From the IMG/VR virus record IMGVR_UViG_3300042892_004104: a DNA stretch of 64,000 bases. The stretch is one strand, 5' to 3'. Of this stretch, positions 1 through 64,000 are shown in pieces; the first letter of the stretch is position 1; each line of letters begins with the position of its first letter. The notes beneath the pieces are model-generated. The model worked only from the letters and a program-made list of their open reading frames with translations, did no database searches and was not told the DNA's origin. Made by a program: the position numbers and the translations under genes. This stretch comes from a virus. Its lineage: Duplodnaviria; Heunggongvirae; Uroviricota; Caudoviricetes.

Positions 1-3000
1 AGACCATTGTTGTAGGTTCCGGCATTTACCAACTGCCAGTTTTCTAGATCAAATGTAGGGCCCACAACTGCGGTGCTGTCTTGACTGTCAGCTTGCCACA
101 CACGATTGTCATAACGTACCAGATCTCCGTTTTGGTAGGTGGCATCAGAACTCCATTCAGTCAGGGTTGGCACATATTGATAGCGGTCAAACTTCATGGT
201 GGTACGGAATGTACGCACAGGACTGTAGTAATCAACAGTTGTGGGAATCACTGATCCACTGTAGTCTTGTGCAGCCGCAGATCCATCCATAGATGCGTAT
301 GCACGAACACCTGATCCATTGCCGCCGGTGAATGTTACAACAGGAGTAGCACGATATCCAACGCCCGGAGTGGTGATTGTTACACCAACCACTTGACCCA
401 GACTGTTGACCACAGCAAATCCTTGAGCTGGTTGAACCGCATCACCTTCAAACGTGACCACCGGTGCTTGGTTGTAGCCTTGGCCGCTTGAGGTAATTTC
501 AACTTCAATTAGATTCAACAGGTAGTTTTGAATCCATTCTGAGTAAGGCCACTGTGTCCATACTGTACTAGAAGCAGGCAAATTGCTTACTGTTGTGAGT
601 GTGGCATTAAATGCTGTACTCTGTTGATACGGCAGCAACACTGGGCTTGTGAATTGAGGAAGTTCGAGCTCAGTGTCAAAATAGGCTGGCAAATCAAAGT
701 CAACGGCATCGCCGCGGAAATCGTCAAAGCCTGCATATTGCAAGTTGAACTCTCGAATCTGCACGTGGTATGGTTTGACTTCTTGAATGTAGTCTTCTAC
801 AAACTCCTGGTTGTCTCGGTTAAAATTTTGGTAAGGCACAAGATCTCGAATTCTATGATCTACATCAATCAAACTGGTTTTGACCAGCCATTCAGGTGCA
901 GAAAATTCGCTCAACACATAGTCAAACATCAAGATCAAAGACCGGTTACGTTCAATTGCTAGATCATCAACAAACAGTTCTTCATTGATGGCTTGAATAA
1001 TTTTACGAGTTTCAATCACTGGTTCTTGATCATAGTACTGTGCATCAAACACTTCCAGGTCAAAACCATATCGACCCAGTGCGTAGTCCCACAGCTCTGC
1101 ACTGAATTCAATAGTGCCATCTTCTAGTCCCACCCGTTCCCAAGCAAGGTCAGTCTTCAGATAAATTTCAAACTTACCTTGTGCATTGGCAGTTACTTTG
1201 ACGCTGGATCCCACTGGAACACTCAGTGTGTCTAACAAACTAAAACTAGCCACTTCAGTTATTAACTTGCTGCTGGAATTGTATCCAGGACGGTACCAAT
1301 CAATGTAACTCCAGTAATCCGGAGTATTGAAGTTCTGCACTCGGGAAAGTATGAGTGCTCGCTGGCCCAGTTGTGTTTGACTATTCTGAACAGTATAGAT
1401 AGTCCACAGGCCTCGATTGTTGCTGTCAGTTTGTACCAGGTATCGATAGCCCAGCGGCACAGCATCAATGTTTTGAAATCCAAGAATTTCCAAATTAGTT
1501 ACTCGGAGGTTCCACAATCCTGAACTGGCACTGGGTTCAGGTTCGCCGGAGTTGAGCAAATTAAACACACGGCTTTCAGCAATAAAATACTGCTTGAGTA
1601 CAGAATTTGCTCTAGACAAATAGTTACGTAGAGCTTCAAATCGGTTCACAAACATGCTTTGACGTGGACGGAATTGCACACCATAACGCTCTGCTGGACT
1701 TAGGCCAAGATCAGGCACTTGATTACCAAACGTATCTACTCCGCAAAAACTGTCTTGTAACTTGCGATACAAGTTGTTGCTCAAGAAACCATCTGCACGG
1801 CCTTGTGCAATCAATTCATATTCCACGTGCACATTGTCTGTGGTCAGTTCTCGGTCGAATTCAATATGCAACACAGTGTCGCTGGCTTCAATCAAGTCTC
1901 CAGAGTTGTACAAAGCCACGGTGCTGGCGTTGATCGGAGCCAGATAAGGAATACCACTGGATCGTGGACTTTCAATATAACTGGCCACGGTGCTGACTGG
2001 CAACGTCTTGCGCGGTGCTGTCACAGTAATACCACGAACCCAGAAATAATATTCTGTAACAATTGTGCCATCGGCAGCAAGTTTAGAATTTACAGTAAAA
2101 CTCAAATTGTCAAGTACTGTGCCTTGGCCTGTGTAGTTGGCAGGTGGCACTGAGCTTGAGATCCATTGATACACATCTACGGAACTGCCCGGAAACACTT
2201 GTGCCCAACGACGACTTGCATACACAATATTGTCTTGGTTGGGATCAATAAATCTCACTGTGCTGGTATTCCACCATACTTGACCCACATGACTGGCTGC
2301 CCAGGTGGTGCCACGAACATTGTTAGGTCCAGAATTGTAAGATGCAGGGTCAATTCCACCAATGTAGTCAATGTTTTGTCGTGCAGCACCTAGAATTTTG
2401 CCTTGCAATGGATCCATAAAGTCCAAAAACTCTGTGGTTGCACTGGTAATCTGATCATACAAGAATACTGAATTCAGTAGTCTAATATCCACCACTGGTT
2501 GCTGCACAGCAGTGGCCTGCCACACAGGAGATCGAGTGGCGTTTTCGTACACAAACACACTGCCGTAGTCGGTTTCTGCAGAGTCGCCAACATCAGCATC
2601 AGGTGCACCTACCATGAGCAGGCCTGACGTATAGTTCACAGCGGTGCCAAAGTTGGCATAAGGTGTTACTTCAATGGTGGAAATCTGTGCACCAAACACA
2701 AACTTGCCAGGATTGGACACTGATTCTGAATCACTTGGCAAGTAGTCAAATGTGTACACGGCACCACTTTGTGCGATGCTGCTGAAGAATTCTGTACTGC
2801 CCACGTCAAATATAGTGGTACCGTCATCAAATTCAACTTCGATATATAAGGTTCCTTGTGGAGCACCAACCACGAGATTGATTGCTGATGTGTCAATACT
2901 GACACTGCTGCCAAATCCAGCAAACGCAATAGGATAAGGACTAGAAATATTTTGTGTCCAAACAAATGTACGGAATCCTAGGTCAGCAAATGCTGTGCCC

Positions 3001-6000
3001 ACGCTGCCTGGCGCTACTTGTAGTTTGTTACCATACGGTGCTGCTGCACTGTTTTTGACACTCAGTGTCAAAATACCAGCAGTCACAGTGGCCAACACGT
3101 TGGGCACACCTGACTGAACGCCCACGGGCAATCCGTTGATTGCAGCGGCCAGGCCCTGTATTGTGGGATTGCTAGCAGGAACTGCAACATCAATGTTGTT
3201 GACTCTTAAAGTATTGCCAGCAGTCAACGCAGGATTGGCCACTGTGGCAGCAATAGAACCGTATAGTCGACTTTGATTTACACTGCGTTCGACGATGCCA
3301 CCTTTATACACTTGTACACTGCTTTGAGGTTCTCCCACATACAAACTACAGTTGTTGCTGCACAAATCAACTGCAGAACCAAAATTACAAAACTCTGCCA
3401 CAGTGTTTTGTGTTACAGCCTCAATCAAGCCAAATTGGTTGGTTTCAATTTCTATGTTGTCACCAATGTTCAATTCATCTGCAATGGTAATTGTGTTGCC
3501 TGATACTGCAAATGTGCCAGGTGCCCCAACAATGCTGTTGTCTTGGTTGATCAACCTGGTGTTGTTTAGATAAACAGTCACCGGTGCTGTGACTGTGCCA
3601 AGCACTGTGTAAGCATTGCTGGAATCATTGTTTCGAATAAATCGTTGCACAGCTCGGTCAAACACATACACTGCACCTGCTTGAACCTGAGCACTGACTG
3701 TTTGATAAGGTGTGCCGACCATGACCTGGCGGCCATCAGTGCTGCAACTCACTGAATGTCCAAATCTTGCGTCTGCTGCAAGTCCACCCACAGTAAGGGT
3801 GTTGACATATTCAAAATAGCCTTGAGCATTGACCACAATCACTGTGCCTTGTGTTGGCACTGTGGCAAAAGTCAACTGTTTTGTGCCAGAGTTGAATGTG
3901 TAGTCAATGTTGGGTCTGTATAACACACTGCCAACTGTGATACTGAACGAATCAATGTTGGTTGCAGTAAAGAAATTTGTGCTAAGATCAAACACTGTCT
4001 GCAGTGTTGGTGGAGTGTACGCAATCGTAAATGCACCTGCTGATCCTGCTGCTCCAACGGAAGTCAGAGTCAACACAATGTCATTGACTCCGTTGACGCC
4101 GCCACCAAAGCTAGTGGCTGCAATGGTTATGGTGTTACCAACAGCATATCCTGAACCAAATGATGTTAGGCCAATGCTGCCAGGCAAGGTGCCGCCTGAC
4201 TGACCAATTTCATTGCGCACACGCACAATTGTAAATTCTACGCCAGAGCCACCACCCGATGTGGCTGTTTGTGGCACATCAAAATAAGTTTGTGCATCTA
4301 TTTGTTGCACGTAGATACGTTGAATATCTACCAGTTTGTCTATTGCAGCAGCAACAGATAGTTCAACTTCTGTCAATGCAGCATTGACAGTATAATCAGT
4401 TCCCAGTGCCAGCAACAGGCCGTCCACAGTAACTTTGAGTTGAGTGGCCTGGTCAATTTGAATAGTATTGCTGATGTCGTAAGTGGTAGTAACACCATTG
4501 CCGCGAACACGGAAAAACTGATTTTGCCAATCAACTCGACCGTATGCATGAACTTGATTCAGGCCCGGAGCTCCAATATACATCCAGCGTTCGTCTGCAC
4601 TCATGACCACACTGTGGCCAAATTCTCCTGCACCCGGTGTGGTGGTGGTAGTGGTGCCTGGCTGAGTCAACAGTTGCCATTGTGCAAACGGAATTACGCC
4701 AGGTTGGCCCAGCGCAGGATCACGAAAGATCACAACAGTATAACCGTTGTTGTCCTGGCCCTGTGGTCCGAGACTTGCACTTGCTCCGGCTACTGCCCAG
4801 GCCTGGTCTCCAAAATCCACAGCATTGCCGTAGCCTCTGACACCTTCAACATCCAAAGTCAGCACTGCATCTTCATCAGCACCCAGTGGACTCACAGGAT
4901 TATATGCTGTGGAATCGTCTCTCAAAAACACATACACGCCGCCGCGTTGATTTAGCGAACTGTCGTCAGACACAGCGTAATGCGGACTTCCTATCAACAC
5001 TGCCAGTCTATTTCTTGCTTGTGCAATACTGGTACCAAATTGTTCTCCAGCTTGCACTACATTTTGGTCAGGAACTATGGTAGTGATATTTTCAAAAGCC
5101 TGACGCTTTTCCAACACTGACCAGGCTCCGGCACCGTTGTTGTCTACCCATACACGAGCGCCAGAGCGAATTTCGTTAGCATAAGGCAGGTCAGCAATGT
5201 CGCTGGCCTGGGCCACACGCATGGTCTGAAGTGTGAATCCTAGACCTTGACCATTGGCCACTGTGCGATCTCCAGCAAACTGAAACACAATGTTCACTGT
5301 GTTGATATTTGGTATGCCTACTACATCGTAAACACCATTGACTTCATCATCAAAAAATTTGATGATCAGTTTGTCGCCAATGGCAAGATCATGTTGCTTG
5401 CTAAAGATCACACGGCTAGTTTCGTTCAAGTTGTCGCACACGTGATCCACAGTACCCGGAACAGACTCAGCACGATAGATATTCCAGTCATGATTGTTGA
5501 CTTTGGCCACCCAAATAGTAGTTCCAACTTCAATGTTGTCAATATTCTCATTGAGGCTTCCAACATCATTGATGTCAAATACAGTGATGTCAGCATCGTT
5601 GATATTCACATAGCCTGCTGTGGGCAATGCAATGTCAGTTGGTAACGTGGTTGTGGTTGGCAAAATGTCAGGCGAAGTTAGCCGGTAACTTTGACGCCAT
5701 ACGTCGGTCAACAACACAGTTTGATCAGCATCACTTGCCTGTTGAGGCACAACCACTTGTACCAGGCTTGGGTTCGGATCTAATAGAGCCCGATTTAGTC
5801 TCAGTTCAAAGAAACTGCGATTGGCATTGGCTCCATACACTGCACGTTGTACCGCCCAGTTTTCATAGATGTCATAGTCAGCTGCTTCTTTTCCAAAGTT
5901 GGCACCTTTAAACAGTTCGGTACTGAGGGCAGTGCCTTTTGATCCCAAGAACTGTCGGTACACGTTGACTTGACTTACATCGTCAAGATTCAGAGCAGCC

Positions 6001-9000
6001 ATGTATTCACGAGGACGGAATCCAATCAAGCCGTAACTCAACAAGTCGTTGTCAGAATCAATATTGGCACTGTTGATGTTGTAACTGTTGACCAACTGGT
6101 TGGCCTTGTTGCTCAAGTTTGGTAGCAGGCCCAGTTCAATTTGAGAATAATCACTTTGTGTCCAGTTATTAAAATTAAAGTTTACGCTGGGTTGAACAAT
6201 GGTTAGTGCACTCCAGAATACATTTTTGTACTTGACAATTTCGCCTTTGCTGTAGATGCGAGTTCCTGTCCATTCTTCCACATTGTCCTGATTTAAAATA
6301 AATCCAGGAGCATCAACATTGCCGTTCCAACCTGTGCTGTTTACTGCAACTAGATTCAAGCGACTTTGTCTTGCTCCGGTCACAGGATCATAGATTAAAT
6401 CTCCAAACACGCTTTGATTGTTCAACACAACCATATGTTCGTAGGTGGTATAACTTAGATCAACAAAACTTATGGAGTTGTCGTTCAGAGCCTGCATCAC
6501 AAATGTGTTGTCCAATCTCACAATGTTTAGATTGCGAACAGGAAACTCTTGACTGTTTTGATTCAACACACTGTTTTCAGCAGTTTGTGCAAGAATTGAA
6601 TCCACAATAGCTTGTGGTTTAGTAACTGTGAGACCAGTGGCCAATGGGTTTATGTTGATGATAGCATCAGTACCCCAACCTTGTTGACTCCAATACATGA
6701 ATTCATTGACCATTCTTGGCCAATCCAGCACATAGCCATTGGCAATATCTGTAAAGCTCAGTCCCTGACTGTCTAAAAATTGTCCATAACTCAACAAAAA
6801 GTCTGCCACACTGGTCACACTAGAAAACTCAAATCCGTATGGAACCTGGACCACTGTGTCAGTGTAGAATGTGGGCACACGAATGGTTATGCCACCATTG
6901 GTGTATGTTTGCAATCGGCCAGTTGCACGGCTTTCAAATATGTTAAAGTACGGCTGGACAGTACTGTATCCATTGACAATAAATCCGCCACGATCGGTTC
7001 GTTGTATGGTCACGCTGCTGTAGCTCACACGATCAAACGGTTGATTCTTGTACAATAAAATATCGTAACTTTCATCAGGAATCAACAATGTAGTATTAAT
7101 GCTGTTGGGACTTGATTTTTCAGTGTACAGTTTGATGTATTGTTTGTCACTAAAACTGGCCATACGATAGCACAGTCGAACGTCCAGGCTCTTGAGATCT
7201 GCAGTGAGATTGTTGGTGGAGTCCAGGCCAGTAAGACGATTGTAGTCCACAATCCAGTTGATATAACTGGCTTTGCTGACACCATTGCCGTACACTTCGA
7301 CCCCATTAGCATCTAGTCTAAATCGATTATTATAAAGATACTGTTGATAGTCTTCATTGTAACGATACAGATCTCGATCAGCAAACAATGCAAAGAATTT
7401 TGCTGGGCGGGTAAGAGCCAGTACTCGCATGACCGCAAACGGGTAAGAGGAACTGTTCCACCATGATGCTTCAACCGGGCCACCGTCGCCCACAGTCCAA
7501 GATTTCTGAAATTGTGTTTCGTTAAATGTGCCCATGACGCATTGAGCAGGACTCAGTAGTTCACCTTCGGTTCCGGTAGGTAGTATTTCCAGCAGCCCTG
7601 GGCGAGCATATCCTTCGGCAAAGTATGGAGCAACAGGATCCGCTACGTAACCAGCCTCGATATCATCCCATAACACCAAGTTGTCTTGAGTGTATGGCGC
7701 AGGACCATATCGCTCGTTCCACCAGGTGGGACGAATACTCAGACCCAACATTTCCCAAGGAGTGTATTCAGGCTGCTGTGTGTCGTAGGTGTAACGATAG
7801 ATTCCTCGCCAGGCACCCAGCATGTTTTGATTGTTCAGCTTGTTTTGTGCACTGCTGTAGTTCCAGGTAAATGAATTGTTAGCACTGTATTGTTGTGGTT
7901 TGTAATCTAACTTGTTCCAGCCGCAGTAACTCAAGAAGTCTTGACTGAGAATGCTGTTGATTTCTTCAAAACTATAACCGGTGGTTCGGAATTGGCCAGG
8001 CATGACATTGTTCAGATCCAGTGGCACAGGGTTACCGTCTAGTTTCAAATTGTTATAAATTCTGGTTTCAAATTCCAGCAATACTTGGTCACGAATGTCG
8101 CCAAACACAGGAGTAGTACTACCGTCGTGACCTTGAATCGCTTCAATTGTACCTGTGCTGGTTTTTTGTAACACAATGCCTGGTTGGTATGCAGGATATA
8201 ATCCCAGTTTAGTAGGAGTGTTGGGTACAAAACTGCCATAGGTGTTGGAATATTCGTTGATCACAATTGTATCGCCTGTGGCCAATGTTGTGATAATAGT
8301 GATTCGAGGACCGTCTGTGGCCACAACATAATCTACACCGCGAGTCAACAACAAATCGTTGCGATATACCAACAGGCCAAGATAGTTGGCTGATGTGTAG
8401 TTGTACACTTGCACAGTATCAAATGTGACACCAGTAACAAAGCCCACAGTGTAGGTGTTACTGGCCACGGTGACTCCTGTAGGAATCATGTCGCTCCAGT
8501 AAAACGGTTGACTGTCTAACTTGCCCAGAGTCACATCCTGAATAGCAGTGTCCAACACTTGAGCGGTGTTGCGGAAACCAATGTTTTGACTCAACACAGC
8601 ATCCAGCATCTGTGCTTTGAACTTGATATATTCTCGGCTGTTGTACTGCAGCGAACTAAAGATGTTGTATTCTTTGCTGCGTAGAAAGTATCCTGCCAGG
8701 GTCAGTGGAGCACTTTGTTGCAAGATGTTCAGACCATACGGTACCACATTGCCAAGATCACGCAAATTGTTGGCACCGTTGATCTCGCCTGTTAGACCAG
8801 GCAAATTTTCGCATATGCTTTGATAATGCGAACGAACTGTGCCCAGCGTAAACAGTTCTGAGTTTTCATTAAGTGGGTTGGACTCAAGATTTACAGGTAC
8901 TTGATAAAACGCAATTTGACTGGTTTGGTCACTCAACACCAGTACTTCAATCACATCTTCGGGTGTGTAAATTCTGTTGAGAGTAATTACAGTACTGTCT

Positions 9001-12000
9001 GCGGTCACAGTGTAAGTGTAGGTGCTCATGTCCTGGAATACTGAACCTGCGTATATTTTGACCACAGGCACAGCAATAGCTGTTTGCGGTAACACTGCAA
9101 CATCTAATTTGAGAGTCTGCCCAGAATAGTTGAATTTAAATTGTTGATAGATCTGGCTGGTAACCGCGGCAGTTTGCCAGCCAATCAACTTGTTATAGCC
9201 TGTGCGAGACTGATATTCCTGCACAGAACCTTGATCAATTGCCAATGTCACACTGGCATTGTCTTCAACATACAAGAATGTGTCCTTGTACAGGTTGTTT
9301 TCAAACACAATGTCGCCAACGTTGTTGATGTTTAAATATTGCAGTGGAAATTGCAACACAGGATCAAAAATGTTGGTATCTCCCACTGCATAACTGAACA
9401 ATTTGCTACCAGCAAATGTTGTGCTGGGGTACTTGGTGTTGTTGCTAAAACTTACACCTACAGTGTCGTACACATTGTACAAGGGTGCCTGCTGAATTCC
9501 TGTTTTTTGTTGTGCTTGTGTCCAATCTGTTCCGTCAAACCAGTAGGTCTTGCCAGCAGTGATAGTGCCATTTAATACCACAGTAGATTGATCGATCAGT
9601 ACATTACCGTCAGTGGCCAGGGTCAAGTTAATCACTGGTTGTTCAATCAGGGGATCTTGAGAATCAGGAATGATAAAACTCACCTGATAGATCTTGTTGC
9701 GTACATCTGCGTCGGTGTCTGCTGCAAAGATCACTCGAGATCCTTCTGCAAGTGCATAGCCATTGATGGTGTATCCAAGAGAGCCATTGATGTTGCTAAA
9801 CGCATCTGTGGCCACAAAGTCAATGATGTCCACTGGTGCCTTGCCTTCAGTGCCCATGTTATATAATCTGATACCAGGACGGAACTGAACAATAGGACGC
9901 TTGGCTCTGAATTGATTGTTCAGCACTGCCGGGACATTGGTGTACTCAGCTGTGGCATTTATCACGTCAATATGGAACCAACGGTTGCTTCGGCTCCAGG
10001 CGTTTAGATCCTGACTGGCACGATTGATTGTGAGATAGTCCGGCTGACCTGGCTCAACGTTCACTGTGGTACTGTCTGCGTCAGCAGCATATGATTCAGG
10101 TACCACAAAATTAGTTACTGGTAACAATTCAATTGCAGTGCCCACCCCTGACACATAGTATTCTCTGTTACTGATGGTGGTGGCCTGATTGACTCCTTCA
10201 CCTTGACCTGTTACAAGGTTAACTGCCAGGCCGCCAAGGGTAGCAGACACTGTGAACTTCTGTCCGTTGGCTGCAAAAGATCTCACATAGTATGTTTGAC
10301 CAGCCACAAGGCCGCCCAGTGTAGGTGCAGAAAACACAATCTGTTGACCAACATACAATTCATTTACTTCCAAAGATGTAATGTAATTTGTTCCTGACTC
10401 TGTGGAACTGTATGTTAACGATCCAATGCCTGATCCAAACTCTGCTGGTTCCACAGCACCTATGAATCGAACGTTGAGGCCATTGGTAAAGGCCACACCA
10501 TTGGGGCTGGTGTATGAACGTTGTCCAATGATTTGATCAAGTGTTAGCGTGTCGGACGCCAACTGATCAATTAGCCGAATTTGTCCAAAAATTTCTGGAT
10601 CTGTTCCGTCTTGGTAATACAAGACGTCTTGTGCCGCGGTCAACAATGGAATACGCTCAAATAATCCTGTGTTGTCCTTGTACCATTGAGTGCTGCTGTA
10701 TTCTGTGCCGTAACGAATTGTGAATTTGGTCAAAGCATCAATGGTCTCAATACGGCTTAAGAAAATGTAGTTTGTGCCTGAGTCGTTGACATAATTGATT
10801 TGCCATAGTTGGTATCGATCTTCAAGTGGAATCACTGTGGTCTGATCATACTCTATAGAGTCATAACTGCCTGGCAGGCCATTGTTGGCAGACACAGCTT
10901 CCAACGGGTCAAACCTGGTGGTACGTTGCCATCCGCCGTCTTCGTAGTCACTGATGGGATTGGTGAATACTAGCGTACGACCGCTAAGATTGGTGATACC
11001 ATCAATGCCGCCGTACTGAGCAATAAATTCAACAACAGGTATGTTGTTGATCTGATCAAACTTTAAATCAGTGATTAAATCAACATTGTTAATACTAGGC
11101 AGATTGTAGTAAAAGTTTTGTGCAGTTTTGTAAGGTACGTTGAAAATCACCGTGCCAAGATCTTGACCGTTGTTGTCCACCCCAAACACATCTCTTGAAC
11201 TGACGTTAGGAGTGGCCGGCAGGAAGCCGCTGACGCCAGGCGCGGCCTGAATCCAAAATCCTGGTCCTGTTCCTGGTACGCTGTCAACAATGGTGAGTTG
11301 CCCTTGCATGTTTGCTTCGTTTTCTGCTGCATAGTACAAGGTGTCAGGTGCGTCTTGCGGAACAACAAAAGTTACCAATCCCGAGTTGGATCCATTGCGA
11401 GTCACTCCTGAGTTGTAAAGTTCGCCACGACCTGTGGTGGGAGCAGTTTTGATCCAGAATGGAAACACGCCTGTCAAGTTCAAGTTGAATACATAGGTGT
11501 TGCCTCGGGCCAGAGTCAGGTCAGGATTTGATTGAGCATCAATTGAATACGCTGAATTTTGCAAATTACGCACTCGGTAATTTACAGTTTCTTTGTTGTT
11601 TTGTGCAACTTGGAAACTATAACTGCCGCCACGTACCAGTTCGATTACAGGATTTTGGCCGGAGATTCCACCAAACGTGTACACACCATCCGCTCGTGTG
11701 ACTGGGAAATTGGCTTGTACAGGTATTCCTGTGGCAGCCACATCAACTGCGGAGGGACCTGCAGGCAACCAAAAATACTGACTGAAATTTACAAACGGGT
11801 CAAAGTCCACAAACGGATCCCAACTATAGTACTCACTTGAGTACAGTTGATCAGGAGTACTGTTGCGTCCGCCTTGATATGCCACAGCATCATTCATGCC
11901 AGGATATGTGATTGCATCACGCACTCGATCAGTGTCTGGCTTGAGACTGATCACTCCTGGCTCCAGTTGATAGTCTGTTCGAGACTTGGTGGGCTCAATC

Positions 12001-12173
12001 ACATAACGGTCGTTGGGATTGACACCAGGGCCTACACTGCGGCCAATGAATCCCTGAGTCTTTTTGAACTGTGGTTCTTGAATTAACTGGTCTAGAGTTG
12101 CTGCAAGAAATTGCTTGTTGGCATCAGTTTGAAAAATTTCAGGTAAAAAGTCAACACTGCGTACTGTTGCCAT
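1..12173 (-). CDS. Giant virion structural protein (baseplate/tail-associated), >4,050 aa, 3' end beyond the left edge; contains FG-GAP-like repeats
   Basis: ATG at 12173 overlaps the gp6 stop (TAATG). Translates MATVRSVDFLPEIFQTDANKQFL. I checked the same frame by hand at ~8050 (DIRDQVLLEFETRIYNNLK), ~5000 (FGTSIAQARNRLAVLIGSP) and 3-59 (FDLENWQLVNAGTYNNG). Its absence from the ORF track is consistent with no stop inside the window. Confidence 0.88.
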   Translation of the reverse strand, partial: MATVRSVDFLPEIFQTDANKQFLAATLDQLIQEPQFKKTQGFIGRSVGPGVNPNDRYVIEPTKSRTDYQLEPGVISLKPDTDRVRDAITYPGMNDAVAYQGGRNSTPDQLYSSEYYSWDPFVDFDPFVNFSQYFWLPAGPSAVDVAATGIPVQANFPVTRADGVYTFGGISGQNPVIELVRGGSYSFQVAQNNKETVNYRVRNLQNSAYSIDAQSNPDLTLARGNTYVFNLNLTGVFPFWIKTAPTTGRGELYNSGVTRNGSNSGLVTFVVPQDAPDTLYYAAENEANMQGQLTIVDSVPGTGPGFWIQAAPGVSGFLPATPNVSSRDVFGVDNNGQDLGTVIFNVPYKTAQNFYYNLPSINNVDLITDLKFDQINNIPVVEFIAQYGGIDGITNLSGRTLVFTNPISDYEDGGWQRTTRFDPLEAVSANNGLPGSYDSIEYDQTTVIPLEDRYQLWQINYVNDSGTNYIFLSRIETIDALTKFTIRYGTEYSSTQWYKDNTGLFERIPLLTAAQDVLYYQDGTDPEIFGQIRLIDQLASDTLTLDQIIGQRSYTSPNGVAFTNGLNVRFIGAVEPAEFGSGIGSLTYSSTESGTNYITSLEVNELYVGQQIVFSAPTLGGLVAGQTYYVRSFAANGQKFTVSATLGGLAVNLVTGQGEGVNQATTISNREYYVSGVGTAIELLPVTNFVVPESYAADADSTTVNVEPGQPDYLTINRASQDLNAWSRSNRWFHIDVINATAEYTNVPAVLNNQFRAKRPIVQFRPGIRLYNMGTEGKAPVDIIDFVATDAFSNINGSLGYTINGYALAEGSRVIFAADTDADVRNKIYQVSFIIPDSQDPLIEQPVINLTLATDGNVLIDQSTVVLNGTITAGKTYWFDGTDWTQAQQKTGIQQAPLYNVYDTVGVSFSNNTKYPSTTFAGSKLFSYAVGDTNIFDPVLQFPLQYLNINNVGDIVFENNLYKDTFLYVEDNASVTLAIDQGSVQEYQSRTGYNKLIGWQTAAVTSQIYQQFKFNYSGQTLKLDVAVLPQTAIAVPVVKIYAGSVFQDMSTYTYTVTADSTVITLNRIYTPEDVIEVLVLSDQTSQIAFYQVPVNLESNPLNENSELFTLGTVRSHYQSICENLPGLTGEINGANNLRDLGNVVPYGLNILQQSAPLTLAGYFLRSKEYNIFSSLQYNSREYIKFKAQMLDAVLSQNIGFRNTAQVLDTAIQDVTLGKLDSQPFYWSDMIPTGVTVASNTYTVGFVTGVTFDTVQVYNYTSANYLGLLVYRNDLLLTRGVDYVVATDGPRITIITTLATGDTIVINEYSNTYGSFVPNTPTKLGLYPAYQPGIVLQKTSTGTIEAIQGHDGSTTPVFGDIRDQVLLEFETRIYNNLKLDGNPVPLDLNNVMPGQFRTTGYSFEEINSILSQDFLSYCGWNKLDYKPQQYSANNSFTWNYSSAQNKLNNQNMLGAWRGIYRYTYDTQQPEYTPWEMLGLSIRPTWWNERYGPAPYTQDNLVLWDDIEAGYVADPVAPYFAEGYARPGLLEILPTGTEGELLSPAQCVMGTFNETQFQKSWTVGDGGPVEASWWNSSSYPFAVMRVLALTRPAKFFALFADRDLYRYNEDYQQYLYNNRFRLDANGVEVYGNGVSKASYINWIVDYNRLTGLDSTNNLTADLKSLDVRLCYRMASFSDKQYIKLYTEKSSPNSINTTLLIPDESYDILLYKNQPFDRVSYSSVTIQRTDRGGFIVNGYSTVQPYFNIFESRATGRLQTYTNGGITIRVPTFYTDTVVQVPYGFEFSSVTSVADFLLSYGQFLDSQGLSFTDIANGYVLDWPRMVNEFMYWSQQGWGTDAIININPLATGLTVTKPQAIVDSILAQTAENSVLNQNSQEFPVRNLNIVRLDNTFVMQALNDNSISFVDLSYTTYEHMVVLNNQSVFGDLIYDPVTGARQSRLNLVAVNSTGWNGNVDAPGFILNQDNVEEWTGTRIYSKGEIVKYKNVFWSALTIVQPSVNFNFNNWTQSDYSQIELGLLPNLSNKANQLVNSYNINSANIDSDNDLLSYGLIGFRPREYMAALNLDDVSQVNVYRQFLGSKGTALSTELFKGANFGKEAADYDIYENWAVQRAVYGANANRSFFELRLNRALLDPNPSLVQVVVPQQASDADQTVLLTDVWRQSYRLTSPDILPTTTTLPTDIALPTAGYVNINDADITVFDINDVGSLNENIDNIEVGTTIWVAKVNNHDWNIYRAESVPGTVDHVCDNLNETSRVIFSKQHDLAIGDKLIIKFFDDEVNGVYDVVGIPNINTVNIVFQFAGDRTVANGQGLGFTLQTMRVAQASDIADLPYANEIRSGARVWVDNNGAGAWSVLEKRQAFENITTIVPDQNVVQAGEQFGTSIAQARNRLAVLIGSPHYAVSDDSSLNQRGGVYVFLRDDSTAYNPVSPLGADEDAVLTLDVEGVRGYGNAVDFGDQAWAVAGASASLGPQGQDNNGYTVVIFRDPALGQPGVIPFAQWQLLTQPGTTTTTTPGAGEFGHSVVMSADERWMYIGAPGLNQVHAYGRVDWQNQFFRVRGNGVTTTYDISNTIQIDQATQLKVTVDGLLLALGTDYTVNAALTEVELSVAAAIDKLVDIQRIYVQQIDAQTYFDVPQTATSGGGSGVEFTIVRVRNEIGQSGGTLPGSIGLTSFGSGYAVGNTITIAATSFGGGVNGVNDIVLTLTSVGAAGSAGAFTIAYTPPTLQTVFDLSTNFFTATNIDSFSITVGSVLYRPNIDYTFNSGTKQLTFATVPTQGTVIVVNAQGYFEYVNTLTVGGLAADARFGHSVSCSTDGRQVMVGTPYQTVSAQVQAGAVYVFDRAVQRFIRNNDSSNAYTVLGTVTAPVTVYLNNTRLINQDNSIVGAPGTFAVSGNTITIADELNIGDNIEIETNQFGLIEAVTQNTVAEFCNFGSAVDLCSNNCSLYVGEPQSSVQVYKGGIVERSVNQSRLYGSIAATVANPALTAGNTLRVNNIDVAVPASNPTIQGLAAAINGLPVGVQSGVPNVLATVTAGILTLSVKNSAAAPYGNKLQVAPGSVGTAFADLGFRTFVWTQNISSPYPIAFAGFGSSVSIDTSAINLVVGAPQGTLYIEVEFDDGTTIFDVGSTEFFSSIAQSGAVYTFDYLPSDSESVSNPGKFVFGAQISTIEVTPYANFGTAVNYTSGLLMVGAPDADVGDSAETDYGSVFVYENATRSPVWQATAVQQPVVDIRLLNSVFLYDQITSATTEFLDFMDPLQGKILGAARQNIDYIGGIDPASYNSGPNNVRGTTWAASHVGQVWWNTSTVRFIDPNQDNIVYASRRWAQVFPGSSVDVYQWISSSVPPANYTGQGTVLDNLSFTVNSKLAADGTIVTEYYFWVRGITVTAPRKTLPVSTVASYIESPRSSGIPYLAPINASTVALYNSGDLIEASDTVLHIEFDRELTTDNVHVEYELIAQGRADGFLSNNLYRKLQDSFCGVDTFGNQVPDLGLSPAERYGVQFRPRQSMFVNRFEALRNYLSRANSVLKQYFIAESRVFNLLNSGEPEPSASSGLWNLRVTNLEILGFQNIDAVPLGYRYLVQTDSNNRGLWTIYTVQNSQTQLGQRALILSRVQNFNTPDYWSYIDWYRPGYNSSSKLITEVASFSLLDTLSVPVGSSVKVTANAQGKFEIYLKTDLAWERVGLEDGTIEFSAELWDYALGRYGFDLEVFDAQYYDQEPVIETRKIIQAINEELFVDDLAIERNRSLILMFDYVLSEFSAPEWLVKTSLIDVDHRIRDLVPYQNFNRDNQEFVEDYIQEVKPYHVQIREFNLQYAGFDDFRGDAVDFDLPAYFDTELELPQFTSPVLLPYQQSTAFNATLTTVSNLPASSTVWTQWPYSEWIQNYLLNLIEVEITSSGQGYNQAPVVTFEGDAVQPAQGFAVVNSLGQVVGVTITTPGVGYRATPVVTFTGGNGSGVRAYASMDGSAAAQDYSGSVIPTTVDYYSPVRTFRTTMKFDRYQYVPTLTEWSSDATYQNGDLVRYDNRVWQADSQDSTAVVGPTFDLENWQLVNAGTYNNG

Positions 12174-15100
12174 TAGATAACTCCACTTCCAGGTGTAGTA
12201 CGCAAATTGGTACTGGTCAATGCGTCGATCACATCAATGTTGTCAATGGTGGCACCATTGGCAAAAATCTCGCTTGGGGTGCTGCGAATTTCGTATAGGT
12301 CGCCAAAACTCTTTTCAGGATTTAAAGGAACCAGCACCACACTACTAATTATGCTGCCTAATTCTCGGTGTAAAAACGCTGCAAGTTCCGAGAAGTAGAA
12401 TGTGTCTCCAAAGTTCCATTTATCAATAGAAAAATAGTCATTCATAACTGCAATTACAGAACTTCTGAGTTCACTCGAACTGGCTGTTGAATTGCTAGCA
12501 CGAATCACTTTGATTGTGGCTCGCAGTTCGGGGGCTGCTTTGGCTCCAAACAAGGGTTTGAATATTACTGAGTTTGTGACAATATTGTCACTCAACATCT
12601 TGTAGTCTTGCAATCTTTGATAAGCTGTGCTGAGTTCGTCAATGGATGGCACAGCAGGCTGCGGCACAGTGTTAGTGGTGTCACGCAGCCAGTTTTGGTA
12701 TGCAGTATAATAATCTTGAGTGACCACATACAGATCAATGATGTTGGTTGTGCCAGGATCAATTCTACTGCTGAGAGGACTGTTGTGGCGATATTGATAA
12801 TACAAGTCCTGTCGACCTGTTCTAGCAATCCATCCCGCCACGGCCACCAATGTTCTTGCACCTGTGGTACTGATGCTGAGTTCGTAGAATTCTGCCGGAT
12901 CGTAGGCATAAAAAACTTGTCCAGGTGACCATTCATCTTTGACCAGTTCAAGGTCGTCCAGGGTAGCATAGTCGCTGTTGACTCGACCGGACTCAACCAA
13001 AAGATAACGCTGCAGATTATCAAAATCCACTGTTTGTTGGAAAAACACTAGTTTTTGTGTGGGATTCACACTAGGAGCAACAATTTCATCAAAGAAATCT
13101 GGATCGTCGGGCACGCCATCGTTGTCCGAGTCACGGAACCCCACCAAGACCTGGAAGTCGTCTACGTAGCCATCGCTTTCTACAGGTTGACCAGTAATGG
13201 TCATGGGAATATCTCCTGGTAAACTGGCAGTGGTGTCTGGCTGTGTGTTTACTGCCAGCACATTCACAAAGTCTTTGATCACTGTGCTTGTGCGACTGTC
13301 GTAGATCTGCTGGTCGTCAAAAAAGAAGAATCGTGTTTGTAATACACTGCCAAAGTTATAGGCCAGGCCTCGAAAACTGATTGTGTAGTTTTGATTTTGC
13401 GTTACAAACTGAACCATCCAGCTAGCGTCTGAATTAGTACCAGCAATGGATCCTGCATTAGCCAGACTGAACTCAGCATCTTGATCTAGGTTGGTACTAG
13501 TAATCAGGTACCAAGTGTAAGGCGTACCTGTGACAGCACCGTCGTTATCGTAGCCAATACCAAAGTTGCGATACAATAAAATTTGCTCAGCTATTGTCTG
13601 TTCAAAACTCAAGGGCAAATCTGTTACAAATAACGGAATAATAGTATCTACAATTGCACCTGTGGGCACAAAGTTGTTGATGGTCACAGGACCAGCACCT
13701 GATGAAAGATTGCCTAGTCCACCGTTGTAGCCGTCACCAATGACCTGTTGTGGACTTGCCCAGATACTGGTACGTTCGTTCACACGACCTGGTACTCCAG
13801 TTTGCAATCGATTGTTGGCATCAAAATATTGTCCTGTGGGAGCAACAAATTTGATCAGTGCTCCGGTCACAACATATTTAAAAACTGTGCTGGTAGTTGA
13901 GCCCACAGCAATTGGCTGACCTGCTGCATTTTTAAAGTAACCAGTGGTTTCATTGGCCAAAGTTGTGCTCTGCTGCCAAGTGGTGCCTAGCGTTGATCCT
14001 GTGTTAACTGCTTCACGTGGAAAGTTTGCATAGTAAAATTGTTGCATTGTACTATCAGTCAGTTGAGGCTGCACTTGATTGGTAACTGCATCAGCAATTT
14101 CATTGCGATTGACCCAGCTAAAAAGAATTGTGGGCAACACTATCTCTTGCCACAGGCCGCCGTCACTGCCAAATGTGTTGGTAGAACTGTATTTGCCAGT
14201 GTTGTCTACTAGGTCCAGGTATCGGCTGGTGCCAATGCTTGCACGATTCAAGGCCTTGCTCTTTAAGATACTGCTGTATTCGGTGTATGGAAACAGGTTG
14301 TAATCTTCGCCGTTGACCATACGATTCTGAGTGTAGTACCTTGAGGGTGCACGTTGCTTGATAGCATCAATGCTTTCACGTGCCTGGCTATTGCTAACTG
14401 GCTGTGTGATACCACAAGTAAATGTCATAGTCTCCAAGTTACCTTCACGACTGATGTAACTGACAGGTATGGTCACTGCCTGCATTTCCTCAGGGTTAAT
14501 GATGTATTGAAGACCATTGCTTGCGCGAACATAAGCACGGAATGTGCCCACAGGGATTTCAGAAAACACGCCGTCACCAAACACCATGGTGATCTGATCA
14601 TTGGTTCTAGAATTTAAAGTATAGATAGGGCGCAGGCTTGTTCCCAGTTGTTCGGCTGCTGCAGAATAAATGTTTTCTGAATACGTCCATTCGCGATTGA
14701 CGTTGCCCACTGTGTCCAACTGAAACAGCCAGTAGTCTTCGTTGTTGACGCCTTCAATGTTGATGTTCACTGTGCGGTTGCTGATTCGTTCGGACAAATT
14801 AAAGTCTTGGTTTTGCAACACGCCTTGCTTGAACATAAAAAAGTAGCCAGTGTTGGCACTTTGAAAACCCAGGCTGTCATTGCGGAACAAGACGTTGAAA
14901 GGCTGATTGGCCTGGGGAGCCGGTTCATACAAATAATCTTCGCCCACAGAGGTAGAAGTCACTGCTTCAAACGGCATGGTCACGCCGTCTACAGTGGCAG
15001 TGTAAGGCACAACTGGCAAAAATCCTGGCACCAGGTTTATGGCATATTCTTCAGTACGCACTCCCAAAATAGTGTTACGGTTTCCGGGCCGGCCCACACG

Positions 15101-15604
15101 TTGCGAATCCACCAGACTGGCATTGAGAACCGCAGTAAATTGTTCTTGCCAGTCGGGATTGGTTGGGTCTGCCCAGTTTACTGTGAAGTTGGAAAGATTA
15201 ATGCCTTGATAGTCAATGACGTTTTCTGTTGTGGTCACAGAGAACACTTTGAGCAGTCCTTGTGCCGCAGTGTTGCGTTTGGCAGTGTAGCTGACCAAGT
15301 TGGCTAGACGTACCACTGAGTCACGACGCTCAGCAGTGTCCAAGTAGTTTTCACGTGTGTTGAGGTCTGTACGAAAGGCCAGGGCCTGACCCATGAACGC
15401 AATAACGTCCAGCAAAGCAATGTATTCAGAACTTTCAATGTAGTCATTGAAGGTTTCTGGATAATACAATCGCAAGTAATCAACGAAACTTTTTCGCAAA
15501 GTTTCAAAATCATAGCTTTGAAAGTCTGCTTCTCGATAGGTTTGATAGATCTGTTTCCAGTCTTCAACGCCGAAAATTGCTGTTTGTCTTGTGGTTGTTG
15601 CCAT
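12173..15604 (-). CDS. gp6: Baseplate wedge subunit, T4 gp6-like
   Basis: N-terminal DFETLRKSFVDYLR...LLDVIAFMGQALAFRTDLNTRENYLDTAERRDSVVRLANLVSY is typical of gp6/baseplate J; 1143 aa; adjacent to a gp25-like gene. Confidence 0.85.
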   Translation of the reverse strand: MATTTRQTAIFGVEDWKQIYQTYREADFQSYDFETLRKSFVDYLRLYYPETFNDYIESSEYIALLDVIAFMGQALAFRTDLNTRENYLDTAERRDSVVRLANLVSYTAKRNTAAQGLLKVFSVTTTENVIDYQGINLSNFTVNWADPTNPDWQEQFTAVLNASLVDSQRVGRPGNRNTILGVRTEEYAINLVPGFLPVVPYTATVDGVTMPFEAVTSTSVGEDYLYEPAPQANQPFNVLFRNDSLGFQSANTGYFFMFKQGVLQNQDFNLSERISNRTVNINIEGVNNEDYWLFQLDTVGNVNREWTYSENIYSAAAEQLGTSLRPIYTLNSRTNDQITMVFGDGVFSEIPVGTFRAYVRASNGLQYIINPEEMQAVTIPVSYISREGNLETMTFTCGITQPVSNSQARESIDAIKQRAPSRYYTQNRMVNGEDYNLFPYTEYSSILKSKALNRASIGTSRYLDLVDNTGKYSSTNTFGSDGGLWQEIVLPTILFSWVNRNEIADAVTNQVQPQLTDSTMQQFYYANFPREAVNTGSTLGTTWQQSTTLANETTGYFKNAAGQPIAVGSTTSTVFKYVVTGALIKFVAPTGQYFDANNRLQTGVPGRVNERTSIWASPQQVIGDGYNGGLGNLSSGAGPVTINNFVPTGAIVDTIIPLFVTDLPLSFEQTIAEQILLYRNFGIGYDNDGAVTGTPYTWYLITSTNLDQDAEFSLANAGSIAGTNSDASWMVQFVTQNQNYTISFRGLAYNFGSVLQTRFFFFDDQQIYDSRTSTVIKDFVNVLAVNTQPDTTASLPGDIPMTITGQPVESDGYVDDFQVLVGFRDSDNDGVPDDPDFFDEIVAPSVNPTQKLVFFQQTVDFDNLQRYLLVESGRVNSDYATLDDLELVKDEWSPGQVFYAYDPAEFYELSISTTGARTLVAVAGWIARTGRQDLYYQYRHNSPLSSRIDPGTTNIIDLYVVTQDYYTAYQNWLRDTTNTVPQPAVPSIDELSTAYQRLQDYKMLSDNIVTNSVIFKPLFGAKAAPELRATIKVIRASNSTASSSELRSSVIAVMNDYFSIDKWNFGDTFYFSELAAFLHRELGSIISSVVLVPLNPEKSFGDLYEIRSTPSEIFANGATIDNIDVIDALTSTNLRTTPGSGVI

Positions 15605-15650
15605 TCTTGTGAGCCTCGTAGTTTATTTATCGAGACTAAAAACGGCTCAG

Positions 15651-16028
15651 TTATACATAGGTGGCGTTGCGTTGCTCTAGATCAAAGAAGATGGCCAAGC
15701 GTTCAGCATCTGTGCTAGGCACCACTTCCAGTTCAATCTGAATCAGAATGCCGTTGCCCGAAGGAAAAGCTTGTGTGCTGTTGATGTATATACGGGGATC
15801 TTGTCCGGCCACACGCTGCACTTCTCTTTCAATTTCTCGTTGAGTTGATTCCAGTTGAGGTTCAAACAAAAAATTCCATAGTACCGTGCCATAAGCTGGC
15901 CGTCCCGGAAGTTGGCCTTGCCGTATGTTGAACGCATTCAGGAGATCGCGTTTGATTAGTTCAAACCCGGTCAAGGTAAACTTTTTGAACTGGTTTTGTG
16001 TGTTGAATCCGATAAATGCTTGTGCCAT
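15651..16028 (-). CDS. gp25: Baseplate wedge subunit, gp25-like
   Basis: LIKRDLLNAFNIRQGQLPGRPAYGTVLWNFLFEP...DPRI pattern. Start moved to the ATG at 16028, just after a TAAATA motif and clear of the upstream gene. Confidence 0.8.
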   Translation of the reverse strand: MAQAFIGFNTQNQFKKFTLTGFELIKRDLLNAFNIRQGQLPGRPAYGTVLWNFLFEPQLESTQREIEREVQRVAGQDPRIYINSTQAFPSGNGILIQIELEVVPSTDAERLAIFFDLEQRNATYV

Positions 16029-16036
16029 GCTGATAT

Positions 16037-17488
16037 TTATGCAGTTTGTGTGGTGTTTTCTTCGGGGGGTCTTGGATAACCAATTGCTGCTAGCCCTGGT
16101 AGTCCGCGACGTAGTCGTTCGGCATTTATACGATCCCACACAATAGTATCACTGCCAGTGTAAATTAAATCTTCATCTTTGGTTTTAGAATAGAGAGATG
16201 CGTCAGGTGTTCCATAATTGGGCAATGGAACTTTGTCATTGCCCACTAGTCTACCAATGGCAGCATTTAATGTAGAGCGATTCACAGTATCAATTGCTGG
16301 TATTGGAATTTCAATGGCTTTAAATGCTTCAGGAATTTTAGAATCTGTCAAGGCCACAGCAAAAGCAGCATCTCGAGTGGTTGCATTAAACTGTGCCTGT
16401 ACTGAGGGCGGTAATGGTAATTTTTTAACAAATGCTTCTGTATCAGCCACTGACTTGGCAGAGTTTAAAGCAAGTCCTGATTGCAATTCAGCAGTGAGGC
16501 TACTAACTGGTATACCCCGCTGGCCTAACACACTCAATCCTTGACTCATTAGATCTTGTTGTATTTTTTCTTGAGCTGCTGGGCTCGCCAACAAGTTGTT
16601 GACTCCAGTGATGCCGCCTTTGCCAGTCCAAACAGACGGGCTATTGAGAACGCTGGTTAAAGAACTTGTGCTGTATGCAGCAGCAGTTCCCGGTTTGACG
16701 TGTCCAGCAAGTTCCAACTGGTTGACATCAAGTCCAAAAGACCCCAGTCCTTTGGCATTGGTCAATGCTGCGGGACTTTGCGACACAAGATTTTTTGCTT
16801 GTGCAAGAACTCCGGTAACTTGAGAACTGCTGATCCCGGCAATTGGTGCCAGTGCTGCTGCTTGTTTAGAAAAATCAGCAATGCTGATAGGAGAAGTCAC
16901 TGGAGTTTTTGCAAGAACTCCTGTAATAGAGCTAACTGCTGTCTGTGCCGCGGATCCTAGAGAGCTCGGTATTGCAGACAATGACCCAATTGGGCCAGTT
17001 GCGCCTGGAATTCCTGCACCCAGGGCGCCAATTATTCCAGATTTTGCTTGCCCTAGTTGTGCTAGCGCACTAGGAAGACCTGCTTCAGCTTGTGTAACTG
17101 CACTCAGTATTTCACCTGACTTGAATCCCACAAGTGATCCAGTCTTGGCCTGTTGATCAAATATTGCACGAGCTTGTTCAAGTGTCAGCCCTGGCGGACC
17201 CTTGACTACAAAAGTTTTTGCTGTTCCGTCTGGGTTTGTTGGGGCAGCCGAAGAGGTAGATGCAGGTGCTGGCGTATCTTCCGGCGGTCGAGGATATCCA
17301 AGTGCTGTTAAACTTGGAAGTCCCCTACGCAGTCGTTCAGCATTGACTCTATCCCAGACTGCAGTATCAGTTCCAGTATAGGTTAAATCTTCGTCTTTTG
17401 TTTTGGAATAAAGATTACTTTCAAAGTTGGCAGTGCCCGGGCCAACACTGGCTTTTAAACTATCAAGGTTAAATGTAAAACTACCCAT
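16037..17488 (-). CDS. Baseplate-region protein with a 45-aa domain duplicated at both termini; centre possibly a degenerate lysozyme-like fold
   Basis: 483-aa ORF lying between gp5-like and gp25-like genes. LYSKTKDEDL...GYPRPPE occurs twice. Confidence 0.7.
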   Translation of the reverse strand: MGSFTFNLDSLKASVGPGTANFESNLYSKTKDEDLTYTGTDTAVWDRVNAERLRRGLPSLTALGYPRPPEDTPAPASTSSAAPTNPDGTAKTFVVKGPPGLTLEQARAIFDQQAKTGSLVGFKSGEILSAVTQAEAGLPSALAQLGQAKSGIIGALGAGIPGATGPIGSLSAIPSSLGSAAQTAVSSITGVLAKTPVTSPISIADFSKQAAALAPIAGISSSQVTGVLAQAKNLVSQSPAALTNAKGLGSFGLDVNQLELAGHVKPGTAAAYSTSSLTSVLNSPSVWTGKGGITGVNNLLASPAAQEKIQQDLMSQGLSVLGQRGIPVSSLTAELQSGLALNSAKSVADTEAFVKKLPLPPSVQAQFNATTRDAAFAVALTDSKIPEAFKAIEIPIPAIDTVNRSTLNAAIGRLVGNDKVPLPNYGTPDASLYSKTKDEDLIYTGSDTIVWDRINAERLRRGLPGLAAIGYPRPPEENTTQTA

Positions 17489-17489
17489 G

Positions 17490-19007
17490 TTATTTGGCCA
17501 CTATTTCGACATCAGCAGGCACCGGTACTGCACCCGGAGGCGGTGTTGGTTTACCATCCTCAAATACAACTTTTACGTCAACTCCCAAATTATGATACGA
17601 ATATGGTTCATGCGTAGGAGCGCGACTTACCACACTTTCGAGTGTGCCAGGATCAACTACCCAACCTGTGCTGCTGCTAAATTTGGTATCATTGAGTACG
17701 GTTTTTACAATAGGATTGGGTGTTGCAACTTTGCCTGCTGCTATTCCATTTAGGTCAATAGTGCCAGCACTAAACACCAATGTGCTGCCGCCGCCCCAGG
17801 CGCCGCTGGCACTGTTCAAGGTTAATGTACCATCAGATTTGACTCCAATGGTGGCTTTGCTGTACATGGTAATATCAGTTTGTGCATCTATGATAATATC
17901 AGTCATAGATTCCAATTGCATCGTTTCTTTGCTTTTGATTTTGACATTGCGTCCAGCAAACATATTGATATCTCGGTCTGCATGCAGATTGATATCGCCT
18001 TCAGACCGAATATTTACACTGTTGGTACTAAACACATCCATTGTGCCTTCTGCACCAAACTCCAGCCAGGTTTGTCCGTTGGCATGAATAATGTAAAAAA
18101 AGTTACCACTGTCGCTCATGGTAATTTGATGTCCTTTGCTGGTTCGCAATCGCATCATGACATTTTGCCCGTCAAGATTTCCATCGTCCATGACCAGGCT
18201 GTGACCGCCTACTCTTCCAATGACCCTGGCGTCGCCAGGCTTGATTTCACCAGAGTTTAATTTTGCACGAATATCGTCAGGCTTCATGCCGCCTTGAAAA
18301 ATTGGAGTACCCGGTGTTGATATTCCAAATGCTGAACTAGGAGTTTCCCGCTGACTACTGGTACTGATAGTTCCACGTTCAATATCGTTTATCAACCCTT
18401 GTTGAAATATGCTTTGTGCAAGATAGCTTTGTACTGGTTTAGTAGATTCAAAAAATCTAGGATCATTAAAAATCTTAGTGTTGTTAACATTGATTTCTGA
18501 CACTGGCAATCGAGTAGCACCAGCAAAATAACTTCTTTGATTCTCGTTATCAAATTCAAATTTGTTGCTGCTGCCTATTGCTGGTACCATGTTGCCTAGA
18601 CCGTCATCAGGAATTACACCAATATAGTAGCCTTGGCTACGATCACCATTGACAAATATGCATACCACTGTGATGCCCACGTCAGGTGGGGTAAACCACA
18701 TGCCATAACTGTTGGCGTTGCCAGGATACTTGCCAATTTCATTGTTGATACCTGTGGCAGTGCTGACCGGAGTAGATCCAAAAAATGATGGCATGTAACT
18801 AACTGTGGTCCATTTGGATTCGTCGTTCATGGATTCTGGGCCACCGTCGGCAAATGCCTCAATAAACACTCGTAAACGACCAGCTCGTGTGGGATCCACT
18901 GAACTCATTACGATGCCAGTAAACGGACCAAATTCCGCAGGTACGCCGCCGCGGTCCTGTTTGTAATTTTTTGGTCTACCTTTACTGCGCTGTGTATTTT
19001 CTGACAT
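17490..19007 (-). CDS. gp5: Baseplate hub/spike protein, gp5/VgrG-like (OB-fold plus beta-helix repeats)
   Basis: GIVMSSVDPTRAGRLRVFI OB-fold motif, GMWFTPPDVG, and a C-terminal beta-helix region (RTSKGHQITMSDS, DINLHADRDINMFAG). Confidence 0.75.
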   Translation of the reverse strand: MSENTQRSKGRPKNYKQDRGGVPAEFGPFTGIVMSSVDPTRAGRLRVFIEAFADGGPESMNDESKWTTVSYMPSFFGSTPVSTATGINNEIGKYPGNANSYGMWFTPPDVGITVVCIFVNGDRSQGYYIGVIPDDGLGNMVPAIGSSNKFEFDNENQRSYFAGATRLPVSEINVNNTKIFNDPRFFESTKPVQSYLAQSIFQQGLINDIERGTISTSSQRETPSSAFGISTPGTPIFQGGMKPDDIRAKLNSGEIKPGDARVIGRVGGHSLVMDDGNLDGQNVMMRLRTSKGHQITMSDSGNFFYIIHANGQTWLEFGAEGTMDVFSTNSVNIRSEGDINLHADRDINMFAGRNVKIKSKETMQLESMTDIIIDAQTDITMYSKATIGVKSDGTLTLNSASGAWGGGSTLVFSAGTIDLNGIAAGKVATPNPIVKTVLNDTKFSSSTGWVVDPGTLESVVSRAPTHEPYSYHNLGVDVKVVFEDGKPTPPPGAVPVPADVEIVAK

Positions 19008-19016
19008 GTGTGTTCC

Positions 19017-22000
19017 TTAGGTTTCTCTGTTGACCAGCGGTGGGCTGTTGCGGCTAGCAGACTGTTGTTCAATCTGTCGTAGAGTGAGCCTGGTATTGCT
19101 GCCTGCCACCGGGGGACTGGTTCCTGCATTGGTAGCCACTGCTAAACCGTTGCTGGTCACCGGGCTTCCACCTGTTGTGGCTGCAAAACTAGTTCTAGCT
19201 GCTTGCAAGGCAGCGTCAGGCGTTTGACCTGATCCTCTTGCAGCTATGTATGCTGGACTGGCAGTCAATTGTGTAAGCGTTGGATCAGCCAGCGTCCTGG
19301 GCGGACTTAGTGTTTGCTGAACTCCTTTGGCTATGCTGCTGGCAGGATTCACACCTGAGGTACTGAGAGCTGGCACCTGTTTAGCAAGATTTTGTGCTCC
19401 CAGGATGGCTGCCTTGCCGCCATCGCCTATGTCCAAACGTCTAGGATCTCTGGCTGCAAATTGAGATGATCCTTGACCGCCGCCAGCATCTGAAGTGCCT
19501 GTGTCGGCTCTATTAAATCCTCGACCTTGTCTAGGATCATCATTGTTGGCTGCTGCTGCGTTGGCTGTGTTTGTTTTGTTTGGTATGGGGAAATAAAACA
19601 TTGCACCTTCCAGCGTTTGAGTAAATGCTCCTTGCCGAAATTCGCTTAGAACTTTTTTACATCTATACACACGACTTTGCAGTGCTGTTCGATTGTTGTA
19701 TTTTTTCTGTGTTTGGCTGTAGGGATCCGCTAGACCAGTGCTAAGATCATAGTCTTCTGGACGCTGCCAGTTGATTTCAAACAGCACGTCTTGGTTGTCA
19801 AAAGCAATACTGCCATCAGGTAAAAATCCTGTTCGCAGTGCTTCGCCGCCTAGCATTTCTTCATCCAGCACTCGAAACAAGCTGCCTTGCATGATCCAAG
19901 CAGGATCACCCACAATCTTTACTTTGCATTCTGCTAGATCGCCTGGCGAATACAGCACTTCAGCAGCGTTGGCTGCGGCTTCAAGACTTTTGCCGTCAGC
20001 ACCTTTGTTAGATTCTGTACTGGTAGGAGCGTAGTTGTATTTCACAAGGTCAGCCATGCTGGAAGTGGTAACTTCTCTAAGTTTGGCTGCGGCATTTTTT
20101 TCGGTGTTGCTGCCATTTACCGTGAGCTGATACAAGGTGTTAAGTGTTTCTTGATATTCTAACACAGCAGAGTTTTCGCCAGTAAACCAGTAAGGATAGC
20201 TTTTGTGCACTCCAGTAAATTTGCTAATTGGAAAATACTTGCTGATCATGTTCTTGACTTCTCGGGCAGCCACAGTGTAGGTAATACGATAAGCATTGTC
20301 GTTGCGTTTGGGATCAATCTTGTCCCCAATGGGCACTGCACTCATAGCAATGGTAAACCATTTGAGTGGTTGGTTTCTTGAGTTGGGATTGGGTAGTGTG
20401 GTTCCATCGGGGTTCACAATCACCAAGGCCTGATCAGATATGTAACTGCTGTTGCGAATGGTCATGTCAATGGCCTGCAGCAGTTGTTGACCTGCTGTGA
20501 TACTGAAACTTCTGGATATCATGTCCACAGATGTTTTGGCTTGGTCTAGAGACTGAGCATCTTGCGTGGATGGTTTACCACCGGCAGTCAGGCGTTTGTC
20601 TACCTTGGTATTGGGCAACTGCAGTTTGGCATCTCTAATTTTGGCAGCATCAGGACCAATGAATTCTATCACATACTCGTCGGCTATGGTGAACACTCCG
20701 TCTTTGACCAGTTTGGCCTGGAATTCGTTCATGGCTCCCATGAGTCCACCTGTGATAGTTTTTTTGTTGGTGGGAGCAGCGTCGGCCTTGGATGGTGCAG
20801 TTGCAGGTGCACTACGATCAGCTCTGGCAAAGTCTCCTGTTGTTGTGGCTGGTCCTGTGTTGGTTCTATTAAATCCCCGACCTTGTCTAGCATCATCGCG
20901 TGTGCCAACTGTTGTGGCTGCTCCTGGGTTGGTTGCAGAAGTAGTGGTGCTTGAATATCTGGCAGCGCCGCCCAGCAACCCGCCCACAGTGGTGTTTACC
21001 AGTTGTACATCAGCAGGTATGGTGCCTCGGCTGGCGTATCCAGCAACCAGTTGCCCTGTGGGTGCACATTCCCAATCATAAGAAACCATTTTTGATCCCA
21101 CGCTCCAGTTGATACTGGTTATTTGAAATGGGAAAAATTTTTCAACCAACGCAGCAGGATCACTGGTGCCTTCCTGGTCCGGCTTGCTTCTGACTTGTTC
21201 AAGATTGCCGTTGGCATCGTAGCCATAAAATCGTATGACCATGAGATAGGTAGGAGATGTGTAGTTGATTTTGCCATCGGTGCCGGGCACGGCCAAGTTG
21301 GCCACAGCATCATACAGTCGATCCAGCAGGGTGATACCATTGGGCTCAATCAATGTAAATTTCATGGTCGAAATATTGTGCGAACTTCCTGTGCTGTTGC
21401 CAGGCGGCAAGTTTTCAATTGTGATGCTGTCGATATAAAAGTCATTGTCAAAAAACGGATTGCGCCCACCGTCAGGTCCAGAGTAGGCCTCTTCTCCGCC
21501 AAACTCGCTGTTGCCTGCCCCAAACCCTGCGTCAATGTTGTTGGGCGGACGAATGCCTCCCACGTTGTTGGCAGCGCCACCGCTTTGAAACAGCAATTGA
21601 TAGCCATCAATTTTTTTGGTTTTTTGATTCAGCAGTTGTGCATACTGCACTTCTGACATCAAGTACACCGATGCTGAATACGAATAACTGGCGTATTCAT
21701 CCAGAACATTGGGTCGAGATTTGACATTGGGGCCTGCTTGTTCTTCGGCATTGACTGCAGTCTGTGGTGAGCCTGCAGGTGTGTTGTCATCAGGTTGCGA
21801 TGCCACACCTGGTTTGATCACTGCGCCAGCAGCTTCAGCTTCGCCAGCAGAGCCTTCGGCCCCGGCTCCAACAGCTGGTGATTTTAATGCCTGGCCGCTG
21901 TTGCTGCCTGTGTTGATGGCCTGTGTTTGTTCAGCAGTTTTTACTGGTGCGTTGGTACCAGTTTCTGCTGGAGGAGTCAGTCGACCGTCGGCCCCAGCAG

Positions 22001-22367
22001 TGGCGGGCGGCGCAGCAGTAGGGCCTGACGGAGCATCATCTTTGACAGTTTCTCCTGCAGTGGCAGGCGGGGCCGGCTGCGGCGTAGATGCATTTGTTTG
22101 TTGCGCTTCTAGTCCTGCAATTTCTCGGCGTAGTGTTGCTGCTTCGTCTTGGTATTGACTTTGCAAATCTGCAATCTGGTTGTCAATGGCATTTTCTTGA
22201 GCTCGTAAAACAGCCGCACCTGCGGTATCGCCGCCGGCCAACAACTTTCGTCGTTGTTGTTGTATGCTTTCTTGTTCTCGTGTTAGTGCTGCCACCTTGG
22301 CCTGGTTGGCGTCTATCAAACGTTCTAGGCTAGCTAATCTAGCCTGTAGTTCTGCAACTGTGGCCAT
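19017..22367 (-). CDS. Large baseplate hub/tail protein (gp27-like by position) with low-complexity inserts
   Basis: 1116-aa ORF immediately upstream of the gp5-like gene. Folded core (NVLDEYASYSYSASVYLM, VKIVGDPAWI) flanked by Ala/Pro/Thr-rich segments. Confidence 0.6.
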   Translation of the reverse strand: MATVAELQARLASLERLIDANQAKVAALTREQESIQQQRRKLLAGGDTAGAAVLRAQENAIDNQIADLQSQYQDEAATLRREIAGLEAQQTNASTPQPAPPATAGETVKDDAPSGPTAAPPATAGADGRLTPPAETGTNAPVKTAEQTQAINTGSNSGQALKSPAVGAGAEGSAGEAEAAGAVIKPGVASQPDDNTPAGSPQTAVNAEEQAGPNVKSRPNVLDEYASYSYSASVYLMSEVQYAQLLNQKTKKIDGYQLLFQSGGAANNVGGIRPPNNIDAGFGAGNSEFGGEEAYSGPDGGRNPFFDNDFYIDSITIENLPPGNSTGSSHNISTMKFTLIEPNGITLLDRLYDAVANLAVPGTDGKINYTSPTYLMVIRFYGYDANGNLEQVRSKPDQEGTSDPAALVEKFFPFQITSINWSVGSKMVSYDWECAPTGQLVAGYASRGTIPADVQLVNTTVGGLLGGAARYSSTTTSATNPGAATTVGTRDDARQGRGFNRTNTGPATTTGDFARADRSAPATAPSKADAAPTNKKTITGGLMGAMNEFQAKLVKDGVFTIADEYVIEFIGPDAAKIRDAKLQLPNTKVDKRLTAGGKPSTQDAQSLDQAKTSVDMISRSFSITAGQQLLQAIDMTIRNSSYISDQALVIVNPDGTTLPNPNSRNQPLKWFTIAMSAVPIGDKIDPKRNDNAYRITYTVAAREVKNMISKYFPISKFTGVHKSYPYWFTGENSAVLEYQETLNTLYQLTVNGSNTEKNAAAKLREVTTSSMADLVKYNYAPTSTESNKGADGKSLEAAANAAEVLYSPGDLAECKVKIVGDPAWIMQGSLFRVLDEEMLGGEALRTGFLPDGSIAFDNQDVLFEINWQRPEDYDLSTGLADPYSQTQKKYNNRTALQSRVYRCKKVLSEFRQGAFTQTLEGAMFYFPIPNKTNTANAAAANNDDPRQGRGFNRADTGTSDAGGGQGSSQFAARDPRRLDIGDGGKAAILGAQNLAKQVPALSTSGVNPASSIAKGVQQTLSPPRTLADPTLTQLTASPAYIAARGSGQTPDAALQAARTSFAATTGGSPVTSNGLAVATNAGTSPPVAGSNTRLTLRQIEQQSASRNSPPLVNRET

Positions 22368-22370
22368 GTG

Positions 22371-22670
22371 TTAGAATCCCAGGGCTGATCGCAAAGTAGC
22401 AATCTTAGGCAAAAATATCAAAGCACCCACAGCAAAATCCAAAGGAGGTGTGGTCAGGGTGTTGGGGTTGCGTTGGTAAAACACCCACCACAAGGCAGCA
22501 TTGCCGTACAAGTCAAATGCCAGGAGATCAGGACGATACTGATATGTGAGATTTATCACAAAAGAGATGTCGTCGTCCTCTCGAGGTATGGGTCGGTTGA
22601 CCATGCTGTCCAAGAAAAACTGACTGTACCCTGTTTCAAAGTAGGGACTTGTTGCGTCATATTGTGCCAT
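22371..22670 (-). CDS. gp53: Baseplate wedge protein, gp53/LysM-like
   Basis: YQYRPDLLAFDLYGNAALWWVFYQRNP motif; 99 aa; baseplate cluster. Confidence 0.7.
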   Translation of the reverse strand: MAQYDATSPYFETGYSQFFLDSMVNRPIPREDDDISFVINLTYQYRPDLLAFDLYGNAALWWVFYQRNPNTLTTPPLDFAVGALIFLPKIATLRSALGF

Positions 22671-24778
22671 TACCAGTATCCTCCTTTGATCAAGTCACCA
22701 TTGGCAAAGCCTTTGAGACTGAACTGCTTGCTGACCTGGCTGCGTGTTTGCACAGGGATTAATGTGATGTCAATTTCCATTTTGGTAGGCACATAGTTGG
22801 CCAGTTGTGAGTTGTTGACACTGCCTACCACAGCATCTGGAGCAGGTTTTGCACCAGGAAAAAATCTTTCTAGGCCTGCGTTTAAAATACGATTACCTGT
22901 TGCTCCAAGACCGGCTGCTCCTGCTGCTTTGCCCGGAGTGCGACGACTCAGTAGATCAGTTCCGTAGTTGTTGACACTGGTGGCACGTATATAGTCCACG
23001 TTATCAGGCAGAGTGTAGGTAAACGACGTGACCACACAAGGGTGTCCGTTGAATTGATTAATACCAAGACCACTGAGGTATACCAGGGGCGGAGGTGATC
23101 CTCGTTGTTCGTCTTTGCCGTAGAACATCTTGGTCACTGAACGAAAAAAGTGAATCACTGCCAACAAATAATCAGCTTCTTGAGTATCTTGTGCTGTGAA
23201 TGCACAGCGAATGTTTAGATCGTCTACTCGTGAATTCTTGTAGTACACACCGCGATAGTTTGAGTGCACAAGATCGTATTGTTCATAGTTGGCTCGGTAC
23301 GCAGTACTAATCTGAGGTGTGTAAGGAAATATCACACCATTTGTTTCTGCCAATGGCCCTAGAATACCCACTGGACTAGCGTTGTACAAATAGTCTGAGG
23401 AGGCGGCCAACTGTAATCGCACTCGCCAGTCCGACGTGCCTACTGCTTTGTACAGGCTTTGTCGTGTGGCCTGATTGATGGCATTTAGTTTGGCTGCGGC
23501 TTGTTGTTCAGCTGCTTGTTGTTCCGCGGTTTTTTGTGCGGCAGCAGCAATTGCTTCAGGTGTGTTTGGAACCACATTACCAAATGCATCATACTTGACG
23601 TCAGGCACTGGCGTAGGGCTTCGTGCAAGTATTTCTTCATCTGACAGATTACCAGCATTTTGTCGTGCAAGTATTTCCTCATCGGATAAGGTAACCGGTT
23701 CAGGATTTCGTGCAAGTATTTCTTCATCAGACAAGCCACCGGCATTTTGTCGTGCAAGTATTTCTTCATCTGACAGCGCAACTGGTGGGGGATTTCGTGC
23801 GAGTATTTCCTGATCGGTCGGGCCATCTAGTATTTCATTGGACGCATCAACCACCAATGGTGGGGGATTTCGTGCGAGTATTTCCTGATCGGTCGGGCCA
23901 TCTAGTATTTCATTGGACGCATCAACCACCACAGGGGCAGTTGACACCACTTGACCATTTTCGTCCACTGTGGTTTGTGCTTCTACCGGCGCAGCAGCTC
24001 GAGTCGTGGATGCATTGGCTGCCGAAGTGGTGGTACTCAGTTGAGTTTCATTCTCTTGTGATAACTTTTGATCAGTTTCAGGATCTACTGCTTGATTGGT
24101 GCTGGTGGTTCCTGTAGTAACTGTTTGTGTAGTTGTTGTGGTATTGGGTACTGTGGTTGTTGTTGGCGGTGTAGTTGATTCAGCATCAATTTGTTTGTTT
24201 TTAAGTGTTTCTCTTTCGGCCGTTAGTGTGTCAAGTTTTTCTTGACGTTGTTGTTTTTCTTCAGGACTAAGAGGCGGAAGGCCTTGTTTTTTTCTAGCAA
24301 AGTCGCTGGGATTATCTTTGATGAATTGATCAACTTCAGCTTGTTTTGCAGCAATTGCTGGTTGCAACGACTGGCTGGATGCATTGGGAACTCTGGGCCC
24401 AGACACTTGATTAGTAGATCCACCACCAGAAACTTGTTCTGTACTGGTAGTGACATAGTTGATTGGAGTAACTTTGCCTGGAGGAGACTTGGCCTCTTGG
24501 GCATAATCAACCTGTTCAAAATTAGACGGTGATTGCAGTCCTTGATTGAACCGGGCACTTTCAGCAGTTTCTGCAGCAGTTGGTGCTACAAAATCAACTC
24601 CGGCAACCTTGCCAGCACCGGCCACAGGGGCTCCCATCTGCCCGTTGTCTCCAATGGCATAGGTGCCAAAGGGTGCGTCATTGATTCCTGCTTGTGCAGC
24701 AGCGGCATCTTCACTCAGTCCTTGTCTGACAAGTTTATTAAACGTTTCTGCTTTTTTTGGATCGTACGGCTGTGCCAT
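22670..24778 (-). CDS. Tail-tube initiator/baseplate protein (gp48/gp54- or CIS-tube-like C-terminal domain) with repetitive N-terminal extension
   Basis: C-terminal DWRVRL...IFPYTPQI...PPPLVYLSG...PCVVTSFTYTLP; precedes gp53-like gene; internal EILAR repeats. Confidence 0.6.
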   Translation of the reverse strand: MAQPYDPKKAETFNKLVRQGLSEDAAAAQAGINDAPFGTYAIGDNGQMGAPVAGAGKVAGVDFVAPTAAETAESARFNQGLQSPSNFEQVDYAQEAKSPPGKVTPINYVTTSTEQVSGGGSTNQVSGPRVPNASSQSLQPAIAAKQAEVDQFIKDNPSDFARKKQGLPPLSPEEKQQRQEKLDTLTAERETLKNKQIDAESTTPPTTTTVPNTTTTTQTVTTGTTSTNQAVDPETDQKLSQENETQLSTTTSAANASTTRAAAPVEAQTTVDENGQVVSTAPVVVDASNEILDGPTDQEILARNPPPLVVDASNEILDGPTDQEILARNPPPVALSDEEILARQNAGGLSDEEILARNPEPVTLSDEEILARQNAGNLSDEEILARSPTPVPDVKYDAFGNVVPNTPEAIAAAAQKTAEQQAAEQQAAAKLNAINQATRQSLYKAVGTSDWRVRLQLAASSDYLYNASPVGILGPLAETNGVIFPYTPQISTAYRANYEQYDLVHSNYRGVYYKNSRVDDLNIRCAFTAQDTQEADYLLAVIHFFRSVTKMFYGKDEQRGSPPPLVYLSGLGINQFNGHPCVVTSFTYTLPDNVDYIRATSVNNYGTDLLSRRTPGKAAGAAGLGATGNRILNAGLERFFPGAKPAPDAVVGSVNNSQLANYVPTKMEIDITLIPVQTRSQVSKQFSLKGFANGDLIKGGYW
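23620..23931 (-). repeat. In-frame tandem repeats: two exact ~75-nt units and four LSDEEILAR units
   Basis: 23783-23856 and 23858-23931 are identical (period 75). The core CGTGC(A/G)AGTATTTC occurs six times. Confidence 0.9.
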
Positions 24779-24796
24779 GATTGTTTTCCTATACCT

Positions 24797-24802
24797 TATT
24801 TA
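24797..24802 (-). promoter_or_regulatory. Late-promoter-like TAAATA upstream of the baseplate operon
   Basis: TAAATA ~20 nt before the ATG at 24778. The same motif recurs before most structural genes; T4 gp55 recognises TATAAATA. Confidence 0.65.
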
Positions 24803-24835
24803 CCCAAAAAATAAACCATGTAGTTTATAAAAAGG

Positions 24836-24863
24836 TTGACAACTGTTGCGAAAGTGCTACAAT
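24836..24863 (+). promoter_or_regulatory. Host sigma70-type promoter for the gp55-gp47 operon
   Basis: TTGACA (24836-41), 16-nt spacer, TG-extended TACAAT (24858-63); AGGAG Shine-Dalgarno before the ATG at 24892. Confidence 0.75.
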
Positions 24864-24891
24864 AAGTACACATTAGGAGATTCCGACAACT

Positions 24892-25812
24892 ATGTCTTTA
24901 CTACCCAAAGCAGCTCCCCGCGTTAACTATCTCAACAACAGAGATATCCTCAAAGAAATACATGCCAGCAAAAACACCTACTGCTGGTACCGAGACCGAG
25001 ACCTCGACCATCAATACGATCTTATTTTGCCCACTGTTGACAAGATCAACCAGCGCACTATTGTGGAAGCTCGCAAGGCACGAGCAGACCGTATCAAACG
25101 AGAAACCGGTCAAGTGATTGATCAGAAAAAGATTGCCAACACCGATCTGGTGTTTCGTATCACTGCATGGGATCATATTCCCATGGCTCCCAAAAAGATC
25201 ACCAAAGCCGAAGCCAAAAAACGCAAGCTAGAAGAAATTCTAGATCTGGATGATGTCACCGAAGATGACCCATTGGCCGACCTGATCGATGAGCCTGTGC
25301 TGGACATGAATCATGTGAGACTGAACTTTCCACCATTTGAACACTATCGATTAAATGAAGACAAAACCACATTCATGGTGGGTCGCAGTCACTGGAAGGG
25401 CGACTTGGCCACAGGTGAATTCTGCAGAGATCATGGCAACATGACTCGTAAATTGGCCATGATGTTTATGAAACTGTGTGAACGCTATGCCACTAGATCA
25501 AACTGGCGCGGCTACACCTACAACGAAGAAATGCGGGGACAAGCACTGCTACAGTTATCACAGATTGGACTACAGTTTGATGAAAGCAAAAGTCAAAATC
25601 CCTTTGCTTACTACACCGCTGCCATCACCAACAGCTTTACTCGCATCCTGAACATTGAAAAGAAAAATCAAAACATCCGTGATGACATCCTGGAGATCAA
25701 TGGTCTGAACCCATCCTGGACTCGGCAAAACTCCGGAAGCAAAAGCATGGCTGCCATGTCCGGACCGGTTGTGAGTAGTCTAGACGATGTAGTAAACTCA
25801 CTAGATGAGTAA
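24892..25812 (+). CDS. gp55: Late-transcription sigma factor, gp55-like
   Basis: NYLNNRDILKEI...LCERYATRSNWRGYTYNEEMRGQALLQL...FDESKSQNPFAYYTAAITNSFTRILNIEKK; directly upstream of gp47 as in T4. Confidence 0.9.
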   Translation: MSLLPKAAPRVNYLNNRDILKEIHASKNTYCWYRDRDLDHQYDLILPTVDKINQRTIVEARKARADRIKRETGQVIDQKKIANTDLVFRITAWDHIPMAPKKITKAEAKKRKLEEILDLDDVTEDDPLADLIDEPVLDMNHVRLNFPPFEHYRLNEDKTTFMVGRSHWKGDLATGEFCRDHGNMTRKLAMMFMKLCERYATRSNWRGYTYNEEMRGQALLQLSQIGLQFDESKSQNPFAYYTAAITNSFTRILNIEKKNQNIRDDILEINGLNPSWTRQNSGSKSMAAMSGPVVSSLDDVVNSLDE

Positions 25813-26821
25813 TCTATTTAAAAAAGCAGCCGTCTTTACTGACATCCACTTTGGACTCAAATCAAACAGTCAACTTCACAACGAAGACTGCCTGAACTTT
25901 GTGAAATGGGCCACGGCCAAGGCCCAGGAACAGGGCTGCGAAACCTGCATGTTCCTAGGTGACTGGCACAACAATCGTGCCAGTCTAAACATTGTCACGC
26001 TGAACTACAGCCTACAAGCCTTGGAACATATGAATGACAACTTTGAACAGGTGTATTTTATTCCTGGTAATCACGATTTGTATTATCGGGACAAACGTGA
26101 TATTCAAAGTGTGGAGTGGGCCAAACATCTTTCAAATGTTACTATATGTAACGATTGGTTTAGCGACGGCAATGTTACTATTGCTCCGTGGTTGTGTGCC
26201 GACGATCATAAACGCATACCCAAACTAACCGGCAAGTACATGTTTGGGCACTTTGAACTGCCCGGTTACTTGATGAATGCACAGATCGAAATGCCCGATC
26301 ACGGCGAGGTGCAACGAGAAGACTTCACCGGGTTTGAACATGTGTTCACCGGCCATTTTCACAAGCGTCAAACCAAAAAGAATATCACCTACATTGGCAA
26401 CTGTTTTCCGCACAACTATGCAGATGCCGGAGACGATGATCGCGGCATGATGATCCTGGAATGGGGCCGGGAACCTGAATTTCATGCTTGGCCAGATCAG
26501 CCCAGGTATCGGGTGTATGGACTGGCCAACTTGATTGATAATGCTGCTGCTTTGCTGGCGCCCAAGATGCATGTGCGTGTGAATCTTGACATCGAGATCA
26601 GCTACGAAGAAGCCAACTTTATCAAAGAAACGTTTATTCGGGATTATGATCTGCGTGAAATGGCCCTGATTCCAAACAAGACATCTGAGGTAGGCGAAGA
26701 CCTTGCGCCAGGTGAAGTCAAATTTGAATCAGTAGATCAGATCGTCACAGATCAGATCACCAACATCGAATCAGAATTCTACGATAACAAATTGCTGTTG
26801 AAGATCTATCAGACTCTATAA
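25805..26821 (+). CDS. gp47: Recombination endonuclease subunit, gp47 (Mre11/SbcD-like metallophosphoesterase)
   Basis: DIHFG, GDWH, GNHD, GHFE and GHFH metallophosphoesterase motifs. Confidence 0.93.
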   Translation: MSNLFKKAAVFTDIHFGLKSNSQLHNEDCLNFVKWATAKAQEQGCETCMFLGDWHNNRASLNIVTLNYSLQALEHMNDNFEQVYFIPGNHDLYYRDKRDIQSVEWAKHLSNVTICNDWFSDGNVTIAPWLCADDHKRIPKLTGKYMFGHFELPGYLMNAQIEMPDHGEVQREDFTGFEHVFTGHFHKRQTKKNITYIGNCFPHNYADAGDDDRGMMILEWGREPEFHAWPDQPRYRVYGLANLIDNAAALLAPKMHVRVNLDIEISYEEANFIKETFIRDYDLREMALIPNKTSEVGEDLAPGEVKFESVDQIVTDQITNIESEFYDNKLLLKIYQTL

Positions 26822-26824
26822 TAT

Positions 26825-28372
26825 ATGATTAATTTACCAAATACTATAACCAACGTACTATCACGACATTGTATCAATCCAGAAGTTCTTATACATCAAT
26901 GGGAAGTTAAATCTAACGAAATAACAACTTTTAATTACCATCAATTATGCGATATGATCGATTATTGGAAATACATGTTGGTTGAAAGATATCATGCTCA
27001 ACCGGGCAAGACTGTGATGATAGAGTTCAATCTCACAAATATCTATTATTTTTCAGCAATCTATGCTGCCTGGGAACTCGGTCTAACACTGATTGTGGAT
27101 TGGGTTCACGCCAACTCCGAACAGATGTGCCATAGCAAAGTTTTTTCTATTCACGGCAAGATCGACTATGCTATTGTGTACAGCAAACAGTTAGACCCAT
27201 CAGACAACAATTTTTACTCGAAGTGGGACGTATTGCGTACCGAATTGCACTGTAATCAAATCATCACCGAAAAAGATTTTGACAACTATCAAATTGTTGA
27301 TCACTTACGTTTTAAAGAAGTAGCGTCAACGGTGTACGCCACGCCACATAGTCAGGCAATATGGACTGCTACCAGTGGCACCACCGGTGTTCCAAAACAA
27401 CAACGCATTGATCATAACTCTGTAGTACTGCAAGCACAGAGATTGTGTAAACATCTAAACTTTCAACCTGGAACCTCGTCATTGCATACAAATAATCTGC
27501 ATCACGGAGCCAGCGCCTGTTATCACTTTTTGCCCAGCATGATGATAGCCAAGCATCAGTGGATCTTGAATTCACACTTTGTAAGCGAAGCTGATTTAAA
27601 AAAATTGTCAGATTTTATAATTGAAAAACAAATCAATAAACTGTTTTTATACACACCATCCAAACTAACAAATTGGTTGAACACCACGTCTGTACTGCAA
27701 CATCCTGTTGATGTTACTACACTATATTATTGTCCCAAAGATATTATATCTTTGGCCAAAGAAAAAAATGTAAGTTCAATCAAAAGTGTATTTGGTGACA
27801 CCACGATCGGCTATGGGTTTTTGGTCAAGAACGTAGATTGCAGCGTACCTCTAGATGCGTATGAACCAAATTGCATTGGTCCAAAATTAGACAATTTCTT
27901 TGATTTTGATCTTCAAGATCAAAGTCTTTACATACAGATTTCCGGGATAGGTAGTACTGAATGGAAGACCAGTCACGACAAGTTTGAGTTACGTGACGGA
28001 AAATATTACTTCTTGGGACGAGGAGCAGATTACAGAATCAACGATGAATGGATACTGCACCATGAAATTGAAACTAAAGTTAGCGAATTGTTCAATATTA
28101 ATAACGAAGAAGGCGCTACTATTGTTGTTGACAACGAAGAACAACAAGTGTATTTGGCCATATGGTCCAGCAACCCCACTGCCGAAGCTGAATTAGACAA
28201 TTGGTTTCGACAACGTTATCGCAACGTTTACATTTCAAAACGAGCAAGAAATCTTGACAAACAAGAGTTCATGGGTGCTAGAAAAATAAGCAGGCCTGCT
28301 CTAAGAGAATATTTCAGAATCAACGCTCCTAGGCTCTCTGAGCATACCGAAAATCCCTGGATCGTATCATAA
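26825..28372 (+). CDS. Divergent adenylate-forming (ANL/AMP-binding) enzyme
   Basis: A3-like TSGTTGVPK, A7-like WKTSHD, A8-like FLGRGAD, A10-like RKISRPAL; 515 aa. Confidence 0.7.
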   Translation: MINLPNTITNVLSRHCINPEVLIHQWEVKSNEITTFNYHQLCDMIDYWKYMLVERYHAQPGKTVMIEFNLTNIYYFSAIYAAWELGLTLIVDWVHANSEQMCHSKVFSIHGKIDYAIVYSKQLDPSDNNFYSKWDVLRTELHCNQIITEKDFDNYQIVDHLRFKEVASTVYATPHSQAIWTATSGTTGVPKQQRIDHNSVVLQAQRLCKHLNFQPGTSSLHTNNLHHGASACYHFLPSMMIAKHQWILNSHFVSEADLKKLSDFIIEKQINKLFLYTPSKLTNWLNTTSVLQHPVDVTTLYYCPKDIISLAKEKNVSSIKSVFGDTTIGYGFLVKNVDCSVPLDAYEPNCIGPKLDNFFDFDLQDQSLYIQISGIGSTEWKTSHDKFELRDGKYYFLGRGADYRINDEWILHHEIETKVSELFNINNEEGATIVVDNEEQQVYLAIWSSNPTAEAELDNWFRQRYRNVYISKRARNLDKQEFMGARKISRPALREYFRINAPRLSEHTENPWIVS

Positions 28373-28374
28373 TT

Positions 28375-29319
28375 ATGCAATTACTATCAAAAATTATTTT
28401 TTCATTAACTTTATTGTTCTCACTACCAGTCTGTGCATTTCCTGACAAACCAGTGAAATTTGTTATCAGCTTACCAGCCGGAAGTGGACCCGATGTACAA
28501 TTACGCCGTGTTGCAGAAGTGTTGTCTAACAAATGGGGCAAATCAGTAATTGTTGAAAATAAACCGGGCGGCTCTGGTCTGGTGGCCATACGTCAATTGG
28601 CCAAAGAGTCGCCCGATGGGCATACCCTTGCATTGTTTTCGGTAGGAGATATTGTTTCTTTTCCGATTCTATATAACAACGAAGAGTCATTAGCCGGCGT
28701 GGAACCACTTGCTCCTTTTTTTACCGCAGACATGGTATTGTTTACCAGTCCACAGATACAAAACATCGCCGACCTAAAAAATGAAATTAACAAAAATCCA
28801 ACTTACGGTTCCTGGGCCGTTGGCAGCATTGGACATATCACTAGTGCAGAATTTGGTAGTATGTATGCCAGCAATGCTACACACGTCCCATACAAAGATT
28901 ATGGGCAGTGGTTTATTGATACTATCAATCGCGAACTGGCATTTGGATTTGCTAGTTTAGGTTCTAGTAGAGCCATGTATCAAGCTGGCAAAATCCATTA
29001 TCTTGCTATTGCTTCTAATCGAAGAGATCAAAGATTTCCTAATGTTCCTACTGTAAGAGAAGCTACCGGAAAAAACATTATAGGGCAGAGTTGGTTGGCA
29101 TTTTATGTTAATAAAAAAGTTCCAGTACCGTTAAAACTGCAACTTGAAAAAGATGTTAGAGATGTGTTAGCGAGTCAAACAGTTCAACAATCGCTAGTTG
29201 ACAACTATTTTATTCCAATGAACACGATAAGTTTGCCAGAGTTTCGAAAGCAAATTGACAGCGATCGTGCAAACTACTTAGATAGTCTTAAAAAATACAA
29301 CATCAATATTAAACAATGA
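28375..29319 (+). CDS. bug: Bug/TctC-family tripartite tricarboxylate transporter solute-binding protein
   Basis: Signal-peptide-like N-terminus, FPDKPVKFVISLPAGSGPD, VIVENKPGGSG, YGSWAVGSIGHI, HVPYK, R...FPNVPTVRE. Confidence 0.9.
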   Translation: MQLLSKIIFSLTLLFSLPVCAFPDKPVKFVISLPAGSGPDVQLRRVAEVLSNKWGKSVIVENKPGGSGLVAIRQLAKESPDGHTLALFSVGDIVSFPILYNNEESLAGVEPLAPFFTADMVLFTSPQIQNIADLKNEINKNPTYGSWAVGSIGHITSAEFGSMYASNATHVPYKDYGQWFIDTINRELAFGFASLGSSRAMYQAGKIHYLAIASNRRDQRFPNVPTVREATGKNIIGQSWLAFYVNKKVPVPLKLQLEKDVRDVLASQTVQQSLVDNYFIPMNTISLPEFRKQIDSDRANYLDSLKKYNINIKQ

Positions 29320-30584
29320 CCAAGTCTTGGCCACGCAACGATACTAGCAAAATACCTTACTGGGTTTACACCGACCCTGAAATATATCAACAGGAATTAG
29401 AACAAATCTGGTACGGACCCCATTGGGTGTATGTAGGTTTAGCATGCGAGATCCCAAATGCAGGAGATTTTAAATTGTCTTGGGTTGGTGAACGAGAAGT
29501 AATTGTTAGCCGTGATCATGATGATAACATTCATGTTTTTGAAAATCGTTGTGCCCATCGTGGAGTTAAATTTTGTCAAAAAAATCACGGCAATACCAAA
29601 CATTTTTTATGTCCGTATCATCAGTGGCGCTACAAGTTAAACGGGGACTTACATAGCCTACCGTTTCAGCACGGTGTAAACAAAGATGGTGAGATCAAGG
29701 GCGGAATGCCCAAGGATTTTGATATTGAGCAACACGGATTAAACAAACTAAGAGTGGCAACACTGCACGGAATGATCTTTGCTACGTTTAGCGACAAAAC
29801 TGAATCAATAGAAGAATATTTTGGGCCGCGCATCATGCCATGGATTGACCGCATTTTCAAAGGCCGAGAACTAGTGTTACTAGGCTACAATAGACAACAG
29901 ATACCCGGTAACTGGAAACTGATGATGGAAAATATCAAGGATCCTTATCATCCGGGGCTGTTACATACCTGGTTTGTTACCTTTGGATTATTTAGAGCTG
30001 ATCAAAAAAGTCGTATGGTGCAGGACGAAACTGGTCGACATGCAGTTATGCTTAATATACGTGGCAATCAAGGTGTTGAAAACGAAGTGACCAAGGGCGT
30101 TGAAAGTTTTAAACCCAAAATGAAATTAAATGATCTGCGATTGCTTGATGTTGAAACAGAAGCATGGTGGACGACCAAAGATCCATTTTCAGATAATGAA
30201 ATTATGCCTACTAATACTATGCTGACATTGTTTCCTAGTGTTATTATACAGCAACAAGTAAACAGTATGAGCACTCGTCACATTGTGCCTAAGGGCAACA
30301 ACCAATTTGAATTTACCTGGACGCATTTTGGATTTAAGGACGACAGCAAAGAACTAACTGAGCGCAGATTGAATCAATCAAATTTATTTGGGCCTGCAGG
30401 ATTTGTCAGTGCCGATGACGGAGAAGTGATAGAATTAAGTCAACACGGATTTAATCAAGCACCTGTTGATAGTCAGGCCCTGGCCGAACTAGGCGGAGCA
30501 GACATAGAGCAAACAGATCACATGATTACTGAAACTCTAATACGAGGAATGTATCAATACTATAGGAAAATAATGGGCGTATGA
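29316..30584 (+). CDS. nagG: Rieske non-heme iron aromatic ring-hydroxylating oxygenase alpha subunit, salicylate 5-hydroxylase (NagG)-like
   Basis: Rieske ligands CAHRG and CPYHQW; mononuclear Fe ligands in ENIKDPYHPGLLHTWF and SADDGE. The segments GGMPKDF, FPSVIIQQQVNS, NLFGPAGFVSADDGEVIE and TETLIRGMY match my recollection of NagG. Confidence 0.92.
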   Translation: MTKSWPRNDTSKIPYWVYTDPEIYQQELEQIWYGPHWVYVGLACEIPNAGDFKLSWVGEREVIVSRDHDDNIHVFENRCAHRGVKFCQKNHGNTKHFLCPYHQWRYKLNGDLHSLPFQHGVNKDGEIKGGMPKDFDIEQHGLNKLRVATLHGMIFATFSDKTESIEEYFGPRIMPWIDRIFKGRELVLLGYNRQQIPGNWKLMMENIKDPYHPGLLHTWFVTFGLFRADQKSRMVQDETGRHAVMLNIRGNQGVENEVTKGVESFKPKMKLNDLRLLDVETEAWWTTKDPFSDNEIMPTNTMLTLFPSVIIQQQVNSMSTRHIVPKGNNQFEFTWTHFGFKDDSKELTERRLNQSNLFGPAGFVSADDGEVIELSQHGFNQAPVDSQALAELGGADIEQTDHMITETLIRGMYQYYRKIMGV

Positions 30585-31069
30585 TTGATAAAATTCATTT
30601 TCAATTTGAATTCGACCAGCTCAATGTTGCTTATGCATCGTCCTTAGACACTGGTGATTTTGCAACCTGGATTGATTTTTTTACAGATAACTGTCGGTAT
30701 GTTGTACAATCTCGAGAAAATCACGACCGCAACTTGCCACTGGCGTTGATTGATTTATGTAGCAAGGATATGTTGAAAGATCGCATTTATGGTGTAACCG
30801 ATACTATTTTTCACCAACCGTACTACACAAGGCACGTGATTGGTGCTGGGCTTCTTAAAGATATTACACAAGAAAATAACCAAACTGTTTACAACGTGGT
30901 TTCAAACTATGCAGTATTTAGAACCAAACCGCGTGGCGCTACCGAAGTTTTTAATGTTGGTTACTACAAAGACAAGATAATTCGTAGCAATGTTGGGTTG
31001 AAAGTTTTGCAAAGACATTGTGTGTACGACAGCGAACTAGTATTAAACGCCTTGATTTATCCCATTTAA
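30581..31069 (+). CDS. nagH: Aromatic ring-hydroxylating oxygenase beta subunit, NagH-like
   Basis: W.DFF, SREN...LPLALI, DRIYGV, PYYTRHVIG, FNVGYYKD, CVYDSEL..NALIYPI; start overlaps the alpha-subunit stop (ATGA). Confidence 0.9.
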   Translation: MIDKIHFQFEFDQLNVAYASSLDTGDFATWIDFFTDNCRYVVQSRENHDRNLPLALIDLCSKDMLKDRIYGVTDTIFHQPYYTRHVIGAGLLKDITQENNQTVYNVVSNYAVFRTKPRGATEVFNVGYYKDKIIRSNVGLKVLQRHCVYDSELVLNALIYPI

Positions 31070-31083
31070 CTTTTTCTTTTTGC

Positions 31084-31112
31084 TTGTAAACTTAGCAGTC
31101 TTCTGTTATAAT
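31084..31112 (+). promoter_or_regulatory. sigma70-type promoter directly before gp46
   Basis: TTGTAA (31084-89), 17-nt spacer, TG-extended TATAAT (31107-12); ATG at 31121 with no visible Shine-Dalgarno. Confidence 0.65.
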
Positions 31113-31120
31113 AAAACTCT

Positions 31121-33196
31121 ATGATCCAGATAAGAAATCTCACAGTTAAAAATTTCATGAGTGTTGGCAACAGCACTCAGGCCATTGACTTTGATCGCAA
31201 TGACCTTACCTTGGTTCTGGGAGAAAACCTGGATCTAGGAGGCGACGGCAGTCGCAACGGCACTGGCAAGACCACCATAATCAATGCCCTCAGCTATGCT
31301 CTGTATGGACAAGCACTTAGCAATATCCGCAAGGACAACCTAGTCAACAAGACCAATGGCAAGGGCATGATAGTTAGCCTGGACTTTGGGGTCAACGGCA
31401 TAGACTACCGAATTGAACGAGGGCGCAAGCCCAATGTGTTGCGATTCTTTGTCAACAATGAAGAAACAGCAGCCACAGACGAAGCTCAAGGAGACTCAAG
31501 AGAGACTCAGGATGCTGTTGAGCGTGTGATTGGTATGAGCCATGATATGTTCAAGCATATCTTGGCGTTAAACACTTACACAGAACCGTTCTTGAGTTTG
31601 AAAGCCAATGATCAGCGCAACATCATTGAGCAGTTGTTGGGCATTACCTTGCTGAGTGAACGTGCAGACCGTATTCGAGAACTCAATCGCGAAACCAAGG
31701 ATGCTATCTCACAAGAAGAAATGCGTATCCGAGCGTTACAAGAAGCCAACAAGCGTATCGAAGAACAGATTGAAAGTTTTTGCCGTCGGCAAACCATGTG
31801 GAAAACCAAATACGATAGCGACCTGTTGACCCTGGTCACGCAATACGACGAGCTGGTGGTAGTGGATATTGAAGCTGAATTATGTGCTCATCAAGACTTG
31901 GCCGCCTGGGCAGAACACAAAAAACAATCAGATGCTCGGATCAAGATGCTGGCATTTCAAACTGCCTGGCAACAGTCACAAAACAAAGACATTACAGAAC
32001 TGAAGGCCAGTTATGATCGTCTCAGTCACATTGACATTGTAGCAGAACTGCAGGCACATGCTGACTTGGCTGAGTATCAGGTCAACACACGATTGCTGGA
32101 AGAACGTGATCGTGAAGTGGCTAGACTGGGTCGAGAAATTGATCGCGACGCTGGGCTAGTTGCAAAACTCAAAACTGAGATTGCTACCTTAGAAGATCAC
32201 CGGTGCTATGCATGTGGTCAGGAGTTCCATGACGTCCAGCATGCCACTGTGTTGACACAAAAACAAGCCATGCTGACTGAAGCCGAGTCTGTTGTGTTGA
32301 CCAGGACTGTTGAATGGTCACAACTACGTGCCCAACAAATTTTTGTAGCGGCAGAGCGACCGGTTACACATTACAAGACCGAAGCTGAAGCTATTCGCCA
32401 TTCCAGCGAACTAGAAAATATTCAACAAAAGATTCAGGCCAAACAAATCGAAACTGATCCTTATGCTGAACACTTGACAGAAAACACCACCGAGGATCCT
32501 GGGGCAGCACCTGTTACTCACTACGACACTGAGGCCAAAGCAGTTAAACACTCAACCATGGTAACCAGTTTGTTGCAACAAATCACTACCAAGCATGCGG
32601 AAACCGATCCTTATGCTGAACAAATTGTGGACATGCAACAAACTGCCATGCAGCAGGTTGGATATGATCAACTGAATGAACTGGTTCGGGTGCAGGATCA
32701 TCAGGAATTTTTGTTTAAACTGTTGACTAGCAAAGACTCATTTGTTCGCAAGAAGATCATTGATCAAAATTTAAGTTATCTTAATGCACGTCTTACTCAC
32801 TACCTGGATCGAATTGGCCTGCCGCACACTGTGAAGTTTCAAAATGATCTAACAGTCAGTATTGAAGAACTTGGTCGTGAACTGGACTTTGACAACCTGA
32901 GTCGCGGCGAACGTAATCGTTTGATACTGAGCATGAGCTGGGCGTTTAGAGATGTTTGGGAAAGTTTATACAGTCCCATCAATCTGCTGTTCATTGACGA
33001 ACTAATAGATTCAGGACTAGACACAGCAGGTATGGAAAGCTCATTGGCCATACTCAAGCAAATGAGTCGTGAACGTCACAAGAGTATTTGGCTGGTGAGT
33101 CATCGTGATGAACTGGCAGGGCGTGTGGAAAACATCATGCAAGTGGTCAAAGAAAACGGCTTTACCAGCTATAACACAGACATAGATCTTAAATAA
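31121..33196 (+). CDS. gp46: Recombination ATPase subunit, gp46 (Rad50/SbcC-like)
   Basis: Walker A RNGTGKTT, zinc hook CYAC, signature LSRGE, Walker B LLFIDE with D-loop SGLD, H-loop SHR. Confidence 0.94.
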   Translation: MIQIRNLTVKNFMSVGNSTQAIDFDRNDLTLVLGENLDLGGDGSRNGTGKTTIINALSYALYGQALSNIRKDNLVNKTNGKGMIVSLDFGVNGIDYRIERGRKPNVLRFFVNNEETAATDEAQGDSRETQDAVERVIGMSHDMFKHILALNTYTEPFLSLKANDQRNIIEQLLGITLLSERADRIRELNRETKDAISQEEMRIRALQEANKRIEEQIESFCRRQTMWKTKYDSDLLTLVTQYDELVVVDIEAELCAHQDLAAWAEHKKQSDARIKMLAFQTAWQQSQNKDITELKASYDRLSHIDIVAELQAHADLAEYQVNTRLLEERDREVARLGREIDRDAGLVAKLKTEIATLEDHRCYACGQEFHDVQHATVLTQKQAMLTEAESVVLTRTVEWSQLRAQQIFVAAERPVTHYKTEAEAIRHSSELENIQQKIQAKQIETDPYAEHLTENTTEDPGAAPVTHYDTEAKAVKHSTMVTSLLQQITTKHAETDPYAEQIVDMQQTAMQQVGYDQLNELVRVQDHQEFLFKLLTSKDSFVRKKIIDQNLSYLNARLTHYLDRIGLPHTVKFQNDLTVSIEELGRELDFDNLSRGERNRLILSMSWAFRDVWESLYSPINLLFIDELIDSGLDTAGMESSLAILKQMSRERHKSIWLVSHRDELAGRVENIMQVVKENGFTSYNTDIDLK

Positions 33197-33251
33197 AAAT
33201 GTCTCATAATGATTACCACGTGCATGATATTAGAACTAGAAGTAAAACAAA

Positions 33252-34292
33252 ATGGGCAATGTAAAACTTAAATTACATAAAAAACTTGCCTGGCTTATTT
33301 CCGCACGTGAAACCGATAACTTCTATAACTGCAGACAGCATTCAAAGTTATTATTTCAAGGATCTCGTGCAGTCAAAGATCCAGCTATTGTTGAAATAAT
33401 TAATAATATTTTTGATCAACAAACACATCCGTCAGTTTTGTTACATCGGTCTAATCTAGATAATTTTAAAAAAATTATACCCAAATGGATTTCTCAACAT
33501 ACCAACAGTCAATTACAAGGACTCGATAATTATAAAATTGACTTTAGTAACGGTACTACCCAAAGTTTTGATAGTTTTTATTATCGTCATCGTCAGCGAA
33601 GAATGAGATGTTTTGTAGGTGAGTATTTTTATCATTTAAAAACCTGGGACAATAATAATACCAATTGGAGTTTTGTCAACGAACAGGCCCCGTTGCAATA
33701 TGGAGATGCCTTGGTAATTAGTTTACCATTTTGTGACACTGGCACTACACTACTAGGTTTTGATCAATTGCTTGATCTTTGCGACTCGTTGAATATTCCT
33801 GTTTTGGTAGATTGTTGTTACTATCCTATTAGTGGAAATATCCATGCAGATTTACGTCACGACTGCATAGATACAGTGGCGTTTAGTTTGAGTAAGGCTT
33901 TTCCTATTGCAAATTTACGAATCGGCGTGAGGTTTACCAAATCTAGCATTGTTGACGGACAAACACTGCATGATTCCATTGGGTATAACAACACCCTCAG
34001 TGCGTATGTTGGGCTAAAATTGATTGAAAATTTCAGCAGTGATTATATCTACAAAACTTACAAAATCAAGCAACAAACAGTTTGTGATTTTTTTGGATTA
34101 GAAGCTAGTGATTCAGTACTGTTTGCTGTTGGGGATCAGAATTGGAATCAATACAGTCGAGCAAATTTACTCAACACATATCAATTGAATCTAGACGTTG
34201 GTCAATTTAAAAATAGAATTTCGTTGGTTAGTATTTTTGATCACTGGGATCTGTTTGAATTTATAAAACATGAAGCTACAATTAAAATTTAA
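33252..34292 (+). CDS. PLP-dependent fold-type I (class I/II aminotransferase-like) enzyme, copy 1
   Basis: LVDCCY (PLP Asp motif) and FSLSKAFPIANLRIG (Schiff-base Lys motif, HisC/CobD-like). Confidence 0.7.
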   Translation: MGNVKLKLHKKLAWLISARETDNFYNCRQHSKLLFQGSRAVKDPAIVEIINNIFDQQTHPSVLLHRSNLDNFKKIIPKWISQHTNSQLQGLDNYKIDFSNGTTQSFDSFYYRHRQRRMRCFVGEYFYHLKTWDNNNTNWSFVNEQAPLQYGDALVISLPFCDTGTTLLGFDQLLDLCDSLNIPVLVDCCYYPISGNIHADLRHDCIDTVAFSLSKAFPIANLRIGVRFTKSSIVDGQTLHDSIGYNNTLSAYVGLKLIENFSSDYIYKTYKIKQQTVCDFFGLEASDSVLFAVGDQNWNQYSRANLLNTYQLNLDVGQFKNRISLVSIFDHWDLFEFIKHEATIKI

Positions 34293-34749
34293 AAACATAA
34301 TTGACACGCCAATGTGTGTCATTCGCATCAATAACCAGGAACTCTATAGAGGTGCCGTACCTGATCAATACTCAAAAGAATTTGATTTTTACGACATTGA
34401 TGCTATACTAGTGATTGAACACATTGACAAACACCCACACGACACTGTGGTAGAGAATGGAAAAATTGTCAGAGATCGAAGTTTTGAACTTGAGCAAATT
34501 GTAATTGACAACCATGACTTTGAAGAATTGAAATGGAATAGTGAATTCACTGCATCTAACGGATCAGTATATTCTAGTTGTTTGTTTTTTGGTCCAAATG
34601 GAAATTTTGCATTAAAATTTAACAATCCAGTGTTGAAATGGATTTTAAAAACTCGACATGAAAAAAATAACAACGACCCAGACTGGGAAGAAGATTATAA
34701 TTACTATCAACAGGCATGCAAAATACTACAACAAATATCACAGCAATAA
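34270..34749 (+). CDS. Hypothetical protein, paralog of 35833-36369
   Basis: 159-aa ORF coupled to both neighbours; shared motif K..DT(V/I)(V/I)EN..I..D..F...QI..D. Confidence 0.65.
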   Translation: MKLQLKFKNIIDTPMCVIRINNQELYRGAVPDQYSKEFDFYDIDAILVIEHIDKHPHDTVVENGKIVRDRSFELEQIVIDNHDFEELKWNSEFTASNGSVYSSCLFFGPNGNFALKFNNPVLKWILKTRHEKNNNDPDWEEDYNYYQQACKILQQISQQ

Positions 34750-35777
34750 GACAACTAGCATGGACACTGGCACAGGCTAGTACTACAAATCAGTTAGATG
34801 TTCCGGGAGAATATGTTTGGGCTTTTCCTAAAGATCAAACATTTCAATCTGTACAGGCACGGTCTCGAAGTATTTTTAGTAGCGGCAACAGCATCAAAGA
34901 CCCTGATGTAATACAACATGTGCAACAGTTAAATCTAGCAAGGCATCTGCTTGATCCTTGGATAGTTGAAAAGTTTGAATCACAATTTCCTGCCTGGATC
35001 AATTCTGGAAGCAGATATCAACTACACAATCTTGATCAATTCAAGTATGTGGGATTCAGCGCCGGAACACAAGAGAGTTTTATCAATTTTTATCTCATAA
35101 ACACACACAAAAGATTCCGAGTTTTTCGCGGAGATTATTGGTGGCACATGGATATATGGACCAAGATCAATGCCAACTGGGCTTACATTGAAGATGATGA
35201 CATACGCAAAGGCGACATTTGCATTTGTAGCTATCCTTTTGCTCTCACCGGAGACAAGCATAAACACTTCGACTGGTTAGTTGACGAATGCAATCGCACT
35301 GGAGTTAAACTATTGGTAGATTTTATCTATTTGCCCAACAGTAGTCATGCAGTTGATATTGATCTATCAGCTGAATGTATAGATGAAATTACATTTAGTT
35401 TTAGCAAGACATTTCCAGTGCAGTGTGCTAAAATTGCAGTACGAATGTGCAAATCAAAACCACAAGACCCCATGCAGATGAGCAACGATGAAAACATTTG
35501 CAATCGACTCAGCGCCGGATTAGCACTAGATATTATCAGTCAATTTCCTGTGGATTACAATGTGGTAAAGTACCAGAACCAACAACAGCATTGGTGTAAA
35601 AAATTAGGACTAACTGCAACCAAAGTAGTTCATTTTGCAATAGGAGAAGACTATACTAGTTTTGGTAGGGCAGGACAAACTGCATGGTGTAGCCCGTTTA
35701 ATCAACAACAAAATCGATATAATTTAGGCATGCTTTATGAAAATCAGAATTTGTTGAGAAATTTAAATCTTTATTAA
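34716..35777 (+). CDS. PLP-dependent fold-type I enzyme, copy 2
   Basis: LVDFIY and FSFSKTFP motifs. Colinear with copy 1 (GTTQSF/GTQESF, GEYFYH/GDYWWH). Confidence 0.68.
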   Translation: MQNTTTNITAIRQLAWTLAQASTTNQLDVPGEYVWAFPKDQTFQSVQARSRSIFSSGNSIKDPDVIQHVQQLNLARHLLDPWIVEKFESQFPAWINSGSRYQLHNLDQFKYVGFSAGTQESFINFYLINTHKRFRVFRGDYWWHMDIWTKINANWAYIEDDDIRKGDICICSYPFALTGDKHKHFDWLVDECNRTGVKLLVDFIYLPNSSHAVDIDLSAECIDEITFSFSKTFPVQCAKIAVRMCKSKPQDPMQMSNDENICNRLSAGLALDIISQFPVDYNVVKYQNQQQHWCKKLGLTATKVVHFAIGEDYTSFGRAGQTAWCSPFNQQQNRYNLGMLYENQNLLRNLNLY

Positions 35778-35832
35778 ATTCTGATAATTATTTGCTACTC
35801 TCAATGTTTGATTCATTTTTATACAGTTTGTA

Positions 35833-36369
35833 ATGTTAACATTTACTTTTTCAATCGAAGCTAATCATGGTAGATCTGCACCAAAAATTTGTGCGGGCAA
35901 CAAAAATTTCATTTTGTCATTGGGCCATTCAACTATTGATGTTGTTGTTGAGGATACCGGAACATTGATTTTAGATTTTTACAACAAAGTTGAGTCGGAC
36001 ACAATTATAGAAAATGATTGCATCACTGCCGACACCGAATTCAAAATCCTTCAGATATGGTGCGACGGAATAAAACTAGAACCTTGGTTTAAAAATATCT
36101 CTGTTTATCGTCCTAGATATTTTAGTGGATTTTTAAAACAGTTTCCTGAATCTGTTACAGAAATTACCGCAGCCTACCAGTACAATTTTCCCGGAGATAT
36201 CTGCTGGGCCTGGCAGGACAATTTTTGGGACTGGTACTTTGAACAAAAAAATCAACTTGAAGTTATTAATTTTTTGGATCAAGATCCTGATCGTGTTTGG
36301 AAATTTCGCGGCAGCTTAGATCCGTGTAGCGATCTTGTAGAAAAAATAAAACAAGTATTAAAATTATGA
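35833..36369 (+). CDS. Hypothetical protein, paralog of 34270-34749
   Basis: 178-aa ORF; KVESDTIIENDCITADTEFKILQIWCD aligns with KHPHDTVVENGKIVRDRSFELEQIVID. Confidence 0.65.
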   Translation: MLTFTFSIEANHGRSAPKICAGNKNFILSLGHSTIDVVVEDTGTLILDFYNKVESDTIIENDCITADTEFKILQIWCDGIKLEPWFKNISVYRPRYFSGFLKQFPESVTEITAAYQYNFPGDICWAWQDNFWDWYFEQKNQLEVINFLDQDPDRVWKFRGSLDPCSDLVEKIKQVLKL

Positions 36370-44124: not shown

Positions 44125-45918
44125 ATGGCAGATAAAAATTCTCAAGGTTGGAAAAAGTACTTCAAGGTAGCAGACACCTCTGGACAACTGAGCCCTATAT
44201 CAGGCAAAAATCAGTACGGTCTGGATGGCTACCCCAAAAATGATGGTACCAACAGTGTGGCTCAGGCAGACTTTGTGTTCCGCAACTATGCCAGCCGATT
44301 GCCAGAAGTATACTCAGGTCACCCCAATCGTATTGAACGCTACAATCAGTACGAAAACATGGACATGGATAGTGAAATCAATGCCTGTCTGGATATCATT
44401 GCAGAGTTTTCAACACAGTTGAACCAGTCTAACGGCACACCATTTGACATAAACTACAACGACACACCCACTGATCACGAGATCAGCATTATCAAAAAAC
44501 AACTGCAGCAGTGGGTCAAGCTGAACAAACTGGACCAACGTGCATTTAAACTGTTCCGCAACACCATCAAGTATGGCGATCAGATCTTTGTGCGTGATCC
44601 TGAAACATTTGAAATGATGTGGGTGGACATGAGCAAAGTGGCCCGAGTGATTGTGAATGAATCAGAAGGCAAACGTCCGGAACAGTATGTGATTCGCGAC
44701 ATCAATCCCAACTTTCAAAACATGACTGTGGCAGCCAAGACCACCACAGACTACATGACCAACCCTTCAACTGGCAGCATCTCAGGTGCTTCAAACTACA
44801 GCATGCCCAATGGCGGCTCTGGTGGCGGAGTGGGCAACAGCAGATTTACACAAGCACAAAATGAAGTGTGCTTGGATGCCAAGCATGTGGTGCACATGAG
44901 TCTCAACGAAGGTCTGGATGTGTTCTGGCCATTTGGACGCAGTGTGTTAGAACAAATTTTCATGGTATACAAGCAGAAACAACTGCTGGAAGATGCTGTG
45001 TTGATCTATCGTGTGCAACGTGCTCCTGAACGTAGAATTTTCAAGATTGACGTGGGCAACATGCCCAGCCACTTGGCCATGGCATTTGTGGAACGTGTCA
45101 AAAACGAAATGCATCAGCGGCGCATTCCTACCACGTCAGGTGGCGGAAACAATATGATGGACAGCAGTTACAATCCACTCAGCATCAACGAAGACTACTT
45201 TTTCCCCCAGGGTCAAGACGGCCGTGGATCAAGTGTGGAAACACTGCCAGGTGGACAAAACCTGGGCGAAATTGACGACTTGAAGTATTTCAACAACAAA
45301 ATGGCTCGTGGTCTGCGTGTGCCCAGTAGTTATTTGCCCACAGGACCTGATGACTCAGACCGTGTGACCAGCGACGGCAAAGTAGGCACAGCCTTGATTC
45401 AAGAGTATCGTTTCAACCAATACTGCGAGAGACTGCAAGCACTTATTGCACAAAAACTAGACGACGAATTCAAAATGTTCTTGAAGTGGCGCGGATTCAA
45501 CATTGATTCAGGACTGTTTAGCCTGCGTTTTAACCCGCCACAGAACTTTGCCAGCTATCGTCAGAGCGAACTAGACAACACTCGTATTCAGGCATTTCAA
45601 GGACTAGAGCCTTTGCCATACATGAGCAAGCGATTCTTGCTGGAGCGTTTCTTGGGCTTGACCGAAGAAGAAATGCAGAAAAATGAAAAACTCTGGCGTG
45701 AAGAACGTGACAATCCTGACATGCAGCCAGCACAAGGTGCGGATCTACGAAGTGTGGGTATCACACCAGGTAACTTGGAAACTGACATTGGTACAGGTGA
45801 AGAAATTGCAGCAATGGAGCCAGCGGGCGGACTTGACATGACTGCACCTGTTGCCGCCCCTGGACAGGCTCCTGCACCAGGTGGCACGCCTGGCGGCGCA
45901 ACCGCCCCAGCCGCATAA
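44125..45918 (+). CDS. gp20: Portal protein, T4 gp20-like
   Basis: YENMDMDSEINACLDII, LLEDAVLIYRVQRAPERRIFKIDVGNMP, EDYFFP, VETLPGGQNLGEIDDLKYFNNKMARGLRVPSSYL. Confidence 0.95.
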   Translation: MADKNSQGWKKYFKVADTSGQLSPISGKNQYGLDGYPKNDGTNSVAQADFVFRNYASRLPEVYSGHPNRIERYNQYENMDMDSEINACLDIIAEFSTQLNQSNGTPFDINYNDTPTDHEISIIKKQLQQWVKLNKLDQRAFKLFRNTIKYGDQIFVRDPETFEMMWVDMSKVARVIVNESEGKRPEQYVIRDINPNFQNMTVAAKTTTDYMTNPSTGSISGASNYSMPNGGSGGGVGNSRFTQAQNEVCLDAKHVVHMSLNEGLDVFWPFGRSVLEQIFMVYKQKQLLEDAVLIYRVQRAPERRIFKIDVGNMPSHLAMAFVERVKNEMHQRRIPTTSGGGNNMMDSSYNPLSINEDYFFPQGQDGRGSSVETLPGGQNLGEIDDLKYFNNKMARGLRVPSSYLPTGPDDSDRVTSDGKVGTALIQEYRFNQYCERLQALIAQKLDDEFKMFLKWRGFNIDSGLFSLRFNPPQNFASYRQSELDNTRIQAFQGLEPLPYMSKRFLLERFLGLTEEEMQKNEKLWREERDNPDMQPAQGADLRSVGITPGNLETDIGTGEEIAAMEPAGGLDMTAPVAAPGQAPAPGGTPGGATAPAA

Positions 45919-45926
45919 ATAACCGT

Positions 45927-46145
45927 ATGATACTGCAAGAATTTTTCAACAAAGAGCCCGAAGCATATCAGGACCTGAAGCAAGACAACAGTCAGCCGCA
46001 ACTGGGTGATCTGCGAAAAACTCACTTGACCTTACGGCAACTCAACAAGCTGCGAATGATGAATGACATTCGTCAAGTAGAGTATAAAGAAAAACTCAAA
46101 TTGGTGCGTCAGCAGTATGCACCGCCTGCACAACCTGCAATGTAA
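45927..46145 (+). CDS. Small hypothetical head-region protein
   Basis: 72-aa ORF between portal and prohead core genes, preceded by TAAATA (45916-21). Confidence 0.65.
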   Translation: MILQEFFNKEPEAYQDLKQDNSQPQLGDLRKTHLTLRQLNKLRMMNDIRQVEYKEKLKLVRQQYAPPAQPAM

Positions 46146-46167
46146 AAATTGTCAATCTTGACAATTT
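46146..46167. promoter_or_regulatory. Perfect 10-bp inverted repeat (operator or terminator-like)
   Basis: AAATTGTCAA-TC-TTGACAATTT, intergenic. Confidence 0.45.
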
Positions 46168-46248
46168 ATCGGCATTTTCCTATCTAAAAGCACCAAGTTT
46201 TTAACTCCTGTGTAAATAACATTACACTTTACCTATAGGAGTTTTCTT

Positions 46249-47058
46249 ATGAACCAATTTGAACAATTGATCGAATACGTGATCAATGATGACGAGCAAA
46301 AAGCTCGCGAACTTTTCCACGACATCGTTGTGGGCAAAAGCCGCGAGATTTATGAAAGCCTAATGGCTGATGAAGAGCTTGAAGAAGCTCAAGACGATGA
46401 TCTCGACGAAGGCGCAATGGGCGGCGACGCTGCTGACGAATTAATCGACAACGTTGAAGCTGAAGAACAAGACGACATGAGCATGGAAGCTGAAGGCGAC
46501 AACATGGACAGCGACATGGACAGCGACATGGATGGCAACGATCACCACAGCGATGTTGGCGGCGACGAAGGCCTTGAAGACCGCGTGATGGATCTAGAAG
46601 ACAAGTTGGACGAACTCATGGCAGAATTTGAAGACCTCATGGGCGGTAACGACATGGGTGACGGCGACGGTTTTGGTCCTGATGAAGGCGGCGATGCCAT
46701 TGAAATGGACGACACAGAAGAAATGATGCCAGAAATGGGCAACTACGGCATGATGGAGAATGTGAGTCTTAAAGCAGCCCCAAAGCCAGTGACTGCCGAA
46801 GAAGGCGGAGTCAACAAGAAATCCACAGTGGCTGCAAATGCAGGCGCAAAAGGCCCAATTGGCAGCACAGTTAAGCCTGTGAGCACAACTGGTGCTGAAG
46901 CACAAGGTCGTGCTGCACCAACTACAAAAGATCTTATTGGCCGAGTAGGTAATACTCCTGCTCAAGGCACCCAGAAGCCCAGCGCTGCTGTCAAGCCCAA
47001 AACAGGTCAAGAAGGCGGCGTAAACAACAAGTCGATTGTGCCAGGCAAGCACAACTAA
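46249..47058 (+). CDS. Acidic prohead core/scaffolding-type protein (gp67/68-like position)
   Basis: Very Asp/Glu/Met-rich centre; lies between portal and protease; TAAATA at 46213-18. Confidence 0.6.
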   Translation: MNQFEQLIEYVINDDEQKARELFHDIVVGKSREIYESLMADEELEEAQDDDLDEGAMGGDAADELIDNVEAEEQDDMSMEAEGDNMDSDMDSDMDGNDHHSDVGGDEGLEDRVMDLEDKLDELMAEFEDLMGGNDMGDGDGFGPDEGGDAIEMDDTEEMMPEMGNYGMMENVSLKAAPKPVTAEEGGVNKKSTVAANAGAKGPIGSTVKPVSTTGAEAQGRAAPTTKDLIGRVGNTPAQGTQKPSAAVKPKTGQEGGVNNKSIVPGKHN

Positions 47059-47062
47059 AAAA

Positions 47063-47695
47063 ATGACTTACCTAAAAGAGCAACTTACCTTCCACCAAGC
47101 TAACATTCAGGTTCTTGAAGAATCTGATGTCAGCGGGGGTAAGAACCTTTATCTCAAAGGTATTTGTATTGAAGGTAACAAACGCAACGCCAACGACCGG
47201 ATATATCCCATACACGAGATCACTCGTGCAGTCAACACCATAAACCAACAGATCAAAGAAGGTAATTCAGTCTTAGGTGAAGTGGACCATCCAGATGATT
47301 TAAAAATCAACCTTGATCGGGTTTGCCACAGTGTTGATGGTATGTGGATGGACGGTGATGCAGGACACGGCAAACTTAGAATTCTTCCCACTCCCATGGG
47401 CGATCTAATCAAGACATTGCTACAATCCGGAGTCAAACTCGGAGTGTCAAGCCGCGGCAGCGGCAACGTTGACGACAGAACAGGACATGTAAGTGACTTT
47501 GAAATAGTCACTATAGATGTGGTTGCCCAACCCAGCGCACCGAATGCTTATCCCAAAGCTATCTACGAAGGTATGATGAACATGAAATATGGTCACAGAT
47601 TACTGGAGATTGCCAAAGATGCTGGGCAGGACAACAAAGTGCAGAAGTACTTGAAAAGCGAAGTAATTCGTCTGATCAAGGACCTGAAAATCTAA
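47063..47695 (+). CDS. gp21: Prohead protease, gp21-like
   Basis: LYLKGICIEGNKRNANDRIYP, LGEVDHP, LGVSSRGSG, DVVAQPSAPNAYP. Start moved to MTYLKEQ (47063). Confidence 0.93.
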   Translation: MTYLKEQLTFHQANIQVLEESDVSGGKNLYLKGICIEGNKRNANDRIYPIHEITRAVNTINQQIKEGNSVLGEVDHPDDLKINLDRVCHSVDGMWMDGDAGHGKLRILPTPMGDLIKTLLQSGVKLGVSSRGSGNVDDRTGHVSDFEIVTIDVVAQPSAPNAYPKAIYEGMMNMKYGHRLLEIAKDAGQDNKVQKYLKSEVIRLIKDLKI

Positions 47696-47708
47696 GGAGA
47701 ATCTACTA

Positions 47709-48806
47709 ATGTTAGATGCAATCAAACCATTGCTAGATAGCGACTTGATCACCGAGGAAACTCGTACAGAGATCACTGAAGCCTGGGAAGCCAAGCTAAG
47801 TGAAGCTCGTGAACAAGCCCGCGCAGAACTTCGTGAAGAGTTTGCGCAACGCTATGAGCACGACAAGACAGTCATGGTTGAAGCCCTGGATAGAATGGTA
47901 ACAGAAGGACTCCAAGCAGAACTTCAACAAGTGGCCGCTGAAAAGCAAGCTCTTGTGGAAGACCGCGTTCGTTTCCAAAGCAAGATGAAAGAAAGTGCCA
48001 CCAAGTTCAACAACTTTATGGTAACAAAACTTGCAGAAGAAATTGGCGAACTGCGTAAGGACCGAAAAATGCATAGTGAAGGACTTGAAAAGCTCGAGAA
48101 CTTTATGGTGCATGCTCTAGCTCGTGAAATTCAAGAATTTGCCCAAGACAAGCGTGATGTAGTTGAAACCAAAGTACGTTTGGTTCGCGAAGCACGTGGC
48201 AAGCTTGAAACACTCAAGGCACGTTTCGTAAAAGAAAGTGCTGAAAAAATGAGCCAGGCTGTTAGCCGTCATCTTAAGGCCGAACTGACACAATTGCAAG
48301 AAGATATCAAAATTGCTCGTGAGAACAATTTTGGTCGTCGTATATTTGAAGCGTATGCTGCTGAATTTGGCGTTACTCACTTGAATGAGAATGCTGAAGT
48401 TCGCAAGCTGCATAGTCTGCTGCAACACAAAGACAGTCAATTGTCAGAAGCCATCAAACTCACTCAACGAGCCCGAATCGTTGTTGAGTCCAAAGAACGT
48501 GAAATACGTATGATCAGAGAATCCAATGAGCGTGAAAGCACAATGGAAATGCTGTTGACCCCGCTAAACCGGGAAAAACAAGACGTCATGCGTAATTTAC
48601 TGGAGAGCGTACAAACATCTCGTTTGAAAAACGCCTTCGAAAAGTATCTACCAGCAGTGTTGGAAGATCGAACTGTGAGAGCTGCTAAGGTGATTACAGA
48701 ATCGGTATCCGTATCCACTGGGGATAAATCTGTTCCAAGTAGTCACCAGGAAGACCGCGAAGCCAAAAGCAACGTGATCGACCTCAAGCGCCTGGCAGGG
48801 TTATAA
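47709..48806 (+). CDS. gp22: Prohead core scaffold protein, gp22-like
   Basis: Coiled-coil, Glu-rich 365 aa between protease and capsid genes; AGGAG Shine-Dalgarno. Confidence 0.82.
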   Translation: MLDAIKPLLDSDLITEETRTEITEAWEAKLSEAREQARAELREEFAQRYEHDKTVMVEALDRMVTEGLQAELQQVAAEKQALVEDRVRFQSKMKESATKFNNFMVTKLAEEIGELRKDRKMHSEGLEKLENFMVHALAREIQEFAQDKRDVVETKVRLVREARGKLETLKARFVKESAEKMSQAVSRHLKAELTQLQEDIKIARENNFGRRIFEAYAAEFGVTHLNENAEVRKLHSLLQHKDSQLSEAIKLTQRARIVVESKEREIRMIRESNERESTMEMLLTPLNREKQDVMRNLLESVQTSRLKNAFEKYLPAVLEDRTVRAAKVITESVSVSTGDKSVPSSHQEDREAKSNVIDLKRLAGL

Positions 48807-48825
48807 TTAATTATAGGAGACTTAA

Positions 48826-50022
48826 ATGTCACAAGAACTATTAGAAAGCCGCTGGGGCGAGACCAAAGAAGCATTGCTTGAAGGTCTAAACGGTACCAAG
48901 CGCAACAGCATGGGTGTTATCCTTGAAAACACCCGCAAGTACTTGAAGGAAAACGCTTCCGCAGGTTCTACCGCAGCAGGTAACATTGCTACATTGAACC
49001 GTGTTATTCTTCCAGTGATCCGTCGTGTTATGCCTACCGTTATTGCTAACGAGTTGGTTGGCGTTCAGCCCATGACTGGCCCTGTTGGTCAAATTCACAC
49101 CCTGCGTGTGCGTTATGCCCAGAGCTTGACTGACTCAAGTGCTGCTGCCACAAGCGTCACAGCTGGTGAAGAAGCACTAAGCCCATTCAAGATTGCTCAG
49201 GCTTACTCCACAGTGCCACAAGGTACTGCCACAGCCACTAGCTACAACGGTGCTGCTACAGCAACAATGGAAGGTACTGGCGGTAAGCAAATTTCCGTTC
49301 AGATCTTGAAGCAAGCTGTTGAAGCCAAGACACGTAAATTGCAAGCACGTTGGACATTTGAAAGTGCCCAAGACGCTCAAGCAATGCACGGTATTGACGT
49401 TGAAGCTGAGATCATGGCTGCTCTTGCACAAGAGATCACAGCTGAGATTGACCAAGAGATCCTGTTGAGCCTGCGTAGCCTTGCTGCTACCGAGTTCACA
49501 TACAACCAAGCTACTGTTTCTGGTACTGCTACATTCGTTGGTGACGAACACGCTGCTCTAGCTGTGTTGATCAACCGTGTTGCTAACCTGATCGCCCAAC
49601 GTACACGTCGTGGCGCTGGTAACTACGCTGTTGTTAGCTCTGCTGCACTCACAGTGTTGCAAAGTGCTACAACTAGTGCGTTTGCTCGTACTACAGAAGG
49701 CACATTCGAAGCACCTACAAACACCAAGTTTGTTGGTACACTGAACGGCGCAATGCGTGTGTTTGTTGACTCTTATGCTGCTGACACTACACCAGTGTTA
49801 GTTGGTTACAAAGGAAGTTCAGAAGCTGACGCTCCTGCGTTCTACTGCCCATACATTCCGTTGATGAGCAGTGGCGTTGTGTTGGATCCAACAACATTTG
49901 AACCAGTTGTGAGCTTTATGACTCGCTACGGTTACATTGAACTTACTAACACAGCAAGTTCTTTTGGTAACGCTGGTGACTATGTTGGTGAGATCGCTGT
50001 TTCCAACTTGTCTTTCTCCTAA
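48826..50022 (+). CDS. gp23: Major capsid protein, T4 gp23-like
   Basis: VRRVMP-type segment (IRRVMPTVIANELVGVQPMTGPVGQIHTLR), AKTRKLQARWTFE, EITAEIDQE, AFYCPYIPL, FMTRYG. Confidence 0.97.
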   Translation: MSQELLESRWGETKEALLEGLNGTKRNSMGVILENTRKYLKENASAGSTAAGNIATLNRVILPVIRRVMPTVIANELVGVQPMTGPVGQIHTLRVRYAQSLTDSSAAATSVTAGEEALSPFKIAQAYSTVPQGTATATSYNGAATATMEGTGGKQISVQILKQAVEAKTRKLQARWTFESAQDAQAMHGIDVEAEIMAALAQEITAEIDQEILLSLRSLAATEFTYNQATVSGTATFVGDEHAALAVLINRVANLIAQRTRRGAGNYAVVSSAALTVLQSATTSAFARTTEGTFEAPTNTKFVGTLNGAMRVFVDSYAADTTPVLVGYKGSSEADAPAFYCPYIPLMSSGVVLDPTTFEPVVSFMTRYGYIELTNTASSFGNAGDYVGEIAVSNLSFS

Positions 50023-50059
50023 TCAGAGAACCACAACTTTCTCAGGGATGGGAAGGAAC

Positions 50060-50084
50060 AAAAAGGGCCGCAAGGCCCTTTTTT
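50060..50084 (+). terminator. Rho-independent terminator after gp23 (potentially bidirectional)
   Basis: AAAAAGGGCC-GCAA-GGCCCTTTTTT. Confidence 0.88.
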
Positions 50085-50138
50085 GTTGGCGGAACAATAT
50101 GTCTGTAGTTCTGGTAAATATACAACATAGGAAAAAAT

Positions 50139-50279
50139 ATGTCAATAGAAATTGGTACAGGTATCACAATCACAACAGGCCTCTTTTTTGGTGCAAACGA
50201 CGCACCTGCACAACTGATCACAGAATCTGGCCTGGACTTGCTGACGACTGAAGTAGGTGACGACTTAACGACAGAATAA
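50139..50279 (+). CDS. 46-aa hypothetical virion-type peptide (not in ORF track)
   Basis: TAAATA at 50115-20, AGGA Shine-Dalgarno; MSIEIGTGITITTGLFFGANDAPAQLITESGLDLLTTEVGDDLTTE. Confidence 0.6.
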   Translation: MSIEIGTGITITTGLFFGANDAPAQLITESGLDLLTTEVGDDLTTE

Positions 50280-50284
50280 AAAAT

Positions 50285-50489
50285 ATGGCAAATATAAAAA
50301 TATCACAACTCACAAGCTTGTCAACCATGACAGACGCAGCCGTCATACCTGTTGTTGCATCAGGTTCCACTCAGCAAATTTCTGGTGCAAACTGCTGACA
50401 TAGGATTTGTCAAAGCCTACAACGGGGTGTTGACTCTGGCTAATGTACAATCCTTGTATGCCACTTACGCGGCAAGATTTGGTTACTGA
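50285..50489 (+). pseudogene. Internally deleted, frameshifted remnant of a LamG/concanavalin-A-like virion protein gene
   Basis: N-terminus MANIKISQLTSLSTMTDAAVIPVVASGSTQQISGAN stops at 50398. The +1 frame from 50394 reads ADIGFVKAYNGVLTLANVQSLYATYAARFGY*, a LamG-like C-terminus. Confidence 0.6.
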
Positions 50490-50559
50490 TTCTGCCCTTG
50501 ACAAGTCAGCCGGTCTGATAATGCAGTTCAACAACCTAACAAGTTGTTGTTGCAGCAAG

Positions 50560-51708
50560 TTAAACTTTGAACCACGAGAGATATTGAGCAACTTTTTTAG
50601 TAACCGTGGCCCAATCTCCACGACTAGGCTGTCTAAACAGTCTAGCACTAGAGTACCAAGGACTTGAATCACGATCGGTCAGCCAGCGCCAATCAGTGGC
50701 ATAGGCATTCAGCATGATCCAGGTAGGACGCCCCAGTGCACAAGCCAGGTGACTCACAGCAGTGTCCACACCCACTACCACATCCAGGTTCTGTATCAGT
50801 GCCGCAGTATCAGCAAAACTATGAACACTGCCCGGATAACGGGTAACGCCTGCAGCAGCTAATTCAGCTTCTTGCTCATCACTGGCATCCACTTGTAGAT
50901 TGATCCATTCATATTCGGGTGTGGATTTGATCAGGTCCAGCATGGTCTCAAACGGCACTGCCTTGTGTTGATTCAGCCATGAGTCTGTGCGACCACTCCA
51001 GCAGAACCCCACCCGCATGCGAGTTTTTGGGCCCAGTCGCTGTTGCCAGGCCCGCACTGCCGCAGGATCAGCATTGAGATAACTTTGTACTCGGGGCAAT
51101 GTGTCCAGAGTAATACCCAGGATGCCAGGTATGCTCATGATAGGCACCCAGTAATCAAACTCGCCCATGTCGTCAGTGTATCTTCCCACCTGACTAATAA
51201 TACCGCCCAGACTCAGCAGTGGTACCAAGCCGTCGGTGACCTGCAGTTTGACCTGAGCACCTTGAGCATGTAGATTCCAGAGAAAACGCACAAACTGTAT
51301 GTTGTCCCCGTGGCCTTGCTCGCCCACTACCAGAATGGTACGGCCTGACAAGTCTTCTCCGTGCCAACGAGGCTGGACAAACTTGGGTTCAGTGCCGGCC
51401 AGATGTTCATAGTCCCAGCGGGCTTCGTAGGCAGGCCAGCCCTGTGCATAATCGCCTTTGAGCAAATAGGTCACTGCTAGATTAAATCTTGTGGTAATGT
51501 TTTGGGGATCTAACACAGCCGCATGCTGTAAAAACGGGATAGCACGAGCAGGATGGCCTAGTTCTCGCATGACATTGCCGTAGTTGTTGAAGGCTGCAGC
51601 CGAATCAGGATCTGTTACAAATGCCTGTGCATAGCAGGCCAAGGCCTGTTCTGGTTCTTGTTGTGCTCTTAATTGGTTGCCTTGTTCGATCAGTTCGTTG
51701 GAATTCAT
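50560..51708 (-). CDS. TPR-repeat protein with glycosyltransferase (GT9/GT41-like) C-terminal domain
   Basis: TPR motifs (AFNNYGNVMRELGHP), GEQGHGDNIQFVRF, LDVVVGVDTAVSHLACALGRPTW, WRW...SPWY. Start moved to MNSNE (51708), just after TAAATA. Confidence 0.82.
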   Translation of the reverse strand: MNSNELIEQGNQLRAQQEPEQALACYAQAFVTDPDSAAAFNNYGNVMRELGHPARAIPFLQHAAVLDPQNITTRFNLAVTYLLKGDYAQGWPAYEARWDYEHLAGTEPKFVQPRWHGEDLSGRTILVVGEQGHGDNIQFVRFLWNLHAQGAQVKLQVTDGLVPLLSLGGIISQVGRYTDDMGEFDYWVPIMSIPGILGITLDTLPRVQSYLNADPAAVRAWQQRLGPKTRMRVGFCWSGRTDSWLNQHKAVPFETMLDLIKSTPEYEWINLQVDASDEQEAELAAAGVTRYPGSVHSFADTAALIQNLDVVVGVDTAVSHLACALGRPTWIMLNAYATDWRWLTDRDSSPWYSSARLFRQPSRGDWATVTKKVAQYLSWFKV

Positions 51709-51750
51709 GCAGTATTTAAGGGGCACAGGCTGCAGTCTAGACATTTCTGC

Positions 51751-51826
51751 TAAATACCTAGTCCGCAATTGTGCGGCTTATGCTGAGCGTAACACCCACA
51801 GCGTAGCGGCTAGAACCCGCAGACTT
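51751..51826 (+). promoter_or_regulatory. TAAATA late promoter followed by a compact three-hairpin 5' leader
   Basis: CCGCA/TGCGG, TATGCTG/CAGCGTA and GCGG/CCGC stems before the AAGGA Shine-Dalgarno of 51846. Confidence 0.5.
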
Positions 51827-51845
51827 ATTACAAGGAAACAAACAA

Positions 51846-52586
51846 ATGGGTCGTCCTCTAAAAATACAAAAATCAAGTACCGGTTCCGGCAACGGCGGCG
51901 CAGCCGTCAGTGTGGATCTTGGCTTTCCCAACTTTGGATCGCTGACAGCACCGGTATTCAACTCACCAACACAAACTCTAAATGATGCAATGTATCTAGG
52001 TGTTGTGGGCGGTGCAGCACCAACTGATACACCTAGCGCAACCAATCCACGTGTGGACGTTACAGTTTACATCACAGGTGCTGCATCAGCAGCTCAAGGC
52101 TATATTATCCGCCAAAAAGGTGCTCACAAATATCTAGTTGGTGATGTTACTAGTGTTGCTGACGAAGACTTAACAGTTGGACTTGCCTACATAATCACCG
52201 CACTTGGCACAACTGATTGGCAAGCATGCGGCGCTCCTATTGGTGCAGGTGTTGGCACAGTGTTTACTTGCACAGCGGATGCTGGCGCAGGTACAGGCAC
52301 AGCCAATCTTGTTGGCGTGTGTGTGCTGGAAGATGCGACTACTCCTAGCGCAGAAGGCCTAATGAGTATTACTTACACACTGGGTGACTCAACTGCTACC
52401 ACAATCAGCAAGCTGTCCAACAAGTGGTTGTTAAACTGGGCCGGCGGCTCAACTTATGCTGCTACTAGTGTGGTAAACGATGTGCGCTATGCAACCAACT
52501 TCTTCACAGACGAAGGCACTGTGATCAAATCTGGTACAGCCCAAACCACAGTAGAATTGGCCATCGTCGACAACGTTACTTCTTAA
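51846..52586 (+). CDS. Hypothetical virion structural protein
   Basis: 246-aa ORF with late promoter and Shine-Dalgarno; Gly/Ala/Thr-rich. Confidence 0.7.
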   Translation: MGRPLKIQKSSTGSGNGGAAVSVDLGFPNFGSLTAPVFNSPTQTLNDAMYLGVVGGAAPTDTPSATNPRVDVTVYITGAASAAQGYIIRQKGAHKYLVGDVTSVADEDLTVGLAYIITALGTTDWQACGAPIGAGVGTVFTCTADAGAGTGTANLVGVCVLEDATTPSAEGLMSITYTLGDSTATTISKLSNKWLLNWAGGSTYAATSVVNDVRYATNFFTDEGTVIKSGTAQTTVELAIVDNVTS

Positions 52587-52601
52587 TTTATTAAGACTCA
52601 G

Positions 52602-52634
52602 AATCCTCTCAGCTACATACTGAGAGGATTTTTT
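52602..52634 (+). terminator. Hairpin with U-tract; stem sequesters the downstream Shine-Dalgarno and the loop carries a late-promoter-like TACATA
   Basis: AATCCTCTCAG-CTACATA-CTGAGAGGATT-TTTT-ATG. Confidence 0.65.
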
Positions 52635-53222
52635 ATGACCATAGCATTTGTACTGGGCAACGGCATCAGCCGACAAGCCATTGATCTTGGTGTGTTGACA
52701 CCTTTGGGCACCACTTACGGCTGCAACGCACTGTCAAGAGAGTTTGTGCCGGCTGTGCTGATCAGCACTGATACTCCTATCAGCCGACACATACAAGAAT
52801 CTGGTTACAGTCAACAACATGTGCACTACACCCGCAAACCCTTGCCTGACCTGGGTGCTCGCAAAATACCACAAAAATACTATGGATTCAGTTCTGGCCC
52901 TGTGGCCACTGCAATTGCTGCCCTGGATCAGCATCACCGAGTGTATTTGATTGGATTTGACATGGGTCCTACCACCACAGGGCAATTCAACAACATGTAT
53001 GCAGGCACAGAATTCTACAAAAAACCCTCGGCCACACCCACATATACAGGAAACTGGGTGCGTCAATTGACCACAATTGCTCGTGATTTTCCACGGGCGG
53101 AATTTGTGCGTGTGCAGGGCGCAACCACAGCCAGCATACCTGAACTTACCAATATCTCAAACTTGCTGCACATGCCCCAGGCAGACTTTATCGACCGCAT
53201 AAATAACACAAAGGATCTCTAA
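52635..53222 (+). CDS. DUF115/MptE- or GT42-like Rossmann-fold protein (putative glycosyl/nucleotide transferase)
   Basis: FVLGNGISR, YGCNAL, FSSGPVA, VYLIGFDM motifs. Confidence 0.5.
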   Translation: MTIAFVLGNGISRQAIDLGVLTPLGTTYGCNALSREFVPAVLISTDTPISRHIQESGYSQQHVHYTRKPLPDLGARKIPQKYYGFSSGPVATAIAALDQHHRVYLIGFDMGPTTTGQFNNMYAGTEFYKKPSATPTYTGNWVRQLTTIARDFPRAEFVRVQGATTASIPELTNISNLLHMPQADFIDRINNTKDL

Positions 53223-54722
53223 ATGTCTATCTACAAGCGTGTTGCTGGCAATCTCGTAATTCAAACCGTGGGTGCAACGGATACTGTTACTTTTGAAGGA
53301 CTCACAGCCAATGCTGCCACTGTGATCATCAATGGTGATTTAACTGTGAGTGGCAACGCCAGTTTGACCGGTAACATTTCGGGCGACAAGATATTCAACG
53401 GCACAACATCAATTGAAATCCCTGTGGCCGGCGGCAATGCGCTGATTTCTGTGGGCGGAACCGCCAACGTGTTGGTAGTGAGTTCCACAGGAGCCAACGT
53501 CACAGGTACTGCCAACATATCTGGAGCAGTGACCACTGCATCCACAGTCAGTGCAGTGGGCAACATCACAGGAGCCAACCTAAACACTGCTGGCAACGTT
53601 TGGATTGTTCGTGACGCCAGTGTGACTCAGCCCACCATTAGATTCACAGACACAGACACCGAAATTGCTGATGGCCAAACATTTGGCGCTGTAGAATGGT
53701 TTACGTCAGACATATCTGGAGGCGGAGCCAGAGTCACAGCAGCTATCCGTGCAGTGGCAGCAGGAACTGTGGGCAACTCCAACGTTCAAATTTTGACTTC
53801 TACCAATGGTGCAGCAGCCACACCCAAAGTTACCATTCTCAGCACAGGCAACGTGGGCATAGGTAATGTGGCACCGGTTGACACACTGGCAGTGACTGGA
53901 ACCATCTATGGCAGTTCTACCCTGGTCTCAGTGGGCAATATCACTGGAGGAAACTTGTTGACTGCAGGTTCAGCCACAGCAACTGGCAACATTGTGGGCG
54001 GCAATATTTCAACAGCAGGATTGATCACAGCCACAGGCAACATCACCAGCGGCAACGTAATTAGTCTAGGAGTAGTTATTGCAGGTGCTGCAGGGGTCAC
54101 AGCCACTGGCAACGTGCGCGGCGGCAATTTGGTAAGCGATGCTGCAGTGTCAGCCACAGGCAACATCACAGGCTCCGACTTGTTCACACAAGGCATAGTC
54201 AGTGCCACAGGCAACGTGCAAGCTGGTAACGCAGTGATCGTCAACACTGTTCGGGCAGCTAACACAGTAATTTCTGGACTCAGTAGCGGAACCGGTATTG
54301 GTGTTGAAAACATTGTGTGGCAAAACACTAATTTCACAGTATCTTCAGTCACAATGGCCAACGTGGGTGTGTTGACATTCACAGCATTGGAAAACCAAGC
54401 TTACAAATTTGAAGCTTTTATGCCTGTTGCTCCTGATGGGTCCACTACCACAGCGTTTTCTGTGCTGTTTGACAACGGATCTTGCAACTATGTTTTGGAG
54501 ACACAGACCACAGCCACAGCCGCCTGGGCAGCAGTGTCTTCTACCACCAGCAACACCACCGGAACCACCCAATCAATGACTGGCACTGACATGCGTACTG
54601 TGCGTATTTCAGGCACTTTTGCACACACTGCCAACACTGATGTGACCATTCGTGCTCAGACCAGTGCTGCTAACCTTGTGGTCAAGACCAACTCCTACCT
54701 GACATACACCAGAATTGGCTAA
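53223..54722 (+). CDS. Fibre-like virion protein with ATGNITGGN repeats
   Basis: 499 aa; Gly/Asn/Thr/Val-rich repeats. Confidence 0.72.
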   Translation: MSIYKRVAGNLVIQTVGATDTVTFEGLTANAATVIINGDLTVSGNASLTGNISGDKIFNGTTSIEIPVAGGNALISVGGTANVLVVSSTGANVTGTANISGAVTTASTVSAVGNITGANLNTAGNVWIVRDASVTQPTIRFTDTDTEIADGQTFGAVEWFTSDISGGGARVTAAIRAVAAGTVGNSNVQILTSTNGAAATPKVTILSTGNVGIGNVAPVDTLAVTGTIYGSSTLVSVGNITGGNLLTAGSATATGNIVGGNISTAGLITATGNITSGNVISLGVVIAGAAGVTATGNVRGGNLVSDAAVSATGNITGSDLFTQGIVSATGNVQAGNAVIVNTVRAANTVISGLSSGTGIGVENIVWQNTNFTVSSVTMANVGVLTFTALENQAYKFEAFMPVAPDGSTTTAFSVLFDNGSCNYVLETQTTATAAWAAVSSTTSNTTGTTQSMTGTDMRTVRISGTFAHTANTDVTIRAQTSAANLVVKTNSYLTYTRIG

Positions 54723-54771
54723 ATTGTATTCCTGCTCTTTTGGTAAATACACCAGAGGACCTTGAATACCT

Positions 54772-57700
54772 ATGTCACAACAAATAATTGATATTGGCGC
54801 CGAAGCCAATGATGGAACTGGTGAACCGTTACGCAGTGCGTTCAATGCGGTAAATGAAAACTTTTCAGAAGTTTATGCCGCTGGCCCTGTTGGTTCCAAT
54901 GTAGTAATCAGTGGAAACACTATCACCGTTACCGGCATCAACAACAACTTGGTGCTGGCAGCCAACGGAATTGGCAATATTCAGGCCAACAGCACAATTG
55001 TGCCCAGTATTGATGCTGTGTATGACATTGGTACTCCAACCAAAAGAATAGACACAGTTTATGCCACATACTTTGTGGGCAATGGTAGTTTTCTGACGGG
55101 TATTGCTGGAGGCGGCAACGGCAACGCTATTGTCAATGGTGCCACCAATGTTTCTATTCCCTCAGTCAATGGCAATGTGGCAGTGACCATTGACGGCCGT
55201 GGCAATGTGCTAGTGGTACAACGTCAAAACGTGGTTGTAAATGCCAATGTGATACCCAGTGCAAACGTTACCTACAGTCTGGGTTCTGCAGCAGCAGCCT
55301 GGCAAGACTTGTACTTGAGCAACAGTACCATATATCTGGGCAACAGTACTGTCAGATCAAACACAACCTCATTCACACTGACCACGCCCACAGGTGGCAG
55401 CTTGGTATTGCAAGGCAACGGCACAGTGACCAGTTATGCCAATGCCAACGTGACTGCTTTCTTGCCCACAAACTCTGCTAATATTCGTGGCGCCAACATT
55501 GTTGCTACCAACAACATCAGTGCAGCAGGTAATGTAACTGGACAATACATCATTGGCGATGGCGGATTCCTTAGTAATATTGTGTTTACTGGCAATGTGG
55601 CAGTGAGCCAACTGGGCAATGGTACCACAGTGCTTAGAGTTGAAGGTTCCGGCGGCAACTTGACCGCCACAGTAGGCGGCGTAAGCAACGTGCAAGTGGT
55701 CACTCCCACAGGCGTCAATATCACAGGCAATGTCAGTGCCACAGGCAACATCACTGGCAACTATATTTTAGGAAATGGCAGTCAACTAACTGGCATGCCT
55801 GCTGCATATGCCAACTCAAACGTGGCTTCATACCTGTTGACCAACACAGGAAACATTGCTGCTGGAAATGTGTCAGTCACAAGCAATGTGTCCGCAGGCA
55901 ATCTTAGTGCATCAGGCAATGTTCGCAGTCAAGGGGCCATAAGTGCTGTTGGTAACATCATAACCGAAGGCGTGTTTATTGGCAACTTCCAGGGCAACAT
56001 AACTGGTAACATCACTGTTCCTGGATCCAACACTCAGGTGTTGTTCAACGGCAATGGCAATGCTGCTGCTGTGCCAGGATTTACCTACAACGCAGATTCC
56101 AACACAGTGGGTGTGTTGGGTGTGGTCAGTGCACAAGGCAATGTGATTGCTGGCAATGTCAGCACTGTGGGCAATATCACAGCCAACTACTATTCAGGCA
56201 ACGGCTCGCAGCTGGCCTCAATCGCAGCAGCCAATGTGGTTGGCACGGTGTCTACTGCTGCACAAGTAACTGATTCAGCTCAATCAAACATCACCAGTGT
56301 TGGCACACTGACCAATCTTGCAGTAACTGGTAATATTGATGCAGCACGATTAATAGTCAACAATATCAGCAGCGATGATTCCAGTGTTCTGATCATAGAC
56401 GATGGACTAGAGATTAATGGTGATCTTGCTGCGGCCAACATCAGCGCCAATTTTTATTCAGGCAATGGGTCGCAACTGACTGGCATGTACAGCAATACCA
56501 ATGTGCAGGCCTACTTGCCCACATACACAGGTAACCTAGCAGCCCTGGCCGGCAATGTCACGACCACAGCCAACGTATCTGGCAACTTTATTTTAGGTAA
56601 TGGATCCCAATTGGCCAGCGTCAATGCTGTGTCTGTGTTGGGTAATGCGCCAGCAGTGTTGGCCAATGTTAACAGTCTGGCACAGCGAGATTCCAACGGC
56701 AACCTCACTGCCAACTATTTTTCAGGCAATGGGTCGCAACTGACTGGCATGTACAGCAATACCAATGTGCAGGCCTACTTGCCCACATATACCGGCAACC
56801 TAGCAGCACTAGCTGGCAATGTCACTACTAGTGCCAACATATCTGGCAACTTTATTTTAGGTAATGGATCTCAACTAACTGGATTGCCTGCCACTTACAG
56901 CAATGCCAATGTGCAGGCGTATTTGCCCACATACACCGGCAACCTGGCGGCATTGACTGGCAATGTCACAACCAGTGCCAATATCTCAGGAAGTTTCTTG
57001 CTGGGCAATGGTGCATTTATTTCTGGATTGCCAGCTGGTTATTCAAATGCTGAAGTAGCTACATTTTTAGCCAGCGGCACCAACTCGGCCAACATTGTTA
57101 GCACTGCCAATATCTCAGGAAGTTTCTTGCTGGGCAATGGTGCATTTATTTCTGGATTGCCAGCCAATTACGGCAACACTGAAGTGGCTGCATTCTTGCC
57201 CACATATACCGGCAACCTGGCGGCATTGACTGGCAATGTCACAACCACTGGTAATGTTCGTGGTGGAAATATTTCTAGTCCTGGCGCAATCAGTGCCACA
57301 GGCAACATTTCGGGTAGTTTTGTCTTTGGTAATGGTAGTCAACTCACAGGAGTTGTGTCTAGTTATACCAACTCCAATGTAGAAGCCTACCTGCCCACAT
57401 ACACTGGCAACCTGGCGGCACTAGCTGGCAATGTCACTACTAGTGCCAATGTCACAGGCGGTAACTTATTGACCACAGGACTGATTTCTGCAGGATCGTT
57501 AACAGCTTCGGGCAATGTGGTAGCAGGAAACTTGACCACAACCAACACAGTGAGCACAGGCAGTCTGATCACAACTGGCAATGCTATTGTGGGCGGCGAC
57601 CTAGTGATCAACGGTAACATTACCTATGTCAACGTGGCTGATCTAAATGTTGAAGATCCCATAATTGGTCTTGGTCGAGCAGCAAACAATCAGCCACTCA

Positions 57701-60018
57701 CCACAAACGATGGCAAAGATCGTGGCGAACAACTTTGGTATTATGACACCGCTGAAAAGTCAGCATTTGTAGGCTACGACAATTCTTCAGCAAAAATGAT
57801 TGTTGCAGCCAACGTGTCTATCACTGACGAAGTAGTCACAGTCAACAACTATGGCAACACTGTGTTGGGAAATCTTGAGTCTACTACGATGGTTGCCACG
57901 GGCAACGTTACAGGTGGCAATATTGTCACTGGTGGCTTGATTAGTGCCACAGGCAACATCACAGGTGGCAACGTTACAGGTGGCAATGTTGTCACTGGTG
58001 GCTTGATTAGTGCCACAGGCAACATCACAGGTGGCAATGTACTCACAGGTGGCATTTCCAGTGCCACAGGCACAGTTACAGGTGGTAACTTGGCCACAGG
58101 CGGAACAATCAGTGCTACAGGCAACATCACTGGCGGCAATGTAAACACCACTAATCTAAGTCTCACAGGCAATGTTATTGGTGCATTTAATGTTACAGGT
58201 AACATCACCGGCGGAAATATAACATCTGTTGCTGCGCTAACTGCAGCATTTATATCATCCTCAGGAAATATTGTCACAGGCGGAACAATCAGTGCTACAG
58301 GCAACATCACTGGAGCCAATGTTATATCAGCCACCACACTCAGTGCAAGTGGCAACGTTCAATCTGGCAACGTGGTCACGGGATATGTCAGTGCTACTGG
58401 CAACATTGACAGTGCAATGATCAACACAGATAACGTGTACGCAGATTTTGTGTCAGTAACTGGCAACGTGCTTGGTGGCAACATTGTCACTGCAGGTATT
58501 GTAAGTGCCACAGGCAACATCACCAGCGGCAATTTATCTGCCACATTGATCACAGTGACCACAGCCAATGCCACAGGCAATGTCAACAGTGGAAACATCA
58601 ACACTGCTGGTCAAGTGATTGTGACTGGCAACGTTACTGGAGGTAACTTGGTCACTGCCGGCACTGTCAGCGGCGCCAACTTAACCACGTCTGGAACACT
58701 CACTGCTGTGGGCAACATTGTGGGCGGCAATATTGGTACATCAAACTCTGTGTCAGGTTTGAATTTGTTTGCAACAGGCAACGTTAGTGCAGTAGGAAAT
58801 GTAATTGGTGGCAATGTTATTTCACAAGGCCTGGCATCAGTTACAGGCAACGTCACTGGCGGCAATATTTCAACTGCAGGATTGATCACAGCCACTGGCA
58901 CTATTACATCTGCTGCCACTGTCACTGGTGCTGACCTGGTGTCAACTGCTCAAATAAGCGCAGCAGGCAACATCACAGCCACTGGCAACGTGTTGGCTAC
59001 CAATTTTATTGGTAATTTGGTAGGTAATCTCACAGCCCCTGGCGCAAACACACAGTTGATCTTTAATCAGGCAGGTGTTCTAGGCGGGGCAACTGGTCTA
59101 GTATTTGACTATGCAGGCAATGCACTCACTGTGGGCGGCAATATTGTTACACAAAACGGTGGCGGTCTACAAGTTGCTGGAGCTATAAGTGTAGCTGGCA
59201 ATGTCACAGTGGGCACAGGCAACATCAACGGTGGCAACATACTTGGCACTGTGATCAGTGCCTCAGGCAATATAACAGGTGGTAATCTGTCAACTGGGGG
59301 AACCATCACAGCCACAGGCAACATTGTGGGTGGTAACCTGAGTGGTACCAGCATTGTAGGCACACTGACCACTGCGGCTCAAAACAATATTACATCAGTT
59401 GGCACACTGGGAGTGCTAACAGTCACTGGCAATGTCACGGGCGGCAATGTACTAACCAGCGGGTTGATTAGTGCAGGCAGCACAATTGTTGGTGTAGGTA
59501 ACATCACCGGCGGCAACTTGCTCACCGGCGGACTAGTTCAAGCAACCAGCAATGTGACAGGTGGTAATCTAAGCACAGCAGGACAAGTGGTGGCCACTGG
59601 CAATGTAACAGGTGGCAACGTGCTGGCGTCCAATTTGACTGCAACTCGAATAGTGTTTGCAGGCACCAATGGCTTGTTGTCTGACACCAGTGGATTTGCG
59701 TACACTGCAGGCAATTCCACATTGTCAGTGCCAAACCTGGCTACTGGTATAATCAGTGCCACAGGCAACGTGACTGTGGGCAACGTAATCACAGGCGGAT
59801 TGATCACTGCCACAGGCAACATAACTGGTGGCAACCTAAATGCTGCAGGATTGAGTCTAAGCGGTAACGTGATAAGTGCTCTTAACATGACAACCAACAT
59901 TACCACAACAGGTAATATCACTGCCAACAACATTGCTGCCACAACAGCCATAAATATTGCTGGCAAACAAGTGGCAACAGTAGACGATGCAACAGCATTG
60001 GCAATAGCATTAGGATAA
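54772..60018 (+). CDS. Long tail-fibre-like protein with gp9/gp10-type N-terminal baseplate-attachment motif
   Basis: N-terminus QIIDIGAEANDGTGEPLRSAFNAVNENFSEVY; 1748 aa of GN-rich repeats; TAAATA at 54744-49. Confidence 0.8.
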   Translation: MSQQIIDIGAEANDGTGEPLRSAFNAVNENFSEVYAAGPVGSNVVISGNTITVTGINNNLVLAANGIGNIQANSTIVPSIDAVYDIGTPTKRIDTVYATYFVGNGSFLTGIAGGGNGNAIVNGATNVSIPSVNGNVAVTIDGRGNVLVVQRQNVVVNANVIPSANVTYSLGSAAAAWQDLYLSNSTIYLGNSTVRSNTTSFTLTTPTGGSLVLQGNGTVTSYANANVTAFLPTNSANIRGANIVATNNISAAGNVTGQYIIGDGGFLSNIVFTGNVAVSQLGNGTTVLRVEGSGGNLTATVGGVSNVQVVTPTGVNITGNVSATGNITGNYILGNGSQLTGMPAAYANSNVASYLLTNTGNIAAGNVSVTSNVSAGNLSASGNVRSQGAISAVGNIITEGVFIGNFQGNITGNITVPGSNTQVLFNGNGNAAAVPGFTYNADSNTVGVLGVVSAQGNVIAGNVSTVGNITANYYSGNGSQLASIAAANVVGTVSTAAQVTDSAQSNITSVGTLTNLAVTGNIDAARLIVNNISSDDSSVLIIDDGLEINGDLAAANISANFYSGNGSQLTGMYSNTNVQAYLPTYTGNLAALAGNVTTTANVSGNFILGNGSQLASVNAVSVLGNAPAVLANVNSLAQRDSNGNLTANYFSGNGSQLTGMYSNTNVQAYLPTYTGNLAALAGNVTTSANISGNFILGNGSQLTGLPATYSNANVQAYLPTYTGNLAALTGNVTTSANISGSFLLGNGAFISGLPAGYSNAEVATFLASGTNSANIVSTANISGSFLLGNGAFISGLPANYGNTEVAAFLPTYTGNLAALTGNVTTTGNVRGGNISSPGAISATGNISGSFVFGNGSQLTGVVSSYTNSNVEAYLPTYTGNLAALAGNVTTSANVTGGNLLTTGLISAGSLTASGNVVAGNLTTTNTVSTGSLITTGNAIVGGDLVINGNITYVNVADLNVEDPIIGLGRAANNQPLTTNDGKDRGEQLWYYDTAEKSAFVGYDNSSAKMIVAANVSITDEVVTVNNYGNTVLGNLESTTMVATGNVTGGNIVTGGLISATGNITGGNVTGGNVVTGGLISATGNITGGNVLTGGISSATGTVTGGNLATGGTISATGNITGGNVNTTNLSLTGNVIGAFNVTGNITGGNITSVAALTAAFISSSGNIVTGGTISATGNITGANVISATTLSASGNVQSGNVVTGYVSATGNIDSAMINTDNVYADFVSVTGNVLGGNIVTAGIVSATGNITSGNLSATLITVTTANATGNVNSGNINTAGQVIVTGNVTGGNLVTAGTVSGANLTTSGTLTAVGNIVGGNIGTSNSVSGLNLFATGNVSAVGNVIGGNVISQGLASVTGNVTGGNISTAGLITATGTITSAATVTGADLVSTAQISAAGNITATGNVLATNFIGNLVGNLTAPGANTQLIFNQAGVLGGATGLVFDYAGNALTVGGNIVTQNGGGLQVAGAISVAGNVTVGTGNINGGNILGTVISASGNITGGNLSTGGTITATGNIVGGNLSGTSIVGTLTTAAQNNITSVGTLGVLTVTGNVTGGNVLTSGLISAGSTIVGVGNITGGNLLTGGLVQATSNVTGGNLSTAGQVVATGNVTGGNVLASNLTATRIVFAGTNGLLSDTSGFAYTAGNSTLSVPNLATGIISATGNVTVGNVITGGLITATGNITGGNLNAAGLSLSGNVISALNMTTNITTTGNITANNIAATTAINIAGKQVATVDDATALAIALG
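56455..57460 (+). repeat. In-frame repeated modules (GNGSQLTG..YSN..V.AYLPTYTGNLAAL.GNVTT) with near-exact DNA copies
   Basis: Exact DNA repeats near 56461/56726 and near 56974/57102. Confidence 0.8.
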
Positions 60019-60022
60019 TAGA

Positions 60023-60358
60023 ATGGCAAATACTTTTACAAGAAAACTCAGCAGTTCAGTTGGAACTTCTGCTACCGAAATTGGCAGCTACACAGTGCCT
60101 TCTAGCACTACCACTGTGGTAGTAGGACTCGCAGTAACCAATCGAACAGGCAGTTCAATCACAGCCAATGTGTTTATTCAAGATTCATCGGTGGCCAACA
60201 CCTATGTGGTAGTAAATGCTCCAATCAGTTCAGGATCAAGCCTGGTTGTTGGTGGCGGTGATCAGAAACTGGTACTGATCACCGGAGACAAAGTGTTTGT
60301 ACAAAGCAGTGCAAGTTCAAGCCTTGATGCTGTGATGAGCATAATGGAAATTACCTAA
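60023..60358 (+). CDS. Small virion/fibre-associated protein
   Basis: 111 aa, beta-rich, coupled to both neighbours. Confidence 0.68.
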   Translation: MANTFTRKLSSSVGTSATEIGSYTVPSSTTTVVVGLAVTNRTGSSITANVFIQDSSVANTYVVVNAPISSGSSLVVGGGDQKLVLITGDKVFVQSSASSSLDAVMSIMEIT

Positions 60359-63300
60359 TGAGTTATATTGGTCTTAACCCACAACAACAGTTGCTGAATA
60401 CCAGCACTGAATTTTTCAGTGGTGATGATTCAACGATTCAATTCTTTCTTTCACGTAGTGTAGCGTCTGCTAGTGATCTAGATGTCATGATTGGCAACGT
60501 GGCACAGCGTCCGTTTGTGGACTATGTGGCACAGAACGTTTCCATGCAGTTTACTACCGCTCCTGCGGCAGGAACCAACAACATCACAGTCACATTCCGA
60601 GCAGGTGCACTAAATTCACTGGACCTTACGGCCAATGCATTTGGTGCTGGCACAGTGGGTGAGCCTGCAGTTTACAGTGTGGCAGCCAACAACACAGGTA
60701 TCTACTGGCCCAACGCCACAACGTTAAGTGTGACTGTGGCTGGCAGTGACCGTGTGAAATTCAGCAGCAATGTCAATTCAACCAGCAACACCACAGGAGC
60801 ACTAACTGTCACAGGCGGCGCAGGCATCACTGGCAACATCAATACCAGTGGTCTAGTGGCAATTACCAATGTGGTCAACAGTGCAAACATCAACACAGGT
60901 GCACTTACTGTGGCAGGCGGCACAGGCATTGTGGGCAATCTAAATGTTGGTGGCGACATCACTTGCGTGGGTGACTTTACTGTGAACGGTACATTTACCA
61001 CAACAGGAGTAGATGCTCTAGTGGTAGAAGATCCTTTTATCTTTTTGGCCAACGCCAATCCAGGCGACAGTGTTGACACTGGCGTGATATCTCAGTACAA
61101 CGACGGTGTGGTCACACGATACACTGGCTACTTCCGCGACATCACAGATGGCAAATATCGATTGTTTGGCAACTTGTTGACCAAACCTACCACTGTGGTT
61201 GACACTGGAAACGCTAGTTTTGAACTGGACGATTTGCTCCTGGCTAACCTCAGTGCCAGTGGCAACGTTACTGGTGCGTTCTTTGTGGGCAACGGATCAT
61301 CGCTCACTGGTATTGCCACAGATGCTACTCAAATTTTTAATGCCAACAGTCGAGTTGTAATTCCTTCGTCCAATGGCAACATTGTGAGCAATGTCAACAA
61401 CGTTACCATAAGCACAGTCAGCAGCGCAGGACAAAACATCACAGGTGCAATTGCAGCCACAGCCAACATCAGTGCTGCAGGCAATGTGATTGGCGGCAAC
61501 GTCAGTGCTGTGGGCATAGTCACTGCCACTGGAAACATCATTAGTGCTGCCAACGTGTCTGGCGGCAACCTGCTCACAGGCGGAGGCATCACAGCCACAG
61601 CCAATGTCACAGGCGGCAATATCACCACAGCAGCACAGGTCAGTGCTGGAGCCAATGTCACAGGCGGCAACATAAGAACAGCAGGTGTGGTCAGTGCCAC
61701 AGGCGACGTATTTGGCAACAATTTTTCAGCCACAACTGCAATCAACGCTTCGGGCAACATAACCGGAGCCAATGTTGTGAGTTCAGGCGCTGTCAGTGCC
61801 ACTGGTGCTATCACAGGCGGCGGCACACTGTCGGTGACAGGCAATATCACAGGCGGCAACGTCAGCACAGGCATTTTGAGCCTGAGTGGCAACGTGGTTG
61901 GTGCAATCAACACAACAAGTGCTATCACTACCACTGCCAATATTGCAGGTGGTAATATTGTTAGTTCAGGGCTGTTGCAAGGTGTCACTTTGAGTGCCAC
62001 TGGTGCTGTCACGTTCTCAGCAACTACAACTGCAATCGCAGTGGGCACAAGTCAGACCACAGGAACAATCACACTGGGCGGCACCAGCCAAACTGGCGTG
62101 ATCACGATTGGTAGATCAACTGAAACACAGTCATTGATCCTGGCCAATGGTGTCACCGCATCAGGCAACCTCAAAACAGTCAGCATTGGTGAGTTGGGCG
62201 CTGTGGGATCCACAACCACAATTGCAGTAGGACCTGTTGATGGAACAGGTACTGCAACGTTCAACACAGGCACCGCAGTGACCATTGCCAACACATCAGG
62301 ATTGGCTCTGAGTGTGGCCGGCAACGTTACCGGCGCCAATCTGCGAACTTCTGGTGTGACCATTGGTTCTAGTGCAGTCTCTGGTGTGTCAACGCTGAGT
62401 GCAAGCGGTACAATAACAGGTGGCAACTTGGCCACAGGTGGTTCAGTTAGTGCCACAGGCACCATCACAGGTGGCAACTTGGTCACAGGTGGAACTGCCA
62501 GTGCTACAGGCAACGTCACTGGTGGCAACATCTTGACCACAGGACTGATCAGTGCAGGTGGTTCAGTCAGTGCTACAGGCAATGTCACTGGTGGCAACAT
62601 CAGCACAGCTGGCCTGATCATTGCCACAGGCAACATCACTGCCACTGCCAATATTGCTGGTGGCAACATCTTGACTGCTAACTTGTTACAAGGTGGCACA
62701 GTTAGTGCCACTGCCAACGTGATTGGTGCCAACATACAAGGTGGCACGCTGAGCCTAAGCGGCAACGTGATTAGTGGTTTAAATATGACCACTGAGATTA
62801 TCAGCACTGGCAATATCACAGGTGGTAACTTGATTGGTAATGGACGTGTGCTGACATCACTCAGTGCTACCAATATTAATTTTGGTACATTAGATCAAGC
62901 TCGCCTGGCCAACGCAGCAGTCACGCTGGGCAGCACAGCACTTACCTTGGGCGCAACAGTGACTACTGTGGCTGGGTTGACCAGTGTAACATCAACTACG
63001 TTTGTGGGTGCGTTGACTGGAGCAGCTACCACAGCTGGTACTGTGACCACAGCAGCACAACCCAATATCACCAGTGTGGGCACTCTCAGCAGTGTCACCG
63101 TCACAGCCAACGTGGCCGCCGGCAACTTGACCACAGCAGGTCTAGTAGTGGCCACTGGTAACATCACAGGCGGGAACCTGATCACTGCTGGCCTAGTAAG
63201 CCTGAGTTCAATTACCAAAACAGGATCAAACGGGGTAGGCAACATTGGTGCAGTGGCCAGCGCATTCAACACAATATTTGCCAAAGCAACCTCAGCACAA

Positions 63301-63675
63301 TACGCTGACTTGGCCGAGATGTACTGTGCTGACGCAACATACGCTCCAGGCACTGTGTTGAGTTTTGGCGGCTCACAAGAGGTCACACTTAGCACACAGG
63401 CCAGCGACCCACGAGTTGCTGGCGTGGTGTCCACCCATCCTGCACACTTGATGAATTCAACCCTGGATTGTGATTTTGCAGTGGCTCTGGCCCTGACAGG
63501 GCGAGTACCTGCCCAGGTCACAGGCACAGTACGCAAGGGCGACATGATGGTGAGTGCTGGCAACGGACATGCACAGGCCTGTGCCACGCCTGCCATGGGC
63601 ACAGTGATCGGCAAGGCACTGGAAGATTTTGACGGCAACGCTGGCACAATTGAAATTGTTGTTGGCAGAATGTAA
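60358..63675 (+). CDS. Tail-fibre-like protein with C-terminal intramolecular-chaperone/autocleavage-type domain
   Basis: GN-rich repeats; C-terminal YADLAEMY...VAGVVST.PA.LMN...GRVP...KGD...IGKALE. Confidence 0.75.
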   Translation: MSYIGLNPQQQLLNTSTEFFSGDDSTIQFFLSRSVASASDLDVMIGNVAQRPFVDYVAQNVSMQFTTAPAAGTNNITVTFRAGALNSLDLTANAFGAGTVGEPAVYSVAANNTGIYWPNATTLSVTVAGSDRVKFSSNVNSTSNTTGALTVTGGAGITGNINTSGLVAITNVVNSANINTGALTVAGGTGIVGNLNVGGDITCVGDFTVNGTFTTTGVDALVVEDPFIFLANANPGDSVDTGVISQYNDGVVTRYTGYFRDITDGKYRLFGNLLTKPTTVVDTGNASFELDDLLLANLSASGNVTGAFFVGNGSSLTGIATDATQIFNANSRVVIPSSNGNIVSNVNNVTISTVSSAGQNITGAIAATANISAAGNVIGGNVSAVGIVTATGNIISAANVSGGNLLTGGGITATANVTGGNITTAAQVSAGANVTGGNIRTAGVVSATGDVFGNNFSATTAINASGNITGANVVSSGAVSATGAITGGGTLSVTGNITGGNVSTGILSLSGNVVGAINTTSAITTTANIAGGNIVSSGLLQGVTLSATGAVTFSATTTAIAVGTSQTTGTITLGGTSQTGVITIGRSTETQSLILANGVTASGNLKTVSIGELGAVGSTTTIAVGPVDGTGTATFNTGTAVTIANTSGLALSVAGNVTGANLRTSGVTIGSSAVSGVSTLSASGTITGGNLATGGSVSATGTITGGNLVTGGTASATGNVTGGNILTTGLISAGGSVSATGNVTGGNISTAGLIIATGNITATANIAGGNILTANLLQGGTVSATANVIGANIQGGTLSLSGNVISGLNMTTEIISTGNITGGNLIGNGRVLTSLSATNINFGTLDQARLANAAVTLGSTALTLGATVTTVAGLTSVTSTTFVGALTGAATTAGTVTTAAQPNITSVGTLSSVTVTANVAAGNLTTAGLVVATGNITGGNLITAGLVSLSSITKTGSNGVGNIGAVASAFNTIFAKATSAQYADLAEMYCADATYAPGTVLSFGGSQEVTLSTQASDPRVAGVVSTHPAHLMNSTLDCDFAVALALTGRVPAQVTGTVRKGDMMVSAGNGHAQACATPAMGTVIGKALEDFDGNAGTIEIVVGRM

Positions 63676-63683
63676 GGAAAAAA

Positions 63684-64000
63684 ATGGCTTATTTAGGTAA
63701 TACACCGCAGATTGGACAGTATCGCAAAATGGATGCACTGGCCTTCAACGGGGTCACACAGACATTCAACATCACAGTGGGTGGTGTGAGTTTTTCTCCA
63801 CCCACATCGTTGTCCATGTTGGTGGTACTCAATGGCGAACCGCAGAATCCTGGGGTAGACTTCAGTATCAATGCTGCAACCATCAGCTTTGCAGTGGCAC
63901 CAGTCAACAACACGCCTTTCTTTGCACTGTTGTTTGGAGACACACTATATACTGGCACGCCAAGCGATGCCACAGTGATCAACAGCAAGATTGCCAATGG
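63684..64000 (+). CDS. Fibre-type virion protein, truncated by the window edge (not in ORF track)
   Basis: AAGGA Shine-Dalgarno; MAYLGNTPQIGQYRKMDALAFNGVTQTFNITV...VLNGEPQNPGVDFSI, open to 64000. Confidence 0.75.
   Translation, partial: MAYLGNTPQIGQYRKMDALAFNGVTQTFNITVGGVSFSPPTSLSMLVVLNGEPQNPGVDFSINAATISFAVAPVNNTPFFALLFGDTLYTGTPSDATVINSKIAN

Follow-up and report, generated by a model that had tools for sequence, protein, structure and literature searches.

Results

A cargo slot between two core phage genes

The window (the whole stretch of 64,000 nucleotides that was analysed, from an uncultured T4-like jumbo phage) carries four coupled genes, all on the plus strand, in the slot between gp47 and gp46. 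The left border of the slot is a gp47/SbcD-Mre11-like nuclease subunit (25805..26821, plus strand; phrog_100, E 1.5e-64; Pfam Metallophos), with another core gene, for a gp55-like late sigma factor, upstream of it (24892..25812, plus strand; PHROGs phrog_12791, E 1.4e-74); the right border is a gp46/SbcC-Rad50-like ATPase (31121..33196, plus strand; phrog_77, E 2.5e-98). These PHROGs matches bear out the initial annotation, which had seen core phage genes on both sides. The sigma factor is 57-87% identical across all related loci, gp47 is 64-87% identical to the copies in relatives, and gp46 shares 44% identity with its homologue in Pseudomonas phage PA5oct.

A gap of 3 nt separates gp47 from the gene of an adenylate-forming (ANL) enzyme, and one of 2 nt separates the latter from the gene of a Bug/TctC-family binding protein; the joins of Bug with the alpha subunit of a Rieske oxygenase, and of alpha with the beta subunit, are 4-nt ATGA overlaps. 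The coordinates and tight coupling of the four open reading frames are exactly as first described, and profile and PDB matches confirm the families then assigned (adenylating enzyme, Bug, NagG-like, NagH-like). The 51 nt between beta and gp46 (31070..31120, plus strand) contain, by alignment, the TTATAATAA element directly before gp46, retained in relatives both with and without alpha/beta, and a predicted promoter-like match at 31084-31112. The slot genes are indeed AT-richer than their neighbours, with GC of 0.38-0.41 versus 0.45 in gp47 and gp46; the dip is also present in relatives, and the AT-richness, as judged from sequence composition, is not a mark of recent insertion.

The adenylating enzyme and the binding protein

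The phage-specific ANL enzyme (26825..28372, plus strand; 515 aa) scores 29.8 bits against Pfam AMP-binding, the gathering score (GA) being 29.9, and finds no match in the PDB by sequence. Its AF2 model (pLDDT 86.8) nevertheless has the complete two-domain ANL fold, matched at Foldseek probability 1.0 by PltF, DltA, an acyl-ACP synthetase, MenE and aryl-acid adenylating enzymes, at an identity of only 12-17%. With the solved members of the superfamily (PltF, DltA, MenE, EntE/PchD, 4-chlorobenzoate-CoA ligase) it has in common this fold and the P-loop, A7 Asp, A8 Arg and A10 Lys motifs, and none of the corresponding residues (G185/T187/G188, D385, R399 and K487) varies among 19 homologues. Unlike known stand-alone ANL enzymes, the family is confined to viral or metagenomic contigs, from which all its sequence homologues come. 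Distant members in other large phages adjoin Cpn10 and MazG and lack any Bug neighbour, and ANL may therefore act independently of Bug.

The 314-aa Bug protein (28375..29319, plus strand; Pfam TctC, 119.8 bits) is predicted to be exported, with a signal peptide at about residues 1-21 (28375-28437, plus strand; ...LPVCA/FPDKP) and a Sec-type N-terminus in 17 of the 17 aligned phage copies. Its PDB matches are Bug27, the terephthalate-binding protein, BugE, TphC and BugD, and its best 120 homologues are all metagenomic, one being labelled 'uncultured Caudovirales phage'. Six Bugs are linked to alpha/beta, and five of them belong to a single Bug clade (3 changes versus a shuffled mean of 5.1), suggesting a partial association between clade and linkage.

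The Rieske oxygenase and its relatives

The alpha subunit (29316..30584, plus strand; 422 aa; Rieske and Ring_hydroxyl_A) matches NagG (PDB 7C8Z) with 585.6 bits versus 308.5 bits to TphA2, and the beta subunit (30581..31069, plus strand; 162 aa; Pfam Ring_hydroxyl_B) matches NagH (7C8Z_B) with 140.9 bits, so that NagGH is, as first proposed, the closest characterised enzyme. Every ligand that had been reported as intact could be located in alpha: C79-x-H81 and C99-x-x-H102 in the Rieske centre, and the bridging D209, H212 and H217 at the mononuclear site, where alignment to NagG gives one of the acidic pair D367/D368 as the iron carboxylate. The metal ligands, R321 (R323 in NagG) and M245 (M257) are shared with NagG and invariant among phage alphas, and the arginine is the family's carboxylate anchor (PMC9060491). 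Conserved changes relative to NagG are W226F, M236I and S247N, of which W226F and S247N lie near the pocket, the latter two residues past M245. The dN/dS values are 0.14 for ANL, 0.135 for alpha and 0.09 for beta, with a range of 0.09-0.17 across the slot, and all four genes are maintained.

NagGH of Ralstonia sp. U2, with its homologues Hyb and that of R. solanacearum, is a two-subunit alpha3beta3-type Rieske oxygenase like the phage pair, which is encoded by a lytic-type jumbo phage. The phage alpha is about 59-60% identical to plasmid-borne and named NagG homologues. A nagAa-G-H-Ab operon layout is seen at a bacterial locus, and an R. solanacearum homologue was also found; nagAa/nagAb are neighbours in the NagG locus L028, and none lie at the phage locus. 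The order binding protein, alpha, beta recurs in the Comamonas tphC-tphA2-tphA3 genes, and TphC and TBP of that terephthalate system are among the best PDB matches of the phage Bug. TPADO and the phage oxygenase belong to one aryl-carboxylate oxygenase subfamily (PMC9060491). Where TPADO has its specific S243 and R390, phage alpha and NagG both carry Met, and a dicarboxylate is therefore an unlikely substrate; salicylate would be the substrate by analogy.

By the alpha phylogeny, the phage oxygenase and catabolic NagG are not orthologues. The phage alphas form one clade of 12 (SH-aLRT 98; 64-95% identity among themselves), which branches apart from catabolic NagG and groups with an orphan pair of Comamonadaceae (SH-aLRT 80). 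This pair, found in Ramlibacter, Polaromonas and Caenimonas, comprises the nearest cellular relatives (64-68% identity); unlike the phage genes it is chromosomal, adjoining DedA, AmiC, TsaE and QueG, and its N-terminus has about 15-20 extra residues. No ferredoxin, reductase or gentisate genes occur within 10 kb of it, and its distribution is patchy, with orthologues at >=80% identity in about 9 of 101 Comamonadaceae genomes. Its GC is 0.62-0.67 versus 0.40-0.43 in the phage alphas, which argues that alpha has long been resident in phages. An Acidovorax plasmid, which groups alpha, beta, ferredoxin, reductase, hydrolase, cupin dioxygenase, a TTT binding protein and maiA, is a bacterial precedent for linkage of the oxygenase to a binding protein.

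Two layers of slot occupants

At least five assemblies, independent of each other and drawn from different samples, have alpha/beta in the gp47/gp46 slot; one of them is a complete genome with terminal repeats. A chimeric assembly is ruled out by independent contigs of the same gene order, including that complete 337-kb phage, and the phage-borne location claimed for the genes is real. Nor did 50,697 deposited phage records yield a comparable match or a literature search a relevant paper, in agreement with the initial remark that no characterised phage example was known to its author.

The order ANL-Bug-alpha-beta is repeated in the complete phage (G001/L001) and in L045; L002 and L003 have Bug-alpha-beta with no ANL in the slot, and L034 has rSAM-Bug-ANL-alpha-beta. 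Bug and/or ANL, usually both, are present in all of the approximately 20 related loci examined, in orders that include Bug-ANL, ANL-Bug, ANL-Bug-ANL and ANL alone; the oxygenase is missing from most. From gp47 up to 29310, L036 and L037 match the window at about 80% identity; they match it again from 31106, with 51 nt in place of the approximately 1.8 kb of the alpha+beta sub-cassette (29311..31105, plus strand). L034, conversely, shares 29349-31681 at 91% nucleotide identity and differs upstream in Bug and ANL. Alpha/beta are thus gained and lost separately from Bug/ANL, as a clean indel, and the proposal that one captured aromatic-acid operon was inserted as a unit does not stand. Nor are ANL and the oxygenase obligately linked, since L002 and L003 lack ANL and L036, whose ANL is 89% identical to that of the window, lacks the oxygenase. 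The survey of related phages that was first suggested thus finds the insertion in independent contigs, with the qualification that the Bug/ANL pair is older and the oxygenase optional; the surveyed loci indicate that phage-specific Bug and/or ANL genes have long filled this slot.

The metabolic context was read from the complete relative, whose ANL, alpha, gp47 and gp46 are 62-71% identical in protein sequence to those of the window and whose Bug and beta are 53-54% identical. It encodes five Bug paralogues, all with a predicted export signal, a DctP TRAP binding protein, an isocitrate lyase (773 bits versus a cut-off of 562) and a second AMP-binding gene adjoining another Bug. Profile families for Fer2, NAD_binding_1, Pyr_redox_2, a second Rieske protein, TctA and a PP-binding carrier protein found no gene in this genome; the electron-transfer partners noted as missing from the locus are thus missing here too, and the cassette would depend on partners from the host.

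Discussion

The region is a slot of variable cargo, bordered by gp47 and gp46, in an uncultured T4-like jumbo phage lineage. Its first layer is an older pair, an exported Bug/TctC protein beside a phage-specific ANL; its second, in a minority of phages, is a NagGH-like oxygenase placed precisely between the stop codon of Bug and the element upstream of gp46. What could such an assemblage do? The reading that we favour, with about even confidence, is a host-dependent set for organic-acid foraging, to which hydroxylation of a salicylate-type acid would be an optional extra.

During infection Bug would be secreted to the periplasm and pass a carboxylate to the host TctAB membrane unit, proposed because the phage encodes no TctAB. 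In the cytoplasm ANL would adenylate the acid and probably thioesterify it to CoA, trapping it and committing it to metabolism. Where present, the alpha3beta3 oxygenase would be supplied with electrons by a ferredoxin and reductase of the host and hydroxylate a salicylate-type aryl carboxylate, the model reaction being salicylate to gentisate, and host pathways would convert the product to central metabolites; this model assumes a host with TctAB, a gentisate pathway and a compatible ferredoxin/reductase. Counting against this model are the branching of the phage alphas away from NagG and beside an orphan pair that lacks gentisate genes within 10 kb, the phage-specific W226F and S247N, the loose linkage of ANL with the oxygenase, the distant ANL relatives that have no Bug, and the radical-SAM and PLP genes around the slot.

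Another possibility, which we regard as improbable, is that Bug and the oxygenase capture and hydroxylate a salicylate-like aromatic acid that the host would sense as a signal or suffer as a stress inducer or growth inhibitor, keeping the infected cell permissive rather than feeding it. In Burkholderiales, salicylate is indeed removed by enzymes of the NagGH type, and a sub-cassette that comes and goes among close relatives has the pattern of a niche-dependent accessory trait. Most cassettes, however, have Bug and ANL without the oxygenase, none of the four slot proteins matches any defence-system model, and we know of no phage-relevant aromatic-acid signal for the likely host group. The initial annotation had left metabolism and signal removal side by side; the five Bugs, the TRAP binding protein, the isocitrate lyase and the second Bug-ANL pair of the complete relative resemble general acid assimilation and favour the former.

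It is equally doubtful that ANL and the oxygenase, with radical-SAM and PLP enzymes, make or decorate a small molecule or a macromolecular modification peculiar to the phage, starting from an acid that has been imported; an activated dihydroxybenzoyl unit would be an example. Radical-SAM and PLP genes around the slot could hint at biosynthesis: radical SAM/SPASM genes lie inside or beside it in L034, L036, L007 and L001, and in the window a pair of PLP-like genes and one for a B12-type radical SAM enzyme lie just past gp46. The best fold matches of ANL include the carrier-loading enzymes PltF, DltA, EntE and PchD, and its distant relatives without Bug would fit as well. Against this, the complete relative has no PP-binding carrier protein, the surroundings of the slot showed neither a condensation nor a thioesterase gene, radical-SAM/PLP content varies across relatives independently of Bug, ANL and alpha/beta, and a secreted binding protein suits uptake more than synthesis. 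That the genes are an artefact (chimera, bacterial contamination) or a decaying passenger recently taken from a host would fit their low GC and missing electron-transfer partners, but is for practical purposes refuted by the independent assemblies, the monophyly and distinct GC of the phage alphas, and a dN/dS of about 0.1 with every catalytic residue retained.

For the foraging set, the cyanophage PstS offers a parallel, being a phage-encoded periplasmic binding protein that works with a host transporter. There the phage gives the secreted binding subunit only and host membrane parts do the rest, as we propose for Bug. The two differ in fold family, in transporter (Pst ABC versus a TTT secondary transporter) and in ligand (phosphate versus, as predicted, an organic acid); unlike PstS, the phage Bug is coupled to cytoplasmic enzymes and has five paralogues in one relative. 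If the foraging model is true, phage-driven foraging of external organic acids would fuel replication in a manner like that of cyanophage PstS, but via TTT transport.

The cassette in its phage context

Between gp47 and gp46 the window carries four genes, all on the + strand, which encode an adenylate-forming enzyme (ANL, 26825-28372), a TctC-family binding protein (Bug, 28375-29319) and the two NagG/NagH-like subunits of a Rieske oxygenase (alpha, 29316-30584; beta, 30581-31069). The ORF coordinates bear out this initially annotated layout together with its tight packing: 3 nt lie between gp47 and ANL, a 2-nt gap separates ANL from Bug, two ATGA overlaps follow, in which the Bug stop codon overlaps the alpha ATG and beta shares 4 nt with alpha, and 51 nt lead on to gp46. 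The lower GC content of the four genes (0.38-0.41 vs 0.45 in gp47 and gp46) was likewise reproduced, and PHROGs assignments to late sigma gp55, SbcD/gp47 and SbcC/gp46 establish the flanks as phage core genes, with gp46 being 44% identical to its homologue in the Pseudomonas jumbo phage PA5oct. A megablast search with the 8.5-kb region found no match among deposited phages. Elsewhere in the window, a single reading frame on the - strand (3-12173), open for more than 4,050 codons, runs off the end upstream of baseplate-like genes, and a tRNA scan of the window found no tRNAs.

The same genes recur at the same place in related phages. In the complete 337-kb relative G001, which has terminal repeats, the slot (locus L001) reads gp55-gp47-ANL-Bug-alpha-beta-gp46, and the 9-kb contig L045 repeats this order; the phage loci L002 and L003 have gp47-Bug-alpha-beta-gp46, while in L034 a radical-SAM gene is followed by Bug-ANL-alpha-beta and the start of gp46. 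Over the stretch from alpha to gp46, L034 and the window share 91% DNA identity. Since all these independent assemblies carry alpha and beta by gp46, the junctions can be regarded as intact: the window is not chimeric, and the chance that the cassette is an artefact is negligible.

Modular gain and loss at the gp47/gp46 slot

The initial annotation had viewed the four genes as a single inserted operon. When roughly 20 related loci were surveyed, Bug and/or ANL proved to fill the slot in every case; alpha-beta occupies it in some, and most loci have no oxygenase. The orders encountered are Bug-ANL, ANL-Bug, ANL-Bug-ANL, ANL alone, and Bug or ANL-Bug followed by alpha-beta. The triple arrangement is seen in the phage locus L019 (6547-10458), where both paralogous ANLs are about 36-37% identical to that of the window. 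The idea of one inserted unit must therefore be abandoned, as alpha and beta form an indel of their own. Two relatives, L036 and L037, match the window at about 80% DNA identity from gp47 to 29310 and resume at 31106, so that alpha and beta constitute a clean indel, about 1.8 kb in length, delimited by the Bug stop codon on one side and by a conserved TTATAATAA element before gp46 on the other.

Among the related phages identity ranges over 64-87% for gp47, 35-60% for Bug and 24-89% for ANL, and between the window and L036 alone it amounts to 89% in ANL, 60% in Bug and 70% in gp46. Identity levels along the locus are thus not in step, which indicates that the slot is a recombination mosaic. 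Divergence is much faster in Bug and ANL than in the core genes on either side.

Variation extends downstream. The gp46 product (31121-33196) occurs in two length classes, about 690 aa (window, L009, L018, L020, L036) and about 587 aa (L001, L003, L007, L013), independently of the cassette type. Directly after gp46 lies an AT-rich island (33252-37937, GC 0.33-0.38) that contains two genes with weak resemblance to aminotransferases, two unknowns and a gene for a 523-aa radical SAM protein, the latter showing a faint B12-binding match. One or two radical SAM/SPASM genes are found in the same place in L001, L007 and L036, and within the slot in L034; the island content differs between phages. The variable region ends at a gene for a SegE-like GIY-YIG homing endonuclease (37998-38459; Pfam 1.4e-31), which is present at 72-88% identity in nearly all relatives and is more conserved than the cargo before it. 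Endonuclease-driven co-conversion could be the source of the mosaic exchange around gp47 and gp46.

Affinities of the oxygenase

In a PDB sequence search alpha scores 585.6 bits to NagG (PDB 7C8Z) and 308.5 bits to TphA2, with Pfam matches to Rieske and Ring_hydroxyl_A (E 5.4e-17 and 2.8e-17); beta matches Ring_hydroxyl_B (E 6.2e-11) and scores 140.9 bits to NagH. The metal ligands are intact, as originally read: every one of the 59 aligned relatives has the Rieske motif (C79-A-H81, C99-P-Y-H102), and the Rieske ligands together with D209, H212, H217 and D368 show no variation among the phage, orphan bacterial and NagG groups. The acidic-pair residue D367 is replaced by Glu in 2 of the 11 phage alphas. 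R321, equivalent to NagG R323 and TPADO R309, does not vary among the 57 sequences checked, and M245 (NagG M257) is invariant across the three groups. In PMC9060491 the conserved Arg is described as salt-bridging the substrate carboxylate, and roles are assigned there to the NagG pocket residues, the M257 position included. With its cluster motif, iron site and bridging Asp, carboxylate Arg and adjacent beta, alpha belongs with the aryl-carboxylate Rieske subgroup (NagG/TphA2/AndAc).

Within this subgroup two assignments were rejected. The scores against the AndAc model (NCBIfam NF041684) are 394.9 bits for alpha against a cut-off of 750 and 110.5 for beta against 230. A TphA2-type activity on terephthalate is disfavoured by the lower score and by the absence of equivalents of the TPADO-specific S243 and R390; alpha has Met at both positions, as does NagG, which argues against a dicarboxylate substrate. 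Three conserved changes specific to the phage proteins (W226F, M236I, S247N) would leave room for a shifted specificity.

The subunits had been named after NagG and NagH, but the alpha phylogeny shows no orthology with the characterised NagG. One clade (SH-aLRT 98) unites the alphas of the window and L001-L003 with eight metagenomic proteins of 422-425 aa, and it groups (80) with a Comamonadaceae clade of 40 sequences (97) and a Ferrovibrio sequence; characterised or annotated NagG, Hyb, a homologue from R. solanacearum, another from an Acidovorax gentisate cluster and a long-branched Burkholderia sequence make up a separate clade (96). The GC content of phage alpha genes is 0.40-0.43, compared with 0.62-0.67 in the bacterial relatives, and we conclude from this that alpha was acquired once, long ago, and then diversified in phages; recent transfer from an AT-rich donor was rejected in view of the GC-rich composition of those relatives. 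Low dN/dS between the window and L034 (0.135 in alpha, 0.09 in beta) indicates purifying selection on both subunits.

The Comamonadaceae pairs closest to the phage clade are themselves orphans. In three genomes or contigs (L004, 10001-11793; L005, 10001-12007; L046, 686-2484) the NagGH-like alpha/beta pair sits in a conserved spot by DedA, a Gly-zipper protein, AmiC, TsaE and QueG, and neither electron carriers nor gentisate genes lie within 10 kb. JGI labels the pair 'salicylate 5-hydroxylase', a putative role. A 'housekeeping' role was considered and dismissed given the pair's patchy distribution, since orthologues of at least 80% identity occur in about 9 of the 101 genomes of the family.

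Bug and the adenylate-forming enzyme

Bug is assigned to TctC with 119.8 bits against a Pfam gathering score of 27, and its PDB matches are led by Bug27 (1.7e-27), followed by TBP, BugE, TphC and BugD. All phage Bugs begin with a Sec-type signal peptide, recognised by inspection from a positively charged start, then a hydrophobic core, and finally an AxA-like end. The 120 top-scoring homologues of Bug, which reach down to 35% identity, derive without exception from metagenomes; many lie on contigs 100-370 kb long, and one bears the name 'uncultured Caudovirales phage'. Most bacterial Bug genes, too, are orphan binding proteins. Five of the six alpha/beta-linked Bugs fall into one well-supported clade, the exceptions to this association being L036, which is inside the clade and has no oxygenase, and L034, which is outside. 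Comparison of the window with L036 gives dN/dS values of 0.14 in ANL and about 0.17 in Bug, again pointing to purifying selection.

For the ANL, the Pfam AMP-binding score of 29.8 bits stands against a gathering score of 29.9, and most relatives have a precomputed PF00501 match; its structural model (pLDDT 86.8) displays the full two-domain fold, with a Foldseek probability of 1.0 and TM of about 0.6 to many ANL structures. The P-loop reads TSGTTGVPK (motif (S/T)GTTGxPK), and 19 homologues all retain G185, T187, G188, D385 (A7 Asp), R399 (A8 Arg) and K487 (A10 Lys). No single subfamily stands out: a PDB sequence search gave 0 matches, NCBIfam gave weak partial matches, the Foldseek list is flat and spans many classes, and scores to PchD, EntE, CahJ and 3-hydroxybenzoate/salicylyl-CoA ligases are no better than those to proline, D-alanine and fatty-acid enzymes. 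Each of the 73 close homologues is of metagenomic origin. An exhaustive profile search retrieved 173 clusters at E <= 1e-30, and the clusters sampled included no named cultured genome and, among those examined, no identifiably bacterial context; in the ESM Atlas the clusters nearest to ANL are labelled 'Viruses 100%'. Some distant members belong to other large phages, where they have no Bug beside them, as in the arrangement Cpn10-ANL-MazG.

Missing partners and wider gene content

NagGH proper, the enzyme that converts salicylate to gentisate, has NagAa and NagAb alongside, as in the bacterial locus L028 (nagAa-G-H-Ab), whereas the phage cassette has neither. The absence of these electron-transfer partners extends to the complete relative G001, in which no Fer2, NAD_binding_1, Pyr_redox_2, second Rieske gene, TctA or PP-binding was found. 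A motif scan of the window revealed no credible electron-carrier gene besides alpha, the other matches being confined to stop-to-stop frames of 43-157 residues. Given the gene content of G001, the oxygenase, Bug and ANL must use host ferredoxin/reductase, TctAB, and CoA or a host acceptor, respectively.

G001 also encodes five Bug paralogues, each with a signal peptide and four of them outside the slot, a DctP-type TRAP binding protein, an NMO-like oxidoreductase, an isocitrate lyase (773 bits against an NCBIfam equivalog cut-off of 562) and a second, more canonical AMP-binding protein, whose gene is head to head with another Bug. These genes outside the slot are located at 4291-5265, 5420-6367 and 9321-10211 of region L039, 4123-5094 and 6988-8283 of L040, and 2540-3631 (- strand) and 3690-4607 of L041. 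An Acidovorax plasmid carries a TTT binding protein within a cluster of NagGH and gentisate-pathway genes.

Discussion

What could such a cassette do for the phage? The best-supported reading, to which we give an even chance, is a host-dependent set for organic-acid foraging. Secreted Bug would feed a host TTT transporter, ANL would trap or activate an acid, and the NagGH-like oxygenase, where present, would hydroxylate a salicylate-type aryl carboxylate for use by host pathways; the three activities may be coupled, presumably to the benefit of the phage. Alpha with beta represents a textbook pairing of subunits; Bug and ANL would act in different compartments. The initial proposal of aromatic-acid capture, hydroxylation and activation thus retains the protein families and residues of Bug, oxygenase and ANL and loses the single operon, and salicylate is a substrate that we infer.

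Two other roles appear unlikely. One is the removal of a signal or toxin; PADLOC places none of the four cassette proteins in a defence family. The other, about as improbable, is a biosynthetic pathway in which the cassette would act together with the radical-SAM and PLP genes in its vicinity.

The foraging reading can be tentatively extended to the lineage. It is conceivable, if somewhat short of probable, that these uncultured jumbo phages reprogram host nutrition through secreted binding proteins (up to five TTT and one TRAP per genome) plugged into host secondary transporters. Their partners would be isocitrate lyase, acid-activating enzymes specific to phages and, in part of the lineage, a ring-hydroxylating oxygenase, the whole serving as a modular 'organic-acid foraging' toolkit swapped at the gp47/gp46 hot spot.

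The lack of phage precedent suspected initially was upheld by wider searches. Among 50,697 deposited phage records the Bug and ANL families have no member and the best match to alpha is 30% identical, and a literature search on phage TctC/Bug, phage ring-hydroxylating dioxygenase auxiliary metabolic genes and viral salicylate 5-hydroxylase yielded nothing relevant, the sole TctC match being a primer sequence. Within the deposited phages and literature searched, this would be the first phage-borne NagGH-type oxygenase found so far.

Known auxiliary metabolic genes of phages centre on photosynthesis, nucleotides, phosphate and sulfur. The cassette is a variation on this idea rather than a new kind of system. 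It also offers a natural experiment: near-identical phages exist with and without alpha/beta, and Bug and ANL diverge rapidly, so that substrate range and ecological payoff are directly comparable. If the reading is true, a phage-encoded secreted organic-acid binding protein coupled to an acid-activating enzyme and a two-subunit aromatic-ring hydroxylase would broaden the auxiliary-metabolic-gene concept, and the reach of such phage genes would include the turnover of dissolved organic carbon by heterotrophs.
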